In this document: one piece after another, positions 1 through 64,000 of the stretch | Numbering within the stretch: the first letter of the stretch is position 1 | How the letters are laid out: the number at the start of each line of letters is the position of its first letter | Assembly: GCA_964421635.1 (NCBI GenBank) | Contig: CAYQWZ010000003.1 | Span: 65,712 to 129,711, forward strand | From: an uncultured Candidatus Saccharibacteria bacterium | GTDB taxonomy: Bacteria; Patescibacteriota; UBA1384; CAILIB01; JAUSJZ01 | Direction: 5' to 3' | DNA length: 64,000 nt | Notes under the pieces: model-generated | The model's input: only the letters and a program-made list of their open reading frames with translations | Told to the model about the DNA's origin: nothing | The model's database searches: none | Made by a program: the position numbers and the translations under genes

Positions 1-132
1 AGCTCTTCCTCTTCTTCAGTTTCATGAAGGATTTGCTCTAAATGCTCTTTCAAAGCTTTAGCGGTAATAATTTTGTCGAGATCAACTTTAATCATGTCTT
101 TATTATATCTGCTTTTTGCTAAACTGAAACAT

Positions 133-1392
133 ATGAATACAACAACCAAGAAACTCAAAAACGGGGCGACTTTATTAGTCACCCCAATTAAAGAAGCCAA
201 GTCTACTACTTTATTTGTCACTGTCCCGCACGGCTCTCGACACGAAACTGCCGACCAAGCAGGATTAGCTCATTTTTACGAGCATATGGTTTTTAAAGGA
301 GGCAAAAAATATGCGGCGGCGGATGCGATTTCGCAAGCCCTTGATGCAGTCGGCGCCGACTATAACGCTTTCACAGACTTTCAGCAAACGGCGTATTACG
401 CGCGGGTGGCCGCAGCTAATTTCGACACGGCGCTCGATGTCATTTCAGATTATTTACAGTTCGCCAAGTTTGACCAGAAAGATATTGACCGCGAGCGCGG
501 CGTGATATTAGAGGAATACAATATGTATTGGGATATGCCCGACGCGCGAGCGGATATGCAATCACCTAAGTTAATTTTTGGCGATACTCCGCTTGGCCGA
601 CCAATAATTGGTACTAAAGAGAGAATACAAAAATTCAATCGTAAGGATTTTTCAGATTGGTACGAGCAAAAATACAGTGCCGAAAAGGTTGTAATTTCGG
701 TCGCTGGTGCAATCCCTAAAAATTTAGATGACCAAATTGAAGAGAAATTTAGCAGCCTGCCCGAATCCTCAAAAATAAAAATGGAAGGTGCAAAAAGCCT
801 AACTACTGGCCCAAACATAGTAATGGATGAACGAGCAGGCGAGCAAATTCGATTAGTGATGGCTTTTGAATCGAAGGCGGCGCAAGACGAGCAGCTGTGG
901 GTACAGCGAGTGATGCGTACTATTATGGGAGTTTCAATGAGTTCGCGACTGTTCTCTGAAATTAGAGAGAAGCGAGGATTATGTTATACCGTTTCAATGC
1001 AAGATCAAGCCTTTAGTGATACGGGAATTTTGACAGTTGAATCTGGTTTAGATAGTACCCGAATTGAAGAGGCAATAAAGGCCATTTGGGAAGAATTAAA
1101 AAAGATTACTCAAACTAATGTGAAGGACGAGGAACTTAAGAGAGCCAAAGAGTTTATAAAAAGTACTACTATTTTGTCTTTAGAATCTACCGCAGCAGTG
1201 GCTAGGTTCAAAGCAGCTCAATATATGTTTGAGGGTGTTACCATGCCAATAGAAGAGAGATTCAAACAGATTGATGCGGTAACGGCTGAACAAGTGAAAG
1301 CAATTTCAAAAGAGCTATTTCAACCAAATCGTATGGGGCTAGTAATGGTTGGCCCTAAACAAAACATTGACAAGATCTCTCAGATATTCTAA
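133..1392 (+). CDS. M16 family zinc metallopeptidase (insulinase-like). The ORF opens at 73 but the likely start is ATG 133 (MNTTTKK).
   Basis: The inverted zinc-binding motif HxxEH is present (HFYEHMVFKG). Length and domain order are typical of M16 family peptidases. Confidence 0.75.
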   Translation: MNTTTKKLKNGATLLVTPIKEAKSTTLFVTVPHGSRHETADQAGLAHFYEHMVFKGGKKYAAADAISQALDAVGADYNAFTDFQQTAYYARVAAANFDTALDVISDYLQFAKFDQKDIDRERGVILEEYNMYWDMPDARADMQSPKLIFGDTPLGRPIIGTKERIQKFNRKDFSDWYEQKYSAEKVVISVAGAIPKNLDDQIEEKFSSLPESSKIKMEGAKSLTTGPNIVMDERAGEQIRLVMAFESKAAQDEQLWVQRVMRTIMGVSMSSRLFSEIREKRGLCYTVSMQDQAFSDTGILTVESGLDSTRIEEAIKAIWEELKKITQTNVKDEELKRAKEFIKSTTILSLESTAAVARFKAAQYMFEGVTMPIEERFKQIDAVTAEQVKAISKELFQPNRMGLVMVGPKQNIDKISQIF

Positions 1393-1463
1393 TTATATAA
1401 TCCACCTGACATTTTTATGACATTTCTGCTATTGTCGTATCAAACAATCTAAATTATGTATTT

Positions 1464-2111
1464 ATGAATAAAAGCTCTGATAGCAAAAAAGATATCGCCA
1501 TGGAGAGAAGTTTCGTCATGATTAAGCCCGATGGAGTAATGCGCGGACTGATAGGCACAATTTTGCAAAGATTTGAGCAACGCGGATTAAAAATTATTGC
1601 CCTAAAGCTAATTGAGCCAACCAGAGAACAGATAGACGGGCATTATCCTAAAGAAGAGAGCTGGATTGACCGTTTGGGCGAAAAAACATTATCAACTTTT
1701 AAAGAATACAAACTTGACCCAAAAGAGATTTTAGGAACAGATAATCAAAAGGAGCTAGGTGCAAAAGTGCGCGAATGGCTCCTTGATTATATGACTATGG
1801 GTCCAGTCGTTTGCATGGTAGTGGAAGGAGTCCATTCGCGCGGCATGATTCGAAAAATTGTCGGCGCTACTTTGCCTTTTTTTGCCGACCCAGGAACAAT
1901 TAGAGGAGACTTCTCCGTGGACGCCTCAACTGCTGCCAATACGCAGAATCGAAGCATTTTTAATTTAATCCATGCCTCAGAAACAGAAGAAGAGGCTACT
2001 AATGAAATTGACCACTGGTTCTCGCCAGAAGATTTACACGAGTACTACAGAACAGATGACAGCATCGCTTACGGCGATCGTCGATCTGAAGATTTCACCA
2101 AGAAAAAATAA
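1464..2111 (+). CDS. ndk: Nucleoside diphosphate kinase with an internal insertion and C-terminal extension. The true start may be ATG 1500 (MERSFVMIKPDG).
   Basis: Carries the FVMIKPDGV...RGLIG...RF NDK N-terminal signature and the catalytic region (NLIHASE). At about 205-215 aa it is longer than the canonical 140-150 aa. Confidence 0.85.
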   Translation: MNKSSDSKKDIAMERSFVMIKPDGVMRGLIGTILQRFEQRGLKIIALKLIEPTREQIDGHYPKEESWIDRLGEKTLSTFKEYKLDPKEILGTDNQKELGAKVREWLLDYMTMGPVVCMVVEGVHSRGMIRKIVGATLPFFADPGTIRGDFSVDASTAANTQNRSIFNLIHASETEEEATNEIDHWFSPEDLHEYYRTDDSIAYGDRRSEDFTKKK

Positions 2112-2114
2112 AAA

Positions 2115-3239
2115 ATGCCATTAATTTTAAATAACTTTTTGCCTTCTTTCATTGCTGCTCTGCTTATCGCTTTTATTTTCACGGGCATTGTGCGCAAGCT
2201 GGCTAGTAAACTAAAAATTGTTGCCAAGCCACGCAAACGAGATATGCACAAGAAAGCGGTGCCAAGACTCGGCGGAGTAGCAATTGTGCTAGCCTTTGTT
2301 CTTGTACTGCTAGTAACCTCCGTTATTAATCCTGATTTAATCTTTTTTACGAACGAATATCGGTTCGGCATCGATCGTCATATTTTAGGATTAATTGCCG
2401 GCTCCCTAGTCTTACTAATGTGGGGAATTGCGGATGATGTCTACTCACTTAAACCTACACAACAATTTTTAGGCCAAGCCCTAGCTGCTATCATCATTAT
2501 CTTTTCGGGCATCGGCATAGATTCTATCACTAATCCTTTTGGCCTTCACGGGTCAATTATTGAATTAAACCAGATTAATTTTAATTTATTTACCGCCGGT
2601 GCCTACACCGCGTCGATTACTTTGTGGTCAGATCTATTCACTTTCATTTGGCTGATTGGCATGATGAATGTTATGAACTGGTTTGATGGTCTCGACGGAT
2701 TAGCCACAGGCGTCTCTGCTATCTCCGCCACTATGCTTTTACTGCTTTCAATTGCTGTTGGCAGCCCCGCTGGAATTATCGCCATGCTAGTTATTTTAGT
2801 TGGCGCCCTGATAGGATTTCTCCCTTGGAACTGGTATCCGGCTAAAATTTTTATGGGCACCGCGGGCAGTACTTTTTTAGGATTTGTTTTAGGAGTAGCG
2901 GCCATAATTTCGGGCGGAAAAATTGCCACCGCTTTGCTGGTGCTGGGAGTACCAGTTTTAGACGCGCTTTGGGTAGTATTTCGCCGAGCAATAAATAAGC
3001 AATCCATCTTTAAAGCCGATCGGCGTCATTTGCATCATCGTTTAGTGGACGCTGGCCTAACAGTGCCAAAAACGGTTATGACTTTGTATGTAATATCCTT
3101 AATTTTTGGCGGTTTGGCTTTGTATAAAAATAATACTAATATTAAGCTACAGCTGGCTTTTATTTTGGCCTTAGTGGTAGTCATTATTGGTTTAGGAACA
3201 TTAGCAGCTGAGAGAATTAAAACAAAAAAGAATGGGTAA
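2115..3239 (+). CDS. Polyprenyl-phosphate sugar-phosphate transferase, glycosyltransferase family 4 (MraY/WecA-like).
   Basis: Motif MNVMNWFDGLDGLATG, the DD motif (WGIADDVYSL) and about 10 predicted TM helices. Confidence 0.75.
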   Translation: MPLILNNFLPSFIAALLIAFIFTGIVRKLASKLKIVAKPRKRDMHKKAVPRLGGVAIVLAFVLVLLVTSVINPDLIFFTNEYRFGIDRHILGLIAGSLVLLMWGIADDVYSLKPTQQFLGQALAAIIIIFSGIGIDSITNPFGLHGSIIELNQINFNLFTAGAYTASITLWSDLFTFIWLIGMMNVMNWFDGLDGLATGVSAISATMLLLLSIAVGSPAGIIAMLVILVGALIGFLPWNWYPAKIFMGTAGSTFLGFVLGVAAIISGGKIATALLVLGVPVLDALWVVFRRAINKQSIFKADRRHLHHRLVDAGLTVPKTVMTLYVISLIFGGLALYKNNTNIKLQLAFILALVVVIIGLGTLAAERIKTKKNG

Positions 3240-3396
3240 GAAACCAATTGAAGTTGAGCCTCTGGGCTTTCGAAAAAAGCAGGAAGGATGTATGAAATGG
3301 ATAATGTGGTTAGTTTTGATATCTATGACTATTAGCTTCATTGTGGCATCTGCATACTACGGTTTTTAGTAATATTGAAAGTGCTATACTAAACCT

Positions 3397-3801
3397 ATGG
3401 AAATGGAAAATAAACCAGCAGTTTTAATTGTTGAAGATGAAGCGGGGCTACGCGAACTGTACGAAGAAGAGCTTATTAAAGCGGGCTATTTAGTGTTTGC
3501 GGTGGCTAACGGTGAAGAAGGTTTAGCCATAGCCAAAGAGCGAAAACCGATGGCAGTCATTCTTGACATTATGTTACCAGGTATGAGCGGGCTAGATATG
3601 CTAGCTAAAATGCGCGCGGATGAAAACATGAAAGACACTCCGGTCTATTTACTGACTGCCCTAGAAGACACGGACGATAGAGCGCGCGGCATCTCTTTAG
3701 GGGCAACCGAGTACTTGGCTAAAAATGAAGTTTCACCAGAAAGTGTAATAGTCAAAATAAAACAACTCAATGAATCAGGCTCCGTCAATCCTTCTAGTTG
3801 A
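3397..3801 (+). CDS. Stand-alone response regulator receiver (REC-only, CheY/PilH-like).
   Basis: VLIVEDE...ILDIMLPGMSGLDML...YLLTA...YLAK, with the phospho-acceptor Asp in the ILDIMLP context. No output domain. Confidence 0.8.
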   Translation: MEMENKPAVLIVEDEAGLRELYEEELIKAGYLVFAVANGEEGLAIAKERKPMAVILDIMLPGMSGLDMLAKMRADENMKDTPVYLLTALEDTDDRARGISLGATEYLAKNEVSPESVIVKIKQLNESGSVNPSS

Positions 3802-4150
3802 GGATGACTTAATTTTGCAAGAAATGTACCGCATTCGTCTGGAGCAGGCTGGGTTTCGAGTGACAGAATTAGTCTCTGGAGAAGAGGCGCTGCGGGCTAT
3901 AGCCAATAATAAGTTTGATTTGGTTTTGTTAGATATTATGCTGCCAGGTGTAAGCGGATTAGATGTTTTAGCCGAACTTAAGGATAATGATTCTACAAAA
4001 GATCTACCTGTTATTATGCTTTCGGCTTTATCGACAGATGAAGACAAGATGCGTGGTCGGGAGTTTGGTGCTACCGATTATATTGCCAAATCTGAGTCGA
4101 CGCCCAGAGAAGTTGTAGCAAAAATTAAATCTATATTAGATGCCAAATGA
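3770..4150 (+). CDS. Second stand-alone REC-only response regulator, paralogous to the upstream one.
   Basis: ILLVEDD...LLDIMLPGVSGLDVL...IMLSAL...YIAK. Overlaps the preceding REC gene by about 30 nt. Confidence 0.8.
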   Translation: MNQAPSILLVEDDLILQEMYRIRLEQAGFRVTELVSGEEALRAIANNKFDLVLLDIMLPGVSGLDVLAELKDNDSTKDLPVIMLSALSTDEDKMRGREFGATDYIAKSESTPREVVAKIKSILDAK

Positions 4151-4625
4151 GGAATATCGATTTCGTGGTCAGGGGACAGACGAAAAGGTTATTTTAGTGG
4201 TGCGGCATCATCCGGTGGTTTTGTTGCACGACGGATACATTATTTTAGCCATTGCTTTAGTGCCGTGGGCGGTTTTTGTTTTTTCAGCCTTTACGGCGGC
4301 TTTCGGTTGGACGCTACTCCTTTCTACTATCGCCGCCGCCTGGATGATCTTTCAAGCCTACTTTACATGGATTAACGACATCTATGTTTTGACTAATAAA
4401 AGAGTGTTGGTGACTGATCAGCGACAGGTGTTTGAGCGCGAAGTGAAAGAGGTCCGCTACGATCGAGTTCAAGAAGTATCACACGAAATAAAAGGATTAT
4501 ATGCGACCATGCTAAATGTCGGCAATGTGAAAATTAAAACCGCGTCGGGCGATGATATGAATCTTATTATGGTACCGGGCCCTTATGAAATTGAACAAAA
4601 AATTGCTCAGAATGTAAGCTCTTAG
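4140..4625 (+). CDS. Membrane protein with a bacterial PH domain (bPH_2/YdbS-like).
   Basis: Two predicted TM helices followed by INDIYVLTNKRVLV...VKIKTASG, typical of DUF304/bPH_2. Confidence 0.5.
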   Translation: MPNEEYRFRGQGTDEKVILVVRHHPVVLLHDGYIILAIALVPWAVFVFSAFTAAFGWTLLLSTIAAAWMIFQAYFTWINDIYVLTNKRVLVTDQRQVFEREVKEVRYDRVQEVSHEIKGLYATMLNVGNVKIKTASGDDMNLIMVPGPYEIEQKIAQNVSS

Positions 4626-4721
4626 GTTGTACTTTGACTTATTTTGAGATAATAGTAAGTTGTTTGGCGTACAGTAAGTAAGCATTATTTTTTTGTGAAG
4701 AATATTTCTGACGAACAATGC

Positions 4722-5255
4722 ATGAAGAAATTGGCAGAGGGAGATCAAAAAGCCCTATCTTTTTTGGTAGATAGATATGAGAATAAGCTCAGACATTTTA
4801 TTCACTCTTTGGGCAAAATTTCCGCCGACGATATCGAAGATATTTTACAGGAAACTTTTATTCGGGTTTATCAGAATGCCAAAGGATTCGATGCATCCTA
4901 CAGCTTTTCATCATGGGTTTACAGAATTGCCAGAAATCAGACCTATAGTTTTATGCGTAAAATGAAAGTGCGACCACATGTAGTTTTAGAAATTAGTGAT
5001 GTGCCAAGCAAGTTGCTGATTGATGAGGTTGATCTCCATCAAGATGTTATAACAAAAGAGAAGAAAGCCAAACTACAAAACTCAATAAATAGTTTACCAA
5101 CCAAATATGCGGAGGTATTGCAATTATTAGTTTATGAAGAGATGAGTCAGAAAGAAACATCAGATATTTTGAAAATACCTGTCAGTACAGTAGCCACTAG
5201 ATATGCTCGAGCCAAACAGCAATTAAAAATTGTTCTAAAAAATGAAAAAGACTAA
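4722..5255 (+). CDS. ECF-type RNA polymerase sigma-70 family factor. The ORF opens at a GTG at 4695; ATG 4722 is more likely.
   Basis: Region 2 (DIEDILQETFIRVYQN...FSSWVYRIARN) and region 4 HTH (EVLQLLVYEEMSQKETSDILKIPVSTVATRYARAKQQL). Confidence 0.8.
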   Translation: MKKLAEGDQKALSFLVDRYENKLRHFIHSLGKISADDIEDILQETFIRVYQNAKGFDASYSFSSWVYRIARNQTYSFMRKMKVRPHVVLEISDVPSKLLIDEVDLHQDVITKEKKAKLQNSINSLPTKYAEVLQLLVYEEMSQKETSDILKIPVSTVATRYARAKQQLKIVLKNEKD

Positions 5256-5763
5256 AGAAGAAATCTTAAAAATATTGAAGGACAAACAGATTGAGCAGAA
5301 GCCTCGATGGCACTTTCAATTACAAAAAATACTAATTTGGACAGCTGTCATTGGAGGATTAATAATTTCAGGCTTGCTGTCTTCAGTGTTAATTCAATTT
5401 AGTTTAGCAGCTGGCGTCAAAGAAGTAATTGGTCCGAATTTTCCTGCTATAATAATGGCTTTCCGCCTTGTTCCTTCATTATTTATTCTTATTATTATGG
5501 TGGCAGTTTTAATCAATAGTATTTTAAATAAACTCACTCCAAAGGGTTATCGTGTGACTTACTTAAAATCCTTATTTATTACTTTAGCTGTTGTCGGTTT
5601 ATTAGGGTCACTGTTCTTTGGTTTGGGTGTGGGACCAAGAATGCATCAACAATTTTTACATATTAAACCGTACAAGGCTGAATTTGACCGGCGTCATAGA
5701 TTGCCGAAAGAGGAAATTAAAGGTGTGAGATATTATCCTCCGGCTGCGCGTACTAATAGGTGA
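5242..5763 (+). CDS. Membrane protein directly downstream of and overlapping the ECF sigma gene. Possible anti-sigma factor.
   Basis: Overlapping start, multiple TM helices, no recognisable catalytic motifs. Assignment rests on position only. Confidence 0.35.
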   Translation: MKKTKEEILKILKDKQIEQKPRWHFQLQKILIWTAVIGGLIISGLLSSVLIQFSLAAGVKEVIGPNFPAIIMAFRLVPSLFILIIMVAVLINSILNKLTPKGYRVTYLKSLFITLAVVGLLGSLFFGLGVGPRMHQQFLHIKPYKAEFDRRHRLPKEEIKGVRYYPPAARTNR

Positions 5764-5795
5764 GGACGTCTTCAGAAAAATAAGTAAGAATAAAT

Positions 5796-6248
5796 ATGAA
5801 CAAGAATTACATTCCCTATTTGGTTGCTACTGCCGCTATAGTAACGGCAGGTGTAACAACAATTAGTGCGCAAGAAGTTGGTGAAACCGATCAGCCGGTT
5901 GACGAAGCTGTTAGTCAAGAAGATACATCCGTAAACTGTCGTGGTAAACGCCATGAAAACAAGGAGAATTTCGAAGCGGTAAAAACTGCTATCGAGAATA
6001 ATGACTACGAAGCTTGGAAGAGCGCTATTAGTGAGGCTCCCTTTGCTGATAAAATTTCCGAAGTAATTAATGCAGAGAACTTTGATAAATTTGTGGAGAT
6101 GCATAATTTACGACAAGACGGAGATATCGAAGGGGCACAAGAGATAAGAGATGAATTAGGATTACCAGCAAGACCTGGAAAGGGTGGCGCCGGTCCACGC
6201 GGAGAACATGGTTTTCATAAGGGAAATGTTGAGTCAGAAGCTCAATAA
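5796..6248 (+). CDS. Secreted hypothetical protein with a signal peptide.
   Basis: N-terminal hydrophobic signal (YLVATAAIVTAGVTTISAQE), followed by an acidic low-complexity sequence and a terminator downstream. Confidence 0.45.
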   Translation: MNKNYIPYLVATAAIVTAGVTTISAQEVGETDQPVDEAVSQEDTSVNCRGKRHENKENFEAVKTAIENNDYEAWKSAISEAPFADKISEVINAENFDKFVEMHNLRQDGDIEGAQEIRDELGLPARPGKGGAGPRGEHGFHKGNVESEAQ

Positions 6249-6279
6249 AATCTAATTTGCTATTAAACAGAAAGACTCT

Positions 6280-6306
6280 AGACCCTAGACTCTAGGGTCT
6301 TTTTGG
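6280..6306 (+). terminator. Rho-independent terminator. A 9 bp perfect stem AGACCCTAG/CTAGGGTCT is followed by a T-run.
   Basis: agaccctag-act-ctagggtct-tttt, directly read from the sequence. Confidence 0.7.
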
Positions 6307-6405
6307 TTGTGCAATGTCGAAAAAGCACTACTAGCTTGACTATCAAGCTTATTTTTGTTAGTGTTTTAGCAGTTCGTTAGGGGGGAAACCCCGGAAAGGT
6401 TGCAC

Positions 6406-7185
6406 ATGAACACGCGAAATCTCATCTCAACTCTGCTTGCTGTCTTCATCGTTCTGTCGGCTTTGATGCCGGCACTGGCCGATGATGAGGGCGCGCAGGC
6501 CTACGCTCCCACCACCCTCAGTGCCTACGCCGGTTACAACAGCGACTACATCTGGTCGTTGGGAGGTCACTCGTCTGAGGGTTCCTCGCGTGCTGGCGCT
6601 GCTATTACCGCGCCGCTCAACCGGCAGGGCAGTGTCTGGCTTCAAGCTCGCTTCGACGCCATGTATGGCGATGGGCCGTTCGGCAAGGAGAACGATGTTA
6701 CCTTGGCTTTTTGGGGTAATCTGCCCAAGGGTCAGGTCGTCGGTGGCGCTGTACTGTGGTACGATCTGGCGCCGACAGGCAGCAGCCGTGTCGGCGACAT
6801 GGTCGAGGTGGCACTTTTCTACAAGTGCCCATTCGAAAGCTCTGTTGGCACGCTGGTGGCTGAAGTGGGCACCCGCGTCTTCTATGTAGTCGATTTCCCG
6901 GTGTCAGGCACTGATGGAGTCGTCCCTTACGTGGGCGTTTCCGGTGCTTGGCCCGTCTCGAGCCGACTGACGGGTAGCTGGAATCAGCTTGTCGGCTACG
7001 ACTCGGGCGTCTATCTGGCTGACCGCGGCCTGATGGCGCTGGGCGACGGCAAGATGACCTATCAGCTGAGCGACAGCGACCAACTGTATCTCAACTGTCG
7101 GTTCTGGGCTCCGCTCTCGGGCATCGACGACCGGGTCAGCAAGGCTGAGATCGGAATAGGCTACGAGCATGCCTTCACCTTCTGA
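6406..7185 (+). CDS. Secreted beta-barrel outer-membrane-protein-like protein in a GC-rich island (about 60% GC). The ORF opens at a TTG at 6400; ATG 6406 is likely.
   Basis: Signal peptide (LISTLLAVFIVLSALMPALA), alternating hydrophobic beta-strand pattern, and the C-terminal OMP signature ...GIGYEHAFTF ending in Phe. Composition departs sharply from the flanks. Confidence 0.5.
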   Translation: MNTRNLISTLLAVFIVLSALMPALADDEGAQAYAPTTLSAYAGYNSDYIWSLGGHSSEGSSRAGAAITAPLNRQGSVWLQARFDAMYGDGPFGKENDVTLAFWGNLPKGQVVGGAVLWYDLAPTGSSRVGDMVEVALFYKCPFESSVGTLVAEVGTRVFYVVDFPVSGTDGVVPYVGVSGAWPVSSRLTGSWNQLVGYDSGVYLADRGLMALGDGKMTYQLSDSDQLYLNCRFWAPLSGIDDRVSKAEIGIGYEHAFTF

Positions 7186-7231
7186 CCAGACAACCTAACT
7201 GGCCGAGTTCTCGGTCAACGCCAGCATCTCA

Positions 7232-7259
7232 CCTCCGGGCCGTCCCGGAGGTTTTTTTT
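7232..7259 (+). terminator. Rho-independent terminator (CCTCCGGG-ccgt-CCCGGAGG then T8).
   Basis: An 8 bp GC stem plus a U-run immediately after the OMP-like gene. It overlaps the dnaE stop on the opposite strand. Confidence 0.75.
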
Positions 7260-10200
7260 AATACACATTTTCGATGCCTACAATTTCGGCTACCTGATTC
7301 TTTAGTTTTTCGTTAATTTCTACCGTAGATTTAGTGGCAATCTCTTTAATGCCGCCATTATGAGGTAGGCGCAAAGCTACCGGTTTATCACCAGGATAGA
7401 GTGCTAAAATTTGTTTCAGCTGCATTAGCGTATCTTTATTGGCCGAATTGGGCACTTCAATAATAAAACGATTCGCTTGACCAAAATTGCCGTTATTATT
7501 GTCGCCGGAGCCATTACTGTTCCAACCGTTCTTCGGTCTTTCCCGACGTTTTTGCGGTCTAAATTTCGGTAGGTTTGGCAATTCATTCCCTTCAACCTCA
7601 TAAATTTGTTCTACCAAAATTTTCATTTCTTTTGTTTGAACCTGTGTTCTAGAATCTTTGGCATTAACAAATCCGTCGACAACCAAAATTTTGCCCACTT
7701 CAAGCTTATTTTTATGTTCGGCGTGGACTTTTGGGAAAGCAATTAGTTCTAGAGAAGTCGCGGCATCTTCGAACTTAATAAAACTCATTGGGTCATCATT
7801 TTTGGTCATAATGGTACGGATATCTGAAATTAATCCTACTACTCGCACTTTCTGGTTGTGCAGCTTGGCGTTAATTTCGCTCAAAGGCTGTACTTCGGCG
7901 CCCAATTTTTTAGCCACTTCTTTTATAGGATGGTCAGAAAGATAAATTCCCAGAAGCTCGCGCTCCCAGTCGAGTTTGGTACGGTTATCAATAGCAGGGA
8001 CATCTGGCAAATCTAGTTTAAATTGCGCTCCTTCTTCTTCGTCTCCGAATAATCCTTCTTGACCAACAGAACTATTTTTATGCACCGCAGAAATGAAATC
8101 TAAAATTGCTGGCATTCCTTCGAGCACACGGTTGCGATCTTCGAGCGAATCAAGCGCTCCTGCTTTAGCCAAATTCTCAACCACTTTTTTATTAACTTTT
8201 TGACTGCCCAGTCGAATAAGAAAATCGGTTAAACTTTTGTATTTACCATTCTTTTCGCGCTCCTTCACAATTTCGGCGCTGACATCGACGCCGACATTCT
8301 TAATAGCGCCAAGACCGAAACGAATCACATTACCTGTTCTTTTTGGCGAAGGCTCGGGTGTGTCGTAAACAACAGCGAAATCAACGAAGGATTCATTAAC
8401 ATCTGGCGCCAGTACCTTAAGTCCCATTTGGTCGGCCTCTGCTAGCTCTATAGCTAGCCGGTCGAGATTGTGTAAGTCAGAGGTCATCAGGGCGGCCATA
8501 AACTCCGCCGGATAATTTGCCTTCAAATACGCTGTTTGGTAGGCAATCATGGCGTAACAGGCGGCGTGAGCGCGGTTGAACCCATAGCGAGCGAAAGGTT
8601 CGATAAAGTTCCAAATCTTTTCGGCTAAGGCTTGAGAAATGTTTTGCGTTTTAATTGATCCATTAATAAATTTCTCTCGTTGTTCATCTAGTAAGGATTT
8701 AATTTTTTTGCCCACTGCTTTACGCAAAATATCTGCTTCGCCGTAAGTGAAGCCGGCGAAATCGCGAGCAATTTGTAGTACCTGATCTTGCGTAACAATA
8801 ACACCGTAAGTGTCTTTCAAAATTGGCTCCAATGCGGGGTGAAGATAAGTTATAATTTTCCGGCCATGCTTTGATTCAATAAAATCGGGAATGGCTTCCA
8901 TTGGGCCAGGGCGGTATAAAGCCACCATTGAGATAATATCTTCAAATTCGGTCGGCTTTAGTTCTCTCAAATAGCGTTTCATGCCAGCTGATTCTAGCTG
9001 AAACACTCCAGTCGATTCAGCTCGCGACAGTAGTTGGTAAGATTTTTTATCATCTGTTTTTAGAGTGCGAATATCTATTTCGACATGGCGATGTTGACGC
9101 AACAGCTTCAAACATAAATCGATAGTGTTTAAGTTAGATAATCCTAAAAAGTCAATTTTCAAAATGCCCATATCTTCAATGGCGTGCATCTCATATTGAG
9201 TAGTTATGGATTGATCGGAGCGGGCGGCGTACTGGAGAGGAACATAGTTGTACAACGGCCCGGGAGTTACCACGACGCCGGCCGCGTGAATTGAAGTGTG
9301 GCGAACGGATCCTTCTACTTTTTTAGCTAAGTCAAGCAGTTTTTTCACCTGAGAATTAGAATTATAGTTATTCGTTAACTCTTCAGAGTGCTCCATAGCT
9401 TCAGAAATGTTGTCGCCGAAAGGAATTAGCTTGGCGATATAGTCACATTCTTGGTAGGGCAGACCTAACGCGCGACCAACATCGCGCACAGCGTTTCTGG
9501 CCTGCATAGTACCAAAGGTAATAATCTGCGCGACGTGGTCGCTGCCGTAACGGTCGCGGACATAGTCAATGACTTCGTCGCGGCGTGAATCTTGAATGTC
9601 GTTATCGATATCAGGCATTGAGAAGCGCTCAGGGTTTAAGAAGCGTTCAAAAATAAGTTTGTACACCAATGGGTCAATGTCTGTAATACCCGTGACATAA
9701 CCAACCATTGAGCCGGCGGCGGAGCCACGGCCGGGGCCAATCAAAATTCCTTGCTTACGCGCCCAGTTAATAAAGTCTTGAGTGATCAAGAAATATCCTT
9801 CAAAGCCCATATTCTCAACCACAGACAATTCGTAATCAACGCGATCGGCTACCCGTTTTTCGAGCGGAATTGATTCGTCGTTACTGTCAGGAGAAGGCAG
9901 AATTCCGTCAGTTGGCAGGTCGCCAACCTTGTAGTTAAAACCAAAGCGTTCTCTTACTCCTTCTTCGCAGAGCTGGCGTAAATAATCGTGCTCACTTATA
10001 CCTTCAGGCGTCGGATAGTTTGGTAAAATATTTTCGCCGAATTTGATTTCAACATTACAGCGTTCAGCAATTAGCTGGGTATTAGTTAAAGCTTCGGGCG
10101 CATCGGCGAACCATTCGGCCATATCTTTTGGGTCTGTAATTGACAAATCGGTATCTAAAAAGTTTAGCCGGTTGGGCTCGTCAACTTTTTTACCTGACGA

Positions 10201-10869
10201 AATACAGGTCAAAACATCTTGCGCCTCCGCATCTTCTGGGTGCACATAATGAGAGTCGTTGGTGGCAATTAATCCTAACTTTAATTCTCGCGCCAACTCT
10301 ATTAAAATTTTATTGAGTTTAGCCTGCTCCTCTAAATTAGGATGATGCTGCAATTCCAAAAAGAAATTATCAGGGCCAAAGATATCTACATACTCTAAAA
10401 TTACTTTCCGAGCCTCACTCAAAGAGCGCATAGCGGCTCGGGCAACTTCACCTTGCAAACAGGCTGAAGCAGCAATTAATCCTTTAGAATATTTTTTTAG
10501 AGTTTTTTTGTCGACCCGAGGTTTGTAGTAGTATCCGTCTAAATGAGCAATGGTAACAAGGCATAACAGATTCTGATATCCTTCGTTATTTTCAGCTAGA
10601 AGGATTAAATGATAAGGCTTAGTGTCGACGCGCGGAGTCTTGTCATTCAAAGAGCGGGGAGCGATATAAGTTTCAACTCCCAAGATTGGTTTTATTCCCT
10701 TTTCCTTCGCTTTCTGGTAAAACTCAATAGTACCGTACATTGCTCCATGATCGGTTAGGGCAACAGAGTTCATACCAAGCTCGGCTACTCTATCAAGTAA
10801 AGCGTCAATTTTACTTGCGCCGTCGAGTAGAGAATAATGGGAGTGTACGTGTAAATGAGTAAAACGCAT
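7258..10869 (-). CDS. dnaE: DNA polymerase III alpha subunit.
   Basis: 1203 aa. Has an N-terminal PHP domain (HLHVHSHYSLLDGA), polymerase core motifs, and OB-fold tail. Confidence 0.95.
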   Translation of the reverse strand: MRFTHLHVHSHYSLLDGASKIDALLDRVAELGMNSVALTDHGAMYGTIEFYQKAKEKGIKPILGVETYIAPRSLNDKTPRVDTKPYHLILLAENNEGYQNLLCLVTIAHLDGYYYKPRVDKKTLKKYSKGLIAASACLQGEVARAAMRSLSEARKVILEYVDIFGPDNFFLELQHHPNLEEQAKLNKILIELARELKLGLIATNDSHYVHPEDAEAQDVLTCISSGKKVDEPNRLNFLDTDLSITDPKDMAEWFADAPEALTNTQLIAERCNVEIKFGENILPNYPTPEGISEHDYLRQLCEEGVRERFGFNYKVGDLPTDGILPSPDSNDESIPLEKRVADRVDYELSVVENMGFEGYFLITQDFINWARKQGILIGPGRGSAAGSMVGYVTGITDIDPLVYKLIFERFLNPERFSMPDIDNDIQDSRRDEVIDYVRDRYGSDHVAQIITFGTMQARNAVRDVGRALGLPYQECDYIAKLIPFGDNISEAMEHSEELTNNYNSNSQVKKLLDLAKKVEGSVRHTSIHAAGVVVTPGPLYNYVPLQYAARSDQSITTQYEMHAIEDMGILKIDFLGLSNLNTIDLCLKLLRQHRHVEIDIRTLKTDDKKSYQLLSRAESTGVFQLESAGMKRYLRELKPTEFEDIISMVALYRPGPMEAIPDFIESKHGRKIITYLHPALEPILKDTYGVIVTQDQVLQIARDFAGFTYGEADILRKAVGKKIKSLLDEQREKFINGSIKTQNISQALAEKIWNFIEPFARYGFNRAHAACYAMIAYQTAYLKANYPAEFMAALMTSDLHNLDRLAIELAEADQMGLKVLAPDVNESFVDFAVVYDTPEPSPKRTGNVIRFGLGAIKNVGVDVSAEIVKEREKNGKYKSLTDFLIRLGSQKVNKKVVENLAKAGALDSLEDRNRVLEGMPAILDFISAVHKNSSVGQEGLFGDEEEGAQFKLDLPDVPAIDNRTKLDWERELLGIYLSDHPIKEVAKKLGAEVQPLSEINAKLHNQKVRVVGLISDIRTIMTKNDDPMSFIKFEDAATSLELIAFPKVHAEHKNKLEVGKILVVDGFVNAKDSRTQVQTKEMKILVEQIYEVEGNELPNLPKFRPQKRRERPKNGWNSNGSGDNNNGNFGQANRFIIEVPNSANKDTLMQLKQILALYPGDKPVALRLPHNGGIKEIATKSTVEINEKLKNQVAEIVGIENVY

Positions 10870-10873
10870 TCAA

Positions 10874-12151
10874 ATGATAATTGGTTACCAACTTGGCCGA
10901 ATAAAAGAACTTTCGGAGCTAGAAATAAAGAGCGTTGTCGCTCGCGATGTAGCTCCCTCCTTGGCACTTTCTATAGTAACGCAGGCGCCATTAACTTTCC
11001 ATACTGATAAATGGTCTACAAGCTGGGGACAACTACCCTCCGAGCGCATAGCTAGCACATGCTCTGAGGCTTTGTCAAATCAAATTCTTACTCTGGGAGG
11101 GACTATCAGAATTTACGAATTGCTAGCTAATGGCCGAGAAATTGAAAAGTTTTTAATTGAATCAAATACGCTAAAAAATATTGCTAAAAAAATATATTCC
11201 AAGTTAGCTCGCACGCCTAATAAAATGAATATCGGATTATCTGTTTTGAATGGAAATATTAAATTTGCCCAGCTGCGCACAATTATGCAGACCATAAAAA
11301 AGGAAGCAAAAAGTGAAGGGCAATCAATTCGTATCGTCATGCCCAAAGATCGACACTGTGAGTTGAATGCAGCCTCAGTGGTTAGCAATAAGCTGCTCAC
11401 TAAGGGTTATGAAATTGTTTTTATACCGACTGGAAAAAATAATTATTACTATATAGGATTAACCATAGCCATTCATAATCCTGATAGAGATGCGTGGTTG
11501 GATTTTGAAATTCCTCGGCCCGATGCTAGAAGCGGAATGTTACCGCCCAAGCTAGCGCGTATGATGGTTAATATCGCCGTTGATGGAGAAAAAGATGTAA
11601 CAGTTTTTGATCCTTTTTGTGGCAATGGCCGAGTGTTGCTCGAAGCGCTGCTTTTGAGATATCAGACATTTGGTCGTGATATAGATAGAGAAAAAGTTGA
11701 TTCTACCAAACAAAATATAGGTTGGCTAAGAGACAATGTGTCTACTAAGTCTTGGTTTTTGGGCGGGCCCCTACCAGACGCGCAGGTTTTTCAAGGGGAT
11801 GCTCGCGAGCGAGCTAAAATTAATGTGCCAAAACCCAATGTAATGGTGACAGAACCATGGCTGGGCCCGCCCCTTAGAGATTATCCTGAGCCAAATGTTG
11901 GGCGAAAAATTGCCTCCCAAGTTGAAGATCTGCTAATAGCCTCTATTCCTAATTTAGTAGCGGTGCAATCGAAAAGAATTGTGATGATTGTTCCGAGGTG
12001 GAAGCTAGCTGGCAAAGAAGAGCTATCAATAGCTCAAATTATACTTGACGAATTTATTAAAACGGGTTACGATGGCTCTTGTATTGCGAATGTAGGTCGC
12101 GATGATTCTTTTTTGACTCGAGAAATCCTACTCATGAATAGAAACAATTAA
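10874..12151 (+). CDS. Putative SAM-dependent RNA methyltransferase (UPF0020/Trm11/RlmL-like). The start is uncertain.
   Basis: Motif I VFDPFCGNGRVLLEA and a downstream EPWLGPP (DPPY-like) motif. The N-terminal 230 aa are uncharacterised. The start codon lies 4 nt from the divergent dnaE start. Confidence 0.45.
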   Translation: MIIGYQLGRIKELSELEIKSVVARDVAPSLALSIVTQAPLTFHTDKWSTSWGQLPSERIASTCSEALSNQILTLGGTIRIYELLANGREIEKFLIESNTLKNIAKKIYSKLARTPNKMNIGLSVLNGNIKFAQLRTIMQTIKKEAKSEGQSIRIVMPKDRHCELNAASVVSNKLLTKGYEIVFIPTGKNNYYYIGLTIAIHNPDRDAWLDFEIPRPDARSGMLPPKLARMMVNIAVDGEKDVTVFDPFCGNGRVLLEALLLRYQTFGRDIDREKVDSTKQNIGWLRDNVSTKSWFLGGPLPDAQVFQGDARERAKINVPKPNVMVTEPWLGPPLRDYPEPNVGRKIASQVEDLLIASIPNLVAVQSKRIVMIVPRWKLAGKEELSIAQIILDEFIKTGYDGSCIANVGRDDSFLTREILLMNRNN

Positions 12152-12157
12152 GTAGTT

Positions 12158-12472
12158 ATGGCTCATAAAAAAGCGGGTGGTTCAACTACCTTAGGAAGAG
12201 ACTCACAATCAAAACGCTTAGGCGTTAAAATTTTTGGTGGAGCCAAAGCCAGAGCCGGGTCAATTTTGGTTCGTCAAAGAGGAACAAAGTGGCACGCTGG
12301 TAAGAATGTGCAGAAAGGCTCAGACGACACTTTATTCTCTACAATTGCTGGCATGGTTCGTTTTCAGAAGAAAGCGGTTAATCATTTCACAGGCAAGAAG
12401 AAGTTAGTAACAATTGTGCATGTAGAAAATCTTGTTGCTAAACCAAAAACAAAAGCAAAAGAAACAAAATAA
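12158..12472 (+). CDS. rpmA: 50S ribosomal protein L27 with a C-terminal extension.
   Basis: [28 protein letters not shown]...[11 protein letters not shown]. Confidence 0.9.
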
Positions 12473-13017
12473 TGTCTTTACCAACCCATATTTATCAAGA
12501 GATAACAGCCAAGTTTGGTCGCCAGAAGGTGGCCGATTTGAAAGTGGGCAACACAATTCGAATTCACCAAAGAGTTAAAGAGGGTGAAAAAACTAGAGTT
12601 CAGGTTTTTGAAGGCATCGTTATTGCCATTAAACACGGACACGGTTTAGACGGTACTTTTAAGGTTCGACGCATCGCCGCCGGTGGAGTGGGAGTAGAGA
12701 AGACCTTTCCTTTTCACTTGCCATCTATTGAAAAAATTCAGGTTATTAAGCAAGCAAAAGTTCGTAGTTCAAAGTTATATTATTTACGAGAAAGATTTGG
12801 TAAAAGTGCCCGATTCAGTAATGAAAAAATTACCAATACTACTTGGGAAGAAGAGCTAGATGAAGAGGTCGGAGAAGCCTCTGACGAAAATACAGAGAAA
12901 GAAGAGAAAGCCGAAGAGAAGGAAGAGAAGCCAGCTGATGAAAAGAAGGATCAAGATAAAAAAGAAGCAAAGAAGGATGCTGATGACAAACCAAAAAAAG
13001 AAGAAAAATCTAAATAG
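12472..13017 (+). CDS. rplS: 50S ribosomal protein L19 with a long acidic/lysine-rich C-terminal tail.
   Basis: IRIHQRVKEGEKTRVQVFEGIVIAIKHGHG...FKVRRIAAGGVGVEKTFPFH, followed by an EEK/KKD low-complexity tail. Confidence 0.9.
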   Translation: MSLPTHIYQEITAKFGRQKVADLKVGNTIRIHQRVKEGEKTRVQVFEGIVIAIKHGHGLDGTFKVRRIAAGGVGVEKTFPFHLPSIEKIQVIKQAKVRSSKLYYLRERFGKSARFSNEKITNTTWEEELDEEVGEASDENTEKEEKAEEKEEKPADEKKDQDKKEAKKDADDKPKKEEKSK

Positions 13018-13351
13018 CAGACAAATTTTAGGGCGAGAAGGAGAGCGGCGGGCAGCCGCTTTTTTGCTAGCCCGCCGCTACAAAATTTTACGACAAAATT
13101 GGCGAATTGCCGGTGGAGAAATAGACATCCTAGCGCAAGACCAAGATGGTACACTAATAGTGGTGGAAGTTAAGACCCGAACCGAGTCTGGTTTCGCTAA
13201 TCCTCAAGATAATGTCGATTTCAAAAAAGTGCAAACACTCACTCGCTTAGCGCGAGCGGTCAGCACTAAAAATCCTGAACGAAATGTACAAATTGATGTT
13301 ATTGAGGTTACTGGAGACAAAATTAATCATATTCAAAATATAACCGTATGA
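12977..13351 (+). CDS. yraN: UPF0102 family protein (YraN-like endonuclease fold). The start is uncertain and probably lies near 13020; the upstream part of the ORF overlaps the L19 tail in another frame.
   Basis: GREGERRAAAFLLARRYKILRQNWRIAGGEIDILAQD...LIVVEVKTR, characteristic of YraN. Confidence 0.65.
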   Translation: MLMTNQKKKKNLNSRQILGREGERRAAAFLLARRYKILRQNWRIAGGEIDILAQDQDGTLIVVEVKTRTESGFANPQDNVDFKKVQTLTRLARAVSTKNPERNVQIDVIEVTGDKINHIQNITV

Positions 13352-14823
13352 GCAAAAAAGTGAGAGTTCGTTTTGCGCCGAGCCCTACGGGCGAGATGCA
13401 TCTGGGAAATGTACGCACCATGCTATTTGAAGCGCTTTACGCTAAAAATCAGGGAGGAGATTTCATTTTACGAGTCGAAGACACCGACACTGAGCGCGAA
13501 GTCAAAGGAGCCACTAAAAAAATTTTACAATCAATGCAGTGGTTAGGAGTAGAGCCTGACGAAGGAGTAATTTTAGAGGATAACAAGATTTTGCAAAAAG
13601 GAGATTTGGGGCCTTATATTCAGTCAGAGCGCAAAAATATTTACCAGAAATTTGCTGAGCAGCTTATTGGTGAAGACAAAGCTTATTACTGTTTCGCTAC
13701 CCGCGACGAGCTTGAAGAGATGCGGCGCGAACAACAGGCTAAAAAAGAGGCGCCGCATTATGATGGCCGTTTCCGCGAGCTAGACAAAGTCGAAGCAGCC
13801 AAAAAAGCGTCTGACGGGGAGGAGCATGTAATCCGTCTGAAAATGCCTGAGAAAGGCGAGTTAAAGGTGAAAGATCTAGTATACGGCGAAATAAAATTTG
13901 ATTACAAAGATTTTGACGATCATATTATTATAAAATCTGACGGCTTGCCGACTTATCATTTTGCCAATGTAGTAGACGATCACGAAATGAAAATCACGCA
14001 TGTTTTTCGCGGCGAAGAATGGATTTCTAGCTGGCCGCGCCATGTCGCCGGTTATGAAGCTTTCGGTTGGAATCCTCCAACTTATGCGCATCTGCCTCTA
14101 ATTTTTGGATCCGACAAAGCTAAGCTCTCCAAACGCCACGGTGCCAAAACGGTTATGCAGTACAAGCAAGAAGGATATCTCCCAGAAGCGGTGGTCAATT
14201 ATTTAGTCTTTTTAGGCTGGAGCCCCAAAACGGAGCAAGAAATTTTCAGCTGGGAAGAGCTTGGCAAAGTTTTTGACTCAAAGGGAATAAACAAGGCTAA
14301 TCCTATATTCGATGAAGTCAAATTAGATCACACCAACGGATTATACATTCGTATTTTGGAAGTGAAAGATTTAGTTAGTCGAGCAGCTGACTGGTTGAAT
14401 GAAGCGGGCATTCCAAGCGGTGATGCAGATTTATTACAAAAAGCAGTGGCTACCGTGCAGGAGCGTGCCAAAACTTTGGCCGAAATTCCCAATTTAATTC
14501 GATATTATTTTGTGGAGCCAGAATACAACGCCAACTTGATTCGCTTTAAAAAACAGACAAACGAAGATTGCGCTCGGTTGTTAGACTTGGCTTCTGAAGC
14601 GCTATCTGACATAAAAGAGAAAGATTGGAACCTAGATAATATTGAAATAGCCTTGCGAGCGAGAATTGAACAGGCCTCTGTCAAAGTGGGGGAGATGCTG
14701 TGGCCCGTTAGAGCGGCGCTAACTGGTGAGCAAGCCAGTCCCGGTGCTTTCGAAGTAGCTGAAGTTTTGGGTAAAGTGGAAACAGAAAAAAGATTAAGAC
14801 AAGCTATTCAAGCTTTGAAATAG
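13348..14823 (+). CDS. gltX: Glutamyl-tRNA synthetase.
   Basis: HIGH-class motif (PSPTGEMHLGNVRT) and KMSKS (KLSKRHGA). About 490 aa. Confidence 0.9.
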   Translation: MSKKVRVRFAPSPTGEMHLGNVRTMLFEALYAKNQGGDFILRVEDTDTEREVKGATKKILQSMQWLGVEPDEGVILEDNKILQKGDLGPYIQSERKNIYQKFAEQLIGEDKAYYCFATRDELEEMRREQQAKKEAPHYDGRFRELDKVEAAKKASDGEEHVIRLKMPEKGELKVKDLVYGEIKFDYKDFDDHIIIKSDGLPTYHFANVVDDHEMKITHVFRGEEWISSWPRHVAGYEAFGWNPPTYAHLPLIFGSDKAKLSKRHGAKTVMQYKQEGYLPEAVVNYLVFLGWSPKTEQEIFSWEELGKVFDSKGINKANPIFDEVKLDHTNGLYIRILEVKDLVSRAADWLNEAGIPSGDADLLQKAVATVQERAKTLAEIPNLIRYYFVEPEYNANLIRFKKQTNEDCARLLDLASEALSDIKEKDWNLDNIEIALRARIEQASVKVGEMLWPVRAALTGEQASPGAFEVAEVLGKVETEKRLRQAIQALK

Positions 14824-14917
14824 GTAAGAAATATTTAGAAAATATTTCAATTTAACCTGATATTTTAGGACAAAATTGCCGATAGGCAGTTTTTTTGTTG
14901 ACAAATAAAAACAGTAA

Positions 14918-14957
14918 GTGTAACTTATACACATAAGACATAGTGTAGCAACTACAC
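14918..14957. promoter_or_regulatory. Two tandem 15 bp palindromes GTGTA-N5-TACAC (aAGTGTAacttaTACACa and tAGTGTAgcaacTACACTa) 30-70 nt upstream of pnuC. Candidate NrtR operator.
   Basis: Inverted repeats read directly. The same AGTGTA/TACACT half-sites recur as the perfect palindrome AAGTGTACACTT upstream of the divergently placed Nudix regulator gene. Confidence 0.4.
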
Positions 14958-14988
14958 TAACAACAAAAAAATAAGTAACAAAAAAACT

Positions 14989-15684
14989 ATGGATGCAATA
15001 TTGAGCTTGTTAGATGTAAACCAAACGCTATTTACCGTCTTCGATTACCCTATGAGCTATATTGAGTTCTTCGGTACTATGTTGAATCTAATAGCAGTTT
15101 GGCTAGTAGCAAAAAATAATATTTGGACCTGGCCAATAGGTAACATTGCGGTTGTGCTGTTCGGAATTTTATTCTTCCAAATTCAGCTATATTCAGACTT
15201 CTTCGAACAAATTTATTACCTAATTACCGGTTTTTACGGGTGGGCAGTATGGCTAGCTTTGAGAAGAAACAAGAAAGATAAAACGAAAAATGACGAAGAC
15301 GATGTCATTACCTACAACACGCAAACGAATAATATGCGCTACTTAGGAGTAATTGCCATTGGCACACTAGTAATGGGTTACCTAATTAGCAATATCCACA
15401 TATATTTGCCTCAGTATTTCGTTGAACCGGCAAGCTATGCTTACTTAGATGCCTTCACTACCGTTATGAGTTTCGTGGCTAATATATTGCTAGTACATAA
15501 GAAAATTAACGCTTGGTATCTCTGGATTTTTGTTGATATCATCGGCATCTGGCTGTACTTCGTCAAAGGTGTGGTCTTCGTATCCTTGCTATATCTTGTC
15601 TTCTTATTCATGGCTACCAAAGGATTGCTCAACTGGAGAAAGATTTATCTTAAAAACAAGGCTGCTAAATTACAAACATCATGA
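14989..15684 (+). CDS. pnuC: Nicotinamide riboside transporter PnuC.
   Basis: Seven TM helices, a PnuC-like WTWPIGN motif, and translational coupling (ATGA overlap) to the downstream NMN adenylyltransferase / ribosylnicotinamide kinase gene. Confidence 0.8.
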   Translation: MDAILSLLDVNQTLFTVFDYPMSYIEFFGTMLNLIAVWLVAKNNIWTWPIGNIAVVLFGILFFQIQLYSDFFEQIYYLITGFYGWAVWLALRRNKKDKTKNDEDDVITYNTQTNNMRYLGVIAIGTLVMGYLISNIHIYLPQYFVEPASYAYLDAFTTVMSFVANILLVHKKINAWYLWIFVDIIGIWLYFVKGVVFVSLLYLVFLFMATKGLLNWRKIYLKNKAAKLQTS

Positions 15685-16652
15685 CAACAGGATTAGTAGT
15701 GGGAAAATTTTATCCTTTTCATAAGGGACACAAATATCTTATCGAAACTGCCAAGAGTCAGGTTGATAAAGTAACGGTATTGGTTTGCCATAAGGAGGGG
15801 CAGGTTATTCCGGGAGCTGAGCGAGCTAGATGGATTAGAAGAGATGTTGGTGGGGTTAAGGTAATGGTGATTCCTGATGTATTGCCAGACGAGCCATTAC
15901 CTTGGGCTAAATATACGCTAAAAGTTTTGGGCTTCATTCCTGACTTTGTATTTACCTCGGAGGATTACGGAGAGGAATATGCCAGATTGATGGGCAGTCA
16001 GCATATCTTAGTAGATAAAAAGCGTGCTAAAATTCCGGTGTCGGGAACGAAGGTTAGAAAAGATCCTTATGCAAACTGGCAGTATTTAACGCCGTCTGCT
16101 CGGGCTTACTTTGCCAAAAAGATATGCGTCGTAGGGGCTGAATCAACTGGTACGACTACCATGGCACAAGCTCTAGCAAAATATTACAAGACAGTTTGGG
16201 TGCCCGAATACGGTCGGTTTTATTATGAAGGTAGAATGCATCTGGCTAACTCAAAGTGGAAGACTGATGATTTTGAACACATAGCCAAACAGCAGAATCA
16301 ATTCGAAGATAAACTGGCTTCTATTAGCAACAAGATAGTTGTCTGTGATACCGACTCATTTGCCACCAATTTATGGCATGAACGATATATAGGGAAGGTG
16401 TCAAAAAGAGTAGCCAGATTTAGCAAAAACAGACACTACGACTTATATTTAGTCACTGACGACTCTATTCCCTTTGTGCAAGACGGGACGCGTGACGGAG
16501 AAAAGATTAGGCATCAAATGCACGAGCGTTTTATTGAGGAGTTAAAAAAAGCCGGTAAGGATTATATTATTCTAAAAGGCAACCATAAAGAGAGACTAAA
16601 TAAAGCTATCAGTGCATGCAATGAAAAGATGTTAGAGTCCGTTTTTGCTTAA
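15681..16652 (+). CDS. nadR: NadR-type bifunctional NMN adenylyltransferase / ribosylnicotinamide kinase (no HTH domain).
   Basis: HxGH nucleotidyltransferase motif (GKFYPFHKGH) plus a P-loop (VVGAESTGTTT) kinase domain. Confidence 0.8.
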   Translation: MTTGLVVGKFYPFHKGHKYLIETAKSQVDKVTVLVCHKEGQVIPGAERARWIRRDVGGVKVMVIPDVLPDEPLPWAKYTLKVLGFIPDFVFTSEDYGEEYARLMGSQHILVDKKRAKIPVSGTKVRKDPYANWQYLTPSARAYFAKKICVVGAESTGTTTMAQALAKYYKTVWVPEYGRFYYEGRMHLANSKWKTDDFEHIAKQQNQFEDKLASISNKIVVCDTDSFATNLWHERYIGKVSKRVARFSKNRHYDLYLVTDDSIPFVQDGTRDGEKIRHQMHERFIEELKKAGKDYIILKGNHKERLNKAISACNEKMLESVFA

Positions 16653-17341
16653 GCGAAATATACGAGTTTGCGGTTTTTAAAATGGTATAGTTCGGCGGGT
16701 CTGTGAGATCCGTCGAGCTGTTTTTTGCCTGTTTTAACAAATAAATTTAGAGAATGCATTTTCTTTCTAAAATTTCGTTTGTCTAATTTTTTGCCCAAAA
16801 CTATCTCATAAGTGGCTTGCAGCTGGCTCATAGTGAAATCTTTCGCTAGTAATCCTTTTACAATATTACTGTAATAGAGCTTGCTTCTTAGTCTTTGAAG
16901 TGCATACTGAATAATTTCTTGATGATCGAATGCTAGGTCGGGTAATTTTTTAATACTGTGCCAAGCGGCGGCTGAAGCGTCTGTAGTAGGATTTAATTTG
17001 CTATTGGTGTTAGGCATCAAAGCAAAGTAGGCGACTGTGATGACTCTAGTTCGTGGGTCTCTATCTATTTTGCTAAAGGTGTATAGCTGTTCTGAAAAAG
17101 ATAGGGAAAGGCCAGTTTCTTCTTTTAACTCTCTAGCGGCGGTTTGCTCTAAAGTTTCTTTTGGCTTAACAAATCCTCCTGGCAGAGCCCAATGATTTTT
17201 GTAGGGCCAAATATTTCTTTTAATTAAAAGTGTTTTCAGATCATTATTCTCAATGCTAAACAAGACAATGTCGACTGTTAGTGAAGGGCGGTCGAACACC
17301 GAAGCGTCATAATTATTCTTGTTCAGAGATTGTTTTTTCAT
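16649..17341 (-). CDS. nrtR: Nudix-related transcriptional regulator (NrtR-like). It has a Nudix domain plus a C-terminal winged-helix-like domain.
   Basis: Nudix box GGFVKPKETLEQTAARELKEETG. The roughly 90 aa C-terminal domain (LAFDHQEIIQYALQRLRSK...) and its position next to pnuC-nadR with shared palindromic operators support the call. Confidence 0.6.
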   Translation of the reverse strand: MKKQSLNKNNYDASVFDRPSLTVDIVLFSIENNDLKTLLIKRNIWPYKNHWALPGGFVKPKETLEQTAARELKEETGLSLSFSEQLYTFSKIDRDPRTRVITVAYFALMPNTNSKLNPTTDASAAAWHSIKKLPDLAFDHQEIIQYALQRLRSKLYYSNIVKGLLAKDFTMSQLQATYEIVLGKKLDKRNFRKKMHSLNLFVKTGKKQLDGSHRPAELYHFKNRKLVYFA

Positions 17342-17377
17342 GCTAATTTTAGGTTAGCAGATATTTGGGTTAGTGTC

Positions 17378-17389
17378 AAGTGTACACTT
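17378..17389. promoter_or_regulatory. Perfect 12 bp palindrome AAGTGTACACTT between the divergent nrtR-like and cdd-tdk genes.
   Basis: Read directly. It shares the AGTGTA half-site with the pnuC upstream repeats. Confidence 0.4.
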
Positions 17390-17422
17390 AAGGATTAATC
17401 AAAATAGTGGTAAACTAAGGTA

Positions 17423-17818
17423 ATGAAAAAGCTAATTGAGCAAGCGCAGCAGGCGCAACAAAATTCTTATTCACCTTATTCTAAATATAGGGTGGGGGCG
17501 GCTATCTTAACTGCAAGCGGCAAAATATATAACGGATGCAACGCGGAAGTCGCTTCATTCACAGGCACAGAGCATGCTGAGACGGCGGCCCTAGCTTCTG
17601 CTATAACTGCGGGCGAGGCCAAACAAAATGTAAAATTTATTAAGGTGGTAGCGGTAGTGACGAAAGATGGGGCGCACCCTTGCGGAAGTTGCTTACAAAG
17701 ATTAGCCGAACACGCTGATGATTTTAAAATAATTGTGGCCAATGATAAAGGAGAAATTCTAAACAACACCACGCTCAAAAAAATGCTGCCAATTCAATTT
17801 AAACTCGAAAATGCTTAA
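17423..17818 (+). CDS. cdd: Cytidine deaminase (tetrameric type).
   Basis: Zinc ligand motifs HAE (GTEHAETAAL) and PCGSC. 131 aa. Confidence 0.85.
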   Translation: MKKLIEQAQQAQQNSYSPYSKYRVGAAILTASGKIYNGCNAEVASFTGTEHAETAALASAITAGEAKQNVKFIKVVAVVTKDGAHPCGSCLQRLAEHADDFKIIVANDKGEILNNTTLKKMLPIQFKLENA

Positions 17819-18359
17819 ATTAGTGCTTGGTCCTATGAAGAGCGGGAAATCCTTCGCGCTAATTAACAAGTTTGCTCCGCTAGCTTTTTCAGATAAAACT
17901 TTTATGCTGTTTCAGCCCAAAATTAATGTGCGGGAAGATGAGATTAAATCTCGCAACGGGGTCAAGCTGCCAGCCAAAAAGATTGCTAAGATAGCAGATA
18001 TACTGAGTGTCAAACCGGTACCCGAAATCATTGGTATAGATGAAATCCATCTGTTTGATGGCGATGACATCGCGGCGATTGAGCAGCTGCTAAAACAAGG
18101 CCACGAAATTTTTGCTGTCGGATTAAATGTCGATTATCGGGGAAAAATGTTTGATATTGTAAAAAGTTTGCTGGAGCTTGTGCCCGATGAGGTAATTTAT
18201 TTGAAAGCGGTTTGTGAAATTTGTCAAAGTACAGAAGCAATTTACAGTCAAATTTGGTTTAAAAGCAAAGTCGTTACTGAAGGATTACCCTCTGTCGTCC
18301 CCGAAGACGGGACTTATGTTTATAAACCCGTGTGTCGAAAATGTTTTAGGAGCAACTAG
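17811..18359 (+). CDS. tdk: Thymidine kinase.
   Basis: P-loop GPMKSGKS, GIDEIHLFD, and a C-terminal zinc ribbon (CEIC...CRKC). Confidence 0.85.
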   Translation: MLKLVLGPMKSGKSFALINKFAPLAFSDKTFMLFQPKINVREDEIKSRNGVKLPAKKIAKIADILSVKPVPEIIGIDEIHLFDGDDIAAIEQLLKQGHEIFAVGLNVDYRGKMFDIVKSLLELVPDEVIYLKAVCEICQSTEAIYSQIWFKSKVVTEGLPSVVPEDGTYVYKPVCRKCFRSN

Positions 18360-18657
18360 CTTTAGAGGTTTGTTCTAGAAATTTTATTCGTCTTCTGTTA
18401 TCCATTACAACGCTATTCAGGGATTGTGAATCTTCTAGCTGGGTTGTTCGGAGTTGCTCTAAGCTCTCTTCAAGATTATCTACTTTTTTATCAACGCTAC
18501 CAAGACGAGATTCAATGCGAGCTCTCTCGGCTTGAGCATCAGTAAAACCGGCTTGCATGTCTTGACGCATAGCTTGCATATCTTGATGCATAGCCTGCAA
18601 ATCTTCATACATGGCTCGAATTAGCTTCATTAAATGTTGGTTAGTAATGCGCTTCAT
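18346..18657 (-). CDS. Hypothetical coiled-coil protein with short tandem heptad-like repeats (DMQAMHQ / DLQAMYE).
   Basis: Repetitive atcttgatgcatagcctgca-like DNA repeats. Predicted helical protein with no motif match. Confidence 0.35.
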   Translation of the reverse strand: MKRITNQHLMKLIRAMYEDLQAMHQDMQAMRQDMQAGFTDAQAERARIESRLGSVDKKVDNLEESLEQLRTTQLEDSQSLNSVVMDNRRRIKFLEQTSKASCS

Positions 18658-18705
18658 GGTGTATTAATTATACGCAGAAACAAGATTAAGAAAAGATTAA
18701 CTGAG

Positions 18706-19194
18706 TTACAACTTTTTTACCAAGCGGGTGCTGAGAGGTTGAAACTCGTTTTTTTGATAAAGATTTAGAGCTTCTTCATTGTCGTTATATACGGATACAG
18801 ATAGGTAATCGCGATTTTTTTTGATTGACCAGTCAATAGCAGTGGCAATTAAAGATTTCCCAACACCTTTATTTTGGTGTTCAGGCAGGACATATAAATA
18901 CTCAATATTTGCTTGTTTTGAACCATAATGATCGTCAGCTGCCTGAACATTATCAAATTGAACTTCGGCAAAACCGATGATTTGTTTCTCTACTGTGGCG
19001 ATAAAAATTACAGCTTTGCGATCTTCAAGTAAGCCAATATAATCACTTCGTTTAATAAAAGTTTTTACTAATCGCTCCTTAAAAATGTTCGGTAGTAACT
19101 GGTGATGATACTTTTGCCATGCACAATAAAGCCGATTAACGGCAGGATAATCTTTTTCTCTGGCGGATCGTATTTGGAAATTTAACTTATTCAT
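18706..19194 (-). CDS. GNAT family N-acetyltransferase (copy 1 of a tandem paralog pair).
   Basis: GNAT motif A region (EYLYVLPEHQNKGVGKSLIATAI). The N-terminus NFQIRSAREKDYPAVNRL is paralogous to NFSIRPAESGDYKAVNRL in the downstream copy. Confidence 0.8.
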   Translation of the reverse strand: MNKLNFQIRSAREKDYPAVNRLYCAWQKYHHQLLPNIFKERLVKTFIKRSDYIGLLEDRKAVIFIATVEKQIIGFAEVQFDNVQAADDHYGSKQANIEYLYVLPEHQNKGVGKSLIATAIDWSIKKNRDYLSVSVYNDNEEALNLYQKNEFQPLSTRLVKKL

Positions 19195-19261
19195 ACAAGC
19201 ACTTTATAGTTTTGGGTGTCCGGAGTCAACCGGACACCCTCAAGCGGAAGGCCGAGTCGAG

Positions 19262-19402
19262 CTATCGCCTGAACTTCGATCTGGTGAAGCTGGGCTTAGT
19301 CGGTCCTGGCTTTTTGCCAGGACCCTTCGGCCTTGATCTCTGATGACGATCGCGATGCGCCTTCTGACTACCAGTTGATTGGCGCCGTGGCTTATGTGAC
19401 AC
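19262..19402 (-). CDS. Small, strongly basic protein of about 46 aa encoded immediately upstream of GNAT copy 1. It has a GTG start with an AAGGTGG Shine-Dalgarno sequence and is not in the ORF track.
   Basis: Translation (V)SHKPRRQSTGSQKAHRDRHQRSRPKGPGKKPGPTKPSFTRSKFRR. It aligns with the copy-2 small ORF with many synonymous third-position differences, indicating purifying selection at the protein level. Confidence 0.55.
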   Translation of the reverse strand: MSHKPRRQSTGSQKAHRDRHQRSRPKGPGKKPGPTKPSFTRSKFRR

Positions 19403-19442
19403 TTGAATCACCACCTTTCGAAGTCAGCATAACATTAGAAAG

Positions 19443-19604
19443 ATTACAAAATTATTACGCAGAATTATTAGGTAGGTAGGATTGTAAATTGAAGTAGTTT
19501 ACGCTAAGCTAGCGGGTGAGATATTAATGCCCGGTGGCCAAATTGGTAAGGCAGCTGATTCTGGATCAGAAGATTGTAGGTTCAACCCCTACCCGGGCAA
19601 CCAA
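19443..19604 (+). repeat. Direct repeat copy 1 (about 162 bp): the tRNA-Gln upstream region plus the tRNA. Near-identical to 20497..20662.
   Basis: Only about 3 differences across the pair: a TAGG unit copy-number change, T/C at one upstream site, and C/T at tRNA position 3. Confidence 0.85.
19528..19603 (+). tRNA. tRNA-Gln (anticodon CUG) with encoded CCA.
   Basis: Manual fold gives a 7 bp acceptor stem with U1-A72, D-loop with GG, anticodon loop UUCUGGA, 5 nt variable loop and T-arm GTAGG-TTCAACC-CCTAC. It closely resembles E. coli tRNA-Gln. Confidence 0.8.
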
Positions 19605-19709
19605 ACGAAAGACCTCTGCTAATCGGAAATCTTTTCATTTGACTTCTTTTGGGATAAGGTTTGAACCGTGGTGGTTCGACTAAATAATTAACATATTTGG
19701 TGAGTATGT

Positions 19710-20201
19710 CTATTCTAAATCTTTATTTAACCGCAGGCTGCGCGTACTATAGCCATGCTCTTGCAGGAACATCTGCGCTTCTGTATTGTAGCCATACACT
19801 ATAGTCGATAATTCCGTGCCGTACCGGCGGGCCCAGCGCTCTGCTCGTTGCAGCAATTTAGAACCTAAACCTTGGCAACGGTACTTATCTTCAATGTATA
19901 GAGAGCCGATAACTGGCTGTTTGCTGGCCGTGGTTTCGTTATCAGCTGAGGTTTCTTCGATAAAGAGATAGATAACTCCGACAATGGTCTGATCGGCTAC
20001 GGCAACAAAAAGCTGGGTTGTTGATTGTTGCAGAAGTTGGTTATATGTATTGGCGGATAAGATGTAAGGTGGATTCTTCTTCAATGGGGAACGGGGCGAA
20101 CCCAAATAGTCAGCGTGGTGCAATGCCAACAACAACCGGTTAACTGCTTTATAGTCACCGGATTCTGCTGGGCGAATGGAGAAGTTTTGTTTGCCAGTCA
20201 T
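19710..20201 (-). CDS. GNAT family N-acetyltransferase (copy 2, paralog of 18706..19194).
   Basis: GNAT acetyl-CoA binding region (RCQGLGSKLLQRAERWARRYG). The N-terminus is conserved with copy 1. Confidence 0.8.
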   Translation of the reverse strand: MTGKQNFSIRPAESGDYKAVNRLLLALHHADYLGSPRSPLKKNPPYILSANTYNQLLQQSTTQLFVAVADQTIVGVIYLFIEETSADNETTASKQPVIGSLYIEDKYRCQGLGSKLLQRAERWARRYGTELSTIVYGYNTEAQMFLQEHGYSTRSLRLNKDLE

Positions 20202-20272
20202 TTTAATTTATTATACTGTTATTCACTATTAATAGAAGAGTGAGCCGCCCGTGGCGGGCGGCTCGAGGTGTG

Positions 20273-20431
20273 CTAACGCTTCGGTCTTGCTCCTGGCCGG
20301 TACTTCGGTGGCTGATAGCTCGTCCTAGTTGGTCCGGGTCCGGCACCCGGGCCTTTCGGCTTGCTGGTCTGATGCTGGTCACGATGTCGCTTCTGGTTGC
20401 CGGTCGACTGTTTCTTTCGACCGTGTGCCAT
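20273..20431 (-). CDS. Small basic protein of 52 aa, paralog of 19262..19402. Has an ATG start and a strong AAGGAG Shine-Dalgarno sequence. Not in the ORF track, which instead calls spurious overlapping ORFs in other frames.
   Basis: MAHGRKKQSTGNQKRHRDQHQTSKPKGPGAGPGPTRTSYQPPKYRPGARPKR. Followed by the strong hairpin GAGCCGCCCG-CCAC-GGGCGGCTC before GNAT copy 2. Confidence 0.6.
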   Translation of the reverse strand: MAHGRKKQSTGNQKRHRDQHQTSKPKGPGAGPGPTRTSYQPPKYRPGARPKR

Positions 20432-20496
20432 GGCCTTTCTCCTTTCTGTGGATTTCCATCTTTCAAGACGAATAGTCTTAATATATCACTGCTTAT

Positions 20497-20662
20497 ATTA
20501 CAAAATTATTACGCAGAATTATTAGGTAGGTAGGTAGGATTGTAAATTGAAGTAGTCTACGCTAAGCTAGCGGGTGAGATATTAATGTCCGGTGGCCAAA
20601 TTGGTAAGGCAGCTGATTCTGGATCAGAAGATTGTAGGTTCAACCCCTACCCGGGCAACCAA
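20497..20662 (+). repeat. Direct repeat copy 2 (tRNA-Gln upstream region plus tRNA).
   Basis: See copy 1. Confidence 0.85.
20586..20661 (+). tRNA. tRNA-Gln (anticodon CUG), second copy (G2-C71, U3-G70 variant).
   Basis: Identical to copy 1 except one C-to-T change in the acceptor stem. Confidence 0.8.
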
Positions 20663-20779
20663 AAAACAATTAAACATTCGGCCTGTCGGCAGGCAGGTAA
20701 CGAATTTTCGACGATTAGTATTCAGAAGAATTAGTCCCAGTTGGGGCTTTTTTGTTTGTCGACAAATTACTTAATGCTA

Positions 20780-20808
20780 TTGACAAAAAAGGCTCTTTAT
20801 AGTATAAA
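20780..20808 (+). promoter_or_regulatory. Consensus sigma-70-like promoter: TTGACA, 17 bp spacer, TATAAA.
   Basis: ttgaca-aaaaaggctctttatag-tataaa read directly. It drives the candidate sRNA. Confidence 0.55.
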
Positions 20809-20814
20809 AAACAC

Positions 20815-20984
20815 GGTGCAGCAGAAGCCCGAAAGGGTGTGGTGTCTACCCGCAGCCGACTAATATCAGTGAGACACCGACACGGCGCCAGATCGTTCTG
20901 GAAGTTATGCTGAAGACCCAGGACCTTGCAACCAGGTCAAAGCGGAACTTGCTCATCCCAACGCATCGGGGTGAGCAGTTTTTA
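20815..20984 (+). ncRNA. Candidate structured small RNA or cis-regulatory leader of about 170 nt. It is bounded by a consensus promoter and an intrinsic terminator. Its class is unidentified.
   Basis: GC-rich and stop-codon-rich in all frames. Internal helices include GGUGUCU...AGACACC and a GCCC-GAAA-GGGU tetraloop hairpin. It ends in the terminator UGCUCAUCCC-aacgcauc-GGGGUGAGCA plus a U-run at 20950..20984. Confidence 0.4.
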
Positions 20985-21027
20985 ATTTTAGAGAAATCCT
21001 TTATGACTACTATGATATTATTAAAAT

Positions 21028-21252
21028 ATGAAAATACAAACAGGCAAATATCGCCACTACAAAGGTAAAGATTATGAAGTAATAGGATTGGGCAGGCATA
21101 GCGAAACGCTTGAAGAGCTAGTAATTTACAAAGCTTTGTACTACTCCAAGGAATACGGAAATAACGCTATTTGGGCTCGCCCAAAGGCAATGTTCTTTGA
21201 AACAGTTGAGGTTGATGGTGAAACAAAGCCTCGTTTTGAGTATACTGGTTAA
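21028..21252 (+). CDS. DUF1653 family small protein.
   Basis: GKYRHYKGKDYEV...ALYYSKE matches the DUF1653 signature. Confidence 0.55.
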   Translation: MKIQTGKYRHYKGKDYEVIGLGRHSETLEELVIYKALYYSKEYGNNAIWARPKAMFFETVEVDGETKPRFEYTG

Positions 21253-21253
21253 T

Positions 21254-21640
21254 ATGAAACCTTATGTTGACGATATCGAAAAAATTACCCAAGCAAACGA
21301 AACCTTCCGCACCGTTTTATTTACCACGCCGCTAAGCCAGCTAGTGGTGATGAGCCTAAAACCAAAGGAGGATATCGGACAAGAAATGCACCGTATTGAC
21401 CAGTTCCTACGCGTGGAAAGTGGGGAGGGGCAGGCCATTTTAGATGGTCAAGAGTATGAACTAAAAGACGGATCAGCGCTGGTTGTGCCCGCGGGAGTGG
21501 AGCATAATCTGGTCAATACTTCTGCTGAAAAACCGCTCAAGCTCTACACAATCTATACTCCGCCTGAGCACAAAGACGGCACGGTACATGTTACCAAGGC
21601 GGATGCGGAGGCGGATGAACACGATCATTTTAAAGAATAA
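21254..21640 (+). CDS. Cupin domain protein. The ORF opens at 21197 but ATG 21254 (MKPYVDD) avoids overlap with the DUF1653 gene.
   Basis: Cupin motifs (HRIDQFLRVESGEG...VVPAGVEHNLVN). Confidence 0.65.
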   Translation: MKPYVDDIEKITQANETFRTVLFTTPLSQLVVMSLKPKEDIGQEMHRIDQFLRVESGEGQAILDGQEYELKDGSALVVPAGVEHNLVNTSAEKPLKLYTIYTPPEHKDGTVHVTKADAEADEHDHFKE

Positions 21641-21657
21641 AAAAGTAATCTAATGTT

Positions 21658-22800
21658 ATGAAAAGAAGTTTTCAATTTGCTCTGGGGGCTTTAGCCGCGG
21701 TAGTGCTGCCCGTCAGCATTGTCTGGGCTGCATCCTCGAGTAGTGATATGCAAAGTTTTCGTCTAGGTGACGATTTATTTATCGCTGGCCAAAGTGTAAT
21801 TGTAGATGAAGATGTAGAAGGTGATCTTTATGTGGCTGGTGAGAATATCCATGTTAACGGTGATGTTGGCGGCGATGTTACCTTTGGCGCCCACAGTTTA
21901 ACTATTGATGGTGAAGTTGCTGGAACAGTTCGCGGTGGTGGTCAATCAATAAATATCAACGGATCAGTCGGTCAGACAGTATTGATTGGTGGGCAAGATA
22001 TTAGTATCAATGAAGGATTAAAAGCGACTGTCAAAAATATTATGATTGGCGGACAAAGAGTAATCGTTAATCGACCAGTCAGTGGTGCTTTAGCGGTCGG
22101 AGCTTACACTCTTGAGCTAGACGGACCAGTTGCCGGTCAAGCCGATATCGCTGTCGAAGAGGCAATACTGGGTGATAGTGCAACACTTGGTGAAATTGTG
22201 ACATATTACAACGACAAAGATGATACAGACACTCAAACAGAACTTGAAGCTATTACAGCCGGAACCTTGACTCGCAAAGATGCTACACATTATGACAAAG
22301 GTGCTTATAAAAGTGTCGCAGTCGCCAGTTTCACCGCTTCAGCCCTCGGTCAACTACTATCGACTCTAACTGCTGTGCTGTTTGCTCTGGTTATTTATTG
22401 GTTATTTCCAAAAGCTACCTCTAGCTTAGTTGAGCTTCAAAGAAAGAGAACTTGGTTAGTGGTGCTGTTCGGAATCCTTTCCATTCCTTTGGTTGGCATA
22501 GTGGCTCTAATTATGTTTGTCACCGGTGTATTTGCGCCTTTGGCTTTGCTGTTATTAGTCTTGTCCATTCCGGTAGTTATCCTTTCTATCGCCAGCGTTT
22601 ATCAGAATACCGGTCAAGCGCTCTCTAAGAGTGGAGATAATAAAAAAGGATTAGCAATTGTGGTCGGTGGTATTGTTTTCTGGATTTTATACTTAATTCC
22701 AGTTGTTGGCGCTTTAGTCGGAACTATCGCTTTCATATTAGGAACAGGAAGCGTTATTGTAATGTTTTTACAAAGCGTCAAAGCTTTGCCTGCTAAATAG
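21658..22800 (+). CDS. Membrane protein with an N-terminal signal peptide and beta-helical repeat domain (bactofilin/polymer-forming-like repeats), plus a C-terminal multi-TM region.
   Basis: Repetitive VxGxVxGD motifs (VAGENIHVNGDVGGDVTFGAHSLTIDGEVAGTVRGGG...) and 4-5 C-terminal TM helices. Confidence 0.4.
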   Translation: MKRSFQFALGALAAVVLPVSIVWAASSSSDMQSFRLGDDLFIAGQSVIVDEDVEGDLYVAGENIHVNGDVGGDVTFGAHSLTIDGEVAGTVRGGGQSININGSVGQTVLIGGQDISINEGLKATVKNIMIGGQRVIVNRPVSGALAVGAYTLELDGPVAGQADIAVEEAILGDSATLGEIVTYYNDKDDTDTQTELEAITAGTLTRKDATHYDKGAYKSVAVASFTASALGQLLSTLTAVLFALVIYWLFPKATSSLVELQRKRTWLVVLFGILSIPLVGIVALIMFVTGVFAPLALLLLVLSIPVVILSIASVYQNTGQALSKSGDNKKGLAIVVGGIVFWILYLIPVVGALVGTIAFILGTGSVIVMFLQSVKALPAK

Positions 22801-23052
22801 TACAAAGGGTTAGATAAGGGCTAATATTGTTTGTTTGGCATCTAATGTAGTTTGGTTGAACAATGACCTGTTAGTAAGTAGTTTGTTCGAGCGCTCAGTC
22901 ATATAATCCGAAGCCTTCCTACGGAAGTCTTCTCCTTACGGAGCCAATTAAAATTGTCTCCTAAAACAGTGTCCGCTCTTAATATAAAAAAGCTCTCAAA
23001 ACTACTTACTAGCAGGCTCTAACGACAACAAGCAAACAATATCTAGCCTAAT

Positions 23053-24243
23053 CTAGTCTTTGTTCAATTTTCCAATGGATTTGGCGATTTTTGAGGCGAC
23101 TTCTTTATTTAACGGATTTGGCAAAATCTTTTTGGCGGTTGGATTTTTCACCATTTTGGCCAAAGTATGGGCGGCCGCGATTTTCATTTTTGTTGTAATT
23201 TTTGTTAGCCGATAATCTGCAACCGCTTTGAAAATACCTGGGAAGACCAAAACATTATTTACTTGGTTGGCGAAGTCGGAGCGGCCGGTGGCCACAACTT
23301 TTGCACCGGCCGCCAAAGCGATATCGGGCATAATTTCGGGAGTAGGGTTAGCCATAGCAAAAATTATTGCATCTTTTGACATTGATTTAATCATTTTTGA
23401 AGTAATGAGGTTTGGCTTGGAGACCCCGATAATAATATCGGCATCTTTGACGGCGTGCTCTAAAGTTCCGCACAGCTTTTGCTTGTTTATGGCTTCGTTA
23501 ACGGCGTGTTTGTAATCGTTTAAATCTTGGCGTTTTGAGCAGATGGCGCCTTTTGAATCGACTAAAATTACATCGCCTAAAACCTGATTAGCGTCTTTTT
23601 TGACAAACTTGCCATGGCGTCTTTCTAATCCCATTAAAAGTTGAGTAATAGCTATACCCGCAGCGCCTGCGCCAATAATAACCGCTTTCATATCTTTGGG
23701 CTTTTTATTCACAACTTTTGCGGCGTTCAGCAGGGCCGCTAGAACTACAATAGCGGTGCCGTGTTGATCATCATGGAAAACGGCGATTGGCAAATTTTGC
23801 AATGCATCCTCTACTATAAAACAGTTTGGAGCGGCGATATCTTCTAAATTTATTCCCACAAAACTGGGTGCAATCTGTTTAACAAATTTAATAATTTCAT
23901 CAGGATCTTGCGTATCTATTACTAAAGGAATTGAATCAACACCACCAAACTCGCGCATTAAAACAGATTTTCCCTCCATTACGGGTAAGGATGCGGCCGC
24001 GCCAATGTTGCCAAGCCCAAGCACCGCTGAGCCATCTGAAACCACGGCCACGGCGCGGCCGCGCCAAGTTAAATCAAACGACCTTTTTTCGTCTTTAGCA
24101 ATCGCCCGACAGGGTTCAGCCACACCGGGAGTATAGGCCAAAGATAAATCCTGCTTCGTTTTTAGAGATACTTTTGAGCGAGTCTCTAATTTGCCGCCGT
24201 TCTTTTTGTGAAATTTTAAAGAGTCTTGATAGATATCAGACAT
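23053..24243 (-). CDS. NAD(P)-dependent malic enzyme (short form).
   Basis: Malic enzyme signature LAYTPGVAEPC and Rossmann motif VIIGAGAAGIA. Confidence 0.85.
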   Translation of the reverse strand: MSDIYQDSLKFHKKNGGKLETRSKVSLKTKQDLSLAYTPGVAEPCRAIAKDEKRSFDLTWRGRAVAVVSDGSAVLGLGNIGAAASLPVMEGKSVLMREFGGVDSIPLVIDTQDPDEIIKFVKQIAPSFVGINLEDIAAPNCFIVEDALQNLPIAVFHDDQHGTAIVVLAALLNAAKVVNKKPKDMKAVIIGAGAAGIAITQLLMGLERRHGKFVKKDANQVLGDVILVDSKGAICSKRQDLNDYKHAVNEAINKQKLCGTLEHAVKDADIIIGVSKPNLITSKMIKSMSKDAIIFAMANPTPEIMPDIALAAGAKVVATGRSDFANQVNNVLVFPGIFKAVADYRLTKITTKMKIAAAHTLAKMVKNPTAKKILPNPLNKEVASKIAKSIGKLNKD

Positions 24244-24298
24244 GTAAAAAAGTTACTTACGAACTTAATTATAGCTTAATGGTCAAATGGCAATAATG

Positions 24299-25048
24299 CT
24301 ATTTCAATTCAAAGGTGACGGTAATTGAAGCGTTTATGGTTTGTTCACCCGGGTTAATTCGACTTGAATCTGCGCTAGCTGTTTCTCCAATATCAGCGGC
24401 AGCGATTCCTAAACTTTTTGACAAAGGATAGTAATCGTTGCTAGAAGCCGCGCTGGGCGTTAAACTCAGAATGCGACCAATTCTTTGACCATTAGCGGTA
24501 GCCATTGCTTCTGCTTGTGATTTAGCATCGGCTAAAGCTTCCGCTTGAGCTTCAGCTTGATGAGCCACAACTTCTGCTTTAGATAAATCGAAGTTTGGAC
24601 CAGCCACACTTTTAGCTTCATTCTTGGTTAAAATACTAATTACAGATTCGGCTTTAGAAGTATCCTTCAAATTAATTACAAAGGATGTGCTAGCGATGTA
24701 TCCTTCTTCGGTCACTTTACCTCTATCATATTTAGTTTTAGGATAAACAGAAACAGAAGTTTCGATATCCTTCTTGGCAATGCCGGCGGCTATTATTTGA
24801 TTGACCACCTCAGTAGCTTTGGCAGAGTTTTCTTTGTTGGCAGTATTTTGATTAGCGTTTTCGTTCTCTAAACTAGCGGTAATGCGTGCTTCATCTGGCG
24901 TGGCCTGTACTTCAGCGCTAGCGGTAACAGTTATTTTGGGCACATTATTGACATTGGAGTTAACAGAGTTAGTCACCAAATAGGTGAGAGCGATAATAAT
25001 TATCCAGCTTAAAATAATTTTTAAAGGTCGAGCATCAAAAATATTCAT
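24299..25048 (-). CDS. SIMPL/DUF541 family secreted protein (BP26/OMP28-like).
   Basis: Signal/TM anchor followed by the family-typical ITVTASAEVQATPDEARI...PNFDLSKAE architecture. Low-complexity similarity only. Confidence 0.45.
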   Translation of the reverse strand: MNIFDARPLKIILSWIIIIALTYLVTNSVNSNVNNVPKITVTASAEVQATPDEARITASLENENANQNTANKENSAKATEVVNQIIAAGIAKKDIETSVSVYPKTKYDRGKVTEEGYIASTSFVINLKDTSKAESVISILTKNEAKSVAGPNFDLSKAEVVAHQAEAQAEALADAKSQAEAMATANGQRIGRILSLTPSAASSNDYYPLSKSLGIAAADIGETASADSSRINPGEQTINASITVTFELK

Positions 25049-25113
25049 AAAATTAAATTACTTCATATATTAATATATCAAAAATAGAAGTTATCTTCTG
25101 TCATCAAAATTTA

Positions 25114-25569
25114 ATGTGTGATAAATTTGGTTTAGGAGGATCTATAACTATGGCTATGGCTGTAGGTTTGCCGGAGTCGATGAGCTGTCTGAGTGAAGAA
25201 ACAAAGGAGACAGAGACCGACAGAAGTTTTTGGAAAAGAGAATTGACAGTAATGTTGAGTGTCATGTCGATAGTGGCAATGGAGGTAGGAGTGCCTGAAA
25301 GCTATCTTCTATGTCATAATCCTAAAAACAATACTTGGTTTATTGTCATTTTTTCGGCAGAGAAAAATGTTTGCGAAGCTCATGCTTTAATGTTCAATGT
25401 TGGCAGAGAAGTTGACGGATACGATAGAGAAGCAGCTGATAATCTATTGCCAGAGTTTGATGAAATGACAGGTGTGAGTGAAGAGTTGAGAGTAGCAATT
25501 AAGGCGGCTTTCGTTACTCAAAGACGACATTGGCAACAAAGTAGGGGGGCTGCATGGGCCAGACAATAA
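25114..25569 (+). CDS. Hypothetical protein.
   Basis: ORF only. No recognisable motif. Confidence 0.3.
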   Translation: MCDKFGLGGSITMAMAVGLPESMSCLSEETKETETDRSFWKRELTVMLSVMSIVAMEVGVPESYLLCHNPKNNTWFIVIFSAEKNVCEAHALMFNVGREVDGYDREAADNLLPEFDEMTGVSEELRVAIKAAFVTQRRHWQQSRGAAWARQ

Positions 25570-25571
25570 CC

Positions 25572-25694
25572 ATGGAAAGAACAAGGTATCCGTTAATGTT
25601 CGTTCCTCGGCCAAAAATAGTAGCTCAAGGCAGTAAGACTCGAAAATGGTTTCGTAGCAAAGCAAGTCAAAGATCTCGAAGACGCACTTCCTGA
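25572..25694 (+). CDS. Candidate small basic peptide (40 aa) followed by an intrinsic terminator (25712..25738).
   Basis: MERTRYPLMFVPRPKIVAQGSKTRKWFRSKASQRSRRRTS. The terminator GGCGTGC-gtgta-GCACGCC plus T7 follows. Confidence 0.25.
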   Translation: MERTRYPLMFVPRPKIVAQGSKTRKWFRSKASQRSRRRTS

Positions 25695-25795
25695 TCTATA
25701 CAAACTTAAGGGGCGTGCGTGTAGCACGCCTTTTTTTATTAACTTCAAGCTTATTGTTTTAAACAAAAAAATATGGTAGAGTTAACCCGATAAAA

Positions 25796-26848
25796 ATGAA
25801 AAAAACCTATCTAGACAATTTAGTAAATCCTATAATTGGCCTGTCACCTATGGATGGAGTAACAGATGCGCCGTTTCGCCAAATTACGGCTGAAATTGGT
25901 AATCCTTCTTTAATATTTACGGAATTTGCATCTGTTGAAGGATTGGCCCGTAACGCTACAGCTTTACTGCAGCATTTTCGCTACAGCGAGAAAGAGCGGC
26001 CGATTATTGCCCAGCTTTACGGCATTGAGCCCGAATCTTTCCGTGTAGCCACTATAATTGCTTGTTTTTTAGGATTCGACGGTATTGATATCAACATGGG
26101 TTGTCCGGCTAAAAAAGTTTCGCGCCGTGGTGCTGGTGCGGCACTAATAACTAATACTAAATTAGCGGAGCAGATTATAACATCTTGTAAAGTGGGCTTA
26201 ACAGATTTTGCTGAAGGAATTAAGCTTGAAGATCTTGAGCTGAAAACAAAAATGAAAAATGCTATTTCTAAACTGCAAAAAGAGAACGGCATTAATGCAG
26301 ATAAACTCGAGAGAAAGATTTTGCCCTTATCCGTAAAAACGAGAATCGGTTTCGATAAACCAGCAGTTGAAGATTGGTTTTCATTTTTGGCCAAGCAAGA
26401 TTTAGCTATGATTTCAATTCATGGGCGGACGCTGAAACAAATGTATGGCGGAGAGGCAGATTGGGCAAATATTGCAGCGGCCGCAAAAATTATTAAAAAG
26501 GATAGCCAGGCTCTGGTACTAGGTAACGGAGATATCACTACTAGGGTCGAGGCAATAGAGCATATAAAAAAATATAAAGTTGATGGTGTACTCATTGGAA
26601 GGGCAGCTTTAGGCAATCCTTGGGTATTTTTAGGATACAATGCTTCAAAAAATGAGAGAATTGATTTGGCAATAAAACATGCAAAAATTCATGAGGTCAC
26701 ATACAAGCCGGCTGCGTTTTCAGCTTTTCGTAGACATTTAGCCGCTTATATAAAGGATATTAGAGGAGCAGCAAAATTGCGAGCCAAATTAATGCAGGTC
26801 AATAACGCCTCTGAGGTAGCAAAACTGTTAAAAAATTCGGCTAGATAA
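25796..26848 (+). CDS. dus: tRNA-dihydrouridine synthase.
   Basis: SPMDGVTDAPFR and INMGCPAKKV (FMN-binding TIM barrel with catalytic Cys). Confidence 0.85.
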   Translation: MKKTYLDNLVNPIIGLSPMDGVTDAPFRQITAEIGNPSLIFTEFASVEGLARNATALLQHFRYSEKERPIIAQLYGIEPESFRVATIIACFLGFDGIDINMGCPAKKVSRRGAGAALITNTKLAEQIITSCKVGLTDFAEGIKLEDLELKTKMKNAISKLQKENGINADKLERKILPLSVKTRIGFDKPAVEDWFSFLAKQDLAMISIHGRTLKQMYGGEADWANIAAAAKIIKKDSQALVLGNGDITTRVEAIEHIKKYKVDGVLIGRAALGNPWVFLGYNASKNERIDLAIKHAKIHEVTYKPAAFSAFRRHLAAYIKDIRGAAKLRAKLMQVNNASEVAKLLKNSAR

Positions 26849-26890
26849 TGGTATAATTTCTATATAGATAAGTAACAAAGGAGATTAATT

Positions 26891-27028
26891 ATGGATACTC
26901 CAGATCCAGTTGCACCTGCAGATGATCCTGCAGCAGCACCAGCTGATGTACCAGTAATGCCAGAAGAAGAGGAAGAAGAGGGAAACGAGGAGGAAGCTCC
27001 TGTTGATCCTGCTGTTCCAGCTGAGTAA
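26891..27028 (+). CDS. Candidate small acidic Pro/Ala/Glu-rich peptide (45 aa) with a strong AAGGAG Shine-Dalgarno sequence.
   Basis: MDTPDPVAPADDPAAAPADVPVMPEEEEEEGNEEEAPVDPAVPAE. Followed by a bidirectional terminator hairpin at 27042..27095. Confidence 0.3.
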   Translation: MDTPDPVAPADDPAAAPADVPVMPEEEEEEGNEEEAPVDPAVPAE

Positions 27029-27134
27029 ATAAAAAATTAAAACCGTCACTATCTATTGGGAATTATTTACCAATAGCGGCTGACGGTTTTTGTTTTACCC
27101 AATTTCACAATTAAAAAAGCGAGATCTCTCTCGC

Positions 27135-27623
27135 TCAGGTGGGTGCTCTGAAGGCCAAAACGATGTCTGGTCTGAGCCGGAATGTGTATTCTTCGTTACG
27201 AGGAATGAAAGTAGTCGGAGGGTCAGCAATGATAGCTTCTGCTTCGAGAGGAACGAAGAACCAAGGCATACAATCTCTCCATTCAAATAAGGAGAGGTTT
27301 GCTCGTTGGAGTATGTCTTTAACAGTAGGGAGCTGAGATAGTAGCCAGGCAATCTCTTCTTTGCTTAACATTTGTGGCAGTCTCTTCCAAGCAAGACTAT
27401 GCAACCACAGCGTGTCGCAGCCTTCTTGTAGGGTTAATCCATCTTCTTGTCGAAGAAAACCAGGGACGCTTAGCAAAACTCGTAGACCAGAAACGGTAAA
27501 GTAATTCTCTTCTGGAGTGTCAGATCTTCGAAAATCAATATCGTAATTATTTACCTTACCATCACAACAAATCTGAACTGCTCCAGCTGTCCATCCTCTA
27601 CTTATGCCATTGGCATGATTCAT
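27135..27623 (-). CDS. Hypothetical protein. Start chosen at MNHANGISRGW, which has an AAGGAGG Shine-Dalgarno sequence; the ORF extends to 27677.
   Basis: ORF with a strong RBS, no recognisable motif, slightly elevated GC. Confidence 0.35.
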   Translation of the reverse strand: MNHANGISRGWTAGAVQICCDGKVNNYDIDFRRSDTPEENYFTVSGLRVLLSVPGFLRQEDGLTLQEGCDTLWLHSLAWKRLPQMLSKEEIAWLLSQLPTVKDILQRANLSLFEWRDCMPWFFVPLEAEAIIADPPTTFIPRNEEYTFRLRPDIVLAFRAPT

Positions 27624-27680
27624 GTTTGCCTCCTTGGCAACAATTATATTTTGCCCATAAAGTGGGTGTATAATCAAGTT

Positions 27681-28409
27681 ATGACTACATTAATTACGGG
27701 TGCAGCTAATGGTTTAGGCCAGCAAATTGGCATTGCGTTAAATAAGCTAGGGCATGAGTTAGTACTAATGGATAAAGATGAGACGGCGCTAGTTAAATTC
27801 TGTGGCACACTAAGGCGAGTTACATACTTTGTGGCAGATATAACCAAGGAAGACGAAATAAAGGCAATTTCTGAAAAGTTGAAAGAGCAAAAAATTAGTT
27901 TAGACAATATCATTAATAATGCAGGTGTGGCATATTACCATAATTTAGTTGACATGCCAGCTAGTGAATTTAAAAAACAGCTTGATGTTAATATTTTAGG
28001 ATCCTTCTTAATAACCAAGCATTTTGTACCCGAACTGATTGCCAAAAAAAGCGGATCAGTAATAAATATTGGTTCGCGTATGGCTTATCTTTTTGAAGCC
28101 GAGCGTTCAGGCTATTGTGCTTCAAAATTTGGTTTACGGGGTATGTCACTGTGTTTTTCTGAAGAAGCAAAAGAGCACCAAGTGAAAGTTACTGTTATTG
28201 AACCAGACAGTATTTTGACAAATTTTAATAACGATTTACAAAACAAGCTTGATCGCCAAAAGAAAGGGGAAGCATTTTTGAACCCTGAAGAGGTGGCGCA
28301 GTTTGTGGCTAATCTTATTGCGGGCGAGGTTGACTGGCATACTGAATTTAAACTTTTAGCTAAACCCTCTGGCATGGAAATAGTGGGTGAAGACCTAGAT
28401 TCTATTTAG
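27681..28409 (+). CDS. Short-chain dehydrogenase/reductase (SDR). Probably leaderless, with TGTATAAT located 8 nt before the ATG.
   Basis: TGAANGLGQQIG (TGxxxGxG), NAG, YCASK (YxxxK). Confidence 0.8.
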   Translation: MTTLITGAANGLGQQIGIALNKLGHELVLMDKDETALVKFCGTLRRVTYFVADITKEDEIKAISEKLKEQKISLDNIINNAGVAYYHNLVDMPASEFKKQLDVNILGSFLITKHFVPELIAKKSGSVINIGSRMAYLFEAERSGYCASKFGLRGMSLCFSEEAKEHQVKVTVIEPDSILTNFNNDLQNKLDRQKKGEAFLNPEEVAQFVANLIAGEVDWHTEFKLLAKPSGMEIVGEDLDSI

Positions 28410-28417
28410 TTTAATTG

Positions 28418-30202
28418 TTAGGGCAAGAAAAATCTTTTTTTTCTAAAAATTGGGCGGGCCAAAAAATCTGCTAACACGCCGAGCCAAAATAACGGATGCC
28501 AATTAACATAAACCTGCTTTGGCAGGTATTTTCTTTTAAAAGTAAAGTATTGCATAATGGGAATTTCTTGAGAAGCAATTAATCCTAAAGAAAAAATTAG
28601 ACGAGCTTTGTTTTTGTATGACAGTTTTGCTGGACGATTAATTCTCAAATAGCTGCTGCTTTGTATGCCAATGTTTTTGCGCATCATAGATAGGCAGAAA
28701 GATAATGAAAGAGCGGAGTAATCTTGAAATTTTGAATTAAATAAATTACTAAGTGGCAAGTCTTTTGGTTTTATTACTAGCAAGTTCAAGACATCTATAG
28801 CTTTGGGGCCATCTGTAGTGTAGCCGTAAATAATTTGGTCGGGTAGCATGTTTTGTAGCCGTTCTCTAAATTTGTAATCTATTGTGCAATTACTGCCAAA
28901 ACATACTAAGTAGTCGAAAGATAAATTTGCTAGCTGTGAGTTAAGCTCGGTGGCTAAATTAGTAGAACAATTTTTTAAAACTGTATTTGGTGGAAATTGA
29001 GCATCGCGTAGTTGTTTATAAGTGAGATAATTTTGTGGAATGAGAGTCAGTTGGTCTTTTTCAGAATCAAAGCTAAGACTTTGAAGCAGGCAATGAAGCT
29101 GTTTTATGCTGGTTATCGAATGAAGTACATAGTTTATTGCTAGCGAAGTTTTTATAAGATTTGTGGAATTTTGTAAGCTGGCGGAATTTTGAAGATAGAT
29201 TTTGGACGGCTTTTGCGTGGCAATTTTTAGACCATGGCGCCAATTGACCTCAAATTGTTGGGCGGGCGATAAATATTGTGGATGAGCCAGACTGGTAACA
29301 GCTATTGAATGATATTGATCTTGATATTTTTTAATAAATGGAACGACGCACTGCTCAATTAAATTAGTATTTTGAGCATTGTTGATAAATATTAAAGATT
29401 TTATATTTTTATCACTATCTTGAGCCAACATGGCTGTGAGTCTCTGTTTTAGGTGTTGACCAGAACCACTAACAGAAATTAAAAAGGATGACGCAGGCAA
29501 GGTGTAGAAGGATTCATATTTTTTATGAACATACTGTCGGCAGGCTAAAATCTTAGCAAAATGTTGCGTGGTATTTTTTTTAGCTGATGAAACATAGTAG
29601 CGATAAATTGGTTTATCAATAAATTGATAACGAAGTTTGTGAGATAAATTATTTAAATGAAAGTCCCAATCTTCTTCAGAATAGGGAATATCTTTATCCC
29701 AAGGGTTTTTGGGCAAAGCTACTTTCTTTACAGCACAGCAAGTATCAATAGAGCTAATAAGATACAGACTAGAAAAAGATGGTAAATAAGAGTTAAAAAT
29801 AGCCTGATTTGCTTCTATTGATCCAAAATTTAAAGCTTGCCCAAAAACCACCTCAGCTTGGTTATTCATAATTGGAACGACAGTTTCAGAAAAAAAGTTT
29901 GGCAGTAGCTGGTTATCGGCGTCTAAATAGATAATAATCTGACCGCGCGACAATCTCGTTCCCAAGTTCCGCGCGACACTCGGGCTTTGAGCGCTAATGC
30001 GTCTAAATTGAAAATTAACATCTGTAAATTGTCGCATTACTACCTCTGGATTATCTTGAGAATTATCATCAATCAAGACAATTTCATACGCCAATTTAGC
30101 GGTCTGTTTAGTAACGGAATTGATGGCAGTAGCCAAAAACAGCCGGTGATTATGACAAGGAATAACGACACTAATTAAAGGTGGAGTTGTATTATTTGAC
30201 AT
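28418..30202 (-). CDS. Family 2 glycosyltransferase with a large C-terminal domain of unknown function.
   Basis: ISVVIPCHNH...YEIVLIDDNSQD...DADN (GT2 DxD). Confidence 0.7.
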   Translation of the reverse strand: MSNNTTPPLISVVIPCHNHRLFLATAINSVTKQTAKLAYEIVLIDDNSQDNPEVVMRQFTDVNFQFRRISAQSPSVARNLGTRLSRGQIIIYLDADNQLLPNFFSETVVPIMNNQAEVVFGQALNFGSIEANQAIFNSYLPSFSSLYLISSIDTCCAVKKVALPKNPWDKDIPYSEEDWDFHLNNLSHKLRYQFIDKPIYRYYVSSAKKNTTQHFAKILACRQYVHKKYESFYTLPASSFLISVSGSGQHLKQRLTAMLAQDSDKNIKSLIFINNAQNTNLIEQCVVPFIKKYQDQYHSIAVTSLAHPQYLSPAQQFEVNWRHGLKIATQKPSKIYLQNSASLQNSTNLIKTSLAINYVLHSITSIKQLHCLLQSLSFDSEKDQLTLIPQNYLTYKQLRDAQFPPNTVLKNCSTNLATELNSQLANLSFDYLVCFGSNCTIDYKFRERLQNMLPDQIIYGYTTDGPKAIDVLNLLVIKPKDLPLSNLFNSKFQDYSALSLSFCLSMMRKNIGIQSSSYLRINRPAKLSYKNKARLIFSLGLIASQEIPIMQYFTFKRKYLPKQVYVNWHPLFWLGVLADFLARPIFRKKRFFLP

Positions 30203-30898
30203 TCAACCGCTTTGTTTATACTGTTCAATTACTTTTTTAGGGCAACCGTCGGCAATAATTTTACCATTTTTTATGTATATGACGCGAGTTGCTATATTGA
30301 CTAAATTATCTAGCTGATGAGTGGCCAAAATTATAGTGCATTTCTGCTTTCTTAAGGATTCAAATTTCTTAGTCGCTTTGGCTGAAAAATTTTTATCTCC
30401 AACCGAAATAATTTCGTCTAAGCAAATTAATTTAGGATTTCCCATTGTCGCCACCGAATAAGCTAATTTCATGCGCATACCGCTAGAATAATGACTAAGT
30501 GGCTCTTGAATAACATGAGCTAAACCAGAGAATCTAATAATTGAGTCAAGGTGAGCTTTAATCTCCCTTTTTTCTATGCCAATTATGGCGCCAAAGTAAA
30601 AGATATTCTGTACACCGGTTGCTTCATATACCAGATTTTGGGTTAACTCAATAATTGTGCGAGGCATTACTTGCCGTTTAATTAATCCTTTATCTATGTC
30701 TAAAGTGCCGCCAATGGCGCGCAGAAGGGTGGTTTTGCCGCATCCGTTAGGCCCAATGACCCCGATTACTTCTTGCTCAAAAATATCGAAGCTGACCCTG
30801 TCGAGCGCCTTGACGAGCTGACGGCTGCCCTTGCCAGCCTGTGGGGACAGATATTGCTTGGTGACAGAGTTTAGAGTTATTAATGGATTATTCGACAT
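30203..30898 (-). CDS. ABC transporter ATP-binding protein (polysaccharide/teichoic-acid export type).
   Basis: Walker A GPNGCGKTT, signature LSSGMRMKL, Walker B ICLDE. Confidence 0.85.
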   Translation of the reverse strand: MSNNPLITLNSVTKQYLSPQAGKGSRQLVKALDRVSFDIFEQEVIGVIGPNGCGKTTLLRAIGGTLDIDKGLIKRQVMPRTIIELTQNLVYEATGVQNIFYFGAIIGIEKREIKAHLDSIIRFSGLAHVIQEPLSHYSSGMRMKLAYSVATMGNPKLICLDEIISVGDKNFSAKATKKFESLRKQKCTIILATHQLDNLVNIATRVIYIKNGKIIADGCPKKVIEQYKQSG

Positions 30899-31700
30899 CG
30901 TAAACTTTTTTTTGATTTCGCATAAAGAAAAAATTGGTCAAAATTAACAGAACGACAGACATTAGAAAGATTTTAATTAATTTGTCAGAGTCGAATGTAT
31001 TGGTCAGCATTATTTGGCGAAAGCTAGCGAGCATATGTACTAAAGGATTCAAATTGACGAACCATAGTTTGGGTGCAATTAAGGTTGCCGGATAAAAAAT
31101 AGGGGAAGACCAGAACCAAATAGAGAGAATGAACGAAATAAGGTGGCCAAAATCGCGAACGAAAATGTTGATTAAAGAGAAAAACAGACTGAGGGCGTAT
31201 ACAAAAATAAACAGACAGATGGCGAACAGAATAAGAGCCAAAATATTTATCTGTGTTTGCAGCTGAAGAGCGAAGACAATTATTAGTACTACAGCTGTGT
31301 CGGTTAAAAAATCAATAAATTTAACAATGGTATTAGAAAGGGGGAGCAAGAAGAGAGGAAGATAATTATTCTTGACTAATCCTTTATTCATAATGAAAGT
31401 ATTCATTGACTGAATAATAGTACGAGAGACGAAATTCCAGACAGTTAAGCCCGATAATATAATGACGGGCAGCTCTATTGTTTCGGTACCGGGAGCTTTC
31501 AGACCAATTACCTTAACCAAAAAGAAAGAGATGACCAAGGCTTGAATAATTGGGGTCAAGATAATCCATAGCCAACCCAAAACGGTGAATTTGTAGCGGG
31601 AACGGATCTCTTTCTGAGTTAACACAATTAGTCGTTCAAAGTTGATTTTGAACCAGTATTTGCGCGGCGGCGATAAGTGCTTAGTTAATGCTGTAGCCAC
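30888..31700 (-). CDS. ABC-2 type transporter permease (Wzm/TagG-like).
   Basis: Six TM helices. Overlaps the ATPase gene. Typical operon partner. Confidence 0.7.
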   Translation of the reverse strand: MATALTKHLSPPRKYWFKINFERLIVLTQKEIRSRYKFTVLGWLWIILTPIIQALVISFFLVKVIGLKAPGTETIELPVIILSGLTVWNFVSRTIIQSMNTFIMNKGLVKNNYLPLFLLPLSNTIVKFIDFLTDTAVVLIIVFALQLQTQINILALILFAICLFIFVYALSLFFSLINIFVRDFGHLISFILSIWFWSSPIFYPATLIAPKLWFVNLNPLVHMLASFRQIMLTNTFDSDKLIKIFLMSVVLLILTNFFFMRNQKKVYDVE

Positions 31701-31712
31701 ATATAAAGTATA

Positions 31713-33284
31713 TCAAGATGAGGTGGCTTTGGTAATTTTTCTTTTCAATTTTGGGGGTTGGGCGGCGGCGGGCAGAGTTATAACGAAAGATGTTCCAATA
31801 GAATTGTTTTTAGCTTCTATACCGCCGCCGTGCTGTTCAATAATCCATTTTACTAGGGGGAGTCCTAGTCCAGCGCTACCGGCAATGTTTTTAGTTTTTT
31901 TGTCCTGAAAATAAGTGTCGAAGATTTTTTTGTTTGCCGATTTGCTGATTCCGCATCCTTCATCAGCAATAGTGATTTTTACTTGATTCTCAATTTTTTT
32001 AGCCTCAATCGATATTTTAGAATTTTCAGGTGAAAATTTTTGAGCGTTGTCCACCAAATTAATCAAAGCCTCAAAAAAATAGTTGGTATCAATCTCGGTA
32101 TAACAGTTATCTTCTAGTGAAAAAACAATTTTGTGTGATGGAGCAAGAGATTTAATTTCGCCTGACCATGAACGAATCAGTTTTTTAATATTGGTATTTC
32201 GAGGCTGAATTTTAGCTAATTTTGAGTCAATTTTAGTATTTTGCACAATATTATGTACGGTTCTATAGGTAGCGTTGATTATGTTTTCAATATCCTGAAT
32301 ATCCTTTTTTATTAACTTGTTTTTATTTTTTGCAGTTCTGATTTTTGTTTGGGCAATTATTAGAGGGCCTTTAAGACGGTGCGCGACGTCGGATATGAAA
32401 TTCATGTTAGCTTTATGAACTTTTTCTAATTCTAGGTGCTCGAGCTCTTTTCTATTGATCTTGTTGACAATGTCCCAGCTGGCGAAAACAACTAATAGAA
32501 AAAGAAGGATTTTATATGTCAGAAGATTGCTTGGGGCGGCAATAGCAGCTGCTGTAGTAATCGTTAGCAGGGTTGTATAGAAGACAATTTCTTTCGCTAC
32601 AATACGGATGTCGAAGAGTTGGTGTTTATATATTGCAAAAGACAGAACAAGTACAAAAAAGAAGCCTGAGAGAAAAGGAAATGGATAAATACTAATATTA
32701 TATGCAGGCAGAAAAGCTAATGGGCCAATAGTGAATAATATAATAAAAGCTAGATATACAAGTTTGGTTTGGTTGGCAATATTTTTGTTTTTTTGTTTAC
32801 TTTTTTTATAGTGCAAATGTAAATTTCTAAGCATTCCAAGTGTATGAATAGTGAACCATAATAAGAAAATATGATGCCATATTTGAGCTTGTGTATGAAC
32901 ACCCCAAGGATAATAGAATAAGTCTTTTACAAAGTAGTCTGTTCGACTCATTATTAGGAATGTGAATGCTCCAAAATATGAGAAAGGAAGTAATTTACTT
33001 TGATTGTTGAGCTTTGTATAGGCAATACTGAAATGATAAACAAGTGTTGGTATGAAGACGACTCCGAGGTAAATAAATCTATCCCAAAAAATTTGTTGCG
33101 TAGAGAATTCAGATATAAACAACATAAAAGTGCCAAACAGCCATATAACAATTGAGATACTAAAAAAGATAAATATAGAATTTAAATCGTTCTTTCTATT
33201 CTTTTTATAAACAGCTAAAGAGAAAAGCAAAACAAGAATTGCGCTAATTAGTGGAAAGAAATCAGAGGTGTTAAATATTGGCAT
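31713..33284 (-). CDS. Membrane sensor histidine kinase (multi-TM N-terminal sensor).
   Basis: H-box FISDVAHRLKGPL and HATPase_c motifs (LVDNAQKFS...DEGCGI...GSAGLGLPLVK). Confidence 0.8.
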   Translation of the reverse strand: MPIFNTSDFFPLISAILVLLFSLAVYKKNRKNDLNSIFIFFSISIVIWLFGTFMLFISEFSTQQIFWDRFIYLGVVFIPTLVYHFSIAYTKLNNQSKLLPFSYFGAFTFLIMSRTDYFVKDLFYYPWGVHTQAQIWHHIFLLWFTIHTLGMLRNLHLHYKKSKQKNKNIANQTKLVYLAFIILFTIGPLAFLPAYNISIYPFPFLSGFFFVLVLSFAIYKHQLFDIRIVAKEIVFYTTLLTITTAAAIAAPSNLLTYKILLFLLVVFASWDIVNKINRKELEHLELEKVHKANMNFISDVAHRLKGPLIIAQTKIRTAKNKNKLIKKDIQDIENIINATYRTVHNIVQNTKIDSKLAKIQPRNTNIKKLIRSWSGEIKSLAPSHKIVFSLEDNCYTEIDTNYFFEALINLVDNAQKFSPENSKISIEAKKIENQVKITIADEGCGISKSANKKIFDTYFQDKKTKNIAGSAGLGLPLVKWIIEQHGGGIEAKNNSIGTSFVITLPAAAQPPKLKRKITKATSS

Positions 33285-33285
33285 T

Positions 33286-34839
33286 CTAATTATCTGCTAC
33301 TTGTTTGTTAATTAACCTGTTTTTTTTGTGGAGTGGTTTTTCTAAACATGGAAGGACAAGAGAGAAGGTTGTTCCACAATTTTTATTATTGTGTTTAATA
33401 GTACTTTCTACCAATATTTTACCGCCGTGCTGCTCGACGACCCATTTGACAAGGGGTAATCCTAATCCGGCGCTACCAGCAACTGTGGTTTTGTTTTTTC
33501 CTTGATAATGTCGTCGGAAAACTTTTTTCAATTCAGATTTATCTATTCCTGATCCTTCATCGGCAATTGATAGGTAAAGAAGATTAGAATCCTTTTTTAA
33601 TTGAATGGTGATTTTGCTTTTTGGTGGTGAGAATTTTCGAGCGTTATCTATAATGTTGGTTAATGCTTCCAATAGGTAGCCGCGATCTATTGAAGCATGA
33701 CAATTTGGTTCGGTTTGGAAAATTATTTTGTGATCTGGAGCCAAGGATTCTAAGTAAGTGAGTTGATGTTTTAGAAAGTCTGACAAATTGGTTGGCTGTT
33801 TGCGGATTGTTGCCATACCAAAATCAATTTTGCTGTTTTGGACAATGTTCTTTACGGTGTTGGTGGTCGCTAGTGATATTTCAGCGATTCCTTTTAATTC
33901 AGGTTGATAATTCTTTTTATTTTTTATTGCTTTGTTTGCTTTAGTGTTGATAATTACCAAAGGGCCTTTTAAGCGATGAGCGACATCTGAAATAAATTCC
34001 ATGTTAGCCTTGTATTCTCGTTGGAGATTTTTATACTGTGAGATATCTTTTCGGTTTTGTTTAGTTATATCTGTGAGGGCGACAATTGCAATAAAGGTTA
34101 CGAAAAGTTTTGTAAACATGGGAGTTGTGTTAGATAGAATAGTGAATGAAAATAAATGAAAAAAGAGCAATAGGGCAAAAAACTTGATAAGGGAATGATT
34201 GAGCTTGCTATCCTTTGTTTTAAAGGAACTAAAATAAATGAAAATGCTGAATATTAATGATGAGATTGGGCCAATGAAGACTAAATTTTCTTGGCCGACC
34301 AGAGGTAGGTAAAGGTCAGTTGTGCTGGCAATTAATGCAAAAGTGATAAAACCGATAAAAATAAATCGGTTACTAATTTTATTTTTACTATTATCTTTTA
34401 TAACAAATATTATTTGGGCGAGAATAGATACTGCGATGAAGACTGCGTATATATAGGTGAAATTATTAGTATCTGAAATTATTATTCCATTGATAATCTC
34501 TGAGTTAGGGAATATTCCAGGATTAACAGTTACGACAGCTAACAAAAGAGCAATAATACCAATAAGTATTAATATTTTATGATTAATTTTTGCTTTGGTT
34601 GATTGATAAAAAAATAAGAAAGAGGTTAGAGCAATAAATAATCCTGCAGTACCAATTAGTTTTTGGAAAACGTCAATTTCTGTTAAGTAGTACAAGAAAT
34701 ATGTGAAGTTGTACAAGCATAATGATAGCAGTATATATAAATAGTAAAGACGGATTTTATCTTTAATAGAAATTGAGAACGCAAAAGATAAGTGAATTAT
34801 AGCTGTAGAAAGAAGTATTAATTGAACATCACTCATCAA
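33286..34839 (-). CDS. Membrane sensor histidine kinase, tandem paralog of 31713..33284.
   Basis: H-box FISDVAHRLKGPLVI and N/G boxes (IIDNARKFS...DEGSGI...GSAGLGLPLVK). Confidence 0.8.
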   Translation of the reverse strand: MMSDVQLILLSTAIIHLSFAFSISIKDKIRLYYLYILLSLCLYNFTYFLYYLTEIDVFQKLIGTAGLFIALTSFLFFYQSTKAKINHKILILIGIIALLLAVVTVNPGIFPNSEIINGIIISDTNNFTYIYAVFIAVSILAQIIFVIKDNSKNKISNRFIFIGFITFALIASTTDLYLPLVGQENLVFIGPISSLIFSIFIYFSSFKTKDSKLNHSLIKFFALLLFFHLFSFTILSNTTPMFTKLFVTFIAIVALTDITKQNRKDISQYKNLQREYKANMEFISDVAHRLKGPLVIINTKANKAIKNKKNYQPELKGIAEISLATTNTVKNIVQNSKIDFGMATIRKQPTNLSDFLKHQLTYLESLAPDHKIIFQTEPNCHASIDRGYLLEALTNIIDNARKFSPPKSKITIQLKKDSNLLYLSIADEGSGIDKSELKKVFRRHYQGKNKTTVAGSAGLGLPLVKWVVEQHGGKILVESTIKHNNKNCGTTFSLVLPCLEKPLHKKNRLINKQVADN

Positions 34840-34873
34840 TATGAGTGTTAGCAGAAAGTAGATGAAGAATCAA

Positions 34874-35977
34874 TTAACTTTTAGATTTTTTTAGTTGGTT
34901 TGCAACAACCTTGAAGGGTTCGTCGAAAGACTTAATATTGGCGGTATCATCTTGCTTATCAATTTTTGGTTTGATATACGCATACAACTGTGGTTTTTCT
35001 GATTTAAAATATGCTAAATTTTTCTTAATTAATGGCAAATTTGAAGGTGGTAGGCTATTGTTTATTAGTTGCGCCTTAGCTTTTATTAGTTGGAGAGTTA
35101 TATCTGGTGGACCAAGGTTTCCTGTTGCGATAAGAAAATTATTGGTTTGTAGTCTCCTCATCTTTTTTAAAATTGTATTCTTGAGGTGTTTATCAAGATT
35201 TGTTTCAGAAATTATAGCTTGATCAATTAGCTTTGTAATATTATTAGGTTCGGTCAAATGATTAATTTTGCCTTTCTTGTGTATACACCTGATAATTTTA
35301 TTACATAGACGATCTACAGATGTAAAACCCATAAAGCTTGTGAGAAGAGCCACTTCATTATAAGTGTAATTACCACTTTCTCCACCATCAAGAGTAATTA
35401 TTTGTATATCAGAGGATCGTTTTTGTATTATTACAGGTGAAAATATACATAATCCTGGTTTGATTTCAATTACTTTCAACTTGTCACGCAAACCCCTTTG
35501 GAGTAGTAAATTCATTGAAGTAATAATGCCAGCTATGGCAGCTTTATTGATAATTGGTAAATTAGCTTGTTTTTCACCATGTGTAAATGGAATATTAAAC
35601 CCCAAACCACCTGAGCCCGTTGTTCCAATTTGAACATAAGTACATTTTTTCTCTAAAGATGTGAATATTTCAAAAAGATTAGCAAAAAAAGTTATAATTT
35701 TATTTACATCTGCTATTCCATTTTTTGAGCAGATAGTGGCCATGTTAACAGAATTAATTATCAGATCTGGTTTGGTTGATTGAATAATGAATGTTAATTT
35801 TTTATTATCAAAAATGTCATAAAACAAATATTTAACATTGTGCAATTTTCTTTTTACTGAAATGTCTATTACAATAAGGTCGTAGTTATCGACTAGTTTG
35901 GCTGTAAGATTCCTTCCGACAAGGCCATTACCTCCAAACACAAGAGCGGTTTTTTTATGGGTTATATTTTTCAACAT
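34874..35977 (-). CDS. NAD(P)-binding Rossmann-fold protein, function unknown (saccharopine-dehydrogenase/epimerase-like).
   Basis: N-terminal TALVFGGNGLVGRNL (GxxGxxG). The remainder has no clear motif. Confidence 0.4.
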   Translation of the reverse strand: MLKNITHKKTALVFGGNGLVGRNLTAKLVDNYDLIVIDISVKRKLHNVKYLFYDIFDNKKLTFIIQSTKPDLIINSVNMATICSKNGIADVNKIITFFANLFEIFTSLEKKCTYVQIGTTGSGGLGFNIPFTHGEKQANLPIINKAAIAGIITSMNLLLQRGLRDKLKVIEIKPGLCIFSPVIIQKRSSDIQIITLDGGESGNYTYNEVALLTSFMGFTSVDRLCNKIIRCIHKKGKINHLTEPNNITKLIDQAIISETNLDKHLKNTILKKMRRLQTNNFLIATGNLGPPDITLQLIKAKAQLINNSLPPSNLPLIKKNLAYFKSEKPQLYAYIKPKIDKQDDTANIKSFDEPFKVVANQLKKSKS

Positions 35978-35978
35978 T

Positions 35979-37511
35979 ATGTCAACCTACTTTCCATTAA
36001 TACCATATTATTCAAGGAGAGCATATCAAATATTAAAGCAGTCAAAGAATTCTTTTTTTTCCGCGTTAACATATTTTAATGTTGATTTTGCATATAATTA
36101 CATAACAAAATCAACACCAAATGTCATTATTAGAGATGGTGTAATTTCAGAAAGAAAGCTTGGCGAATATATTTGTTTAAAAGTGCCTGCATATAAACGT
36201 TTGTTAAAAGAAAATAGGGTAGATAAACCTGTGATTGATAAAGAAAATTATCTATTAGAAAATGATTTTACTGATATGTTACCAAATGGTGATATTGGTT
36301 ATGCTGATGTGATATCGGTTAGTTCTGGCTCTAGTGGTAAACCATTTTTTTGGCCACGTGGCAAATATCTTGAATTAGAAACGACTATTATCCATGAAAT
36401 ATTATTGAAATATGTGTTTGATATTGATAAAAAACACACATTATTTATTAACGCATATTCTATGGGAATGTATGTTGCTGGTGTTTTTACCAACAATGCA
36501 GTAACAAGAATTGCTGAAAGAGGCTACAATATCAGCATTATTAATCCGGGAATTTCTGAAAAAGATATTATCAGAATAATAAAGGAAATAGGAAGAGCAT
36601 ATGACCAAATTATTATTAGTGGTTACCCGCCTTTTATTTTAGATGTTATAGAAGCTGGTAGAAATGAAGGAATCAAGTGGAAGGAAAAAGATTTGAAATT
36701 TATATTTGGTGCTGAAGCTATTAGTGAAGAATGGAGGAATAATTTATTAAAATTAATCGGAGACACAAATAAATATTTTTCTAGCTTTAATACATATGGT
36801 TCAGCTGATCTTGCTATGCTTGGTCACGAAACACCTTTTAGTATTTTCATTAAAGATCAACTAGTTAAAAACAAACATTTGTATAAAACAATACTAAATT
36901 CCCGTTCAATATCTACATTGGTACAATATCATCCATCATTAAAACACTTTAATGAAAAAAATGGTGAGTTATTTTGCTCAGGGCTCGGTGGAATACCACT
37001 ATATAATTACAATTTACATGATCATGGCTCAGTTTATACCATTGAAGATATGATTGGTCTTTTTGAATCTGTAGGTGTTAATATAATTAAATTAGCAGAA
37101 AAAGAAAATATACCAATTTGGAATCTTCCTTTCGTTGTTCTTTTTGGTAAGAGTGATCAGACAGTTACATTGTATGGTTTAAATGTTTATCCTCAAACAA
37201 TAAGGAAAGCACTTGAATCAAAAGAATTAATTGATTTTGTGACAGCAAGATCTACTATATCAACAGAATATAAGAAAAGAGGGACACAATATTTGAAAGT
37301 AATTGTTGAGTTGAAAAAAGGGGAAAGGGTATCAAATAGTAAAAGGAATAAAATATCTGAAAAAGTATTCCAAATATTATTTGAAGATAATTATGAATAT
37401 AGAACGCTTTATCAAAAAATAGGTGATAAGGCTAAACCAGTTATTAAGCTAGTGATGTATGGTAGGATTGCTGAAAATAGGGGAATAAAACAACAATGGA
37501 TAAAGAGATAA
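35979..37511 (+). CDS. Adenylate-forming enzyme of the ANL superfamily (PaaK/F390-synthetase/CapK-like acyl-CoA ligase). The ORF opens at 35898 but the first ATG is at 35979.
   Basis: Phosphate-binding loop VSSGSSGKPFFWPRG (the SSGTTGKP equivalent) and a YGSAD (YGxTE-like) motif. Confidence 0.55.
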   Translation: MSTYFPLIPYYSRRAYQILKQSKNSFFSALTYFNVDFAYNYITKSTPNVIIRDGVISERKLGEYICLKVPAYKRLLKENRVDKPVIDKENYLLENDFTDMLPNGDIGYADVISVSSGSSGKPFFWPRGKYLELETTIIHEILLKYVFDIDKKHTLFINAYSMGMYVAGVFTNNAVTRIAERGYNISIINPGISEKDIIRIIKEIGRAYDQIIISGYPPFILDVIEAGRNEGIKWKEKDLKFIFGAEAISEEWRNNLLKLIGDTNKYFSSFNTYGSADLAMLGHETPFSIFIKDQLVKNKHLYKTILNSRSISTLVQYHPSLKHFNEKNGELFCSGLGGIPLYNYNLHDHGSVYTIEDMIGLFESVGVNIIKLAEKENIPIWNLPFVVLFGKSDQTVTLYGLNVYPQTIRKALESKELIDFVTARSTISTEYKKRGTQYLKVIVELKKGERVSNSKRNKISEKVFQILFEDNYEYRTLYQKIGDKAKPVIKLVMYGRIAENRGIKQQWIKR

Positions 37512-38599
37512 AAATTTTTGATTGTACAGAAAAAGAGATTCAAAAATATAGTATAAAATATAAGGCACTTGGTTATGAATGGATTGATATAGTTGATGAG
37601 AATATTAGAGAGCTTGAAGAGATATATAAATATCAAGATGAAGCAATTATATTTAATCTGATAAAGAATAAAACCGTATTAGTCGATTATCCATGGTTGA
37701 GGAGTATAGTGAGGATTTGTCCAGAAGGGTATTTCCTCGAGTTACTTTCTTCAAGAAATAGGAATTTAATTAGCTCTAAAGAACAAAAGACACTTAGGAA
37801 GGCAAAGATCTCTGTTGCTGGTTTGAGTGTTGGAAGCAACATCTGTAAAATTATGGCAATGCAAGGTGTGGGAAGAGATTTTAATATTGCTGATTCAGAC
37901 ATCCTATCCTCAACTAATCTAAATAGAGTGAGCGAGAGTATTTTGAATGTTGGAAAGCCAAAGACACTATTAACCAAAAGAAGACTTTTAGAGATCAACC
38001 CTTTTTTAAATATAAATTTATTCAATAGAGGATTGACAATAAAGAATATCACGACATTCATCAGAGGAGCATCTGTTGTTTTTGATGAAATAGATAATTT
38101 AAATTTAAAACTTAAGTTAAGAGAGGCGGCAAAAAATGAGAGAAAACCACTTGTGATGATTACAGATAATGGTGATAACGTTATGGTGGATATTGAAAGG
38201 TATGATACAGACCCAAAACTGATACCTTTTCACGGCTTATTAAATAAGTTTGATCTTGATTTAATAAAAAAAGCAAAAAAGGGACTTAAACCAAGTGAAA
38301 GAGTTAAACTATCGTTGAAAATTGTGCAACCACAAAATGCAGTACCTAAAATGCAAAAATCACTTGTCGATGTTGGAAAAACATTAAACACATGGCCTCA
38401 ATTAGGGACTGCAGCGACACTTGCGGGTGCTGTTGGTTGTATGATTGCTAGAAAAATAATATTAAAAGAAGCACTTGTTTCTGGTAGGCGACACATCTCC
38501 TTAGACGCCGAACTTGAGCCAGGTCATAGAAAAGTAAGGTCAGTTCTGCGTAGACATATTCATACTATGAATTTCAAAAAGAGTTTAGGAAGAAAATGA
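37496..38599 (+). CDS. ThiF/MoeB/E1-like adenylyltransferase family protein with an N-terminal extension of about 100 aa.
   Basis: Rossmann motif ISVAGLSVGSNICKIMAMQGVGRDFNIADSDILSSTNLNRV (GxGxxG...D.D.V..SNLNRQ pattern). Confidence 0.6.
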   Translation: MDKEIKIFDCTEKEIQKYSIKYKALGYEWIDIVDENIRELEEIYKYQDEAIIFNLIKNKTVLVDYPWLRSIVRICPEGYFLELLSSRNRNLISSKEQKTLRKAKISVAGLSVGSNICKIMAMQGVGRDFNIADSDILSSTNLNRVSESILNVGKPKTLLTKRRLLEINPFLNINLFNRGLTIKNITTFIRGASVVFDEIDNLNLKLKLREAAKNERKPLVMITDNGDNVMVDIERYDTDPKLIPFHGLLNKFDLDLIKKAKKGLKPSERVKLSLKIVQPQNAVPKMQKSLVDVGKTLNTWPQLGTAATLAGAVGCMIARKIILKEALVSGRRHISLDAELEPGHRKVRSVLRRHIHTMNFKKSLGRK

Positions 38600-40890
38600 G
38601 TAGTGGTTTATTAATATTAATTATTGGAAGTCTTGCAAATTTAATGCTTGGTTGGTTAGTATTCAGAAATTCAAAAAGAAGATCTATTAAATTGCCTTTC
38701 TTCTTACTGACATTAGCTATTGTATTTTGGGCGATTGCAAATTATATATCAATAGTTGAAGTAAGACCTGAATCTATATTATTTTGGATGAGAACAGTAA
38801 TGAGTTTAGCGGTCTTTCAGTCGGTCTTTTTTTTGCTGTTTGCATTATCATTCCCAGAAGGGTTGCCAAAAAAATATTTTAAAATACTGTCCTATTATTA
38901 CATTCCGTTAGTGTTATTTGCAGTAATATTAACACAGACTAAATTTCTTTTTTCAGGTGTTAATATTGATGATATTACAAATCAAAGAAGTCCTATAATA
39001 CAGCCTGGTATGGTAGTATTTGTTGTTGTAGCAATAGGATCAATATTAGCTGGATTGATTAATCTTATTATCAAATATCGTAAGTTTATAGGTAGAAAAA
39101 GATTGTTAATTGGCTATCTTTTCATTGGGATCTTTATAATGTTCTTTTTATTAATTTTTAATAATTTAATTGTAGTTGTAATTTTTAAATATGATTCATA
39201 TGTTCAACTTGGTCCAATTTATACTTTGCCATTTGTATTAATTACTACCTACGCCATCCTTAAGCACCAGCTCTTCGACATTCGGGTTGTAATTCGGAAG
39301 ATTGTTGTTTACTCAGTTTTGTTGGCGGTGGTATTTGGAGTTTACTCGGGCGTTGTATCCTTATTAACTTCATATTTGCCAATCAACCAAACAATGGGTA
39401 GTCTGGTGGCTGCGCTGTTCATCGCCTTTGGCTTTGATCCTCTAAAAAAGAAGCTAACCGCCACCACTGAAAAATATCTGTTCGTCTCTGAATATAACGA
39501 CGACGAAGAAATCAAAAAACTAAGCTCAACTTTATCAAGTGTCATCGACCTAGACGAAGCACTCAGATCTTTAATGCAAAATGTTATGTCAGCCGTTAAA
39601 CTAGAGCGGGCAGCCACTTTGGTTTTATCGCGCAATGTTGAGCATCCTAATACCAAAGAAGTCGATGATCTACTCAATGAAGAACAGGGCAAAAAAGCCA
39701 AAGAAATTACAGTTAAAAGGATTCAAGAGGTCAATTTCAAAGCGCCCGACCGACTGCTAGGGCCAAGCATGCAGCCGGTAATTGAGTACTTCAACAAAAA
39801 GCCAACCATTCAGCTTTTGCAAACCATGATTCAAGAAGTTGAGGAATCGGAGCTAATTTACCAAAATCTAACCAAAAAAGTTTCCAAAGGACAGCATCTA
39901 GATTTAGCTGAGGGAGGGCGCGTTCTGGCCATTAAGAAAAAGGTGATAGAAGAACTTGAAAGGTTGAAAGTAGCAATTGTCATTCCAATTTTAGTGAAAG
40001 AGCAATTAGTAGGATTAGTCTTCTTCGGTGAAAAACTTTCAAATGACGCATTCTACGAACAGGATTTAAATTTCCTAGGTGTAGTCGGCTCGCAAACAGC
40101 GAACGCTATTGAAAAAGCTCGCTTCTACGAAGAGGACCAATTAAAGAGTGAATTTGTTTCTATTGCTTCGCACGAACTTCTAACTCCAACCGCCGCCATA
40201 GAAGGATACCTGAGCATGATTTTAGAAGAGAAGATGGCTAAGGTTGACCCTAAAGCAGAAGAATATTTATGGAAGGTCTTCAACTCTTCGAAGCGATTAT
40301 CTCGGTTAGTCAAAGATCTATTGTCTGTTTCGCGCATTGAAAGTGGACGCATTAAGGTTGAGTCAAAAGTATTTAATTTAGCAGAAGTTGTCAGCCAGCA
40401 AATGGATCAACTAATGATTAAAGCCAAAGAAGCCAACCTTTATTTGAAAGCCGATCTGCCTAAAATTCCAGCTAATGTTTTTGCCGATCCTGAGCGAGTT
40501 GCCCAAGCGGTCGTAAATTTGGTAGGCAACTCGCTGAAGTACACCAAAGAAGGCGGCGTCACAGTAAAAATTGCCCAAAAACCAAAATTCTACGAAGTGC
40601 AGGTAATAGATACGGGAATTGGTATTTCTCAAGAAGATCGTGAACATCTGTTTCAAAAATTTAGTCGCATCGATAACAAGCAAACGAGCGGTATTGCCGG
40701 CACCGGTCTTGGCTTGTACATTACCAAGTCAATGATAGAATTAATGGGAGGATCAATTTCAGTTCAATCAGAAGTTGGCAAAGGCTCAACCTTTGCGTTC
40801 ACAGTGCCTCGTCAAAATATCCGGAATGTTAAGCTTTCGGCTGGTCAGTCTGAATCCTTAAAAAATAAACAACCTCAAGTAAATAAATAA
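38596..40890 (+). CDS. Membrane sensor histidine kinase (multi-TM N-terminus, central GAF-like region, HisKA plus HATPase_c).
   Basis: H-box FVSIASHELLTPTAAIEGY, N-box VVNLVGNSLKYT, and G-boxes DTGIGI, GTGLGLYI. Confidence 0.8.
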   Translation: MSSGLLILIIGSLANLMLGWLVFRNSKRRSIKLPFFLLTLAIVFWAIANYISIVEVRPESILFWMRTVMSLAVFQSVFFLLFALSFPEGLPKKYFKILSYYYIPLVLFAVILTQTKFLFSGVNIDDITNQRSPIIQPGMVVFVVVAIGSILAGLINLIIKYRKFIGRKRLLIGYLFIGIFIMFFLLIFNNLIVVVIFKYDSYVQLGPIYTLPFVLITTYAILKHQLFDIRVVIRKIVVYSVLLAVVFGVYSGVVSLLTSYLPINQTMGSLVAALFIAFGFDPLKKKLTATTEKYLFVSEYNDDEEIKKLSSTLSSVIDLDEALRSLMQNVMSAVKLERAATLVLSRNVEHPNTKEVDDLLNEEQGKKAKEITVKRIQEVNFKAPDRLLGPSMQPVIEYFNKKPTIQLLQTMIQEVEESELIYQNLTKKVSKGQHLDLAEGGRVLAIKKKVIEELERLKVAIVIPILVKEQLVGLVFFGEKLSNDAFYEQDLNFLGVVGSQTANAIEKARFYEEDQLKSEFVSIASHELLTPTAAIEGYLSMILEEKMAKVDPKAEEYLWKVFNSSKRLSRLVKDLLSVSRIESGRIKVESKVFNLAEVVSQQMDQLMIKAKEANLYLKADLPKIPANVFADPERVAQAVVNLVGNSLKYTKEGGVTVKIAQKPKFYEVQVIDTGIGISQEDREHLFQKFSRIDNKQTSGIAGTGLGLYITKSMIELMGGSISVQSEVGKGSTFAFTVPRQNIRNVKLSAGQSESLKNKQPQVNK

Positions 40891-40892
40891 CA

Positions 40893-41381
40893 ATGGATGA
40901 AAACAAGCAAAGCATTTTGCTAGCCGAAGACGATGCGGTGTTGCAAGAGATGTATAAAGAGCGATTAACGGCCGAAGGATTTGCCGTAGATTTAGCCAAA
41001 GATGGTTTAGAAGCGTTAGATAAAATTCAAAACACCACCCCCAGTTTAATGATTTTAGATATTATGATGCCCAATTTAAATGGCATCGATGTATTGAAGA
41101 AAATTAAAGCCTCAGATAAAACTAAAAATATTCCTGTTATTGTGGCTACTGCGCTGGTGCAAGATATGACCGAAATAAAGAAGATGCTTGGCGCTAACGA
41201 TTCGTACTTAATTAAATCTGAAGTTATGTCCGGCGATGTAATTAAACTTGTTAAAGATAAACTCGGTGCCGCCGCCGCCAGCAATGGGGAAGCTCCCGTA
41301 GCTCCCGCCGAGCCAGCCGTTCCCGAACCACCAGTTGAACCTGCTGTGCCAAAAAATTCAACCGAACCCCCAGTTAATTGA
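40893..41381 (+). CDS. REC-only response regulator with a Pro/Ala-rich C-terminal tail.
   Basis: ILLAEDD...MILDIMMPNLNGIDVL...VIVATAL. Translationally adjacent to the upstream kinase. Confidence 0.8.
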   Translation: MDENKQSILLAEDDAVLQEMYKERLTAEGFAVDLAKDGLEALDKIQNTTPSLMILDIMMPNLNGIDVLKKIKASDKTKNIPVIVATALVQDMTEIKKMLGANDSYLIKSEVMSGDVIKLVKDKLGAAAASNGEAPVAPAEPAVPEPPVEPAVPKNSTEPPVN

Positions 41382-41383
41382 TA

Positions 41384-41836
41384 TTAATTCCAAGATACAT
41401 CTAGCTTATAGTCATCTATCACTGTTTTGCTGTCCATAATAATGACTTTAAATGGTGCAGTTTTAGTTTTTTCTAGGGGTGAACTTCCTGTGTCACCAGC
41501 ATATGTAAATTCTGTTCCTGTAACTGAACCCTTAGAATCGTAGAATGTTGCTGTAATCTGAACAAATGTTGCACTAGTATTGCCGTTATTCTCAACCTCA
41601 CCTACGATACTGCGCATACCATAGCCCTCATCTTTGAGTGTGTGGCTTTTTACTATGACTGAACCGGTTTTAGTATCAGATGTAGTAGAGTCAGCATTCT
41701 TTGAGGTTGAAGTACTACTTGAATTGCTACTTGAACCAGCTGACCCAAGCATTATTATTGCTATTATTACGATAATTATTCCGATACAACCACCAATGCC
41801 AAGTCCAATTCCTTTTTTAACACTATTTTCAGACAT
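41384..41836 (-). CDS. Membrane-anchored secreted protein with a Ser/Thr-rich linker and beta-sandwich (DUF4352-like) domain.
   Basis: N-terminal TM anchor, low-complexity linker, and a beta-rich C-terminal domain. Confidence 0.35.
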   Translation of the reverse strand: MSENSVKKGIGLGIGGCIGIIIVIIAIIMLGSAGSSSNSSSTSTSKNADSTTSDTKTGSVIVKSHTLKDEGYGMRSIVGEVENNGNTSATFVQITATFYDSKGSVTGTEFTYAGDTGSSPLEKTKTAPFKVIIMDSKTVIDDYKLDVSWN

Positions 41837-41888
41837 AAATAATAATTACTAATTTATTTGCATAATAGCATACAAGCTACACAACTGC

Positions 41889-42359
41889 TTAAAACCCCGT
41901 AATATTAGATATATCTTCCGGTAGATCAGGTAATTCATCTGAGTCACCAGGATCTTCAATTTCCGAAAGCGGGCCGCCCTGACTAGTACCCGTTACAGAT
42001 TCGCTATCTTCATCTTCAGAATCTTTAGAATTTTCGTCGTCCGTACTCTCCGCGTCTTCTTCAGTTGCTTCAGGTGGCGTGTAAGATGAGTAAAATGTAA
42101 AAGGATTATCACGAGTACCCGTAGCTTCATTCTTAAAATTAACCTCAGAGACGGCATCGTATCGCTGTCTGACATCATTTAGCGCCTGCTTGTCATAACT
42201 TGGTAGCTCAATATTTGGCTCTTTTAAATCTCCAAGCTTAACAATGGATTGAATCTTTAAAGCACCATAAATTATAAAAGCTAAACCAGCAAACAAAACT
42301 AAGGGCATAATGAGTTTGCCAATTTTTGCCAAATTGAGTTTAATCTTTGGTATCTTCAT
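41889..42359 (-). CDS. Membrane-anchored acidic protein, the last gene of the pilus assembly operon (function unknown).
   Basis: Single TM anchor and an acidic C-terminal tail. Overlaps the pilO-like gene. Confidence 0.35.
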   Translation of the reverse strand: MKIPKIKLNLAKIGKLIMPLVLFAGLAFIIYGALKIQSIVKLGDLKEPNIELPSYDKQALNDVRQRYDAVSEVNFKNEATGTRDNPFTFYSSYTPPEATEEDAESTDDENSKDSEDEDSESVTGTSQGGPLSEIEDPGDSDELPDLPEDISNITGF

Positions 42360-43017
42360 TCGATGTTTCTATAGGTATTTCTTTAGCCGGATTTTGATGG
42401 TAAGTCCAAAAAACTATACTAGCGGTTAGTGAATCGGAGGTTTCGCCATTGTTCGCTAGCTGCAATGACGATAAAATTGAGTACCTGTCTAAATTAGTTA
42501 TGTGGTCTAAAAAGGCAATTATATTAGGATATCCTCCAGAAAAAGAGATGCTATAAACTGTGGCGTGATATTTAGACAGCAGATCTTCCTCATAAGCTAC
42601 CTGACTGCTGGCCGGTTTATCTTCATCTTCTTTTTTGTCTTTATCATCATCTTTCTTTTTAGATATCTTTTTGGCGCGCACAGAGGTGCTCAGATTGCTA
42701 ATAGATATTCCGGTGTCGGCGGCGACTTGCTCGATAGCCGCTACCATTAAACCGGTGTCACTATCTTTTGGAATGGCTATGCTGATTTTATCTAAATCGG
42801 CTTTAATTGTTTGGTACTCTTTTTCAGCTTGCGACAAGAGCTCTTCTTTTTTATCGTTTTCGAGCAGCTTTAGTTGGGCATCGTCGCGTCTGTTGGCTGC
42901 ATCCTTCAATTTATTGAATTCAGGATTAACTAAAAACATATAGATGGCGGCGCCAATTAAAAAGGTACCGATAATCAGTATAAAAGTTTTGGTTGCGAGG
43001 AAGCTTTTAGAATTCAT
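42340..43017 (-). CDS. pilO: Type IV pilus assembly protein PilO-like.
   Basis: N-terminal TM plus coiled-coil. Positioned after pilM/pilN with overlapping stop/start. Confidence 0.55.
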   Translation of the reverse strand: MNSKSFLATKTFILIIGTFLIGAAIYMFLVNPEFNKLKDAANRRDDAQLKLLENDKKEELLSQAEKEYQTIKADLDKISIAIPKDSDTGLMVAAIEQVAADTGISISNLSTSVRAKKISKKKDDDKDKKEDEDKPASSQVAYEEDLLSKYHATVYSISFSGGYPNIIAFLDHITNLDRYSILSSLQLANNGETSDSLTASIVFWTYHQNPAKEIPIETSNEDTKD

Positions 43018-43592
43018 TATGGTGTTAAATCAAAGGTGGCTCTTAAGGAAAAGTTTTGGCCGCCTCCTGAGTCGCCAGGGACAGCGTTAATGGAATCAAT
43101 GACTACATCTGATACGCGTTGTTGTCGCTCTTCTTCTGCTGTTTGATAAAGCAGAGTCTCTCTAAATACTCCAACCGAGCGTCTGTTTTCGGCTAATCCG
43201 GAAATAGAAACAATGTACTTGCCCTGATCTTGCGAAGTGTTTAAGGTTACAATATGCACATTTGGTGGTAAGGATTTTTCAATGTAATTGAACATAGTGG
43301 CCCAGTCGCGATCGTTTTTAACAATGCCCGAAAATTCATTAATACTTTTGGCTAGCTCAGCTGCTTCGGTTGATATTTTATCGTACTTGGCTACCGCTTT
43401 ACTCAGCTGCTGGCTTTCGGTGATTAATTCTCCCGTCTTTTTTTCAATACTTTTTCGCTGATATAAAGCATAGCCCCAAACAGAGAGTAGTGATATAAGA
43501 ATGATAGCCAAAAAAAGTCTCGCTTTGGGCGCGTGCCGCTCGAACGCTAGTACATTTTTTCGATTTTTAGGCAGTAAGTTAATGCTATTCAT
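43017..43592 (-). CDS. pilN: Type IV pilus assembly protein PilN.
   Basis: N-terminal INLLP motif followed by a TM helix, which is the PilN hallmark. Confidence 0.7.
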   Translation of the reverse strand: MNSINLLPKNRKNVLAFERHAPKARLFLAIILISLLSVWGYALYQRKSIEKKTGELITESQQLSKAVAKYDKISTEAAELAKSINEFSGIVKNDRDWATMFNYIEKSLPPNVHIVTLNTSQDQGKYIVSISGLAENRRSVGVFRETLLYQTAEEERQQRVSDVVIDSINAVPGDSGGGQNFSLRATFDLTP

Positions 43593-44547
43593 TGATATTT
43601 CTTAAGCTGGCTCCTAAAGCTGACAAGTAACTGGTATCGCAGCTTTCGTGATCTTTACAGTTGACGGTGGGTTGGCCAATTTCGACAGTTTCATTTAAGT
43701 ACTCGGCTAAAATTGAATCTAGGTGCGGCACGCGCGCCCCTGAGCCAGAAATAAAAATCTTCTCCAACTTCTCAGTATTTTGATTACGATTTTTATAGAA
43801 GCGAATTGAGGCTTGTATGCGATCTGTTAGACTAGTCAACATAGTGTTAAAGGTCTGTTTTATTTCATCGGCGGTTAAGTTTAGCTCGTTTTTGGCCAAG
43901 AAAGCATCCCAAGCTTTATCTTGCAGTGCCACGGTGTTCATAACATGAATTAAATCATTATCGAAGACAGCAATAGCTGCGTGGGTTGAACCAATATCAA
44001 CTGTTACATAATTATTATGGTCAGCCTTGTGCAGGCGCCCCAAAGAAATTGAAGTAGTCTCAATAGCTTGCAAATTTAATCCGGTTTGGTCAGTAGAGGT
44101 CAAAATCCATTCAATAAAACGACGATTAGTAGCAAAGACCATCACTTCCATCTGCTTTTTCTCTTCATTAGTGCTCAAAATAAACAGATCAACATACATA
44201 TTTTCGGCCTTCAAAGGTAAATCAGGCTCCAGTTCATTAGGTGCAGCTTCTTTTGCATCAGCCAAAGACATTTGAGGCATAGTGAGAATTTTTGTGAAAA
44301 CACTTTCGTCTCCGACAGTAACAACGGTATTTTTAGTGTGAGCTGCTCGCGGTTTAGTTTTGCTCAAAGCGTGCGTTATGGCCTGTGATAATTCTTCAGA
44401 TTTTGTATCTTTACGCATTTCCGTAAAAGTGCGAGGCAAGGGAATGTGTCCAAAATTAGCTACCTTTCGGCCATTATCAACAGCTTCAATTATCCGAATG
44501 CTATGTTCGGTTAAATGGATTCCGAGTTGTCGATTTGGATTACTCAT
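43585..44547 (-). CDS. pilM: Type IV pilus assembly protein PilM (actin-like ATPase fold).
   Basis: Operon position, about 320 aa, and actin/FtsA-like glycine motifs (VDIGSTHAAIAVF). Confidence 0.8.
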   Translation of the reverse strand: MSNPNRQLGIHLTEHSIRIIEAVDNGRKVANFGHIPLPRTFTEMRKDTKSEELSQAITHALSKTKPRAAHTKNTVVTVGDESVFTKILTMPQMSLADAKEAAPNELEPDLPLKAENMYVDLFILSTNEEKKQMEVMVFATNRRFIEWILTSTDQTGLNLQAIETTSISLGRLHKADHNNYVTVDIGSTHAAIAVFDNDLIHVMNTVALQDKAWDAFLAKNELNLTADEIKQTFNTMLTSLTDRIQASIRFYKNRNQNTEKLEKIFISGSGARVPHLDSILAEYLNETVEIGQPTVNCKDHESCDTSYLSALGASLRNINE

Positions 44548-45755
44548 TAAAAAGCGTCAACTAAACCATACATTGGCTGTAATACGGAGACTAATAATAA
44601 GGCGATAGCGATACCCAACACAACCATTATTATAGGTTCTAGAGCGGCTGATAAATTACGGGTGGTGTTGTCAACTTCCTGTTCGTAGAAATTGGCAATC
44701 ACTTTGAAGGATTGATCAAGCGTGCCAGATTTTTCACCAACCTGAGTCAGCTGGGCTACCATATTGGGGAAATACTTACTTTCGCGCAACGCTGAGGCTA
44801 TAGGCATGCCATTTTCTACTTTCTTTTCAATATGTCCTAGCTCTTCCTCTATGGCGTCGTTACCGACTAGCTTTTTAGTAGTGGAGAAGATCTCCAAAAT
44901 TGGTAAGCCAGAAGATAACAACGAAGAAAAGCCGAGACTAAAACGGGCTAGATAGACATGCTTTAAAAGAGTGCCAAAAACTGGAACCCTCATCTTTATC
45001 TTATCCCAAAGTAGCTTGATTTTTTTGACTTTTAAGCCGAAGTGAAAAGCAATAAAACCAAAAATAATAAATAATATTAACCAGAGCCAATATTTAACAG
45101 TGAAGTCTGAAAGTTTAATTAACATTCTAGTGGACATCGGTAAATCTATACCGGCGTCATCGAAAACAGTTTTCAGTCTAGGAATTACAACAATCACAAT
45201 GACAGCAATAACTAACACCATTAAAATAGAGATTATCGCTGGATACATTAAGGCGGAGCGAACCTTGCCTTTAATTTCCGCATCCTTCTGCAGCTGTTTA
45301 GTTATGCGAGCTAAAATTTTATCTAAATTACCCGATTTTTCACCAGCTCGCACCATCTGTATATATACGGAGTCAAATGCTTTAGGATATTTAGATAGCG
45401 CCTCAGAAAGGGGAGCTCCTCCTTCAACCTCAGAAGCAAGGTCGTTAAGCATTTTAGAGATTGGCTTTTTGGTTGACTCAGAATTGATAGATTTTATTGC
45501 ATCTGACACAGACAAACCCGACTTGACCATGACGGCTAGCTGTTCAGTAAGAATTATCTTCTCTCTTAATTTGAGTTTAGTGCTTCCCTCGCCAAATAAG
45601 TCAGAATTAAAAAGTTTGCTGCCTTCTTCAACCGAAAAGATAATTAATTTTCTAGATCTTAATATTTTTCTGGCTTGACCAATTGATTTAGCGTCAATCT
45701 TACCTTTGATTGTCTGCCCATTATTGTCGCGTGCCCGATATTTATAAGTTGGCAT
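44547..45755 (-). CDS. pilC: Type IV pilus platform protein PilC (GspF family).
   Basis: Two T2SS-F domains and three TM helices. About 400 aa. Confidence 0.85.
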   Translation of the reverse strand: MPTYKYRARDNNGQTIKGKIDAKSIGQARKILRSRKLIIFSVEEGSKLFNSDLFGEGSTKLKLREKIILTEQLAVMVKSGLSVSDAIKSINSESTKKPISKMLNDLASEVEGGAPLSEALSKYPKAFDSVYIQMVRAGEKSGNLDKILARITKQLQKDAEIKGKVRSALMYPAIISILMVLVIAVIVIVVIPRLKTVFDDAGIDLPMSTRMLIKLSDFTVKYWLWLILFIIFGFIAFHFGLKVKKIKLLWDKIKMRVPVFGTLLKHVYLARFSLGFSSLLSSGLPILEIFSTTKKLVGNDAIEEELGHIEKKVENGMPIASALRESKYFPNMVAQLTQVGEKSGTLDQSFKVIANFYEQEVDNTTRNLSAALEPIIMVVLGIAIALLLVSVLQPMYGLVDAF

Positions 45756-47911
45756 TAATCTTTAGTTACTCTCCATACTTCTTCTAGTGAGGTAATACCG
45801 TCAATCGCTTTCATTAATCCATCTTGCATCATAGTTGTCATGCCGTCGGCAATGGCTTGAGCAGAAATTTTTGAGTCGTCTGAACTTTGATTAGCAAGTT
45901 CTTTTATAGCGGTGTTGACATCTAAAATTTCAAATAATCCTACTCGGCCTTGGTAGCCAGTGTCGTTACAGACTTCGCAGCCTTTGCCCTTAAAGAAATT
46001 CATTTTGGCGGGCATTTTGTAATCCTTAATTTTGGCTAGCTCTTCTTTAATAGTCTGTAGTTCTTGGGCCGAAGGATTATAACTTTCCTTGCAGTGCTCG
46101 CAAATTTTTCGCGCTAGTCTTTGAGCGATAACTGTATTAACAGATGAAGAAATTAAGAATGGTTCTACACCCATATCTATTAGGCGAGGGAAGGCGCCAG
46201 CGGCGTTGTTGGTGTGTAAAGTAGAGAGCACAATGTGGCCTGTGAGGGCGGATTGAATAGCAATTTCGGCTGTTGGTTTATCACGAATTTCACCAACCAT
46301 AATAATGTCTGGGTCTTGACGCACAATGGCTCGCAATCCATCGGCGAAGTTGTATTTAATGTCGGGGTTGACCTGACTCTGGTTAATTCCCTCAATTCTA
46401 TATTCAATCGGATTTTCTAGAGTCACAATATTTACTCCGACATCCATTAGTTGACCTAAAAGTGCGTACAGGGTGGTAGTTTTGCCAGAACCGGTTGGTC
46501 CGCAAACCAAAGTCATGCCGAAGCTTTTTTTGACATTGTTTTTTACAATATCGTAAGAACGGCCACGCACACCAATTTCTTCCAAAGATAATATTCCTTG
46601 CGATTTGTCGAGTACGCGCATAACTGCTTTTTCGCCGTCTGCTACAGGTAAAATTGAGAGACGAAAGTCAACTCGGTTTTTATCTATCTCTATCATAAAT
46701 CGTCCGTCCTGAGGTAGGCGGTGCTCATCAATTTTTAGGTTGGCAATAATTTTGAGCCTAGCAATTATAGCTGCTTGAATAGTCTTTGGCAGCCTTATTC
46801 GTTCGCGCAGTACACCATCAATCCTAAATCTTATTACCACAGCGTTTTCGTAAGGCTCAACATGAATATCTGATGCCTTCTCCCGCACCGCCCGTCGCAT
46901 TAGTGACAGTACAATTTTGGAGGTAGGAGAATCTTCACCTGAAGTTTCCACATTTTCGTTCTGGGCTTGGGCAATCTCTTTTTTAGAAATTTCTAAGTCA
47001 GTATCTTTAATGACCGTTTCAACTTCTTTCTCCAAGCCTGAATATTGGTTTAAAATTCGATTGATATCTTCGGTGGTGGCCAAAACAGGCACTACATCGC
47101 GGCCAGTGCTTTTTTTAATCAGCTGAACTATCTCTAAGTTTTCAGGATCAACCATAGCCACTGTAATGGTGTTTTTGTCGGCTTCTATGGGGGCGGCTTT
47201 GTGACGGCGAGCGAAAAGTTCAGGCAAAATATTTAAGATTTTTTTGTCAACCTTAATATTAGATAAATCTTTGTAGCTAATAGTTTTTGGCTTGATAGCT
47301 TGCCTAAATTGGCTAGTTTGGGTTTTGGCGTCTACGGTTATAGGATCGCGTTTCTTAAATTTATCAAACAGAATCAATAGATTCGGCGATTTTTTATTTT
47401 GTTCCGTCTTCACTGTTTCTGCTGTTGCTGGTTCTGTCGCTGTCTCAGCAGGCGCTGCTGCTTCAATGATATCTTCTTTCAGCTCAGTGTCAGCTTCAAA
47501 CTCAGCCACATTAACACCATCGCCAGCTTGATTTTCGCCTGCCTGAATTTGATCAACTTCATCTGGCGGAGCACTCATCACTTGGCCATCTTTGTCGTAA
47601 CGAGTAGCGACTTTATGCAAAGTGCCACGACGGATTTCCACCGCATTTCTAAATTTGTCGGCCGGTTTAAACTTAACAACTTTTGTTGGAAGGATTAATA
47701 TCTGATGACCGCGACCCTGCGGGTCAGGCACCGATTTAGAAGGATAGTGGTGAATCTTGAAACGACCAAAATTGGTAATATTAACAACCTCACCTTTATT
47801 AAGGCTGCCGGCAATAACATTTGAGATCTCGTTTATTATTTTCCTAGAACGAGCTAAAGATAGCCCTGACCGCTGGGCTACTAAATTATAAACATCGGAT
47901 GTTTTTAGCAT
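45755..47911 (-). CDS. pilB: Type IV pilus assembly ATPase PilB (GspE family) with an N-terminal HU/IHF-fold domain fusion.
   Basis: Walker A GPTGSGKTT, a T2SSE_N domain, and a C-terminal CxxC zinc motif. N-terminal residues 1-95 align to HU (VNITNFGRFKIHHYPSKSVPDPQGRGHQILILPTKVVKFKPADKFRNAV versus the HU consensus GFGTFEVRxRAARTGRNPQTGEEIKIPAxKVPxFKAGKALKDAV). Confidence 0.85.
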   Translation of the reverse strand: MLKTSDVYNLVAQRSGLSLARSRKIINEISNVIAGSLNKGEVVNITNFGRFKIHHYPSKSVPDPQGRGHQILILPTKVVKFKPADKFRNAVEIRRGTLHKVATRYDKDGQVMSAPPDEVDQIQAGENQAGDGVNVAEFEADTELKEDIIEAAAPAETATEPATAETVKTEQNKKSPNLLILFDKFKKRDPITVDAKTQTSQFRQAIKPKTISYKDLSNIKVDKKILNILPELFARRHKAAPIEADKNTITVAMVDPENLEIVQLIKKSTGRDVVPVLATTEDINRILNQYSGLEKEVETVIKDTDLEISKKEIAQAQNENVETSGEDSPTSKIVLSLMRRAVREKASDIHVEPYENAVVIRFRIDGVLRERIRLPKTIQAAIIARLKIIANLKIDEHRLPQDGRFMIEIDKNRVDFRLSILPVADGEKAVMRVLDKSQGILSLEEIGVRGRSYDIVKNNVKKSFGMTLVCGPTGSGKTTTLYALLGQLMDVGVNIVTLENPIEYRIEGINQSQVNPDIKYNFADGLRAIVRQDPDIIMVGEIRDKPTAEIAIQSALTGHIVLSTLHTNNAAGAFPRLIDMGVEPFLISSSVNTVIAQRLARKICEHCKESYNPSAQELQTIKEELAKIKDYKMPAKMNFFKGKGCEVCNDTGYQGRVGLFEILDVNTAIKELANQSSDDSKISAQAIADGMTTMMQDGLMKAIDGITSLEEVWRVTKD

Positions 47912-48041
47912 CTACTCTATTTTATCAACGCCTGAGTGTTAACTCTACGGGTTAGCTCCAGATAACAGTTGGGGGGTCTAAAAAGACAATACAGCAGTCG
48001 TAATTTCTTGATAATATGAATGGTGATAAGCTAAATACTAC

Positions 48042-49583
48042 ATGTATCAATCGTTATATCGAACTTATAGGCCAACAAATTTTAGCCAAATTGTCGGTCA
48101 AGAACATGTCGTTCGTCTTTTGCGGGCGGCTTTAGCAAAACAAAAAGTCGCCCACGCTTATTTTTTTACAGGACCGCGCGGAACGGGCAAAACTACTGTC
48201 GCGCGGCTATTAGCCAAGGCTGTAAACTGCGAAGGTACGAAGGATAATTCAGAAGATGTCATTTGTGATAGCTGCGATTCCTGCGCCGCTGTGACAGATG
48301 GCAAAAGCCTAGATGTGATAGAAATAGACGCTGCTTCTAATAACGGCGTTGAAGATGTGCGCGCTTTGCGTGAGCGAATTCAGTTTCCACCCCAAGAGCT
48401 CAAAAAGAAGGTCTACATTATTGATGAAGTACACATGCTCTCGACAGGCGCTTTTAACGCACTTTTAAAAACACTAGAAGAGCCACCGGCACACGCCATG
48501 TTTATTTTAGCTACAACAGAGCCTCATAAAGTGCCAATTACTATTCAATCGCGCTGTCAAAGAGTAGATTTTCATCGAGCTACAAATAAGCAAATTATTC
48601 AAAATCTTAAGAATATTACCCAAAGTGAAAAGATTAAAATTAAAAATGATGCTTTAGAACTGTTAGCCGAGCTTTCAGAAGGCAGCTTCCGTGATTCTAT
48701 CACCCTGTTAGAGCGAGTGATGCAAGAGAAAGACGAAGTAGATATTGAGCGCGTTAATGAGCTTTTAGGATTAGGAGACGAAAAAACAATCCAAGATATA
48801 TTAGAGGCGGTTTTAGATTTTGATCAAACAAAATCTTTTAAAAAATTAGATATCGCCATTGAAAAAGGGGTTAATGCGACTTACTTGGCTTACAGTATGA
48901 TTCATTTAATTCGGCGACTGTTATACATTCGCGTTGGTGTCATAAAAAGTAGTCGAGATTTTGATAAACAAAATTCTATTAAGGCCAGCGTTGAACAGTT
49001 TAGGCAGCTTTTAAAACTCTGGCAAGAAGCGGCCATAGATTCGCGCCATTCTCCAATTACACAACTGCCCTTAGAACTAGCGTTGGCTGAATGGTTAGGG
49101 AAAGCAGAGCCAAAAACTGATCTCGAATTGAAGCCAGAAATGATTACAGAAAATCTGCCACAACAATCAACTGAACAAGATTCTATCAGTCAGCAAACCA
49201 CAAAGATAGTTCAAAATTCTAAAACCTATGTTTTAGACAACAAACAGTGGGATGAAGTTCTAGCCAAATTGATTAAGTACAACCATTCATTAACTAAATT
49301 ATTGCAACAGGCTAGCCTTGGTCGGGTACAAAATAATAAACTGCCAATTTATGTACAATATAAATTTCATGCTGAAACGCTAGCTCAAAAAATCAATTTC
49401 GATGCTCTAGCTAAAGCTTTACTAGAAGTAACAAAAACTACTTTGGTGCCCGTATTCGAAATTGGCCAGCCGAAAGAAGTAGTCAACCAGAGCAATCCTC
49501 AAGAAATACCAAGCTCTACCAACTTCGAAAATTCTACCGACTCTGACGATTTGCTTAACAAAGTGAACGAGGTTTTCACATAA
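48042..49583 (+). CDS. dnaX: DNA polymerase III subunit gamma/tau.
   Basis: Walker A GPRGTGKTT and a zinc module (CDSCDSCAAV). Confidence 0.9.
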   Translation: MYQSLYRTYRPTNFSQIVGQEHVVRLLRAALAKQKVAHAYFFTGPRGTGKTTVARLLAKAVNCEGTKDNSEDVICDSCDSCAAVTDGKSLDVIEIDAASNNGVEDVRALRERIQFPPQELKKKVYIIDEVHMLSTGAFNALLKTLEEPPAHAMFILATTEPHKVPITIQSRCQRVDFHRATNKQIIQNLKNITQSEKIKIKNDALELLAELSEGSFRDSITLLERVMQEKDEVDIERVNELLGLGDEKTIQDILEAVLDFDQTKSFKKLDIAIEKGVNATYLAYSMIHLIRRLLYIRVGVIKSSRDFDKQNSIKASVEQFRQLLKLWQEAAIDSRHSPITQLPLELALAEWLGKAEPKTDLELKPEMITENLPQQSTEQDSISQQTTKIVQNSKTYVLDNKQWDEVLAKLIKYNHSLTKLLQQASLGRVQNNKLPIYVQYKFHAETLAQKINFDALAKALLEVTKTTLVPVFEIGQPKEVVNQSNPQEIPSSTNFENSTDSDDLLNKVNEVFT

Positions 49584-49615
49584 TCTGGTAAATTAAGATT
49601 AACTAAATTAATTTT

Positions 49616-49912
49616 ATGCGTGTAAAAATAGATAAAGATGCCTGCCAAACCGCCGCTACCTGTTTGCAATTTCAGCTCAGTGACGAAAAAACGCTTTATG
49701 AGTTAGACGATGATTCAATTGCTGTTTTGAAAACGAAGGATGGCCAAGCTGTAGGTGACGAATGGGTAGATATTAAAGAATTAGCTGGCTATGACGAAAC
49801 GAAGGATGTCAAGATGCGCGAAATTTTGCTTGATTCAGCCAAAGCTTGCTCCTTCAACGCCATTGTCATTGAAGATGATAATGGCAAGGTAATCTGGCCC
49901 GAAGAGATTTAA
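49616..49912 (+). CDS. Small ferredoxin-fold protein with a 3-Cys pattern (CxxAxxC...C), possibly a [3Fe-4S] or degenerate cluster site.
   Basis: VKIDKDACQTAATCLQF...AKACSFNAIVIED resembles mono-cluster ferredoxins with the middle Cys replaced by Ala and CP replaced by CS. Confidence 0.35.
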   Translation: MRVKIDKDACQTAATCLQFQLSDEKTLYELDDDSIAVLKTKDGQAVGDEWVDIKELAGYDETKDVKMREILLDSAKACSFNAIVIEDDNGKVIWPEEI

Positions 49913-49913
49913 T

Positions 49914-50762
49914 ATGACCAAACCACGAATTGGAGCGCATGTCTCAGCAGCGGGAGGGGCCAAAAAACTTCTGGCTCGAGTCGAAGATTTAGGTGTTGAG
50001 GTGGCGCAGATTCATCCTTCGGCGCCGCAGACCTATCGACAATCATCTATTTTGGCACCCGACCGTCAACTAATCAAAGAAACTCTTGAGAAAAAGAAAA
50101 TCCTGCTTTATTTTCATTCAATTTATTTAATCAATTTGGCCAATGAAGATAATCAAAAATGGCACGCCTCTATTTCAGCGGTGAAACATTATTTAGAAAT
50201 TGCGCCTGAGTTTGGCGCTATTGGCACGGTCACTCATGTTGGCTCGCATAAAGGTAAAGGATTGGCTGCGGTTGAGGCGCGGCTGCAAAAGGCAGCTCAA
50301 AAACTGGCTAAAGAAACGACGCAGCCGCGCGGTAAATTTATTATTGAAAATACGGCTGGTGGTGGCGGAACTTTAGGACGGAATCTAGATGAGCTAGAAT
50401 TTTTATACAAAATCTTTTCTGAGTATTTAGACACAGGAATCTGTCTGGATACCTGCCATCTGTTTGCGGCTGGCGTTCCTATTAATGATCAGAAAAAATT
50501 TTCTGTTTGGCTCGACCAATTCGATCATACTATCGGATTAGAAAAGGTGCTAGCAATCCATCTAAATGATTCAAAAACTAAATTTAATTCTAATCGTGAT
50601 CGGCATGCAAATATTGGGGAGGGGGAGATTGGGGAAGATATTTTGCGCCGAATTGTGAAGGAGCCACGACTGGCTCACTGCGATTTTGTATTAGAAGTTC
50701 CTGGTGCAGGCGAAGGGCCAGATAAGCCAAATATTGAAAAGGCAAAGTCGTTTCGCAGTTAA
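49914..50762 (+). CDS. nfo: Endonuclease IV (AP endonuclease, TIM barrel).
   Basis: Metal-ligand motifs (HVGSHKG, IENTAGGG, CLDTCHLFAAG, AIHLNDSK). Confidence 0.9.
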   Translation: MTKPRIGAHVSAAGGAKKLLARVEDLGVEVAQIHPSAPQTYRQSSILAPDRQLIKETLEKKKILLYFHSIYLINLANEDNQKWHASISAVKHYLEIAPEFGAIGTVTHVGSHKGKGLAAVEARLQKAAQKLAKETTQPRGKFIIENTAGGGGTLGRNLDELEFLYKIFSEYLDTGICLDTCHLFAAGVPINDQKKFSVWLDQFDHTIGLEKVLAIHLNDSKTKFNSNRDRHANIGEGEIGEDILRRIVKEPRLAHCDFVLEVPGAGEGPDKPNIEKAKSFRS

Positions 50763-50807
50763 AAAAAGGAGCAAAAAACAGGCAACAAAAACAGGCAATA
50801 AAAAGAA

Positions 50808-50831
50808 GGGGCGGCGGAGCCGCCCCTTTTT
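50808..50831. terminator. Bidirectional intrinsic terminator (GGGGCGGC-gga-GCCGCCCC flanked by A/T runs) between the convergent nfo and lipoprotein genes.
   Basis: An 8 bp GC stem with a T-run on the plus strand and a U-rich tract on the minus strand. Confidence 0.75.
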
Positions 50832-50886
50832 GAGTGCGCCAAGATGAGACTTGGCGGGGGTATCCAACGATTCGTAACATCGACTG

Positions 50887-53013
50887 TTACCAGTTGATGG
50901 TGTACTCTTCGAACCGTTGGGAGTGGTTGTTGTTGGTGCTAGGCCCGCGAGGGAAGCCGTGGTGGTAAAGGGGGCCGCTGTAACGAGACAGCATGCCACC
51001 GTAAACCGCCCAAGCGTTGTTGACGCCGAGTTCACAGATTCGACCATGTTGGAAGATCTGTTCCTCGCCGTAACGAGCGCTACAGCCCGACCTCACCCTT
51101 GTGACCTTGGCAGTCAGCGGATAGCCCATGGGTCCAGAGGGGCCACCAGTGCGTTCGTATTCACGGAAGAATCCTCCTGTGATTACATGCTCCGTTTGAC
51201 TCCACTCCGCGATGCAACCACCTTGGAAGGGCTGGTACATGCCATACCCACCATTGGTGTTTACATACTGCGGAGCGCCAGATTTGGGCGATCGGCGATG
51301 GTCGGCGGGAAAGCTGAGTTCGCCAGACCATTTGCCCTTGTGTTCCCAGACGCGGGCGAAATCGCCAATCACATGGGTAACGAGACCCTTGCATTTGACG
51401 ATGTAGCCACTTTCGAATTGCTGTGCCTCGCCGATTTCACCATCGACGCCGGATCGCAATCCTCGCATCTGGTCGCCAATGGGACAGCCTAGTTCGCCGT
51501 TGCCGCCACCTTTTGTCTCATGGTATCTGGAGAACTCTCCCTCGACCGGGTAGACATTCGTGCCGAGGTTGTACAGTACTCCATTCTCACCTCGTTGTCT
51601 GGTGTAGCCACGGTTAGATACGCCGGAGACATACCGACCGTCTCTTCCATCCATCTGGGAAGGTTCAACTGATCGTCCCACATTACTGCGAGCGGCTGCC
51701 GCCTCCCACTTTTCACGGAAGAAGGCGTTATGTCCCCAGACGATGCCGACTACTTGCTGTGCTACCTGTTGCGGCGCCGACGCTGTGGAAGAAGAAGTAG
51801 CGCCGTTACTGCTAGTTTGGCTTGCCGGTATGGAGGCGTAGGTAGTTACGGATGAGCTACCAGACTCGCTGCCGGTGTCGATTACTTCTGCCAACTCGTT
51901 ATAGACACGCTCCATGGCTGAAGGGTGACTATGCAAAGCAGAATGTCCGAGTGGCAGAACAGCCGATTCCCAGCGAGCTTCATTGGCCAGACCCGACCAG
52001 TTGCAGCTGTTAACACTAACAACCCAGTCTTTGCTTCCTGCCAGAGTGAAGTAATCTGTATCAGCGTGGGTCGGCTGATTCAGATCGTTGAGAAATATAC
52101 TATTGTGCATCATATTACCGATGGATGGAATAGTATAATTGGCAATAAAATACGCTATTAATGATGTTTCGATTAATGCTGGATTCAGTGTAACTCCAGC
52201 AGCAAAGATAAGGTTATCCGTTGTTAATCCAGCGAAAGAAACACCATCATTAGGTGTACCAAGCATTACTAATTTCTTAACGTCATGATCCATCCCTCTT
52301 TTCTCAATAAGATGTCGAGCGACAAGACCACCTTGGCTGTGGCCGACTACAACCAACTTCTTGTAACCGCAGGTATTATGTAATTCATGTAATGCATCGT
52401 ATATTTGTTGGGAGCTTGTAGTGATTGATTGAAGATCATAATAATCGATATAAAGAAGATTTGAAACCAATCTTGTTTTTGATTCTTGACCAGGAATGAA
52501 TCCATTAATAGAATTTGCAACATCCTTCATGGAGGTATGATTGGTGAAAGTACCATGAAGAACTATTCCTATGGGTAATTCAGATGTCGCACGACCCGAA
52601 GTGTTTGTACCCATATAATTGATTTGTGGAGGAGTTGCTTGTGGCAAAGTGATTTTGAACAAACTGATGCTTTTTGGAGCAACATCCTCTTGAAGCGGGG
52701 TACTAGAAAATTTTGTAACAACAGTGTTCCCGTCAAGTTCACCAACAACTGGTTGCCAAGAGCCATTCTCGTATGTCAATGTCAGCAAGAAAGCCTCATT
52801 GTCTCTCAGAGAATCATTGTAGTTGAGGGTCACATCTTTGTTTAGGCTTCTTTTCGCTTCGATTTGTTGCTCATGAACTTTCACCGATGTGAAATCAGTA
52901 CTTTCCGAAGTGAACGAAGGCTCATCTAGTTGATTAAGTGATGGGCTGGAATCATTGTTTGAACCGCAACCGTATAGAAGCGCCAACGCAATTGACAGCA
53001 GCAGCCTCTTCAT
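50887..53013 (-). CDS. Lipoprotein with an N-terminal alpha/beta-hydrolase (lipase/esterase) domain, a Ser/Thr-rich linker, and C-terminal tandem LGFP repeats. The two halves differ sharply in GC.
   Basis: Lipobox LLYGCGS, nucleophile elbow VVVGHSQGGLVA, and C-terminal repeats containing LGCP/LSFP/MGYP/HGFP with the W..GG..G.LG.P spacing typical of LGFP repeats. GC is about 38% at 52000-53000 and about 58% at 50887-51800. Confidence 0.65.
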   Translation of the reverse strand: MKRLLLSIALALLYGCGSNNDSSPSLNQLDEPSFTSESTDFTSVKVHEQQIEAKRSLNKDVTLNYNDSLRDNEAFLLTLTYENGSWQPVVGELDGNTVVTKFSSTPLQEDVAPKSISLFKITLPQATPPQINYMGTNTSGRATSELPIGIVLHGTFTNHTSMKDVANSINGFIPGQESKTRLVSNLLYIDYYDLQSITTSSQQIYDALHELHNTCGYKKLVVVGHSQGGLVARHLIEKRGMDHDVKKLVMLGTPNDGVSFAGLTTDNLIFAAGVTLNPALIETSLIAYFIANYTIPSIGNMMHNSIFLNDLNQPTHADTDYFTLAGSKDWVVSVNSCNWSGLANEARWESAVLPLGHSALHSHPSAMERVYNELAEVIDTGSESGSSSVTTYASIPASQTSSNGATSSSTASAPQQVAQQVVGIVWGHNAFFREKWEAAAARSNVGRSVEPSQMDGRDGRYVSGVSNRGYTRQRGENGVLYNLGTNVYPVEGEFSRYHETKGGGNGELGCPIGDQMRGLRSGVDGEIGEAQQFESGYIVKCKGLVTHVIGDFARVWEHKGKWSGELSFPADHRRSPKSGAPQYVNTNGGYGMYQPFQGGCIAEWSQTEHVITGGFFREYERTGGPSGPMGYPLTAKVTRVRSGCSARYGEEQIFQHGRICELGVNNAWAVYGGMLSRYSGPLYHHGFPRGPSTNNNHSQRFEEYTINW

Positions 53014-53095
53014 CCGTCTCTCCTCGTTGTTCAGGTTCTAGATCGCCCTATTGCGACCCTGCATTCATTAAAACGAAGTCTTCATTACAGGATAT

Positions 53096-53140
53096 TTATT
53101 ACGAATGAAGATGAGATAATGATTTTGTAATGTAAGTTGG
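53096..53140 (+). promoter_or_regulatory. Conserved promoter-like element (copy 1), ACGAATGAAGATGAGATAAT...TGTAATGTAA, 14 nt upstream of ATG 53155.
   Basis: A 20 nt identical core plus a similar downstream part recur at 53878..53920. TGAGATAAT resembles an extended -10. Confidence 0.45.
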
Positions 53141-53154
53141 TTTAACCTATTGTT

Positions 53155-53454
53155 ATGCATGATCTCTACTTATTGTTTGTAGCAGTAATATCTATGATTC
53201 TTTCCTGGTTTTTTGTAAGGACATTAGTTTTTGTTGGTTTAGAGAGGAAAAAAATTAGTAATGAACAAAAAACATTATTACAAGAAGAAATTAAAAGAGT
53301 AGCTTTTGGGCCGCTTATATATTATGGAATTAGTAAGAAATATGATATTGTTTGTAATATTGTTCCAAGATACTGGATAGATTTTTCTGTAATTATTGGC
53401 TATTTCTTTCTTTTTATATGTTTTAGATTATTATCATTAGTAATTTATTTATGA
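53155..53454 (+). CDS. Small membrane protein (2-3 TM), hypothetical, in a very AT-rich island.
   Basis: ORF with predicted TM helices. GC is about 28-30%. Confidence 0.35.
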   Translation: MHDLYLLFVAVISMILSWFFVRTLVFVGLERKKISNEQKTLLQEEIKRVAFGPLIYYGISKKYDIVCNIVPRYWIDFSVIIGYFFLFICFRLLSLVIYL

Positions 53455-53858
53455 ATACAAAAAACACAAATAGAAATCAATTAATAACTGGCTTATTCTA
53501 TATTTTGTCAGCAATCATTTTTGTGTGGTTGCCTTTGCCATTTCTTTATCCTGCAATGAATGATTTGAGTCTTATCATTCTCTTAATGTATCCAATATTC
53601 ATTACTCCATTATTTGCTATTTTTCTAGTGTTATTAAAAGTAATAGGAAAAAAAATCCCGCTAAATATAATAGTATTATCTACAGTGTTTGCATTAATAT
53701 TTAGTGTGGTGGCATTAAGATTGGAATCACAATACAGTATCCTTTCTAATCTTATGGAGGGGAATATACATTTCGAAAAAAAATCAACTGAATTGATAAT
53801 AATAGATCAAAATGACGATTCTAATACTATTGGAGAAGAAACAATAACCTCAGATTAG
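53451..53858 (+). CDS. Small membrane protein (3 TM), hypothetical.
   Basis: Overlapping start with the upstream ORF. Predicted TM helices. Confidence 0.35.
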   Translation: MNTKNTNRNQLITGLFYILSAIIFVWLPLPFLYPAMNDLSLIILLMYPIFITPLFAIFLVLLKVIGKKIPLNIIVLSTVFALIFSVVALRLESQYSILSNLMEGNIHFEKKSTELIIIDQNDDSNTIGEETITSD

Positions 53859-53877
53859 TTACTTGATGTAAAATTTA

Positions 53878-53920
53878 TCACGAATGAAGATGAGATAATT
53901 AAAATGTAATGTAATTTAGA
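53878..53920 (+). promoter_or_regulatory. Conserved promoter-like element (copy 2), 13 nt upstream of ATG 53934.
   Basis: See copy 1. Confidence 0.45.
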
Positions 53921-53933
53921 ATAGGATTAATGC

Positions 53934-54386
53934 ATGCAAATAAATTTCTTGAAACACGGTCAGTCGTCGAAGCTGATGACTTTTTCTTCCTCTTTGTTTT
54001 CTCTGATAATTATTTTTTTTCTTACTTCCAAAAATGTTTTAGCATTTCTGCCATATTTAATTTTTGTGCCGTTAGCTTTAACATTTATTGCCTATATTAT
54101 TTCCAATTCTCTATATAAAAAGAAAAAAATAGATCAAAAAGAATACTCCTTTATACCAAAGTATGTGTTTATATTGAATTTGTTTCTATACTCGCTTGAG
54201 TTAGGATTTCATATTTTTTACAATGCCAGATCTCAAATAAATTTTTTCACATCTGGAATGTTAGGGGCAAAGATCGTATATATAATCAGCACTTATTCTT
54301 TGCAAATATTCATAATATTGTTTTTGGCTGCAATTATATTATGGTTTTATCAAATATTACAAGGTGTGCCTAAAAGTGAGAAATAG
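53934..54386 (+). CDS. Small membrane protein (4 TM), hypothetical.
   Basis: ORF with predicted TM helices. AT-rich. Confidence 0.35.
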   Translation: MQINFLKHGQSSKLMTFSSSLFSLIIIFFLTSKNVLAFLPYLIFVPLALTFIAYIISNSLYKKKKIDQKEYSFIPKYVFILNLFLYSLELGFHIFYNARSQINFFTSGMLGAKIVYIISTYSLQIFIILFLAAIILWFYQILQGVPKSEK

Positions 54387-54429
54387 TATTTAATCTATCA
54401 ATGAAAAATATTACACAATTACTATATCT

Positions 54430-54708
54430 ATGATGAGCAAGAGCTTTATCATTTCATCTTTGAGTATTACTATAGTTGGAATATTTATTTTAATGAATGC
54501 TTCTGCCCTTGGAATGGAAGGATTAGCAATTGCAATGTATTACATACCCATGTCGCTACTGATTGCTTTCTTTATAGTTGTACCAATAGCAAATAAATTA
54601 AGGGATAAGAAAATCTTAGATCATAATCAGTACATATTTTTTACCATTTTATTGTTATTTACCAACATATTGTTTCTACTGATTAAACTTAATCACGGCT
54701 TTTCGTAG
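54430..54708 (+). CDS. Small membrane protein (2-3 TM), hypothetical.
   Basis: ORF with predicted TM helices. Confidence 0.3.
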   Translation: MMSKSFIISSLSITIVGIFILMNASALGMEGLAIAMYYIPMSLLIAFFIVVPIANKLRDKKILDHNQYIFFTILLLFTNILFLLIKLNHGFS

Positions 54709-54736
54709 AATCCTAACCTAACCCCACCACAATTTT

Positions 54737-56197
54737 TTGCTGTACAATAGTAGTATGGCAAATGGCTCTTGGAGTAATAATCTGGCTCAATCTGGAGCAC
54801 CAGAAGTGGCATCAGACTTTAAAGGAGTAAAAATCCCTCCCCAAAATACTGACGCAGAAGTTTCTGTTTTGGGCTCTCTTTTAATAGATCAAAACGCCAT
54901 CGTCAAAGTAGCTGACATTTTAACGGCGGAAGATTTTTACGATCGCCGCCACCAAATTATTTATGAAGCCCTACTGGTTTTATTTGGCAAACGCCAACCC
55001 CTCGACATCCTTACCCTAAAATCACGCTTGGAAGACACAGCCAAACTGGAGGATTCAGGCGGCGCTAGCTACATTGCAACTTTGGTCAATTCGGTGGCCA
55101 CTGCTACGCACATTGTCGATCACGCCAACATTGTGCGCGAAAAATCGGTGTTGCGACGGCTAATTTCGGCGGCTAATGAAATCCATCAGTTAGGATTCAA
55201 AGAAGGAGATGATGTTGATGTAATACTTGACCAGGCTGAACAAAAACTTTTTGCTGTTTCGCAACAATTTTTGAAGCAGAATTTCGTCGGCGTGCGTTCC
55301 GTTTTGACGCAAACTTTTGAACGCATTAACGAACTGACAGAACACAAGGGTACTCTGCGGGGTATTCCAACCGGTTTTAGAGGGCTGAATAATCTGCTTG
55401 CCGGATGGCAAAGATCCGACTTAATAATCTTGGCGGCCAGACCGAGCATCGGAAAAACTTCGCTAGCGCTTAACTTTGTGCAAAGCGCCGCCATAGAATC
55501 TAAAAAATCCGTCGGGGTGTTCTCTTTGGAGATGAGCGCCGACCAACTAACTGATAGATTGTTATGTGCTTTGGGCGGCATAGATTCATGGCGCTTGCGA
55601 ACCGGGAACTTGCGTGACAACGATTTTAATAATCTACATGAAGCTATGGGCAAACTAGCTGAAGCCAACATCTATATCGACGATTCACCGTTTATCAATG
55701 TTATGGAGATGAGAGCCCGAGCCAGAAGACTACAAATGGAGCACGAATTAGATTTATTAGTGATAGATTATTTGCAGCTAATGGGCGGCTCAGATAAATT
55801 TCAAGGGTCTGACAACCGAGTACAAGAGGTCAGCTATATTTCAAGATCACTAAAAGCCCTAGCTCGCGAATTAAATATTCCAATAATTGCGTTATCACAG
55901 TTATCTCGCGCAGTAGAAAGTCGTTCACCCAAAATCCCAATCCTAGCCGATTTGCGTGAATCAGGTTCTATTGAGCAGGATGCAGATGTGGTGATGTTTA
56001 TTTACAGGGAAGATGTTTATGATAAAGATACAGACCGAAAGAATATTGCCGAAATTCATATCGCCAAGCATAGAAACGGTCCAACAGGTAGAATTGATCT
56101 GTTCTTCAAAAATGATCAAACTAGGTTCCTAGATATAGACACCACGAGGCTCGAGGGAAGTGAGCAGGAAGCTCCACCATCTGAAACATCACAATAA
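54737..56197 (+). CDS. dnaB: Replicative DNA helicase DnaB.
   Basis: DnaB N-terminal domain and RecA-like core with Walker A (ARPSIGKTSLAL) and Walker B (LLVIDYLQLM). Confidence 0.9.
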   Translation: MLYNSSMANGSWSNNLAQSGAPEVASDFKGVKIPPQNTDAEVSVLGSLLIDQNAIVKVADILTAEDFYDRRHQIIYEALLVLFGKRQPLDILTLKSRLEDTAKLEDSGGASYIATLVNSVATATHIVDHANIVREKSVLRRLISAANEIHQLGFKEGDDVDVILDQAEQKLFAVSQQFLKQNFVGVRSVLTQTFERINELTEHKGTLRGIPTGFRGLNNLLAGWQRSDLIILAARPSIGKTSLALNFVQSAAIESKKSVGVFSLEMSADQLTDRLLCALGGIDSWRLRTGNLRDNDFNNLHEAMGKLAEANIYIDDSPFINVMEMRARARRLQMEHELDLLVIDYLQLMGGSDKFQGSDNRVQEVSYISRSLKALARELNIPIIALSQLSRAVESRSPKIPILADLRESGSIEQDADVVMFIYREDVYDKDTDRKNIAEIHIAKHRNGPTGRIDLFFKNDQTRFLDIDTTRLEGSEQEAPPSETSQ

Positions 56198-56698
56198 AGC
56201 ATACAACAGCATACGAAGTATGACGAGTGCATAAATTAAATAAAATGGCTTCGTGCTTTGGTAGCCAATTGTCAAATAGGGCACAAGCTTTGCATCTTGA
56301 CTATTAAGACCCCTCGAGGTACAATCGGCTTAACTTGAAAAAGTTGGTAACGCCAGTACAAATAGAGTCAACACGAGGTCCCTAGCGAAAGCTAATTACT
56401 AAATGTTGTCTCTATCTGCGCTCGACATTCGGATGAATCCTATCAATAGATTTATCGGAAGAAAGAGCAAGAATGTGCGTTTATGCTAGTCTCTTGAGCC
56501 AATAGGTTTAAGGGGTTAGATAAGTAAGCGTCCGTTACCTAGAGGCAATCGACTACGCGGGGTTTGTTTAAATCTAGACCCTACAGCGTTATAAAGTCGG
56601 CGGCCTCTTTTTTAATTGACGCAATTTAGCTAAAGTGATACCCTCAAACTGCTGATGTGCGTTACTCACTGCTGGCTGAAAAGACGAAGGAGACGAGG

Positions 56699-57226
56699 AT
56701 GCCAGATTGTGTAATCGTGGAATTCGATAAGGTATTTCTTGGCTTTAAAGCAGAGCCGTGGGATATTGCTGAAGGATTAGCTAAGGTTTGGCACAGTCTT
56801 CCTAAGAATGTAGTTTTCACTACCACCACCAGAGGAGGAATGGTTTTTGACCTCATTGCCTACGAAGCCGATGGCTTGTGGATGTACCACGCAGTACGGA
56901 CCGGTTCAAGAGGTGGATTAAGAGAGGGAGTAATTGTGATAGATCCTGAACAGGAGATTTTGGCTGACCAAGTGTTGATGGCTGGTTTAGCTTTAGCTCC
57001 TGGAATCTTTGGTGATATTCAAGCTTTAAGAAGAGAACATAGGGGCTGCAGAACCAATCATGAAAGATTACAACTGATTTGCCAGTATTTGTATGATATT
57101 CACCGAAGGTTTATGCGTGAGTCTAATAAGCGCATTCGGAGTGTGGTTTTGACCAATGTTGGTTCAATATCGCAATCTATCATTGTGACTAGGTTGCCAG
57201 GAAGTTATGGCACCGGAAAGCCCTAG
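56699..57226 (+). CDS. Hypothetical protein of about 175 aa. Start chosen at MPDCVIVEF, which has an AAGGAG Shine-Dalgarno sequence; the ORF opens at 56657.
   Basis: ORF with a strong RBS. GC about 47%. No motif recognised. Confidence 0.35.
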   Translation: MPDCVIVEFDKVFLGFKAEPWDIAEGLAKVWHSLPKNVVFTTTTRGGMVFDLIAYEADGLWMYHAVRTGSRGGLREGVIVIDPEQEILADQVLMAGLALAPGIFGDIQALRREHRGCRTNHERLQLICQYLYDIHRRFMRESNKRIRSVVLTNVGSISQSIIVTRLPGSYGTGKP

Positions 57227-57355
57227 TCACCAATCCTAAATACTAGGGGGTCGCAAGGCGGCCTCTTTTTTATTTTTCTTGACAAAATGTAAAGCAGGCT
57301 TTACATTGAGTGATGAAAAAGCTAATATAGATTTGTAAAAAGTAACTGCTAGATT

Positions 57356-59352
<1,997 letters not shown>

Positions 59353-59354
59353 AG

Positions 59355-60122
59355 CTATTCTCGAAGTTTTATAGATTCAACAATTTTATCTAAAATGGCA
59401 GCGTTTTCTTCGTTAATTTCGTCAGCGAAAACTACGAAAGAGTAGGAATTTTCAGTTCCTGTGTCTTTGGTGGTGAATGCTAGGTATAGGTGACTATCTA
59501 TAGATTTGTCAATTGACGGACCGTAGGTGCGAGTAAAGACTTGGTTATCTTTATTTACTAATTCAGTTCTATTATCTGGACTCCAAGATTCAAAACCAGC
59601 TGATAGTAATGGCTGGTAAATTATACCTGAAATTCCGTCTGGTCCTGTTACTATAACCTGAGATTGTTCGTACGATGATTTATCAACAATTTTGTCAAAT
59701 TTTGCTTCCCATTCATCAGAATTAGGATACTCAAAAGTATAAGAAATCGTATCTTTTTCTTCGAAAGTTACATAATCACTATCTGCTTCTTCACTTTCTT
59801 CTGCTGGAGCTGGCTCAGTCTGTTCCTCTGCAACTTCTTCGAGCTCAGCTGGTTCGGGCACATTTGATTCATTATTAGCCAGCATTCTCCAAGCTAAAAC
59901 TGTAATTATTAAAGCCACTACTAAAAACAAAGCTCCCCACATTACCCAAGCCCAACTATCACGAGCCGGTTTATCGACAGGCACAGTGTTGGTATTAGAA
60001 AGTGGGGTAGAATTATCTACTGGAGGTTCAACTGTTTTTGGCTCAGCTGGACTAGATGCAGGCATCGCTTCAGGCGCCGTTGGTTGAGGAATTTTTTCTG
60101 GGCTTGGTGGTTCGTTTTCCAT
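59355..60122 (-). CDS. Membrane-anchored hypothetical protein. It has a Pro-rich N-terminus, a single TM, and an acidic extracellular domain.
   Basis: ORF. TM at WAWVMWGALFLVVALIITVLAW. Confidence 0.35.
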   Translation of the reverse strand: MENEPPSPEKIPQPTAPEAMPASSPAEPKTVEPPVDNSTPLSNTNTVPVDKPARDSWAWVMWGALFLVVALIITVLAWRMLANNESNVPEPAELEEVAEEQTEPAPAEESEEADSDYVTFEEKDTISYTFEYPNSDEWEAKFDKIVDKSSYEQSQVIVTGPDGISGIIYQPLLSAGFESWSPDNRTELVNKDNQVFTRTYGPSIDKSIDSHLYLAFTTKDTGTENSYSFVVFADEINEENAAILDKIVESIKLRE

Positions 60123-60146
60123 AGGGTCAATTATTTAGTAACTTAA

Positions 60147-60449
60147 TTATTTAATTACTTGACTGGCATCTTGTAAAGATTTCAATGCTCCATTTGACAG
60201 ATCTCCTAAAATTGGAATATAGCCTAAGTAGTGAAACAGCAATAAAACTAGGGCTACACCGAAGGTGGAGCCTAGAGCTATAAATAATCCGTTCATAAAA
60301 CTAAAAATAAAAAATTTCAACGGATGGGCATAAATAGACCACCGTTGTTTAATTTCAATGCGCTCAACTGTACGAGCTAATTTATTTGTTTCGGAGCTTA
60401 ACTTACGCAAAGCTGCTCGCAAATCTTGCCCCTCTTTTGCATTAAACAT
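60147..60449 (-). CDS. Small membrane protein, hypothetical. Start trimmed to the internal Met to avoid overlap.
   Basis: ORF with one or two TM helices. Confidence 0.3.
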   Translation of the reverse strand: MFNAKEGQDLRAALRKLSSETNKLARTVERIEIKQRWSIYAHPLKFFIFSFMNGLFIALGSTFGVALVLLLFHYLGYIPILGDLSNGALKSLQDASQVIK

Positions 60450-60481
60450 TCTATAATTATTATATACCAGATAAAGAGTTC

Positions 60482-61000
60482 TCAATTTACTGGGTTGGTT
60501 GCAGCACCGATATCCGCTTGCCACTTAAATTTCGGATTAATAACATCTTCAATGAAAATTACTTCTGTATCGGTAATCTGTTTGATTTGATTTTTTGCGA
60601 GTAATCTTTCCCCACTTTCTGTCTCAACTACTACTTGCCAAATATCTCCAATAGGCCAGACAATATTTAAATCGGTCACGGTACCAAAAGGCTGTCCGCT
60701 TTCAACAACTGCTGGCAAACCAATTATGTGAGCATCAGCTTTTAAGGCTCTATCTGCTAAAGAGTTAACCGGAATTTCAGTCAAGCTAGAAATATTGTCT
60801 ATAAGTACTGCCTGTTTAGAAATTTCTACAATGTGATCTATTTTTACTAAATGAAAATGATTTGGCAAATTATATTTTTCCACAATCACAGCCATTAGTG
60901 TCCCTTTGGATTTATCAAAGACAACCAAATACACTAATCCGGCGTTCTTTTGCCCTACCAAACAATTTAATGTTTGAATTTCCTTAATCGATAAAGTCAC
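60482..61000 (-). CDS. PRC-barrel-like domain protein (tandem), hypothetical.
   Basis: Two segments resembling PRC barrel (GLPAVVESGQPFGTVTDL...). Confidence 0.35.
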   Translation of the reverse strand: MTLSIKEIQTLNCLVGQKNAGLVYLVVFDKSKGTLMAVIVEKYNLPNHFHLVKIDHIVEISKQAVLIDNISSLTEIPVNSLADRALKADAHIIGLPAVVESGQPFGTVTDLNIVWPIGDIWQVVVETESGERLLAKNQIKQITDTEVIFIEDVINPKFKWQADIGAATNPVN

Positions 61001-61001
61001 A

Positions 61002-61568
61002 CTATTTTGTTACTCGCTCTACATAACTTCCGTCAGTTGTATTCACTTTTATAATATCATTCTCTTTTATGAACATAGGTACTGTAACAGAGGTGCCCGT
61101 TTCAATTTGCACCATCTTATTGCCACCCGAAACGGTATTCCCTTTAACATTAGGTGGCGCGTCAACTACTTTGTAATCAACTTTAATTGGTAGTTCAATG
61201 GCTACTGCTTCTTCGCCAATTAACAACACATTAACAATTAATCCTTCTTTGAGAAATTTCTGTTGAGTTGATAGTGACTCGCTGTCGATTTCAAACTGTT
61301 CAAAAGATTCAGAATCCATAAATAAAGATTTGTTCTGATTTTGGTCAGAATACAAGAAGGATGCGCGGGTGCGATTTAAATCGGCCCAGTCGAGATTGTC
61401 TGATGGTTTAATGGTGCGATCAATTACCGCCTTAGTTTTTAAATTCTTTAATTTAGCTTTCAGTAAAGCTCCGCCTCGTCCAATTTTTTGGTGCTGGGCT
61501 TTTATTACTAAAAAAGTTTGATTATCAAGCTCAATGGCTGAGCCGTCTTTAATTTTTGCTAAATCCAT
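61002..61568 (-). CDS. efp: Elongation factor P (Arg at the loop-tip modification position).
   Basis: KIGRGGALLKAKLKNLKT corresponds to the KPGKGQAF loop, and the protein has a three-domain length. Confidence 0.85.
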   Translation of the reverse strand: MDLAKIKDGSAIELDNQTFLVIKAQHQKIGRGGALLKAKLKNLKTKAVIDRTIKPSDNLDWADLNRTRASFLYSDQNQNKSLFMDSESFEQFEIDSESLSTQQKFLKEGLIVNVLLIGEEAVAIELPIKVDYKVVDAPPNVKGNTVSGGNKMVQIETGTSVTVPMFIKENDIIKVNTTDGSYVERVTK

Positions 61569-61570
61569 AA

Positions 61571-61774
61571 TTATCTAGTGAATGGCAGTAAGGCCAAATG
61601 TCGAGATTTTTTAATGGCTTGTGCCAAGCGGCGTTGCTGGGCGGCGGTTAAACCAGTGTAGCGGCGAGATTTTATGCGACCAGCGGAAGTCAAAAAACGC
61701 TTTAACAAAGCTACATCTTTATGATCTATTTCGATGTTTTGGTGTGTGCCCAATGGGTTATTCTTTCTTTTCAT
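61571..61774 (-). CDS. rpsR: 30S ribosomal protein S18.
   Basis: [43 protein letters not shown]. Confidence 0.85.
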
Positions 61775-61782
61775 AATATTAA

Positions 61783-62328
61783 TTAAAACGGAATGTCTTC
61801 TATATCTATTTCGTCGTCATTACTGTCTGCGGCTGGAGTAGCTGGTTCAGCTGAAGTGGCAGGAGTTGAATCAGCTGGAGCAGAGGCGGCAGAAGGAGCA
61901 GGAGTTGGGGAGTCAACAGGAGTAGGATTAGTTGGTACAGTCGGAGCAGAAGCTACAGCTGGGCCGGAATTTGCTTCAAAAGAAGCGCGCATTACTTGGT
62001 CAGGACCCAAAATTGTATCAGCTACAATCTCTGTCTTGTTGCGTCGGTTGCCATCTTTTCCTTCCCAAGTTTGTGTTTGGGTGCGACCAGCAACATAAAC
62101 TCGCTCTCCTTTTTTCAGTGTTTTATTAACTGCTTCTGCTAGCTTGGCCCAAACTACAATTTCATGAAATTCCGGATCAGCTTCAACCCAATTTCCCGTC
62201 TGATCTTGCCAGCGGCGGTTGGTGGCAACGGCGAAAGAGGCGACTGCTTGGCCGTTTGGCGTATATCTAAGCTCAGGGTCGCGAGTTAGATTGCCGATAA
62301 CTTCAATTCTATTTAAGTTAAGTGCCAT
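61783..62328 (-). CDS. ssb: Single-stranded DNA-binding protein.
   Basis: OB fold ([25 protein letters not shown]) and an acidic C-terminal tip ([11 protein letters not shown]). Confidence 0.9.
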
Positions 62329-62330
62329 AA

Positions 62331-62867
62331 TTATATGCTACTTTTTTTCTTATTATCCTTTAATTTACTTTCATCTTCATTATCAGTAAGGATTCCTTCC
62401 AAAGCAGCATCAACCTGAGATTTTCGCTCAGATTCATCTTCAACTGCTTTTTTAGGTTTAACAGATTTCTTCTGGCTAGTTTTAGTAGCTTCTCTTTTGG
62501 AGCTGCCGCGACGCAGCGACTCTTCAGCTGAGCGCGAACCGTCATCTTTCTTCTTCTCAACCTCTACCAAAGCGACAGAGTTTTCGTATCCGCGCGTCAA
62601 CAGAAAACGAAGCACACCTTTATTTAGGCGTAGTGCTTTTTCAATGCTGGCATTGGTTGAACCGTCAGATTCAAATTCCAAAGTGGTGTAAAAACCAAAC
62701 TTTTCTTTATTAATAGGATAGGCCAACATGCGCTTACCCCATTTATTCTCACTCAAAAGTTTATCTGAGTGTTTTTCGACCAAATCAATAATCTGATCGT
62801 TCGTATTGGTGACATCCTTCTCGCTCATGCTTCCAGGAGCGACAAAGGTTAATTCAAATTTACTCAT
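62331..62867 (-). CDS. rpsF: 30S ribosomal protein S6 with a charged C-terminal extension.
   Basis: FELTFVAP...GKRMLAYPINK (the S6 RQLAYPINK signature). Operon with ssb and rpsR. Confidence 0.8.
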   Translation of the reverse strand: MSKFELTFVAPGSMSEKDVTNTNDQIIDLVEKHSDKLLSENKWGKRMLAYPINKEKFGFYTTLEFESDGSTNASIEKALRLNKGVLRFLLTRGYENSVALVEVEKKKDDGSRSAEESLRRGSSKREATKTSQKKSVKPKKAVEDESERKSQVDAALEGILTDNEDESKLKDNKKKSSI

Positions 62868-63025
62868 ACCTTTTTATGGACTCTTGTCTTAAATCTATCA
62901 TAAAAGATTTAAGAAAAAAGGTTAATTTGTTACTTCTATATTGTAATAGTCACTCTACCAGATAGGGCGAGGTTTTGCAAGCATTGACCGCGAAGTTATT
63001 AGCTGCTATAATCGTTTAATTTAAT

Positions 63026-63187
63026 GAAACAGGAAAATATCGACAATCAAGCACCAATCTCTATTTCTCATCTTCAGCGTGAAGCTAAAAAGAGAGCCGA
63101 CTATATTCAACGAATCAAGGCCTATCTGACTAGTGATGGACGCGGAGTGAAAGCACCAAAAAGATTAGAACCAAATATCGCTTAAAT
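63026..63187 (+). CDS. Small hypothetical protein (53 aa) downstream of a TTGACC-17-TATAAT promoter.
   Basis: ORF MKQENIDNQAPISISHLQREAKKRADYIQRIKAYLTSDGRGVKAPKRLEPNIA. Promoter at 62959..62987. Confidence 0.3.
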
Positions 63188-63425
63188 GATTCATTTAGAT
63201 ATAATTACAATTTATTCACCAGAGGAGGGAATTCGATGTGAAGGAGGATTACGCATTTTTGAAACTCGTCAGGTTGGCAAAAGATATATGCGCATTAAAG
63301 ATGATCGTTCACCTGGTGAAGAGATGCTGATTCCACTTGAGAGTTTAGATGAAGTTTGGAATGAGATGGATAATGAAGCAGAAATTCCACAATTGGGTGG
63401 TCAAAAATTATTAAATCCTTTTTAA
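63186..63425 (+). CDS. Small hypothetical protein (79 aa).
   Basis: ORF, translationally coupled to neighbours. Confidence 0.3.
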   Translation: MIHLDIITIYSPEEGIRCEGGLRIFETRQVGKRYMRIKDDRSPGEEMLIPLESLDEVWNEMDNEAEIPQLGGQKLLNPF

Positions 63426-63674
63426 ATGAACGAAAATATTGAGCCAAAACCAGAATATCTTTTAGCTTCTAATGAGCCGCTGCCAGATGTTGGTCGAGAT
63501 GTAATCAATGTGCGAACAGAATTAGAGGTTCAAGAGCAGCTCGATAGATTAGCTGACAGAAAGCCAGAAGAGGGAGGGGCACGAATTATTATCAAAAAAG
63601 AATATCCTATTGGAAGTCCCGAATGGCAAGCTGAAATTGATCGAGTGCGTGCTATTATTGAGCTAGAAGACTAA
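63426..63674 (+). CDS. Small hypothetical protein (82 aa).
   Basis: ORF, translationally coupled. Confidence 0.3.
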   Translation: MNENIEPKPEYLLASNEPLPDVGRDVINVRTELEVQEQLDRLADRKPEEGGARIIIKKEYPIGSPEWQAEIDRVRAIIELED

Positions 63675-64000
63675 TTTAAAATTGATTCTAAATTTAGTCT
63701 TGAATAAGTAAAATTTTGTTATGAGTCCTAATGAAACTTTAGGTGGGGCCGAAGGAGCCCCTGAAATGGAGCTTGATGAGCGATTAAAGCGGGAGTTACA
63801 AAGACGAATAGAAATGTTAGAGCATACTCGAGGTCCAAAGTTAGAAGGAGTGGCAGATATTCTGGTACCGATATCAGTACCACGAGATATACAGTTTGAA
63901 GTTCATCTTTCTGCTGAGCTTATCAAAGATTTAAAAACAGCAATGTCGAATGTGCAAAACAATGATCAGTTGGCAGTTATAGAGAGCGCCATTGAGGTGG

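Follow-up and report, generated by a model that had tools for sequence, protein, structure and literature searches.

Proteins of the TorF/Gcw_chp "putative porin" family (TIGR02001, PF09694) are 235-260 aa long and combine an N-terminal signal peptide with an all-beta fold and a C-terminal aromatic residue; over a full-length alignment they share the motifs G-x-E-x-D, G-D and Y-D-x-G, and D/E-R near the C-terminus. Among proteins of solved structure, Tsx (1tlw), NanC/KdgM (2wjq, 8xua), the COG4313 channel (4rl8) and FapF (5o68) are closed antiparallel barrels of 12 strands with a polar, charged lumen, and it is BAM that inserts them into an outer membrane containing lipopolysaccharide. The CPR (Patescibacteria) are ultra-small, single-membraned bacteria, considered to be monoderms derived from diderm ancestors, with outer membrane and porins lost. 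No outer membrane or BAM machinery is known in CPR, which import nearly all of their building blocks from partner cells. A literature search returned no mention of Gcw_chp, PF09694, TIGR02001 or CPR porins. The gene described here, which lies in a 64-kb window (the whole stretch of DNA analyzed), encodes a protein that shares the TorF features listed above, its signal peptide and fold being predicted, and that has a size and a predicted strand number and barrel architecture like those of the solved channels.

The host of this gene is assigned to the Patescibacteria from its gene content and from the relatives of its DnaE, of which all named ones belong to Patescibacteria, Parcubacteria, Andersenbacteria or Spechtbacterales. 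In the literature, CPR are grouped within a monoderm clade from which outer membrane and porins disappeared; described CPR are monoderm, and envelopes have been described for few organisms. The type IV pilus genes of the window (PilB-PilC-PilM-PilN-PilO) have no secretin beside them, and a scan of about 40 ORFs in the 64-kb window found no Bam, Lpt or Omp85 domains. The initial annotation, which saw a monoderm-looking host and no sign of an outer membrane in the window, is supported in that this lineage is regarded as monoderm and these ORFs gave no such domain.

GC scans delimit a single-gene cassette at 6378..7252 (+), in which the coding sequence is preceded by a 5' leader and followed by an untranslated 3' stretch that has its own terminator. 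This island is the top GC peak of the 64 kb, with a GC of 0.60 and a GC3 of 0.70 versus 0.40 and 0.35 elsewhere, in agreement with the sharp island of about 850 bp and 60% GC that had been reported initially. Measured in 200-nt intervals, GC is 0.585-0.615 across 6400-7200 versus 0.32-0.44 in the flanks, and the edges are sharp (~6378 on the left, ~7252 on the right). The leader (6378-6405) has a GC of 0.61 and the 3' stretch (7186-7252) of 0.64, whereas the native intergenic DNA at 6249-6377 has a GC of only 0.36. The 800-nt interval with the highest GC in the 64 kb is 6454-7253 (GC 0.611, z = 4.2). The second-ranked, 50910-51709 (z = 3.4), falls in an LGFP segment (50887-51800) that forms the C-terminal part of its gene; its GC3 of 0.595, versus 0.384 in the rest of that gene, shows that this segment is GC-shifted too, in line with the initial annotation. 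The barrel gene has a GC of 0.599 and a GC3 of 0.704, versus means of 0.397 and 0.354 in the 58 other ORFs of the window, among which GC3 has a standard deviation of 0.063 and a maximum of 0.494. Amino-acid composition, although Lys-poor and Gly/Ala-rich as is typical for GC-rich genomes, predicts a GC of 0.477 for this gene and is therefore ruled out as the sole source of the high GC: it accounts for 8 of 20 GC points, leaving the remainder to codon choice, both G-ending and C-ending. Expression-linked codon bias is also ruled out, because GroEL and L19 have a low GC3 (0.36 and 0.32, respectively) and G-ending codons are enriched too.

The barrel gene (6406-7185, +) is intact and encodes 259 aa from its ATG, or 261 aa from a TTG at 6400; a Shine-Dalgarno-like GGAAAGG, read from the sequence, is found at 6393..6399 (+), 6 nt 5' of the ATG. 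Inspection of the sequence, AlphaFold2 and the alignment of relatives delimit a predicted signal peptide of residues 1-25 (6406..6480, +). Its sequence, MNTRN-LISTLLAVFIVLSALMPALA followed by DD, has a basic N-region and a hydrophobic core, with a signal peptidase I cut predicted by inspection between ALA and DD, and holds no lipobox cysteine. Residues 3-19, in the signal-peptide region, form a helix in the AlphaFold2 model, and the relatives' own signal peptides align with that of the window protein. The mature part (residues 26-259 plus the stop codon; 6481..7185, +), for which AlphaFold2, Foldseek and homology predict a 12-stranded beta-barrel, closes with GYEHAFTF, an aromatic-x-aromatic F-T-F end. 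The 64-kb window encodes no paralogs of the protein.

Upstream of the gene, two terminator-like hairpins with T-runs lie in native AT-rich DNA: that of the upstream gene (6280..6300, +), with 9 pairs and then TTTTT, and a second one at 6333..6349 (+), recovered by the hairpin scan. The second hairpin holds TTGACT and, 17 nt on, TAGTGT, by inspection a weak sigma-70-like promoter candidate; it falls under the threshold of our promoter scan, in which no promoter reached the scanner criteria. Downstream, within GC-rich DNA, a GC-rich terminator hairpin (ACCTCCGGG/CCCGGAGGT) spans 7231..7260 (+), its stem (7231-7252) being followed by a T8 run that shares nucleotides with the stop codon of dnaE, which is oriented convergently. 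Hairpins do flank the gene, as first described, but the upstream pair belongs to native DNA, and the three terminator-like hairpins are not above the 2.1 +/- 1.4 expected in shuffles; for these elements placement alone carries meaning, not number. The dnaE gene (DNA polymerase III alpha, 1203 aa; 7258..10869, -) is a native housekeeping neighbor and provides a synteny anchor. On the other side, a 150-aa secreted-looking protein (5796..6248, +) of native composition (GC 0.43, GC3 0.31) closes a lineage-specific block that also encodes an ECF sigma factor (4695-5255) and a 173-aa membrane protein (5242-5763). The 150-aa protein is present on 6 contigs from several samples.

Sequence comparison links the window protein, as a highly divergent relative, to the TorF/Gcw_chp family. 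It gave 0 matches in Pfam and NCBIfam, even at E <= 10, and stays below the curated TIGR02001 and PF09694 cut-offs; a PDB sequence search returned no match, and a word-indexed homolog search just the protein itself. An exhaustive phmmer search of 1.84 billion representative proteins produced four full-length relatives (E 1.9e-7 to 6.9e-4), with P0004 at E 2.8e-4 against 1.84e9 proteins, and none of the representatives exceeds 29% identity. A profile search brings up proteins annotated by NCBI as "TorF family putative porin," and TIGR02001 is matched by 15 of the 19 aligned members (best E 7e-9). Since the window protein itself has no Pfam or NCBIfam match, its family assignment is transitive. 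Comparison by hhalign of alignment A2 with A4, the alignment of the CPR clade, gave an E of 2e-48; the window protein alone aligns to A4 in the same register with an E of 3e-4, but at 40% probability. Tyr48, Gly54, Gly93, Glu95, Asp97, Asp131, Gly168, Gly171, Tyr198, Asp199 and Gly208 are invariant in alignments A2/A3. The window protein differs from the TorF family in being only 16-27% identical to the aligned members, below both family models, and its gene resides in a CPR genome rather than in a diderm proteobacterium, without tor genes nearby.

AlphaFold2, run with the shallow 19-sequence alignment A3, predicts a closed antiparallel barrel of 12 strands (pLDDT 83.2, pTM 0.77); run on the single sequence, it gave an unusable model with a pLDDT of 40. 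When the A3 model was compared with the PDB using Foldseek, all of the top 50 matches were outer-membrane barrels, among them the COG4313 channel 4rl8, Tsx 1tlw, NanC 2wjq (TM 0.56/0.69), FapF and NalP. TM-scores between the model and the solved 12-stranded channels are 0.5-0.69, although they have only 8-13% sequence identity to the window protein, at an rmsd of 5-8 Å. The outward face of the strands has a mean hydropathy of +1.37, with 4 of 77 residues charged, versus -0.97 and 18 of 78 on the inward face, a contrast reached by 0 of 2000 shuffles. The protein is thus predicted to be a membrane-type barrel with a hydrophobic, lipid-facing exterior and a charged lumen. This model, together with the signal-like N-terminus and the aromatic C-terminus, supports the initial proposal of an outer-membrane-like barrel over a soluble fold.

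Comparison of the slot beside dnaE in two relatives (L016 and L018) bears on how the gene came to be there. The relative whose DnaE is 85% identical has an unrelated 197-aa gene in this slot, and in the relative whose DnaE is 68% identical the slot is empty; the upstream block of ECF sigma factor, 173-aa and 150-aa proteins is absent from both. Absence from these relatives, taken with the GC-rich non-coding ends, argues for horizontal acquisition of a single-gene cassette, and the deviant composition is likewise consistent with the foreign origin that had been suggested. No integrase, transposase or other mobility gene adjoins the island, and the sole flanking repeat, a 15-nt, 80% direct repeat at 6365-6379 and 7301-7315, is probably due to chance. 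Plasmid and phage collections gave no match; thus, no vector was identified. The only relatives detected are TorF/Gcw_chp-type barrels, and every one with a named organism is from the CPR. The four closest lie on short contigs, and the context of one of them, P0005, which includes Pth and LytR_cpsA_psr, hints at a monoderm or CPR host; the surroundings of P0002, the closest relative, on a 3.9-kb contig, and those of P0003 carry no taxonomic signal.

The initial annotation had suggested, as a possibility, an actinobacterial donor with a mycomembrane. MspA-type mycomembrane porins are, like the putative porin of the window, pore-formers from a lineage that lacks an outer membrane of the classical Gram-negative kind, but MspA forms an oligomeric goblet instead of a monomeric barrel of 12 strands. 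Neither the Pfam search nor the top 50 Foldseek matches in the PDB included an MspA-type or actinobacterial porin. Such a donor is therefore not supported, as the relatives are of the TorF/Gcw_chp type, those with names are CPR, and none is more than 29% identical.

TorF-like barrels proved, unexpectedly, to be conserved in many CPR genomes. All 13 loci recovered when GTDB species representatives were scanned with the alignment of the CPR subgroup are titled as CPR taxa, and the clade alignment A4 (P0006-P0018; loci L019-L027) includes, for example, EXS46_03765 from a Candidatus Taylorbacteria MAG. In these genomes the barrel genes are single genes amid housekeeping genes, syntenic across genera and often beside a TrmB-type regulator, and the copies look vertically inherited. 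Between L002 and L007, which are syntenic, dS has reached 1.3 at a dN/dS of 0.09, and both copies still have an elevated GC3. The CPR titles of the loci, their place amid housekeeping genes and this dN/dS indicate that the CPR TorF-like barrels are a functional family under purifying selection. The GC of the barrel gene exceeds that of its neighbors in 20 of 20 loci, and GC3 does so in nearly all; this holds even for syntenic copies resident long enough to reach dS > 1, and a family-specific bias rather than recent transfer could therefore account for some of the excess. The window copy resembles the CPR clade in superfamily, Patescibacteria host, occurrence as a lone gene and GC above its surroundings, but it has only 16-19% identity to the clade, is a lineage-specific insertion and shows a far larger GC shift. 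Thus, a one-off acquisition from a high-GC donor, as originally put forward, fits the window copy, but is too simple for the family, whose members recur across CPR genomes and are conserved there.

Several other explanations of the island deserve consideration. An abrupt change in GC could mean that a fragment from a GC-rich organism was joined to a CPR contig during assembly, and five independent contigs do terminate within the gene, in the zone 6534..6679 (no strand assigned; ends at 6534, 6636, 6665, 6665 and 6679). This zone encodes the region up to loop residues 84-91 (pLDDT < 50), and population variation is a possible cause of the contig ends. The same five contigs, from other samples and assemblers (ENA ERZ27248897/936/885, JGI 3300028193 and Logan SRR8437246), nevertheless span the left junction and reach 130-280 bp into the gene, four at 100% and the fifth at 99.9% identity to the window. 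The left junction is 99.9-100% identical in six assemblies, which come from three or more data sources and were made with different assemblers, and a second assembly record (L001, a 9-kb ENA k141 contig) is 100% identical over both junctions, so that both junctions and the full gene are identical in the two assemblies containing them. Scans of JGI metagenomes with the dnaE-end DNA and with the protein gave no match, and the right junction is therefore backed by just two assembly records; there, the T-run of the downstream terminator overlaps the dnaE stop codon. The junctions are real, not an assembly artefact: with the left one common to multiple assemblies the island is not a chimera, a reading to which we give next to no weight, and the misassembly or contamination that had been raised as a concern is not supported. 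We also regard it as rather improbable that the cassette is recently acquired but functionless DNA, with an ORF that, though intact, goes unexpressed or yields a product unable to assemble in this host. Carriage by one population only, the lack of a promoter satisfying the scanner criteria and a host for which the literature records no barrel-assembly machinery would fit that account; an intact ORF with a Shine-Dalgarno-like site, signal peptide and terminator does not, nor does the preservation of its sequence (99.9-100% identity across samples over the first 130-280 bp, with the full gene identical in two assemblies), nor the retention by selection of homologous barrels in other CPR.

A native, long-resident gene is somewhat easier to entertain, though still unlikely. 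Its high GC would then be kept by a gene-specific force, for example codon selection, if this is a highly abundant surface protein, or GC-biased gene conversion, if the locus is a recombination hot spot, rather than reflecting recent transfer. The elevated GC of the barrel gene in all 20 loci, the raised GC3 that L002 and L007 retain at a dS of 1.3 and a dN/dS of 0.09, and the breaks of five contigs within the gene, as expected of varying or recombining alleles, are all consistent with such a force. It would not explain why the slot lacks the gene in the relatives with DnaE 85% and 68% identical, why no relative has a close homolog, or why high GC reaches into the non-coding leader and trailer. 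Moreover, the shift extends to G-ending codons and to a residue usage, poor in Lys and rich in Gly/Ala, that is characteristic of GC-rich genomes, and GroEL and L19 have low GC3. The barrel might, finally, be an ordinary porin of the organism's own envelope, if this organism or some CPR lineages possess an outer lipid membrane or some comparable layer. A conserved TorF-like clade amid housekeeping genes in many CPR genomes, purifying selection on the family, a signal peptide of the classical kind, an aromatic signature at the C-terminus, and the small number of organisms whose CPR envelopes have been described speak for this. We nonetheless consider it a slender prospect, given the placement of CPR in a monoderm clade that lost outer membrane and porins, the monoderm nature of described CPR, the pilus without secretin and the absence of Bam, Lpt and Omp85 domains from the roughly 40 ORFs inspected in the 64 kb.

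The explanation that we favor, and consider likely, is that the island is a horizontally acquired single-gene cassette in a member of the Patescibacteria, encoding an exported, TorF/Gcw_chp-related 12-stranded barrel. The cassette would have been inserted into a variable slot beside the 3' end of dnaE, most likely from an organism with a higher-GC genome (GC3 0.70 versus 0.35) carrying a TorF-like barrel, and possibly from another CPR lineage. Its product would be exported by the Sec pathway, yielding about 234 mature residues predicted to form a 12-stranded antiparallel barrel of the outer-membrane type. After export and cleavage of the signal peptide, we infer, the barrel would insert in a lipid layer outside the cytoplasmic membrane, where, by analogy with the 12-stranded Tsx and NanC, it may form a narrow, water-filled channel for small solutes. 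Because CPR are regarded as monoderm and without BAM, the receiving membrane would be an uncharacterised layer outside the CPR cell itself or else the outer membrane of the partner cell that it lives on.

More speculatively, CPR may export self-inserting TorF-like barrels into the outer membrane of a partner bacterium, or into an unrecognised outer layer of their own, where they channel metabolites, with the barrel genes being exchanged repeatedly. We consider this idea improbable. Repeated exchange would explain why the barrel gene has a GC above its neighbors in every locus examined. If it is true, the channel would supply metabolites that the reduced CPR cells cannot make, the window copy would be a fresh acquisition of a host-interface channel, and TorF-like barrels would be a conserved and hitherto undiscussed part of Patescibacteria biology.

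Were the island no more than a stray transfer, it would be a neat if ordinary example of horizontal gene transfer. That CPR genomes maintain, under selection, a conserved family of barrels of the outer-membrane type, of which the window holds a probably freshly transferred copy, conflicts with the picture of these organisms as monoderm. Two readings follow: some CPR may keep or have rebuilt an outer lipid layer, or they may deploy barrels in the membrane of another cell. Both bear on the evolution of the bacterial envelope and on the mechanism of episymbiosis.

The GC-rich island at ca. 6378 to 7252 is a cassette of foreign composition with real junctions, absent from two relatives of the host; its product is homologous to the TorF family and is predicted to form a 12-stranded barrel with a lipid-facing exterior. 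In our judgment, the host quite probably acquired this single-gene cassette horizontally. The sharp boundaries described in the initial annotation were borne out, with a single ORF (6406-7185, forward strand, 259 aa) lying between them. In 200-nt windows, the GC content across 6400-7200 is 0.585-0.615 vs 0.32-0.44 in both flanks, and 6454-7253 is the most GC-rich 800-nt window in the whole 64 kb (GC 0.611, z = 4.2). By sequence, a Shine-Dalgarno-like GGAAAGG lies 5' of the ORF, while a GC-rich hairpin followed by eight T residues lies 3' of it, the T-run overlapping the convergent dnaE at its stop codon. The island had also been credited with its own terminators on both sides; the right one stands, whereas the left-hand pair of hairpins (6280-6300 and 6333-6349) belongs with the gene upstream of the island, in AT-rich DNA of native composition. 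Terminator-like sites in the region are no more numerous than shuffling predicts, leaving their placement alone informative.

The barrel gene has a third-position GC (GC3) of 0.704, compared to 0.354 ± 0.063 (maximum 0.494) in the 58 other ORFs. When the same protein was recoded with host codon usage, the GC content was 0.477; thus, protein composition accounts for 8 of the 20 GC points and codon choice for the remainder. Codons ending in G and those ending in C are both enriched, with CTG, GGC, CCG, GTC, AAG (5 of 5), and TTC (10 of 11) favored. The non-coding ends of the island are GC-rich as well (leader, 0.61; trailer, 0.64), as opposed to the native spacer at 6249-6377 (0.36). Expression-linked codon bias was ruled out as the cause of the high GC by the low GC3 of GroEL (0.36) and L19 (0.32).

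The site of the island also differs in content among relatives. In the window, three genes of native GC (4695-6248) follow the bPH-domain gene; they encode an ECF sigma factor, a membrane protein of 173 aa, and a secreted protein of 150 aa. The barrel gene comes next and completes this slot, which is bounded by the 3' end of dnaE. The closest relative (locus L016; DnaE 85% identical) keeps the order M16-NDK-GT4-RR-RR-bPH-...-dnaE-methyltransferase-L27-L19, with an unrelated 197-aa gene before dnaE (L016 10668-11261). In a second relative (locus L018; DnaE 68% identical) the slot is empty, and bPH directly abuts dnaE (L018 10612). Thus, the content of the slot is variable, and the barrel is a gain specific to this lineage. 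At the island, neither an integrase nor a convincing flanking repeat was found, and plasmid and phage collections contained no relative of the protein.

The island is not an assembly artefact. A second assembly record, a 9-kb ENA contig, encodes the same protein and matches the window at 100% identity over both junctions. Five further contigs from other samples or assemblers (three ENA samples, JGI 3300028193, and Logan SRR8437246) span the left junction into the gene, four with 100% identity and one with 99.9%. These five end within the barrel gene (6534, 6636, 6679, and two at exactly 6665), just before or inside the codons of a low-confidence loop of the AlphaFold2 model (residues 84-91), which suggests a branch in the assembly graphs, e.g. 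allelic variation.

On its own, the window protein has no match in Pfam, NCBIfam, or PDB, and a word-indexed homolog search returned only the protein itself. Four full-length relatives (235-258 aa, 22-33% identity, E 1.9e-7 to 6.9e-4) emerged when phmmer was run exhaustively against 1.84 billion representatives. The profile built from these closest relatives retrieved 16 proteins, several with PF09694 and two named "TorF family putative porin" by NCBI. In the resulting 19-sequence alignment, 15 members match TIGR02001 and 13 match PF09694 at E ≤ 1, and the motifs G-x-E-x-D, G-D, and Y-D-x-G are invariant. With hhalign, the relatives' profile aligns over its full length to the subgroup from the candidate phyla radiation (CPR) at E 2e-48; the window protein alone aligns in the same register at E 3e-4, but with a probability of only 40%. 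The protein is thus distantly related to the TorF/Gcw_chp putative porins and would work alike, yet it fails the family models; by homology, it appears to be a divergent relative rather than a member.

Structure prediction agreed with the barrel proposed in the initial annotation, and the soluble fold that would have spoken against it was not obtained. Given the 19-sequence alignment, AlphaFold2 predicts 12 long strands (pLDDT 83.2, pTM 0.77), and the top 50 Foldseek matches in the PDB are outer-membrane barrels only, the best being the 12-stranded COG4313 channel, Tsx, NanC, FapF, and NalP. Alternate residues of the predicted strands form a hydrophobic face (mean hydropathy +1.37, 4 of 77 charged) opposite a polar one (-0.97, 18 of 78 charged), a contrast reached by none of 2,000 shuffles. 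The classical signal peptide (ALA|DD) and the aromatic C-terminal end (F-T-F) are likewise present.

The neighboring genes are housekeeping genes (M16 peptidase, NDK, MraY-like transferase, dnaE, L19, and GltX), and every named relative of DnaE belongs to the Patescibacteria/CPR (Patescibacteria group, Parcubacteria, Andersenbacteria, and Spechtbacterales). PilB, PilC, PilM, PilN, and PilO are encoded in the window, where a secretin is absent, and no Bam, Lpt, or Omp85 domains were found among ca. 40 window ORFs scanned. Thus, the description of the genome as monoderm-looking holds within the 64 kb inspected. In the literature, the CPR fall within a monoderm clade whose outer membrane and porins have been lost; the envelope has been described for only a few CPR, and those are monoderm.

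Other features of the window deserve mention. A PnuC-type nicotinamide mononucleotide transporter, a NadR-like kinase/adenylyltransferase, and an NrtR-type Nudix regulator form an NAD-salvage cluster (14989-17341), consistent with a scavenging lifestyle. In the PilB-type ATPase (45755-47911, reverse strand; T2SSE and MshEN), an HU-like DNA-binding domain (PF00216, residues 4-91, E 2e-14) is fused at the N-terminus, which is unusual. The stretch at 32000-39000 has an unusually low GC content (ca. 0.30 vs 0.40 overall). It holds genes for two histidine kinases (a 7TM sensor domain is present in one), an epimerase-like gene, a ThiF-family gene, and an ORF of 537 aa that matches nothing in Pfam. 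Where the stretch ends, the gene for a third kinase begins, also with a 7TM sensor domain.

An actinobacterial or mycomembrane-bearing donor, as initially suggested, found no backing in sequence (Pfam) or fold (top 50 PDB) matches of the barrel. The exhaustive search offered no relative closer than about 29-33% identity, and relatives with a named organism are all CPR. One of the four closest (P0005) adjoins a LytR-CpsA-Psr gene and a peptidyl-tRNA hydrolase gene in AT-rich DNA; another (P0002) comes from a 3.9-kb contig with 52-57% GC. The same donor had been proposed for the LGFP segment, which contains the second-ranked 800-nt GC window (50910-51709, z = 3.4). Here the GC shift stands, within a single gene. 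The 708-aa lipoprotein (50887-53013, reverse strand; lipobox LLYGC) comprises a lipase-like alpha/beta-hydrolase, a Ser-rich linker, and a C-terminal LGFP-repeat region, and only this last third (50887-51800) is GC-rich (GC 0.565, GC3 0.595 vs 0.427 and 0.384 in the hydrolase part). The gene looks like a domain-level mosaic, and the shift would fit a second, independent acquisition.

The TorF-like barrels make up a clade in CPR genomes. Among GTDB species representatives, all 13 barrel loci are titled Paceibacterota, Taylorbacteria, Nomurabacteria, Parcubacteria, or "Saccharibacteria", a result silent on non-CPR members, as the search patterns were specific to the CPR clade. The genes lie on long contigs amid housekeeping genes (Tig-ClpP-RNase Y-HU, MraZ-RsmH-PBP, and GrpE-DnaK), and in several loci (L002, L003, L007, and L008) a TrmB-type regulator (PF01978) is beside or near the barrel gene; in L007, three TrmB genes occur within 10 kb. 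Syntenic copies in L002 and L007 have a dS of 1.33 and a dN/dS of 0.09, thus indicating that selection maintains these barrels in CPR. In one MAG (Paceibacterota AMR_MDS_4024), two short contigs have one barrel gene each; the two genes, both of 245 aa, are nearly identical (GC 0.47 and 0.45; flanks 0.34-0.38) and represent either two copies or strain variants.

The GC content of the barrel gene exceeds that of its neighbors in 20 of 20 loci, and GC3 does so in nearly all, with an extreme in L031 (0.48/0.51 vs 0.27/0.17). One recent transfer does not account for so lasting an excess in copies that have long been resident; the genes may have been exchanged repeatedly, or a gene-specific bias may act on them. 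Small, mostly unannotated ORFs in CPR loci are also GC-rich (GC3 0.57-0.78, amid housekeeping genes of 0.28-0.52), namely 3442-3819, 9634-10044, 10510-11100, 14431-14691, and 14931-15461 in L005, and 753-1040 and 7195-7860 in L007. The genomes of these two loci are compositional mosaics beyond the barrel gene too.

We propose that the window protein would be exported by Sec, cleaved after Ala25, and inserted into a lipid layer external to the cytoplasmic membrane, where it may form a narrow polar channel, as in other 12-stranded barrels. Neither BAM nor an outer membrane is known in CPR. Candidate receiving membranes are an uncharacterized outer layer of the CPR cell and the outer membrane of a partner cell, the latter being, in our view, an unlikely destination. 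A large survey of transmembrane barrels predicted them in groups that include monoderms (Actinomycetia and Firmicutes); thus, barrels outside classical diderms have precedent. The literature searched yielded no papers on the TorF/Gcw_chp family or on CPR porins. Some CPR copies already bear the label "TorF family putative porin" from the NCBI pipeline. The window gene is thus a new form of a familiar type of protein in an unexpected host. Of greater interest than the gene itself is the conserved clade of CPR barrels reached through it.

Follow-up and report, generated by a model that had tools for sequence, protein, structure and literature searches.

In a window of 64,000 nucleotides (the whole stretch of DNA analyzed), two units of about 1.05 kb each follow one another. 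Each consists of a GCN5-related N-acetyltransferase (GNAT) gene and a small basic ORF (46 or 52 codons) on the minus strand, and of a tRNA-Gln(CUG) gene on the plus strand. The best explanation that we can offer, to which we give a probability of about 45%, is that the units are two ancient cassette paralogues in which the GNAT acetylates an abundant polycationic partner, the tRNAs being neighbors and not targets. The GNAT probably acts on a substrate of its own rather than as a tRNA-targeting toxin, because the pairing of the small protein with the GNAT recurs in related uncultured bacteria without a tRNA.

Organization of the locus

The two-unit architecture had been proposed in a sequence-only reading of this DNA and proved to be real, as judged from the ORFs, from ARAGORN and from the alignment of the repeats. 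The duplicated locus is not an assembly artefact, because positions 18300-21100 are contained exactly in an independent ENA assembly (L001) and L005 spans tRNA copy 1 plus both of its flanks with 100% identity. According to ARAGORN, the window contains two tRNA genes in total, both of them tRNA-Gln(CUG) on the plus strand. Their cloverleaf, their CUG anticodon and their first pair, U1-A72 (read from the alignment), are those of bacterial tRNA-Gln, and the isotype assigned earlier was confirmed for both copies by ARAGORN and the Rfam tRNA model. The GluRS gene (gltX), on which the same reading had remarked, is present at 13348-14823. The features of the two units are listed in Table 1. The start of small1 had to be corrected and is most likely the GTG at 19400-19402, which follows GAAAGGTGGTGA.

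Table 1. Features of the two GNAT/small-protein/tRNA-Gln units, in order of position in the window.
Feature	Position	Strand	Evidence and remarks
GNAT1, 162-aa GCN5-related N-acetyltransferase	18706..19194	-	ORF; Pfam Acetyltransf_1 E 1.7e-16
10-bp GC-rich hairpin between small1 and GNAT1	19214..19239	-	-25.4 kcal/mol, z -3.39; without U-tract
small1, 46-aa basic protein, pI 12	19262..19402	-	MSHKPRRQSTG..., GTG start, SD-like GAAAGGTGGTGA
Repeat block R1, 85-bp divergent control region between small1 and tRNA-Gln	19443..19527	.	(TAGG)3; direct repeats, alignment
tRNA-Gln(CUG) copy 1	19528..19603	+	U1-A72, CCA encoded; ARAGORN; Rfam RF00005 62.7 bits
GNAT2, 163-aa GNAT paralogue	19710..20201	-	ORF; Pfam Acetyltransf_1 E 3.2e-13
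10-bp GC-rich hairpin, 8 nt past small2 stop	20242..20264	-	Terminator-like; -24 kcal/mol, z -5.91; weak U-rich tail
small2, 52-aa basic protein, pI 11.9	20273..20431	-	MAHGRKKQSTG..., ATG start, SD AAAGGAG
Repeat block R2, 89-bp control-region copy	20497..20585	.	(TAGG)4; direct repeats, alignment
Putative promoter-like site facing small2, TTTACA-17-AATAAT	20518..20546	-	Consensus scan, 10/12 matches
tRNA-Gln(CUG) copy 2	20586..20661	+	C3 to U relative to copy 1 (U3·G70); Rfam 59.6 bits
Terminator-like hairpin with T-run after tRNA copy 2	20733..20748	+	Hairpin scan

The small genes encode a conserved, unannotated protein family

The small ORF represents a real, conserved and unannotated protein family, because its variation follows the codon position and because relatives occur in about 20 other loci. 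Among nine family genes, the third codon position differed in 55% of pairs, as compared with 23-25% for the first and second positions. The two proteins of the window are 56-59% identical, and relatives were found in metagenomes, in Logan assemblies and in two Candidatus Berkelbacteria MAGs. The members (45-52 aa) share the motif M-[AST]-H-x2-K-[KR]-Q-S-T-G ... H-Q ... P-K-G-P-G-x2-P-G-P-T-K and are rich in Lys, Arg, Pro and Gly; position 2 is Ala, Ser or Thr in all of them, and Lys14 and Lys43 are invariant. Scans with Pfam and NCBIfam gave no domain match even at E<=10, DUF1778 and RHH included. The predicted model comprises one short helix (pTM 0.19), suggesting that the protein is non-globular and largely disordered. 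A possible likeness of its N terminus to that of eL29 or S5 was unsupported by the Pfam scans.

We also considered the possibility that the small genes correspond to a structured RNA rather than to a protein. This was ruled out by the codon pattern, by the lack of a conserved structure in their mRNA according to RNAalifold (-2.2 kcal/mol) and by the Rfam matches, which were to the tRNAs only. The codons of the GPGxxPGP stretch form an inherent inverted repeat, and the partners at third positions showed no co-variation when the aligned sequences were inspected by eye.

The protein has largely escaped gene calling. It is uncalled in the source contigs, the exact product of small2 is absent from the called genes on record, and a comparison with 1.84 billion proteins yielded matches to just 13 cluster representatives. 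A word search with small2 only and a first contig scan with both paralogues of the window found nothing; broader alignments then revealed the relatives. Viral contigs contained zero relatives, and a phage origin was therefore rejected.

Both small genes are preceded by strong Shine-Dalgarno (SD) duplexes (-8.5 kcal/mol for small1 and -8.7 kcal/mol for small2), only 4 of the 62 genes in the window reaching -6 kcal/mol. A leaderless nature of the GNAT mRNAs was envisaged and dropped, and the missing SD of the GNAT genes is uninformative, as the majority of the window's genes have none. The GC content at third positions (GC3) is 0.53-0.83 in the small genes versus 0.21-0.49 in the adjacent GNAT genes. 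Glutamine is encoded by CAG in 7 of 8 codons of the small genes, versus 33% in the window. This bias is explained by their general GC3 excess and the codons are too few, so that CAG usage was abandoned as a supply link to tRNA-Gln(CUG).

The small protein is paired with one GNAT subfamily in other loci

In 12 of the 16 full-length family members, the small gene is followed by a stable hairpin and then, on the same strand, by a GNAT of the same subfamily (a locus assembled twice, L025/26, was counted once). These are the two units of the window (W1 and W2) and ten other loci (L007, L008, L010, L011, L012, L014, L016, L017, L022 and L025/26), two of the paired members belonging to the Candidatus Berkelbacteria MAGs. 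The downstream genes matched the GNAT HMM with E values of 1e-64 to 6e-33 and lie 47-184 nt downstream of the small gene (47-101 nt except in L011), and the loci are otherwise non-syntenic. These results demonstrated that the pairing of the small protein with this GNAT subfamily is conserved. The GNAT is absent from L009, L013, L023 and L024, and the small protein is present without it in Verrucomicrobiota and Bacteroidota. From the two named MAGs only, we infer that the cassette belongs to Berkelbacteria-like (CPR) bacteria.

In contrast with the GNAT, the tRNA does not accompany the small gene elsewhere: no tRNA gene was present in the remaining loci of the family that were analyzed (L007-L014 and L016-L026), showing that the linkage to tRNA-Gln(CUG) is specific to this genome. 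Thus, of the GNAT, small protein and tRNA linkage whose conservation in relatives had been proposed as a check, the protein pair was retained and the tRNA was not.

The small protein is more conserved (52-74% identity) than the GNATs (23-67%). A co-divergence of the two proteins was looked for and dropped, their divergences being uncorrelated over nine pairs (Spearman 0.11, p 0.52). Electrostatic complementarity was also abandoned as inconsistent, the pI of the GNATs ranging from 5.0 to 9.8.

The relatives carry their hairpin at the matching position, between the small gene and the GNAT gene. The role of these hairpins as terminators is uncertain, because most of them lack a U-tract. GNAT1 has a putative promoter-like site of its own at 19229-19201.

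The GNATs resemble polyamine, aminoglycoside and Nα-acetyltransferases

The two GNATs are only 29% identical to each other; the nearest relative of GNAT2 is the enzyme of L010 (40% identity). Both belong to the GNAT superfamily, with Acetyltransf_1 scores of 61 and 50.4 bits versus a cut-off of 20.7. The pyrophosphate-binding loop for acetyl-CoA, Q/R-x-x-G-x-G/A, is present as QNKGVG in GNAT1 and RCQGLG in GNAT2; it is degenerate in the GNAT of L008. The AF2 model of GNAT1 shows a GNAT fold (pLDDT 82) with TM scores of 0.73-0.79 to GNAT structures. The composition of GNAT1 is host-like (GC 35%, GC3 0.29), while GNAT2 (GC 47%) has a GC3 of 0.49, at the upper end of the values in the window; the GC contents had been estimated at about 38% and 48% in the sequence-only reading.

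The profile of the GNAT family matched 3jvn (3.6e-23), PaiA (6e-16), DpA, SSAT2, AAC(6') and the Ard1, Naa and RimI chains, the latter three at E values of 1e-9 to 1e-6. Fold comparisons retrieved the same kinds of enzymes plus Hpa2, and the best relatives of solved structure are 3jvn, PaiA, BH1408 and polyamine, aminoglycoside and Nα-acetyltransferases. Profile and model comparisons therefore place the GNATs closest to PaiA/SSAT-, AAC(6')- and Nα-acetyltransferase-like enzymes. Most members have an acidic β3-β4 substrate loop (e.g., IEKDEGDEW and IEDADDDDY).

An alternative that we consider unlikely is that the GNAT acetylates polyamines or other small polycations, as do enzymes of the PaiA/SpeG/DpA type, and that the small protein is an independent, co-located gene product, such as a further polyanion-binding factor, rather than its substrate. 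PaiA, DpA, SSAT2 and SpeG are indeed the best relatives of named function, of similar size and sharing the acidic substrate loop; GNAT1 may be transcribed from its own promoter behind the hairpin, and the small protein occurs elsewhere without the GNAT. Yet, the scores of GNAT1 and GNAT2 with the PaiA equivalog model NF053587 (54.9 and 27.1 bits), which is the top-ranked NCBIfam model for GNAT1 only, are far below its cut-off of 250 bits. Moreover, PaiA/SSAT/SpeG/DpA enzymes are not known to come with a partner gene for a small protein, and one would hardly expect to see an enzyme of polyamine housekeeping directly behind one 45-aa gene in 12 independent, otherwise non-syntenic loci.

RimI, RimJ and RimL, and archaeal Ard1, acetylate the N-terminal α-amino group of small basic (ribosomal) proteins that start with Ala or Ser. 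The cassette resembles these systems through the profile matches and through the Ala, Ser or Thr at position 2 of the small proteins. However, Rim genes are not known to lie beside those of their substrates, the partner is no known ribosomal protein, and the scores of 37.3 and 21.4 bits miss the RimI cut-off (TIGR01575, 86.4 bits). A robust grouping with Rim-type acetylases, which the sequence-only reading had named as counter-evidence to its own proposal, was therefore not found either. GNATs of the same structural neighborhood have polycationic, disordered, lysine-rich proteins as substrates (PMC4964394). The protein substrates of those enzymes are promiscuous or encoded elsewhere, whereas in the present cassette the gene of the candidate substrate immediately precedes that of the enzyme, in a pairing that is conserved.

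The cassette is probably not a toxin-antitoxin system

It had been suggested that the GNATs are functionally linked to the tRNA, by analogy with the toxins TacT, AtaT and ItaT. If the cassette were such a type II toxin-antitoxin system, the GNAT would acetylate an aminoacyl-tRNA, perhaps Gln-tRNA-Gln, the small protein would be the antitoxin, and the tRNA gene would supply or buffer the target. As in TacAT, AtaRT, KacAT and ItaRT, which sometimes occur in several copies per genome, a small upstream gene precedes a GNAT of about 160 residues; there are two copies in this genome, and the GNATs evolve fast. In addition, TA-like bicistrons with short upstream ORFs lacking DNA-binding domains exist outside the true TA clade (PMC9177977). 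Yet, the defining feature of GNAT/DUF1778 systems is an adjacent antitoxin with a DUF1778/RHH (or DUF4065) domain (PMC9177977), and the partner found here matches none of DUF1778, RHH and DUF4065 at E<=10 and is predicted to be non-globular.

The enzymes themselves do not point to toxins either. TacT, AtaT, KacT and ItaT were absent from the 29 and 6 phmmer matches (E<=0.01) of the two GNATs, from the best 60 profile matches and from the best 50 Foldseek matches, and the GNATs thus do not appear to be close to the TA toxin clade on sequence and model comparisons. Unlike in the known systems, the two genes are uncoupled, being 47-184 nt apart with a strong hairpin in the spacer, and conservation is far higher in the supposed antitoxin than in the supposed toxin, the former being present without the latter in other phyla. 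Finally, the other loci examined lack a tRNA, and PADLOC matched neither the GNATs nor their small partners, which also led us to reject membership in a defense system. With no tRNA in the other loci examined, no RHH partner and no toxin matches, the proposed link and analogy are unsupported, and we consider a toxin-antitoxin function highly improbable.

A promoter-plus-tRNA block was recently copied or converted between old cassettes

The tRNA genes and the 85-89 bp upstream of them are nearly identical, differing, exactly as had been claimed, by one TAGG unit and two single bases. Positions 19443-19605 correspond to 20497-20663, with a start-to-start spacing of 1054/1058 bp. Pairwise alignment shows a 4-nt indel, (TAGG)3 versus (TAGG)4, and the substitutions are one T/C upstream and one C/T at position 3 of the tRNA. 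The first 34 nt of the block occur in these two places only, 0 matches being expected by chance. The TAGG run is the spacer of the putative promoter-like site of small2; in unit 1, identical hexamers are 13 nt apart.

The protein genes are far older than this similarity would indicate. L015 carries an orthologue of GNAT2 (a fragment, 49% identity) followed, after 22 nt, by an orthologue of GNAT1 (58%), without tRNA or repeat block. Since L015 keeps this order, the GNAT paralogy is old and predates the split from L015, bearing out, together with the 29% identity of the GNATs, the earlier view of an ancient divergence of the protein genes. The borders of the block are sharp: beyond them, identity falls to about 70-75% in the neighboring 5'UTR, and changes have reached saturation in the coding DNA. 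This shows that a block of about 165 bp (control region plus tRNA) was recently copied or gene-converted between two old cassettes; the present data fit gene conversion and recent insertion of a second copy equally.

The block had been thought to be homogenized by conversion or selection. Recent copying or conversion is borne out, but selection alone is insufficient, because a non-coding stretch of 85 bp with about 99% identity adjoins change-saturated coding DNA. Purifying selection acting on an old duplication, with neither recent copying nor conversion, is hardly credible to us: tRNA genes are strongly selected and the block holds the promoters of both divergent genes, but selection would have to leave a single substitution in 85-89 non-coding bases, with sharp borders, and L015 indicates that old GNAT paralogues can sit 22 nt apart without the block.

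We consider it equally far-fetched that unit 2 represents a small island that entered at tRNA-Gln by site-specific integration, the repeats being its att sites. GNAT2 and small2 are flanked by direct repeats that contain a tRNA gene, and the high GC3 of GNAT2 would agree with this idea. Yet, no integrase or other mobility gene is present in or beside unit 2, the repeat comprises the complete tRNA and the 85 bp that precede it rather than a 3' segment of the tRNA, L015 has the same GNAT2-GNAT1 order without any tRNA, and the viral contigs yielded no relative. The situation recalls concerted evolution or segmental copying of duplicated tRNA genes, in which two nearby copies are likewise near-identical including their promoter region. 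It differs from the typical case in that the homogenized tract lies between two very old cassettes and carries their promoters.

Discussion

We infer from adjacency, the only direct evidence, that the GNAT acetylates the small protein. According to the mechanism that we favor, the small protein would be made in large amounts and would bind a polyanion, be it RNA, the ribosome or DNA, while the hairpin would end or stabilize the transcript of the small gene, with the result that little GNAT would be made. Using acetyl-CoA, the GNAT would acetylate its partner on the N-terminal Ala or Ser exposed by removal of Met, or on the invariant Lys14 or Lys43. This would lower the charge of the small protein and its binding, following the metabolic state. 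The tRNA genes would be neighbors on a shared bidirectional promoter region, not targets. The stronger conservation of the small protein and its presence without the GNAT are in keeping with a cellular target specific to this protein. The four GNAT-less loci and the degenerate loop in L008 speak against partner acetylation, as do the lack of a uniform electrostatic complementarity and the uncorrelated divergences of the two proteins.

A more specific version, which we consider improbable, is that the small protein is an abundant ribosome- or nucleoid-bound polycation whose occupancy is set by the GNAT. Its rare strong SD would then serve a bS21-like autoregulation through the anti-SD, and the control region shared with tRNA-Gln(CUG) would respond to one translation-capacity signal. 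In Flavobacteriia, rpsU (bS21) is almost the sole strong-SD gene in an SD-poor genome (PMC9976891, PMC13000453). Similarly, SDs are rare in the window and both small genes have some of the strongest SD-like sites; the small protein differs, however, in having no sequence similarity with bS21, and its association with the ribosome is putative.

The idea of a tRNA-targeting toxin would have been the striking reading of this locus, and the evidence goes against it. The locus provides a clear case of a promoter-plus-tRNA block recently copied or converted between ancient paralogous operons. What remains beyond this is a strongly conserved, unannotated family of basic proteins, missed by gene callers and tied to its own GNAT in CPR bacteria. 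As the genomes of these bacteria are reduced, a conserved enzyme-plus-partner cassette maintained in duplicate is likely to serve a core process, for example control of the charge of a nucleic-acid- or ribosome-binding protein. The cassette thus offers a simple and testable candidate enzyme-substrate pair.

Architecture and history of the two units

Each of the two units carries a GNAT gene and a small basic ORF on the minus strand and a tRNA-Gln(CUG) gene on the plus strand, as the sequence-only reading had described, and independent assemblies have the identical arrangement. GNAT1 and GNAT2 (the acetyltransferases of units 1 and 2) are 29% identical, small1 and small2 (the corresponding small ORFs) 56–59%, and in both units the small ORF is separated from the GNAT by a significant GC-rich hairpin (z −3.4 and −5.9). 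ARAGORN assigned both tRNA copies to this isotype, and both match the Rfam tRNA family. These are the only two tRNA genes in the window, both with U1-A72 and an encoded CCA.

Features of the locus and of related loci (L numbers denote other contigs or loci with relatives)
Feature	Position	Strand	Remark
gltX (GluRS)	13348-14823
Coiled-coil neighbours	window 18346-18657; L007:421-819; L016:2088-4077	-	L016: three paralogues
GNAT1	18706-19194	-	162 aa; Pfam Acetyltransf_1
small1	19262-19402	-	small basic ORF; GTG start at 19400-19402 (start revised)
Direct repeat	19443-19605 = 20497-20663
TAGG runs	19470-19481; 20524-20539		(TAGG)3; (TAGG)4
tRNA-Gln(CUG) copy 1	19528-19603	+	Rfam 62.7 bits
GNAT2	19710-20201	-	163 aa; Pfam Acetyltransf_1
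small2	20273-20431	-	small basic ORF
tRNA-Gln(CUG) copy 2	20586-20661	+	Rfam 59.6 bits
Candidate leader or small RNA	20780-20985	+	terminator-like hairpin + T-run at 20949-20978
DUF1653 gene	21028-21252
L008 GNAT	L008:270-752
N-terminal-motif relatives (Prosthecobacter, Verrucomicrobiales MAG, Ginsengibacter, Pseudanabaena)	L018:5001-5138, L020:5001-5141, L021:5001-5135, L019:2171-2350

CAG accounts for 33% of the Gln codons in the window, so that a UUG isoacceptor must lie elsewhere. Of the genes that bear on the putative reliance on GluRS for the Gln-tRNA pathway, the 64-kb window contains that for GluRS; GatA, GatB and GlnRS were not found among the other large ORFs scanned.

Alignment of the ~1-kb units bore out the near-identity of the tRNA genes and their upstream regions. 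This repeat block shows three differences only: a 4-nt indel, (TAGG)3 versus (TAGG)4, a single T/C change in the upstream portion, and a C/T change at tRNA position 3 that gives U3·G70 in copy 2. Its edges are sharp, and its opening 34 nt have no further occurrence in the window beyond the two copies. In four contigs of the same organism (L002-L004 and L006), the assembly breaks inside the 165-bp block (contig ends at window 19457-19581), so that splitting or collapse of the duplicated locus is to be expected in many MAGs.

GNAT1 is ~30% identical to all family members except P0002 (58%), whereas the nearest relative of GNAT2 is the GNAT of L010 (40%); a C-terminal PGA[KR]PKR tail is common to small2 and the L010 small protein. 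P0002 lies on L015, a 1-kb contig, where it begins 22 nt after a GNAT2-orthologue fragment (49% identical to GNAT2, 28% to GNAT1) and is itself 23% identical to GNAT2. This order indicates that the GNATs were tandem paralogues already before the L015 lineage split. Between the two orthologues (L015:1-937) there is no small gene or tRNA, and the tRNA/promoter block, ~99% identical to its twin in the window, is missing. P0002 has an N-terminal extension (MINHQSRKSTQS) that is similar to the N-terminus of the small protein (MSHKPRRQSTGS) and may be the remnant of a fused small gene.

An old duplication with a homogenised tRNA-promoter part, as had been proposed, is thus largely upheld by the diverged GNATs, the L015 order and the near-identical block. 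The proposal had left open homogenisation by selection. Yet 85 non-coding bases are identical next to a 5'UTR that is only ~70–75% identical between units, which selection alone cannot explain, and upkeep of the repeat through selection only is highly improbable. As judged from these alignments, the block is recently copied or gene-converted, by either route. It is unlikely that unit 2 is an integrative island, as no integrase was found in the region and the repeat covers the whole tRNA and its upstream region.

A small basic protein family linked to the acetyltransferase

Judged by its codon pattern, the small ORF, left uncalled by gene callers in the source contigs, is a real protein family: when nine family genes are compared in pairs, 55% of third codon positions differ, as against 23–25% at positions 1 and 2. 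RNAalifold found no conserved RNA structure inside it, and in Rfam the tRNAs alone reach the gathering score in the region, sub-threshold matches being far below. A back-translated pattern scan of metagenomes gave three relatives, and a five-sequence profile seven more from the protein database; when 1.84 billion representatives were searched exhaustively with HMMER, there were 13 matches only. The GTDB species set added two Candidatus Berkelbacteria MAGs, as well as shorter relatives, similar at the N-terminus, in Verrucomicrobiota, Bacteroidota and one Pseudanabaena MAG.

The consensus is MAHGPKKQSTGS.K.HRD.HQ...PKGPG..PGPTK..Y.PPKFR, with H3, Q8-S9-T10-G11, K14, H20-Q21, P25, G27-P28-G29, P32-G33-P34-T35 and K43 invariant and a pI of 10.6–12. 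No Pfam or NCBIfam family matched at E≤10, except that the Prosthecobacter relative had one chance-level match in Pfam (PF17696, E 0.28). The AlphaFold model is non-globular, with one short helix (pTM 0.19). The ~45-aa basic ORFs of Prosthecobacter, the Verrucomicrobiales MAG and Ginsengibacter match the motif in its N-terminal half only (M.H..KKQSTG..KG.RD.HQ); their basic tails are unrelated, and no GNAT adjoins them. Pseudanabaena has the motif within a 104-aa ORF whose start resembles a signal peptide.

The order small gene, stable stem-loop, GNAT was found in both window units and in L007, L008, L010, L011, L012, L014, L016, L017, L022 and L025/L026 (one locus assembled twice). The ~160-aa GNAT lies on the same strand, 47–184 nt after the small-gene stop codon (47–101 nt except in L011), and these downstream genes match the GNAT-family HMM with E 1e-64 to 6e-33. 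The surrounding genes vary. The small protein occurs without a linked GNAT in L009, L013, L023, L024 and the N-terminal-only relatives of other phyla. A tRNA is absent from every relative locus examined, so that the three-part linkage is not kept in these relatives: the small-protein/GNAT link is conserved and the tRNA-Gln link genome-specific.

Two further observations concern these loci. Coiled-coil proteins of ~100–160 aa, of no specific family, adjoin the cassette in three otherwise different loci. In the L008 GNAT the acetyl-CoA loop is degenerate (QEQKVC in place of Q/R-x-x-G-x-G), and this enzyme may be inactive.

Affinities of the acetyltransferases

The top NCBIfam models for the GNATs were PaiA, AAC(6') and RimI, all far below cut-off, the last of which argues against robust Rim-type acetylases. 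Searched singly against PDB sequences, the proteins matched PaiA, 3jvn, SpeG, DpA and AAC; the family profile matched 3jvn (3.6e-23), PaiA (6e-16), BH1408, VipF, Ard1/Naa, RimI, DpA, SSAT2, AAC(6') and Hpa2, and Foldseek with the GNAT1 AF2 model (pLDDT 82) returned the same set. The β3-β4 substrate loop is acidic in most members. That the GNAT is a polyamine enzyme and the small protein an unrelated neighbour seems to us rather unlikely.

We considered the possibility, raised by the sequence-only reading, of a tRNA-acetylating toxin of the TacT/AtaT/ItaT type. No TacT, AtaT, KacT or ItaT chain was among the best matches listed from the NCBIfam, PDB-sequence, profile and Foldseek searches. In the literature (PMC9177977), GNAT toxins are recognised by membership of a separate 'true TA clade' and by a partner of the DUF1778/RHH (or DUF4065) type; the window pair lacks such a partner, and by these searches its GNATs are not close to that clade. 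With no tRNA in the relatives' loci either, the toxin reading was not borne out. A toxin–antitoxin pair is likewise not supported, since the partner is more conserved than the enzyme and is found without it in other phyla. Together with enzyme relatives that act on polycations, this makes a substrate or ligand a better fit than an antitoxin.

Expression signals

SD sequences are rare in the window (among the 62 ORFs of 100 aa or more, the mean duplex energy with the anti-SD is −1.3 kcal/mol and only 4 reach −6 kcal/mol). Yet small1 and small2 have values of −8.5 and −8.7 kcal/mol, and most small-gene relatives also carry the GAAAGG(T/A)GG element; the GNAT genes have no SD upstream. As a separate observation, 16 of the 62 genes have AGTA[AG] ('AAGTAA') at 12–18 nt before the start codon (18 if any place within 20 nt is counted), compared with 4.2 ± 1.9 in shuffles, which suggests a non-SD initiation signal in the lineage.

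In small1, small2, L007-L012, L014, L016, L017, L022 and L025, GC3 of the small gene was 0.53–0.83, versus 0.21–0.49 in the GNAT behind it (overall locus GC 0.35–0.54); the highest value elsewhere in the window was 0.48. The excess is weaker in L023 and not seen in the GNAT-less relatives of other phyla, and no conserved mRNA structure accounts for it. All GNAT-linked loci have a hairpin after the small-gene stop, that of L008 being the weakest; the hairpins are not conserved in sequence and mostly lack a U-tract. We infer that the small gene is highly expressed, its transcript ended or stabilised by the hairpin, and the enzyme gene after it weakly expressed.

A single consensus-like promoter faces small2 (TTTACA-17-AATAAT), its spacer being formed by the TAGG run. 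The corresponding hexamers of unit 1 have a 13-nt spacing, and the two operons may accordingly be set at different levels by the indel; the run is possibly a slippage-type expression switch. Downstream of unit 2, TTGACA-17-TATAAA (by eye) precedes an untranslated, GC-rich (56%) stretch of ~170 nt, after which the DUF1653 gene and a cupin gene follow directly. The stretch has no Rfam match and a fold z-score of −2.06, and we regard it as a candidate riboswitch/leader or small RNA.

Discussion

The best-supported reading is that of an acetyltransferase encoded with its own substrate. The GNAT would acetylate an abundant polycationic small protein and thereby tune its binding to RNA, the ribosome or DNA, the candidate sites being the invariant lysines or the N-terminal Ala/Ser/Thr, which all full-length members would expose once Met is removed. 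The action of the enzyme's nearest relatives on polycationic substrates fits a partner of this kind, a substrate or ligand that has a cellular target of its own. What is new is a conserved cassette of CPR bacteria in which a GNAT is genetically linked to an unannotated small basic protein, its candidate substrate; the window has two old paralogues of this cassette, with a promoter/tRNA block between them that was homogenised recently.

Follow-up and report, generated by a model that had tools for sequence, protein, structure and literature searches.

The window analysed here is a whole stretch of 64,000 nucleotides. On its minus strand, two copies of a gene encoding a small, highly basic protein were located, each 5' of a GNAT acetyltransferase gene on the same strand and each with a strong Shine-Dalgarno (SD) sequence, as the preliminary description had read them. 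Copy 2 (20273..20431, stop included) starts with ATG and encodes a peptide of 52 aa, MAHGRKKQSTGNQKRHRDQHQTSKPKGPGAGPGPTRTSYQPPKYRPGARPKR; reading of the sequence places the SD AAGGAG (20439..20444) 7 nt before the ATG. Copy 1 (19262..19402, stop included) encodes 46 aa, (M)SHKPRRQSTGSQKAHRDRHQRSRPKGPGKKPGPTKPSFTRSKFRR, from a GTG start at 19402, with the SD AAGGTGGTGA (19408..19417) 5 nt before it. The ORF list runs copy 1 up to 19414, and the GTGs further upstream fall inside this SD; the start at 19402 was set by the family alignment (M-[AS]-H...). Both assignments draw on the ORF list, the family HMM (77.9 bits for copy 2 and 72.1 bits for copy 1) and the coding signal. The peptide gene is not recorded among the called genes of the contig.

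Each peptide gene is followed by a GC-rich hairpin and then by the acetyltransferase gene, all on the minus strand. The hairpin after copy 2 (20242..20264) has 10 bp, 9 of them G-C, and lies 8 nt past the stop codon, while that after copy 1 (19214..19239) has 10 bp with a 6-nt loop and lies 22 nt past the stop codon. GNAT2 (19710..20201, 163 aa) and GNAT1 (18706..19194, 162 aa) match Pfam Acetyltransf_1 at 3e-13 and 2e-16, respectively. Neither gene has an SD, and the sequence TATAAT (GNAT2) or TATAAA (GNAT1) is found 8 nt before the ATG. A sigma-70-like promoter, TTTACA-17-AATAAT (20518..20546, minus strand; a 10/12 match in the promoter scan), is aimed at copy 2 and falls within a repeated block common to tRNA-Gln. 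The same hexamers stand only 13 nt apart at copy 1, because one TAGG unit is missing there, and the promoter scan did not report them at this copy. The block lies on the plus strand at 19443..19605, where it comprises tRNA-Gln(CTG) 19528-19603 plus 85 nt upstream and is divergent from the peptide gene, and at 20497..20663, where it contains tRNA-Gln(CTG) 20586-20661; the two are 99-100% identical. A link between tRNA-Gln and the peptide gene was considered and rejected, since at five further loci (L005-L009) the peptide gene has no tRNA beside it, which places the block outside the conserved module as a feature specific to the window.

The two peptides were said to align residue by residue, and the alignment is indeed gapless, with 27/46 residues identical. 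A tblastn search of copy 2 against the whole window returned these two copies only (E 1e-35 and 4e-16; next best 0.11). The comparison of the copies by the Nei-Gojobori method gave pS 0.72 and pN 0.32 in the claimed frame, and this pN/pS of 0.44 upholds the purifying selection that had been proposed for them. The ratio was 0.92 and 2.09 in the other two sense frames and 0.45 in the wobble-matched antisense frame, where mimicry of the signal is expected. One Ser codon alternates between TCA and AGC, in agreement with the reported switch of codon family. The accompanying statement that most nucleotide differences are synonymous was too strong, as this holds for only about 23.6 of the 57 differences; purifying selection follows from the per-site rates (pN against pS) and not from the raw share of synonymous differences.

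The same signal was observed among 11 homologues over C-terminal codons 22-45, which the DNA search pattern leaves free. Here pN/pS was 0.42, with pN<pS in 55/55 pairs, against 1.2-1.5 off-frame, and the entropy of the homologues was 42.7 at the third codon position, compared with about 22 at the first and second. The long ORFs reported in other frames are present, at 20203-20466 on the minus strand (87 aa) and at 20240-20533 on the plus strand (97 aa). Their frames carry no coding signal, and copy 1 has no equally long counterpart, its alternative-frame ORFs being only 43 and 48 aa. On this sequence evidence, both small ORFs are real protein genes.

A reading of the region as a GC-rich structured RNA, or as a chance ORF in stop-poor sequence, would account for the GC content of the peptide-gene region (0.55-0.67 compared with 0.40 for the window), for folding that beats shuffled sequence (z -2.4 and -5.4), and for a hairpin over the GPGxxPGP codons in 11/11 members of that type. 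The high z-scores, however, are due for the most part to the terminator-like hairpin, which lies outside the ORF. Selection at the RNA level on the internal hairpin, suggested by two apparent compensatory wobble changes between the copies, was rejected because complementary wobble-wobble pairs are at chance level across the 11 members (14/33, with 13.8 expected); the hairpin is a by-product of the complementarity of Gly (GGN) and Pro (CCN) codons. Codon-periodic substitution is restricted to this frame among the sense frames, Rfam gave no match on the ORFs, and about 40 homologues retain the ORF, the start codon and the SD despite saturated synonymous sites. The earlier preference for a protein over a structured RNA is thereby borne out.

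The absence of any homologous peptide elsewhere, which the preliminary description had named as grounds for refutation, was not borne out: about 40 relatives of 44-76 aa were found in genomes and metagenomes by profile searches and a DNA-pattern scan. They belong to Berkelbacteria, Saccharibacteria, Gracilibacteria, Absconditabacterales, Peribacteria, Verrucomicrobiota and Bacteroidota. The profile search yielded 8 matches among 1.84 billion representatives and 26 clusters in a 5.8-billion-sequence set, and the family HMM confirmed 10/12 genome and 17/19 metagenome matches of a degenerate DNA pattern. A word-indexed protein search with a single peptide and an automatic back-translated scan of genome contigs, both too strict, gave no match. 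The closest relative of copy 2 (P0011, 73% identity) is also followed by a GNAT, and the SDs of the homologues, GGAGG, AAGGTGG and GGGGGT among them, are comparable to that of copy 2. A viral origin was rejected, as all six IMG/VR pattern matches, together with L032 and L035, proved to be an unrelated conserved sequence (MTHLVIRQCKGN.., 14-19 bits). The strict DNA pattern matched 10/185,579 species genomes, a lower bound, and the family is thus too rare to be a core part of the ribosome.

The family consensus is M[AS]HxxKKQSTGSxKGxRDxHQ...PKGPGxxPGPTKxxYxPxKF[KR]. Its N-terminal motif of 21 residues, M[ASTGP]H..KKQSTG[SN].KG.RD.H[QE], is common to several bacterial phyla, and the Pro/Gly/Lys-rich C-terminal half, PKGPG..PGPTK..Y.P.KF[KR], is found in bacteria of the candidate phyla radiation (CPR), to which the window is assigned by its nearest relatives. 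Across the 28 aligned family sequences, H3, Q8, G11, D18 and H20 do not vary. Position 2 is occupied by A, S, T, G or P except in P0016 (Q) and L024 (N); such a small residue would allow removal of the Met and expose a typical N-acetylation site. The isoelectric point of the peptides is 10.1-12.0, with 9-19 Lys+Arg, and AlphaFold gave neither secondary structure nor a fold (pTM 0.21), which predicts an intrinsically disordered polycation. Searches at E<=10 found no Pfam or NCBIfam domain in the 18 peptides scanned and no matching PDB chain, and keyword searches of the literature returned nothing relevant to a KKQSTG peptide family. As judged from its homologues, the peptide belongs to a conserved family new to Pfam, NCBIfam and PDB.

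The downstream enzymes belong to the GNAT superfamily, as judged from their Acetyltransf_1 domain, their GNAT fold and their acetyl-CoA motif (R/Q-x-x-G-x-G/A), present as RCQGLG and QNKGVG. The AlphaFold model of GNAT2 has a pLDDT of 89 and a TM of 0.7-0.8 to solved GNATs. GNAT1 and GNAT2 share only 29% identity, and the subfamily HMM recognises both (180-219 bits and 168-210 bits, respectively). With 36 clusters at 144-261 bits, this subfamily is a small one with sharp limits, and it has a conserved acidic loop with the consensus IEKxDGDEW. Its nearest relatives, PaiA, SSAT, AAC(6'), RimI, Ard1 and Hpa2, without exception acetylate cationic amines or the N-termini of proteins, and the PDB profile and Foldseek matches listed for the GNAT include PaiA, BH1408, Ard1, AAC(6'), SSAT and RimI. 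These relatives and the acidic loop, together with the basicity, predicted disorder and small residue 2 of the peptide, make the peptide a plausible substrate of the GNAT. Two properties count against this: the isoelectric points of the GNATs range from 4.9 to 9.6 and are not uniformly acidic, and GNAT2 has Leu in place of the near-invariant Tyr of the FY motif of the subfamily. This Tyr is the usual general acid.

Conserved gene order supports the proposed link between the peptide and the GNAT. The same GNAT subfamily is encoded downstream, at a distance of 24-102 nt, in 14 of 18 distinct loci of the PKGP type, whose flanks are otherwise unrelated, and order and spacing are kept across Berkelbacteria and Saccharibacteria. 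A hairpin was observed between the two genes in 14/14 peptide-GNAT loci, at the same position and with unrelated sequence, beginning 3-30 nt past the peptide stop codon; the intergenic spacers are 49-114 nt long, with folding energies from -13 to -39 kcal/mol. The peptide gene has a strong SD and the GNAT none, and a TAnnnT box was found 3-9 nt before the GNAT ATG in 10/14 loci. Given the terminator-like hairpin between the genes, the peptide and the GNAT may be made from separate transcripts. In the window, the peptide and GNAT genes are duplicated jointly, and their divergences among the loci correlate (Mantel r 0.40, a value attained in 95/5000 permutations).

Loci that were anchored on the GNAT contained an uncalled peptide gene upstream in three cases out of five. 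In the other two (L045 and L048) the peptide is absent and the GNAT comes after a HisKA_7TM kinase. A third GNAT after the HisKA_7TM kinase of the window, sought by analogy with these loci, was rejected because the ORF there (40893-41381) encodes a response-regulator receiver. Conversely, 4/18 PKGP-type loci lack the GNAT, with DUF4407 in L009, an IS200-like transposase in L006 and other genes in L026 and L027. In Verrucomicrobiota, Bacteroidota, Gracilibacteria and other groups, the peptide genes stand alone with no GNAT neighbour, so that the peptide works without the GNAT there. Each of the two genes can thus be found without the other. In CPR bacteria, the peptide gene lies almost always just upstream of one GNAT subfamily, a pattern that suggests an enzyme-substrate pair.

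Taken together, each copy has its own SD and trailing hairpin, copy 2 a sigma-70-like promoter as well, and each is read as a real gene with expression of its own, encoding a microprotein that is polycationic and predicted to be disordered. Our main reading, to which we assign a probability of about 0.45, is that this microprotein would bind nucleic acid or the ribosome and would be acetylated by the adjacent GNAT. Both roles had been named as candidates in the preliminary description and are plausible. The charge of the microprotein would let it bind a polyanion, for which RNA or the ribosome is the likeliest candidate and DNA a less likely one. The neighbouring GNAT would acetylate either the N-terminal Ala or Ser after removal of the Met or the Lys side chains, and acetylation would tune or abolish the binding. 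The strong SD of the peptide gene, the hairpin and an SD-less, possibly leaderless GNAT would together yield much peptide and little enzyme, the ratio expected of a substrate and its modifying enzyme.

A bolder and speculative extension, which we consider rather unlikely, treats the pair as an undescribed, self-contained acetyl-switch module. The disordered microprotein would bind ribosomes or RNA, for instance as a factor in hibernation or in the modulation of translation, or as a peptide toxin that targets ribosomes, and would be switched off or on by its dedicated, co-encoded GNAT. The module would have spread horizontally among the ultra-small CPR bacteria, and the N-terminal motif AH..KKQSTG..KG.RD.H, the older part, would serve as a ribosome- or RNA-recognition element common to several phyla.

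The most serious competitor to the enzyme-substrate reading, doubtful in our estimate and still a real possibility, is that the two genes are functionally independent neighbours. The peptide would then work by itself, for instance as a stress protein or by binding RNA, DNA or the ribosome. The substrate of the GNAT would be another cation, such as a polyamine or an antibiotic of the aminoglycoside or streptothricin type, and the pairing of the genes would reflect only co-regulation or co-transfer in an accessory island. This would agree with the peptide genes that have no GNAT in other phyla and carry canonical terminators of their own, with the GNATs of L045 and L048 that have no peptide, and with the hairpin between the genes, given that the GNAT may possess its own -10 box. 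The best family matches of the GNAT are PaiA, AAC(6') and streptothricin acetyltransferases, and APH and glyoxalase/bleomycin-resistance-type genes lie close by in L005. The conserved order and spacing in 14/18 loci of two lineages with unrelated flanks, the joint duplication in the window and the correlated divergence nevertheless argue for a functional connection, and all GNAT members score below the NCBIfam equivalog cut-offs for polyamine and antibiotic enzymes.

An improbable alternative is a conflict module, composed either of a GNAT toxin with a new small basic antitoxin or of a cationic, Pro-rich, ribosome-targeting peptide toxin with an acetylating immunity GNAT. A small gene upstream of a roughly 160-aa GNAT resembles the layout of TacAT, AtaRT and KacAT, and the C-terminus, rich in Pro, Lys and Arg, recalls proline-rich antimicrobial peptides. 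The genes are patchily distributed and accessory in appearance, with integrase, restriction, IS and helicase genes near some loci, and entire modules are duplicated in the window. The peptide, however, has neither an RHH or DUF1778 domain nor any Pfam match and carries no signal peptide, and no toxin of the TacT, AtaT or KacT type occurs in the best 60 of 118 PDB sequence matches of the GNAT or in its top 50 fold matches. A role in anti-phage defence was rejected, as PADLOC gave no match. The genes neither overlap nor are they translationally coupled, a hairpin-bearing spacer of 49-114 nt lies between them, and each partner is also found alone.

We consider it less probable again that the peptide is a regulatory leader, in which translation of, or stalling on, the Pro/Gly-rich ORF would control the hairpin and thereby the expression of the GNAT, as in attenuation of the erm or cat type. 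The order of ORF, hairpin and gene is conserved, with the hairpin 3-30 nt past the stop, and the PGP and PPK stretches could slow ribosomes. Against this, the whole 45-aa sequence is under purifying selection, and the N-terminal motif is kept in phyla where the gene is monocistronic and followed by a canonical terminator, with no regulated partner. The distance from stop codon to hairpin is variable, the start codon of the GNAT is left free by the hairpin, and the MFE folds contain one dominant hairpin and no alternative antiterminator pairing. The toxin-antitoxin and leader-peptide readings are hence disfavoured, as is that of a non-coding RNA, which, like a chance ORF, is already effectively refuted by the codon-level evidence given above.

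Gene callers have a systematic blind spot for small proteins, and in the present case an unrecorded true gene is overlapped by wrong-frame ORFs of 87 and 97 aa. What emerges is a new family of conserved microproteins, which can be recognised by a diagnostic motif and whose members a DNA pattern retrieves cleanly. CPR bacteria (Patescibacteria) have tiny genomes in which the function of most conserved genes is unknown, and they keep this gene paired with one narrow acetyltransferase subfamily. If the GNAT modifies the peptide, the two would form a rare bacterial example of a dedicated, co-encoded pair of protein acetyltransferase and substrate, and could reveal a new form of control by charge neutralisation of a ribosome- or nucleic-acid-binding factor.

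Comparison with known systems can place the pair in context. The GNAT-RHH type II toxin-antitoxin systems (TacAT, AtaRT, KacAT and ItaRT) share with it the short upstream gene, the roughly 160-aa GNAT and the patchy accessory distribution. Unlike in these systems, the upstream peptide has no RHH or DUF1778 domain (18 peptides searched against Pfam and NCBIfam at E<=10), the two genes are separated by an intercistronic hairpin without overlap, and both also occur alone. The GNAT itself lies outside the tRNA-acetylating toxin clade, with no TacT, AtaT, KacT or ItaT among the best 60 of 118 PDB profile matches or the Foldseek top 50.

With bTHX, bS22, bL37, Sra, RMF and the N-terminal tail of bL27, the peptide shares a length of 25-55 aa, extreme basicity and the lack of an independent fold. 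It has no detectable homology to such small ribosome-associated proteins (Pfam, NCBIfam and PDB searches were empty), and it occurs far too sparsely to be a core protein of the ribosome. The tail of bL27 opens with AH-x5-ST, in the spacing seen in the peptide family, but homology to this tail (MAH-x5-ST) was rejected as resemblance only, since hhalign against E. coli bL27 gave a probability of 1.8% over 11 residues. Likewise rejected was a relation to the SERF/4F5 small EDRK-rich factors (KKQS..KGKR.D), as hhalign against human SERF2 gave 0.25% with only KKQS aligned, and there was no Pfam match.

Acetylation of Sulfolobus Alba by Pat/Ard1 and of mycobacterial HU by Eis neutralises charge and lowers nucleic-acid affinity. 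The Ard1 of S. solfataricus is a top-10 structural match of GNAT2; Alba and HU, however, are folded, abundant and near-universal, whereas the peptide described here is rare and predicted to be disordered. The RimI, RimJ and RimL enzymes with their ribosomal substrates (bS18, uS5 and bL12) likewise combine a small GNAT (about 150-190 aa) with a small basic protein. As in RimI-type substrates, with their Ala or Ser, residue 2 of the peptide is small in nearly all members (A, S, T, G or P) and could be exposed by removal of the Met, and the N-terminus of uS5 is Ala-His, like that of the peptide family. The RimI model weakly matches 33/34 subfamily members (best 5e-11), at no more than 37 bits against a cut-off of 86.4, and the fold matches of GNAT2 include structures of RimI and Ard1. 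In contrast to the RimI/J/L systems, the putative substrate here would be a rare accessory microprotein encoded beside its enzyme. Finally, the NCBIfam model of the polyamine N-acetyltransferase PaiA is matched by 34/34 subfamily members, more than any other model, although at no more than 55 bits against an equivalog cut-off of 250, and PaiA (1tiq) is the second-best PDB sequence match of the subfamily (5e-17). Enzymes of the PaiA/SSAT type act on linear polycations, and the candidate polycation in the present case would be a gene-encoded Lys/Arg-rich peptide.

Two modules of the same plan were found on the minus strand of the window, a metagenome-assembled segment of a bacterial chromosome (GC 0.40) encoding DnaE, GltX, GroEL and a type IV pilus ATPase. 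Copy 2 of the small ORF (52 aa, 20431-20273) is preceded by a promoter-like site (TTTACA-17-AATAAT, 20546-20518) and the Shine-Dalgarno (SD) sequence AAGGAG, and is followed by a GC hairpin (20264-20242) and the acetyltransferase gene GNAT2 (20201-19710). Copy 1 (46 aa, 19402-19262), with the SD AAGGTGGTGA, is followed by its own GC hairpin (19239-19214) and GNAT1 (19194-18706); its start was placed at the GTG at 19402 because the in-frame GTGs further upstream belong to the SD. Plus-strand tRNA-Gln(CTG) genes lie between GNAT2 and the copy 1 SD (19528-19603) and at 20586-20661. Together with 85 nt upstream, they form two blocks (19443-19605 and 20497-20663) that are 99-100% identical and differ in length only by one TAGG unit, so that the minus-strand promoter-like spacer is 17 nt for copy 2 versus 13 nt for copy 1. 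Gln is encoded nine times in the two peptide genes, eight times by CAG, the codon read by the adjoining tRNA, in a genome of 40% GC; this preference is possibly a coincidence.

Two other features of the window were recorded. On the plus strand at 20775-20990, a promoter-like TTGACA-17-TATAGT precedes a GC-rich segment of ~150 nt (0.53-0.55 vs 0.40 for the window), closed by a terminator-like hairpin (20949-20978) and T-run ~45 nt ahead of a DUF1653 gene (21028-21252); it has no Rfam match and a fold z-score of -2.0, and may be a small RNA or a leader of riboswitch type. A PilB-like type II/IV secretion ATPase (45755-47911, minus strand) has a Bac_DNA_binding domain of HU type (2e-14) at its N-terminus, an unusual fusion.

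Both copies are genuine conserved microprotein genes that were missed by annotation. The peptides align residue by residue, as the preliminary description had stated, without gaps and with 27 of 46 residues identical; no third copy was found in the window by tblastn. A Nei-Gojobori comparison of the copies in the claimed frame gave pS 0.72 and pN 0.32 (ratio 0.44), and the remaining sense frames gave ratios of 0.92 and 2.09; the wobble-matched antisense frame mimicked the coding signal, as expected. The further claim that most differences were synonymous failed literally (~24 of 57), but the per-site contrast was clear. Across codons 2-29 of 28 distinct genes, pN was below pS in 378/378 pairs, and entropy at third positions was double the value at positions 1 and 2. 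Since the search pattern had partly fixed these codons, C-terminal codons 22-45 were retested in 11 members, where pN/pS was 0.42, pN was below pS in 55/55 pairs and off-frame values were 1.2-1.5. The long alternative ORFs, 20203-20466 (minus) and 20240-20533 (plus), are present and, as had been suspected, spurious: their frames carry no coding signal, and copy 1 has no long counterpart of them.

Neither peptide matched anything in Pfam or NCBIfam, and nothing came from a word-indexed protein search or an initial automatic scan of genomes. When a two-sequence profile was run exhaustively with HMMER against 1.84 billion representatives, it recovered eight proteins, 44-66 aa long (E 2e-15 to 3e-4), whose profile extended to 26 clusters, all "hypothetical" or unnamed and without a Pfam domain. 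The family alignment gave the consensus M[AS]H..KKQSTG[SN].KG.RD.H[QE]...PKGPG..PGPTK..Y.P.KF[KR], with H3, Q8, G11, D18 and H20 invariant. A degenerate DNA pattern written for the N-terminal motif matched only the two copies within the window (0 expected) and recovered all previously known loci. In a set holding one genome for each GTDB species it gave 12 matches, of which the family HMM confirmed 10: three Berkelbacteria, one Saccharibacteria, Absconditabacterales, Peribacteria, Gracilibacteria, a Verrucomicrobiales MAG, Prosthecobacter and Ginsengibacter (Bacteroidota). In JGI metagenomes 17 of 19 matches were real, and in IMG/VR all 6 were unrelated sequence. These searches therefore show a family that is real, cross-phylum, rare and non-viral. 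The proposal of a conserved small protein missed by the ORF track was correct and more general than could then be known. A conserved sequence of IMG/VR viral contigs (loci L032, L035 and L050-L055; translation MTHLVIRQCKGN.RSYRDCHQ...) fits the pattern by chance, at 14-19 bits on the family HMM, and probably comes from reading a conserved phage gene out of frame. All members share the first 21 residues, and the Pro/Gly/Lys-rich C-terminal half (PKGP-type) occurs only in those from candidate-phyla-radiation (CPR) bacteria. Literature searches did not find the family motif. The small proteins are a new family with a recurrent acetyltransferase partner.

The peptides have a pI of 10.1-12.0 and 9-19 Lys plus Arg. 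AlphaFold, given a 20-sequence alignment, predicted no secondary structure (pLDDT 70, pTM 0.21), and the family profile matched no PDB chain. Removal of the initiator Met is governed by the established specificity of methionine aminopeptidase; with few exceptions position 2 holds A, S, T, G or P, and the Met should therefore be removed, leaving an Ala-His or Ser-His N-terminus.

All loci were scored with an HMM built from the downstream GNATs. Among 18 distinct PKGP-type loci with sufficient downstream DNA, 14 had one GNAT subfamily 24-102 nt past the peptide stop codon: the two window loci and homologous loci from other genomes or metagenomes (L005, L007, L012, L014, L017, L019, L025, L029, L031, L033, L034 and L040). 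The GNAT was missing from L009 (DUF4407), L006 (IS200-like transposase), L026 and L027, and from downstream of all eight members with the N-terminal motif only. In L006, a high-GC relative (GC 0.63), an IS200/IS605-type transposase (5419-5726; ..YHLVLVPKYRKRVL..) occupies the expected GNAT position downstream of the peptide gene. Flanking genes vary between loci. With 36 clusters, at 144-261 bits, the GNAT subfamily is compact and sharply delimited. Five loci were retrieved through the GNAT alone; three of them had an uncalled peptide gene upstream, among these one lacking His3 (MASPKRQKQSTG..) and one of divergent sequence (MTHGGKRQSTTGS..). The remaining two have a HisKA_7TM histidine kinase immediately ahead of the GNAT (L045 2501-2989, L048 2501-2992); the window's HisKA_7TM kinase (38596-40890) is followed by a response-regulator receiver and no GNAT. 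Pairwise identities of peptides and GNATs were correlated (Mantel r 0.40; observed value reached in 95/5000 permutations). Peptide, hairpin and GNAT form a conserved module in CPR bacteria.

In every module the peptide gene has a good SD, and a GC-rich hairpin, unrelated in sequence between loci, begins 3-30 nt past its stop and is followed by an AT-rich stretch; spacer folding energies were -13 to -39 kcal/mol. A TAnnnT box ends 3-9 nt ahead of the GNAT ATG in 10/14 loci, and none of the module GNATs has an SD at normal spacing. As read from sequence, this is only suggestive of a short or absent GNAT leader and of a peptide output much higher than that of the GNAT, since AT-rich DNA contains many such hexamers. 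GNAT-less members have canonical hairpin and T-run terminators after the ORF.

The GNAT2 structure model was confident (pLDDT 89). The nearest solved structures and models to the GNAT were PaiA, BH1408, 3jvn, Ard1, AAC(6'), Hpa2, SSAT and RimI, with no tRNA-acetylating toxin among them, and no NCBIfam cut-off was reached. The acetyl-CoA motif is retained in the subfamily, as is the acidic loop IEKxDGDEW. GNATs usually employ the Tyr of the FY..N motif as general acid; this residue, near-invariant in the subfamily, is kept in GNAT1 and replaced by Leu in GNAT2, and one paralogue may be catalytically altered. Between the two modules the peptides are 56-59% identical and the GNATs only 29%, and both peptides have the L005 peptide as nearest relative, which indicates old paralogues or separate acquisitions rather than a recent tandem copy. 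The near-identical tRNA blocks beside such diverged modules are best explained by gene conversion or later duplication.

Our tentative reading, with a probability of about 0.45, is that the GNAT would acetylate the peptide, at its N-terminal Ala/Ser or at Lys, and that acetylation would adjust how this polycation binds RNA, the ribosome or DNA. The reading draws on the conserved adjacency, on duplication of both genes together, on the kinds of substrate used by relatives of the GNAT and on the suggested asymmetry of expression. Against it stand the non-obligatory linkage, in both directions, and the possibility that the two genes form separate transcripts. The main rival, that peptide and GNAT act independently and merely travel together, is less probable. 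A toxin-antitoxin or immunity pair is improbable: the layout resembles that of GNAT-RHH toxin-antitoxin systems, but the module fails all three defining features tested, and membership tests disfavour such a pair. Membership tests also disfavour leader-peptide attenuation, which we consider less probable still. That the region is a non-coding RNA rather than a protein gene is scarcely credible in view of the membership tests; Rfam gave no match to the small ORFs, and although the GPGxxPGP codons fold as a hairpin in 11/11 members, wobble-wobble pairs were complementary in 14/33 cases vs 13.8 by chance, the hairpin being a by-product of GGN/CCN codon complementarity.

Tests of the peptide's resemblance to SERF proteins and the bL27 tail gave no significant match. 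For the proposed function, the closest parallels are the Rim enzymes and their ribosomal-protein substrates, together with the Alba-Pat or HU-Eis pairs.
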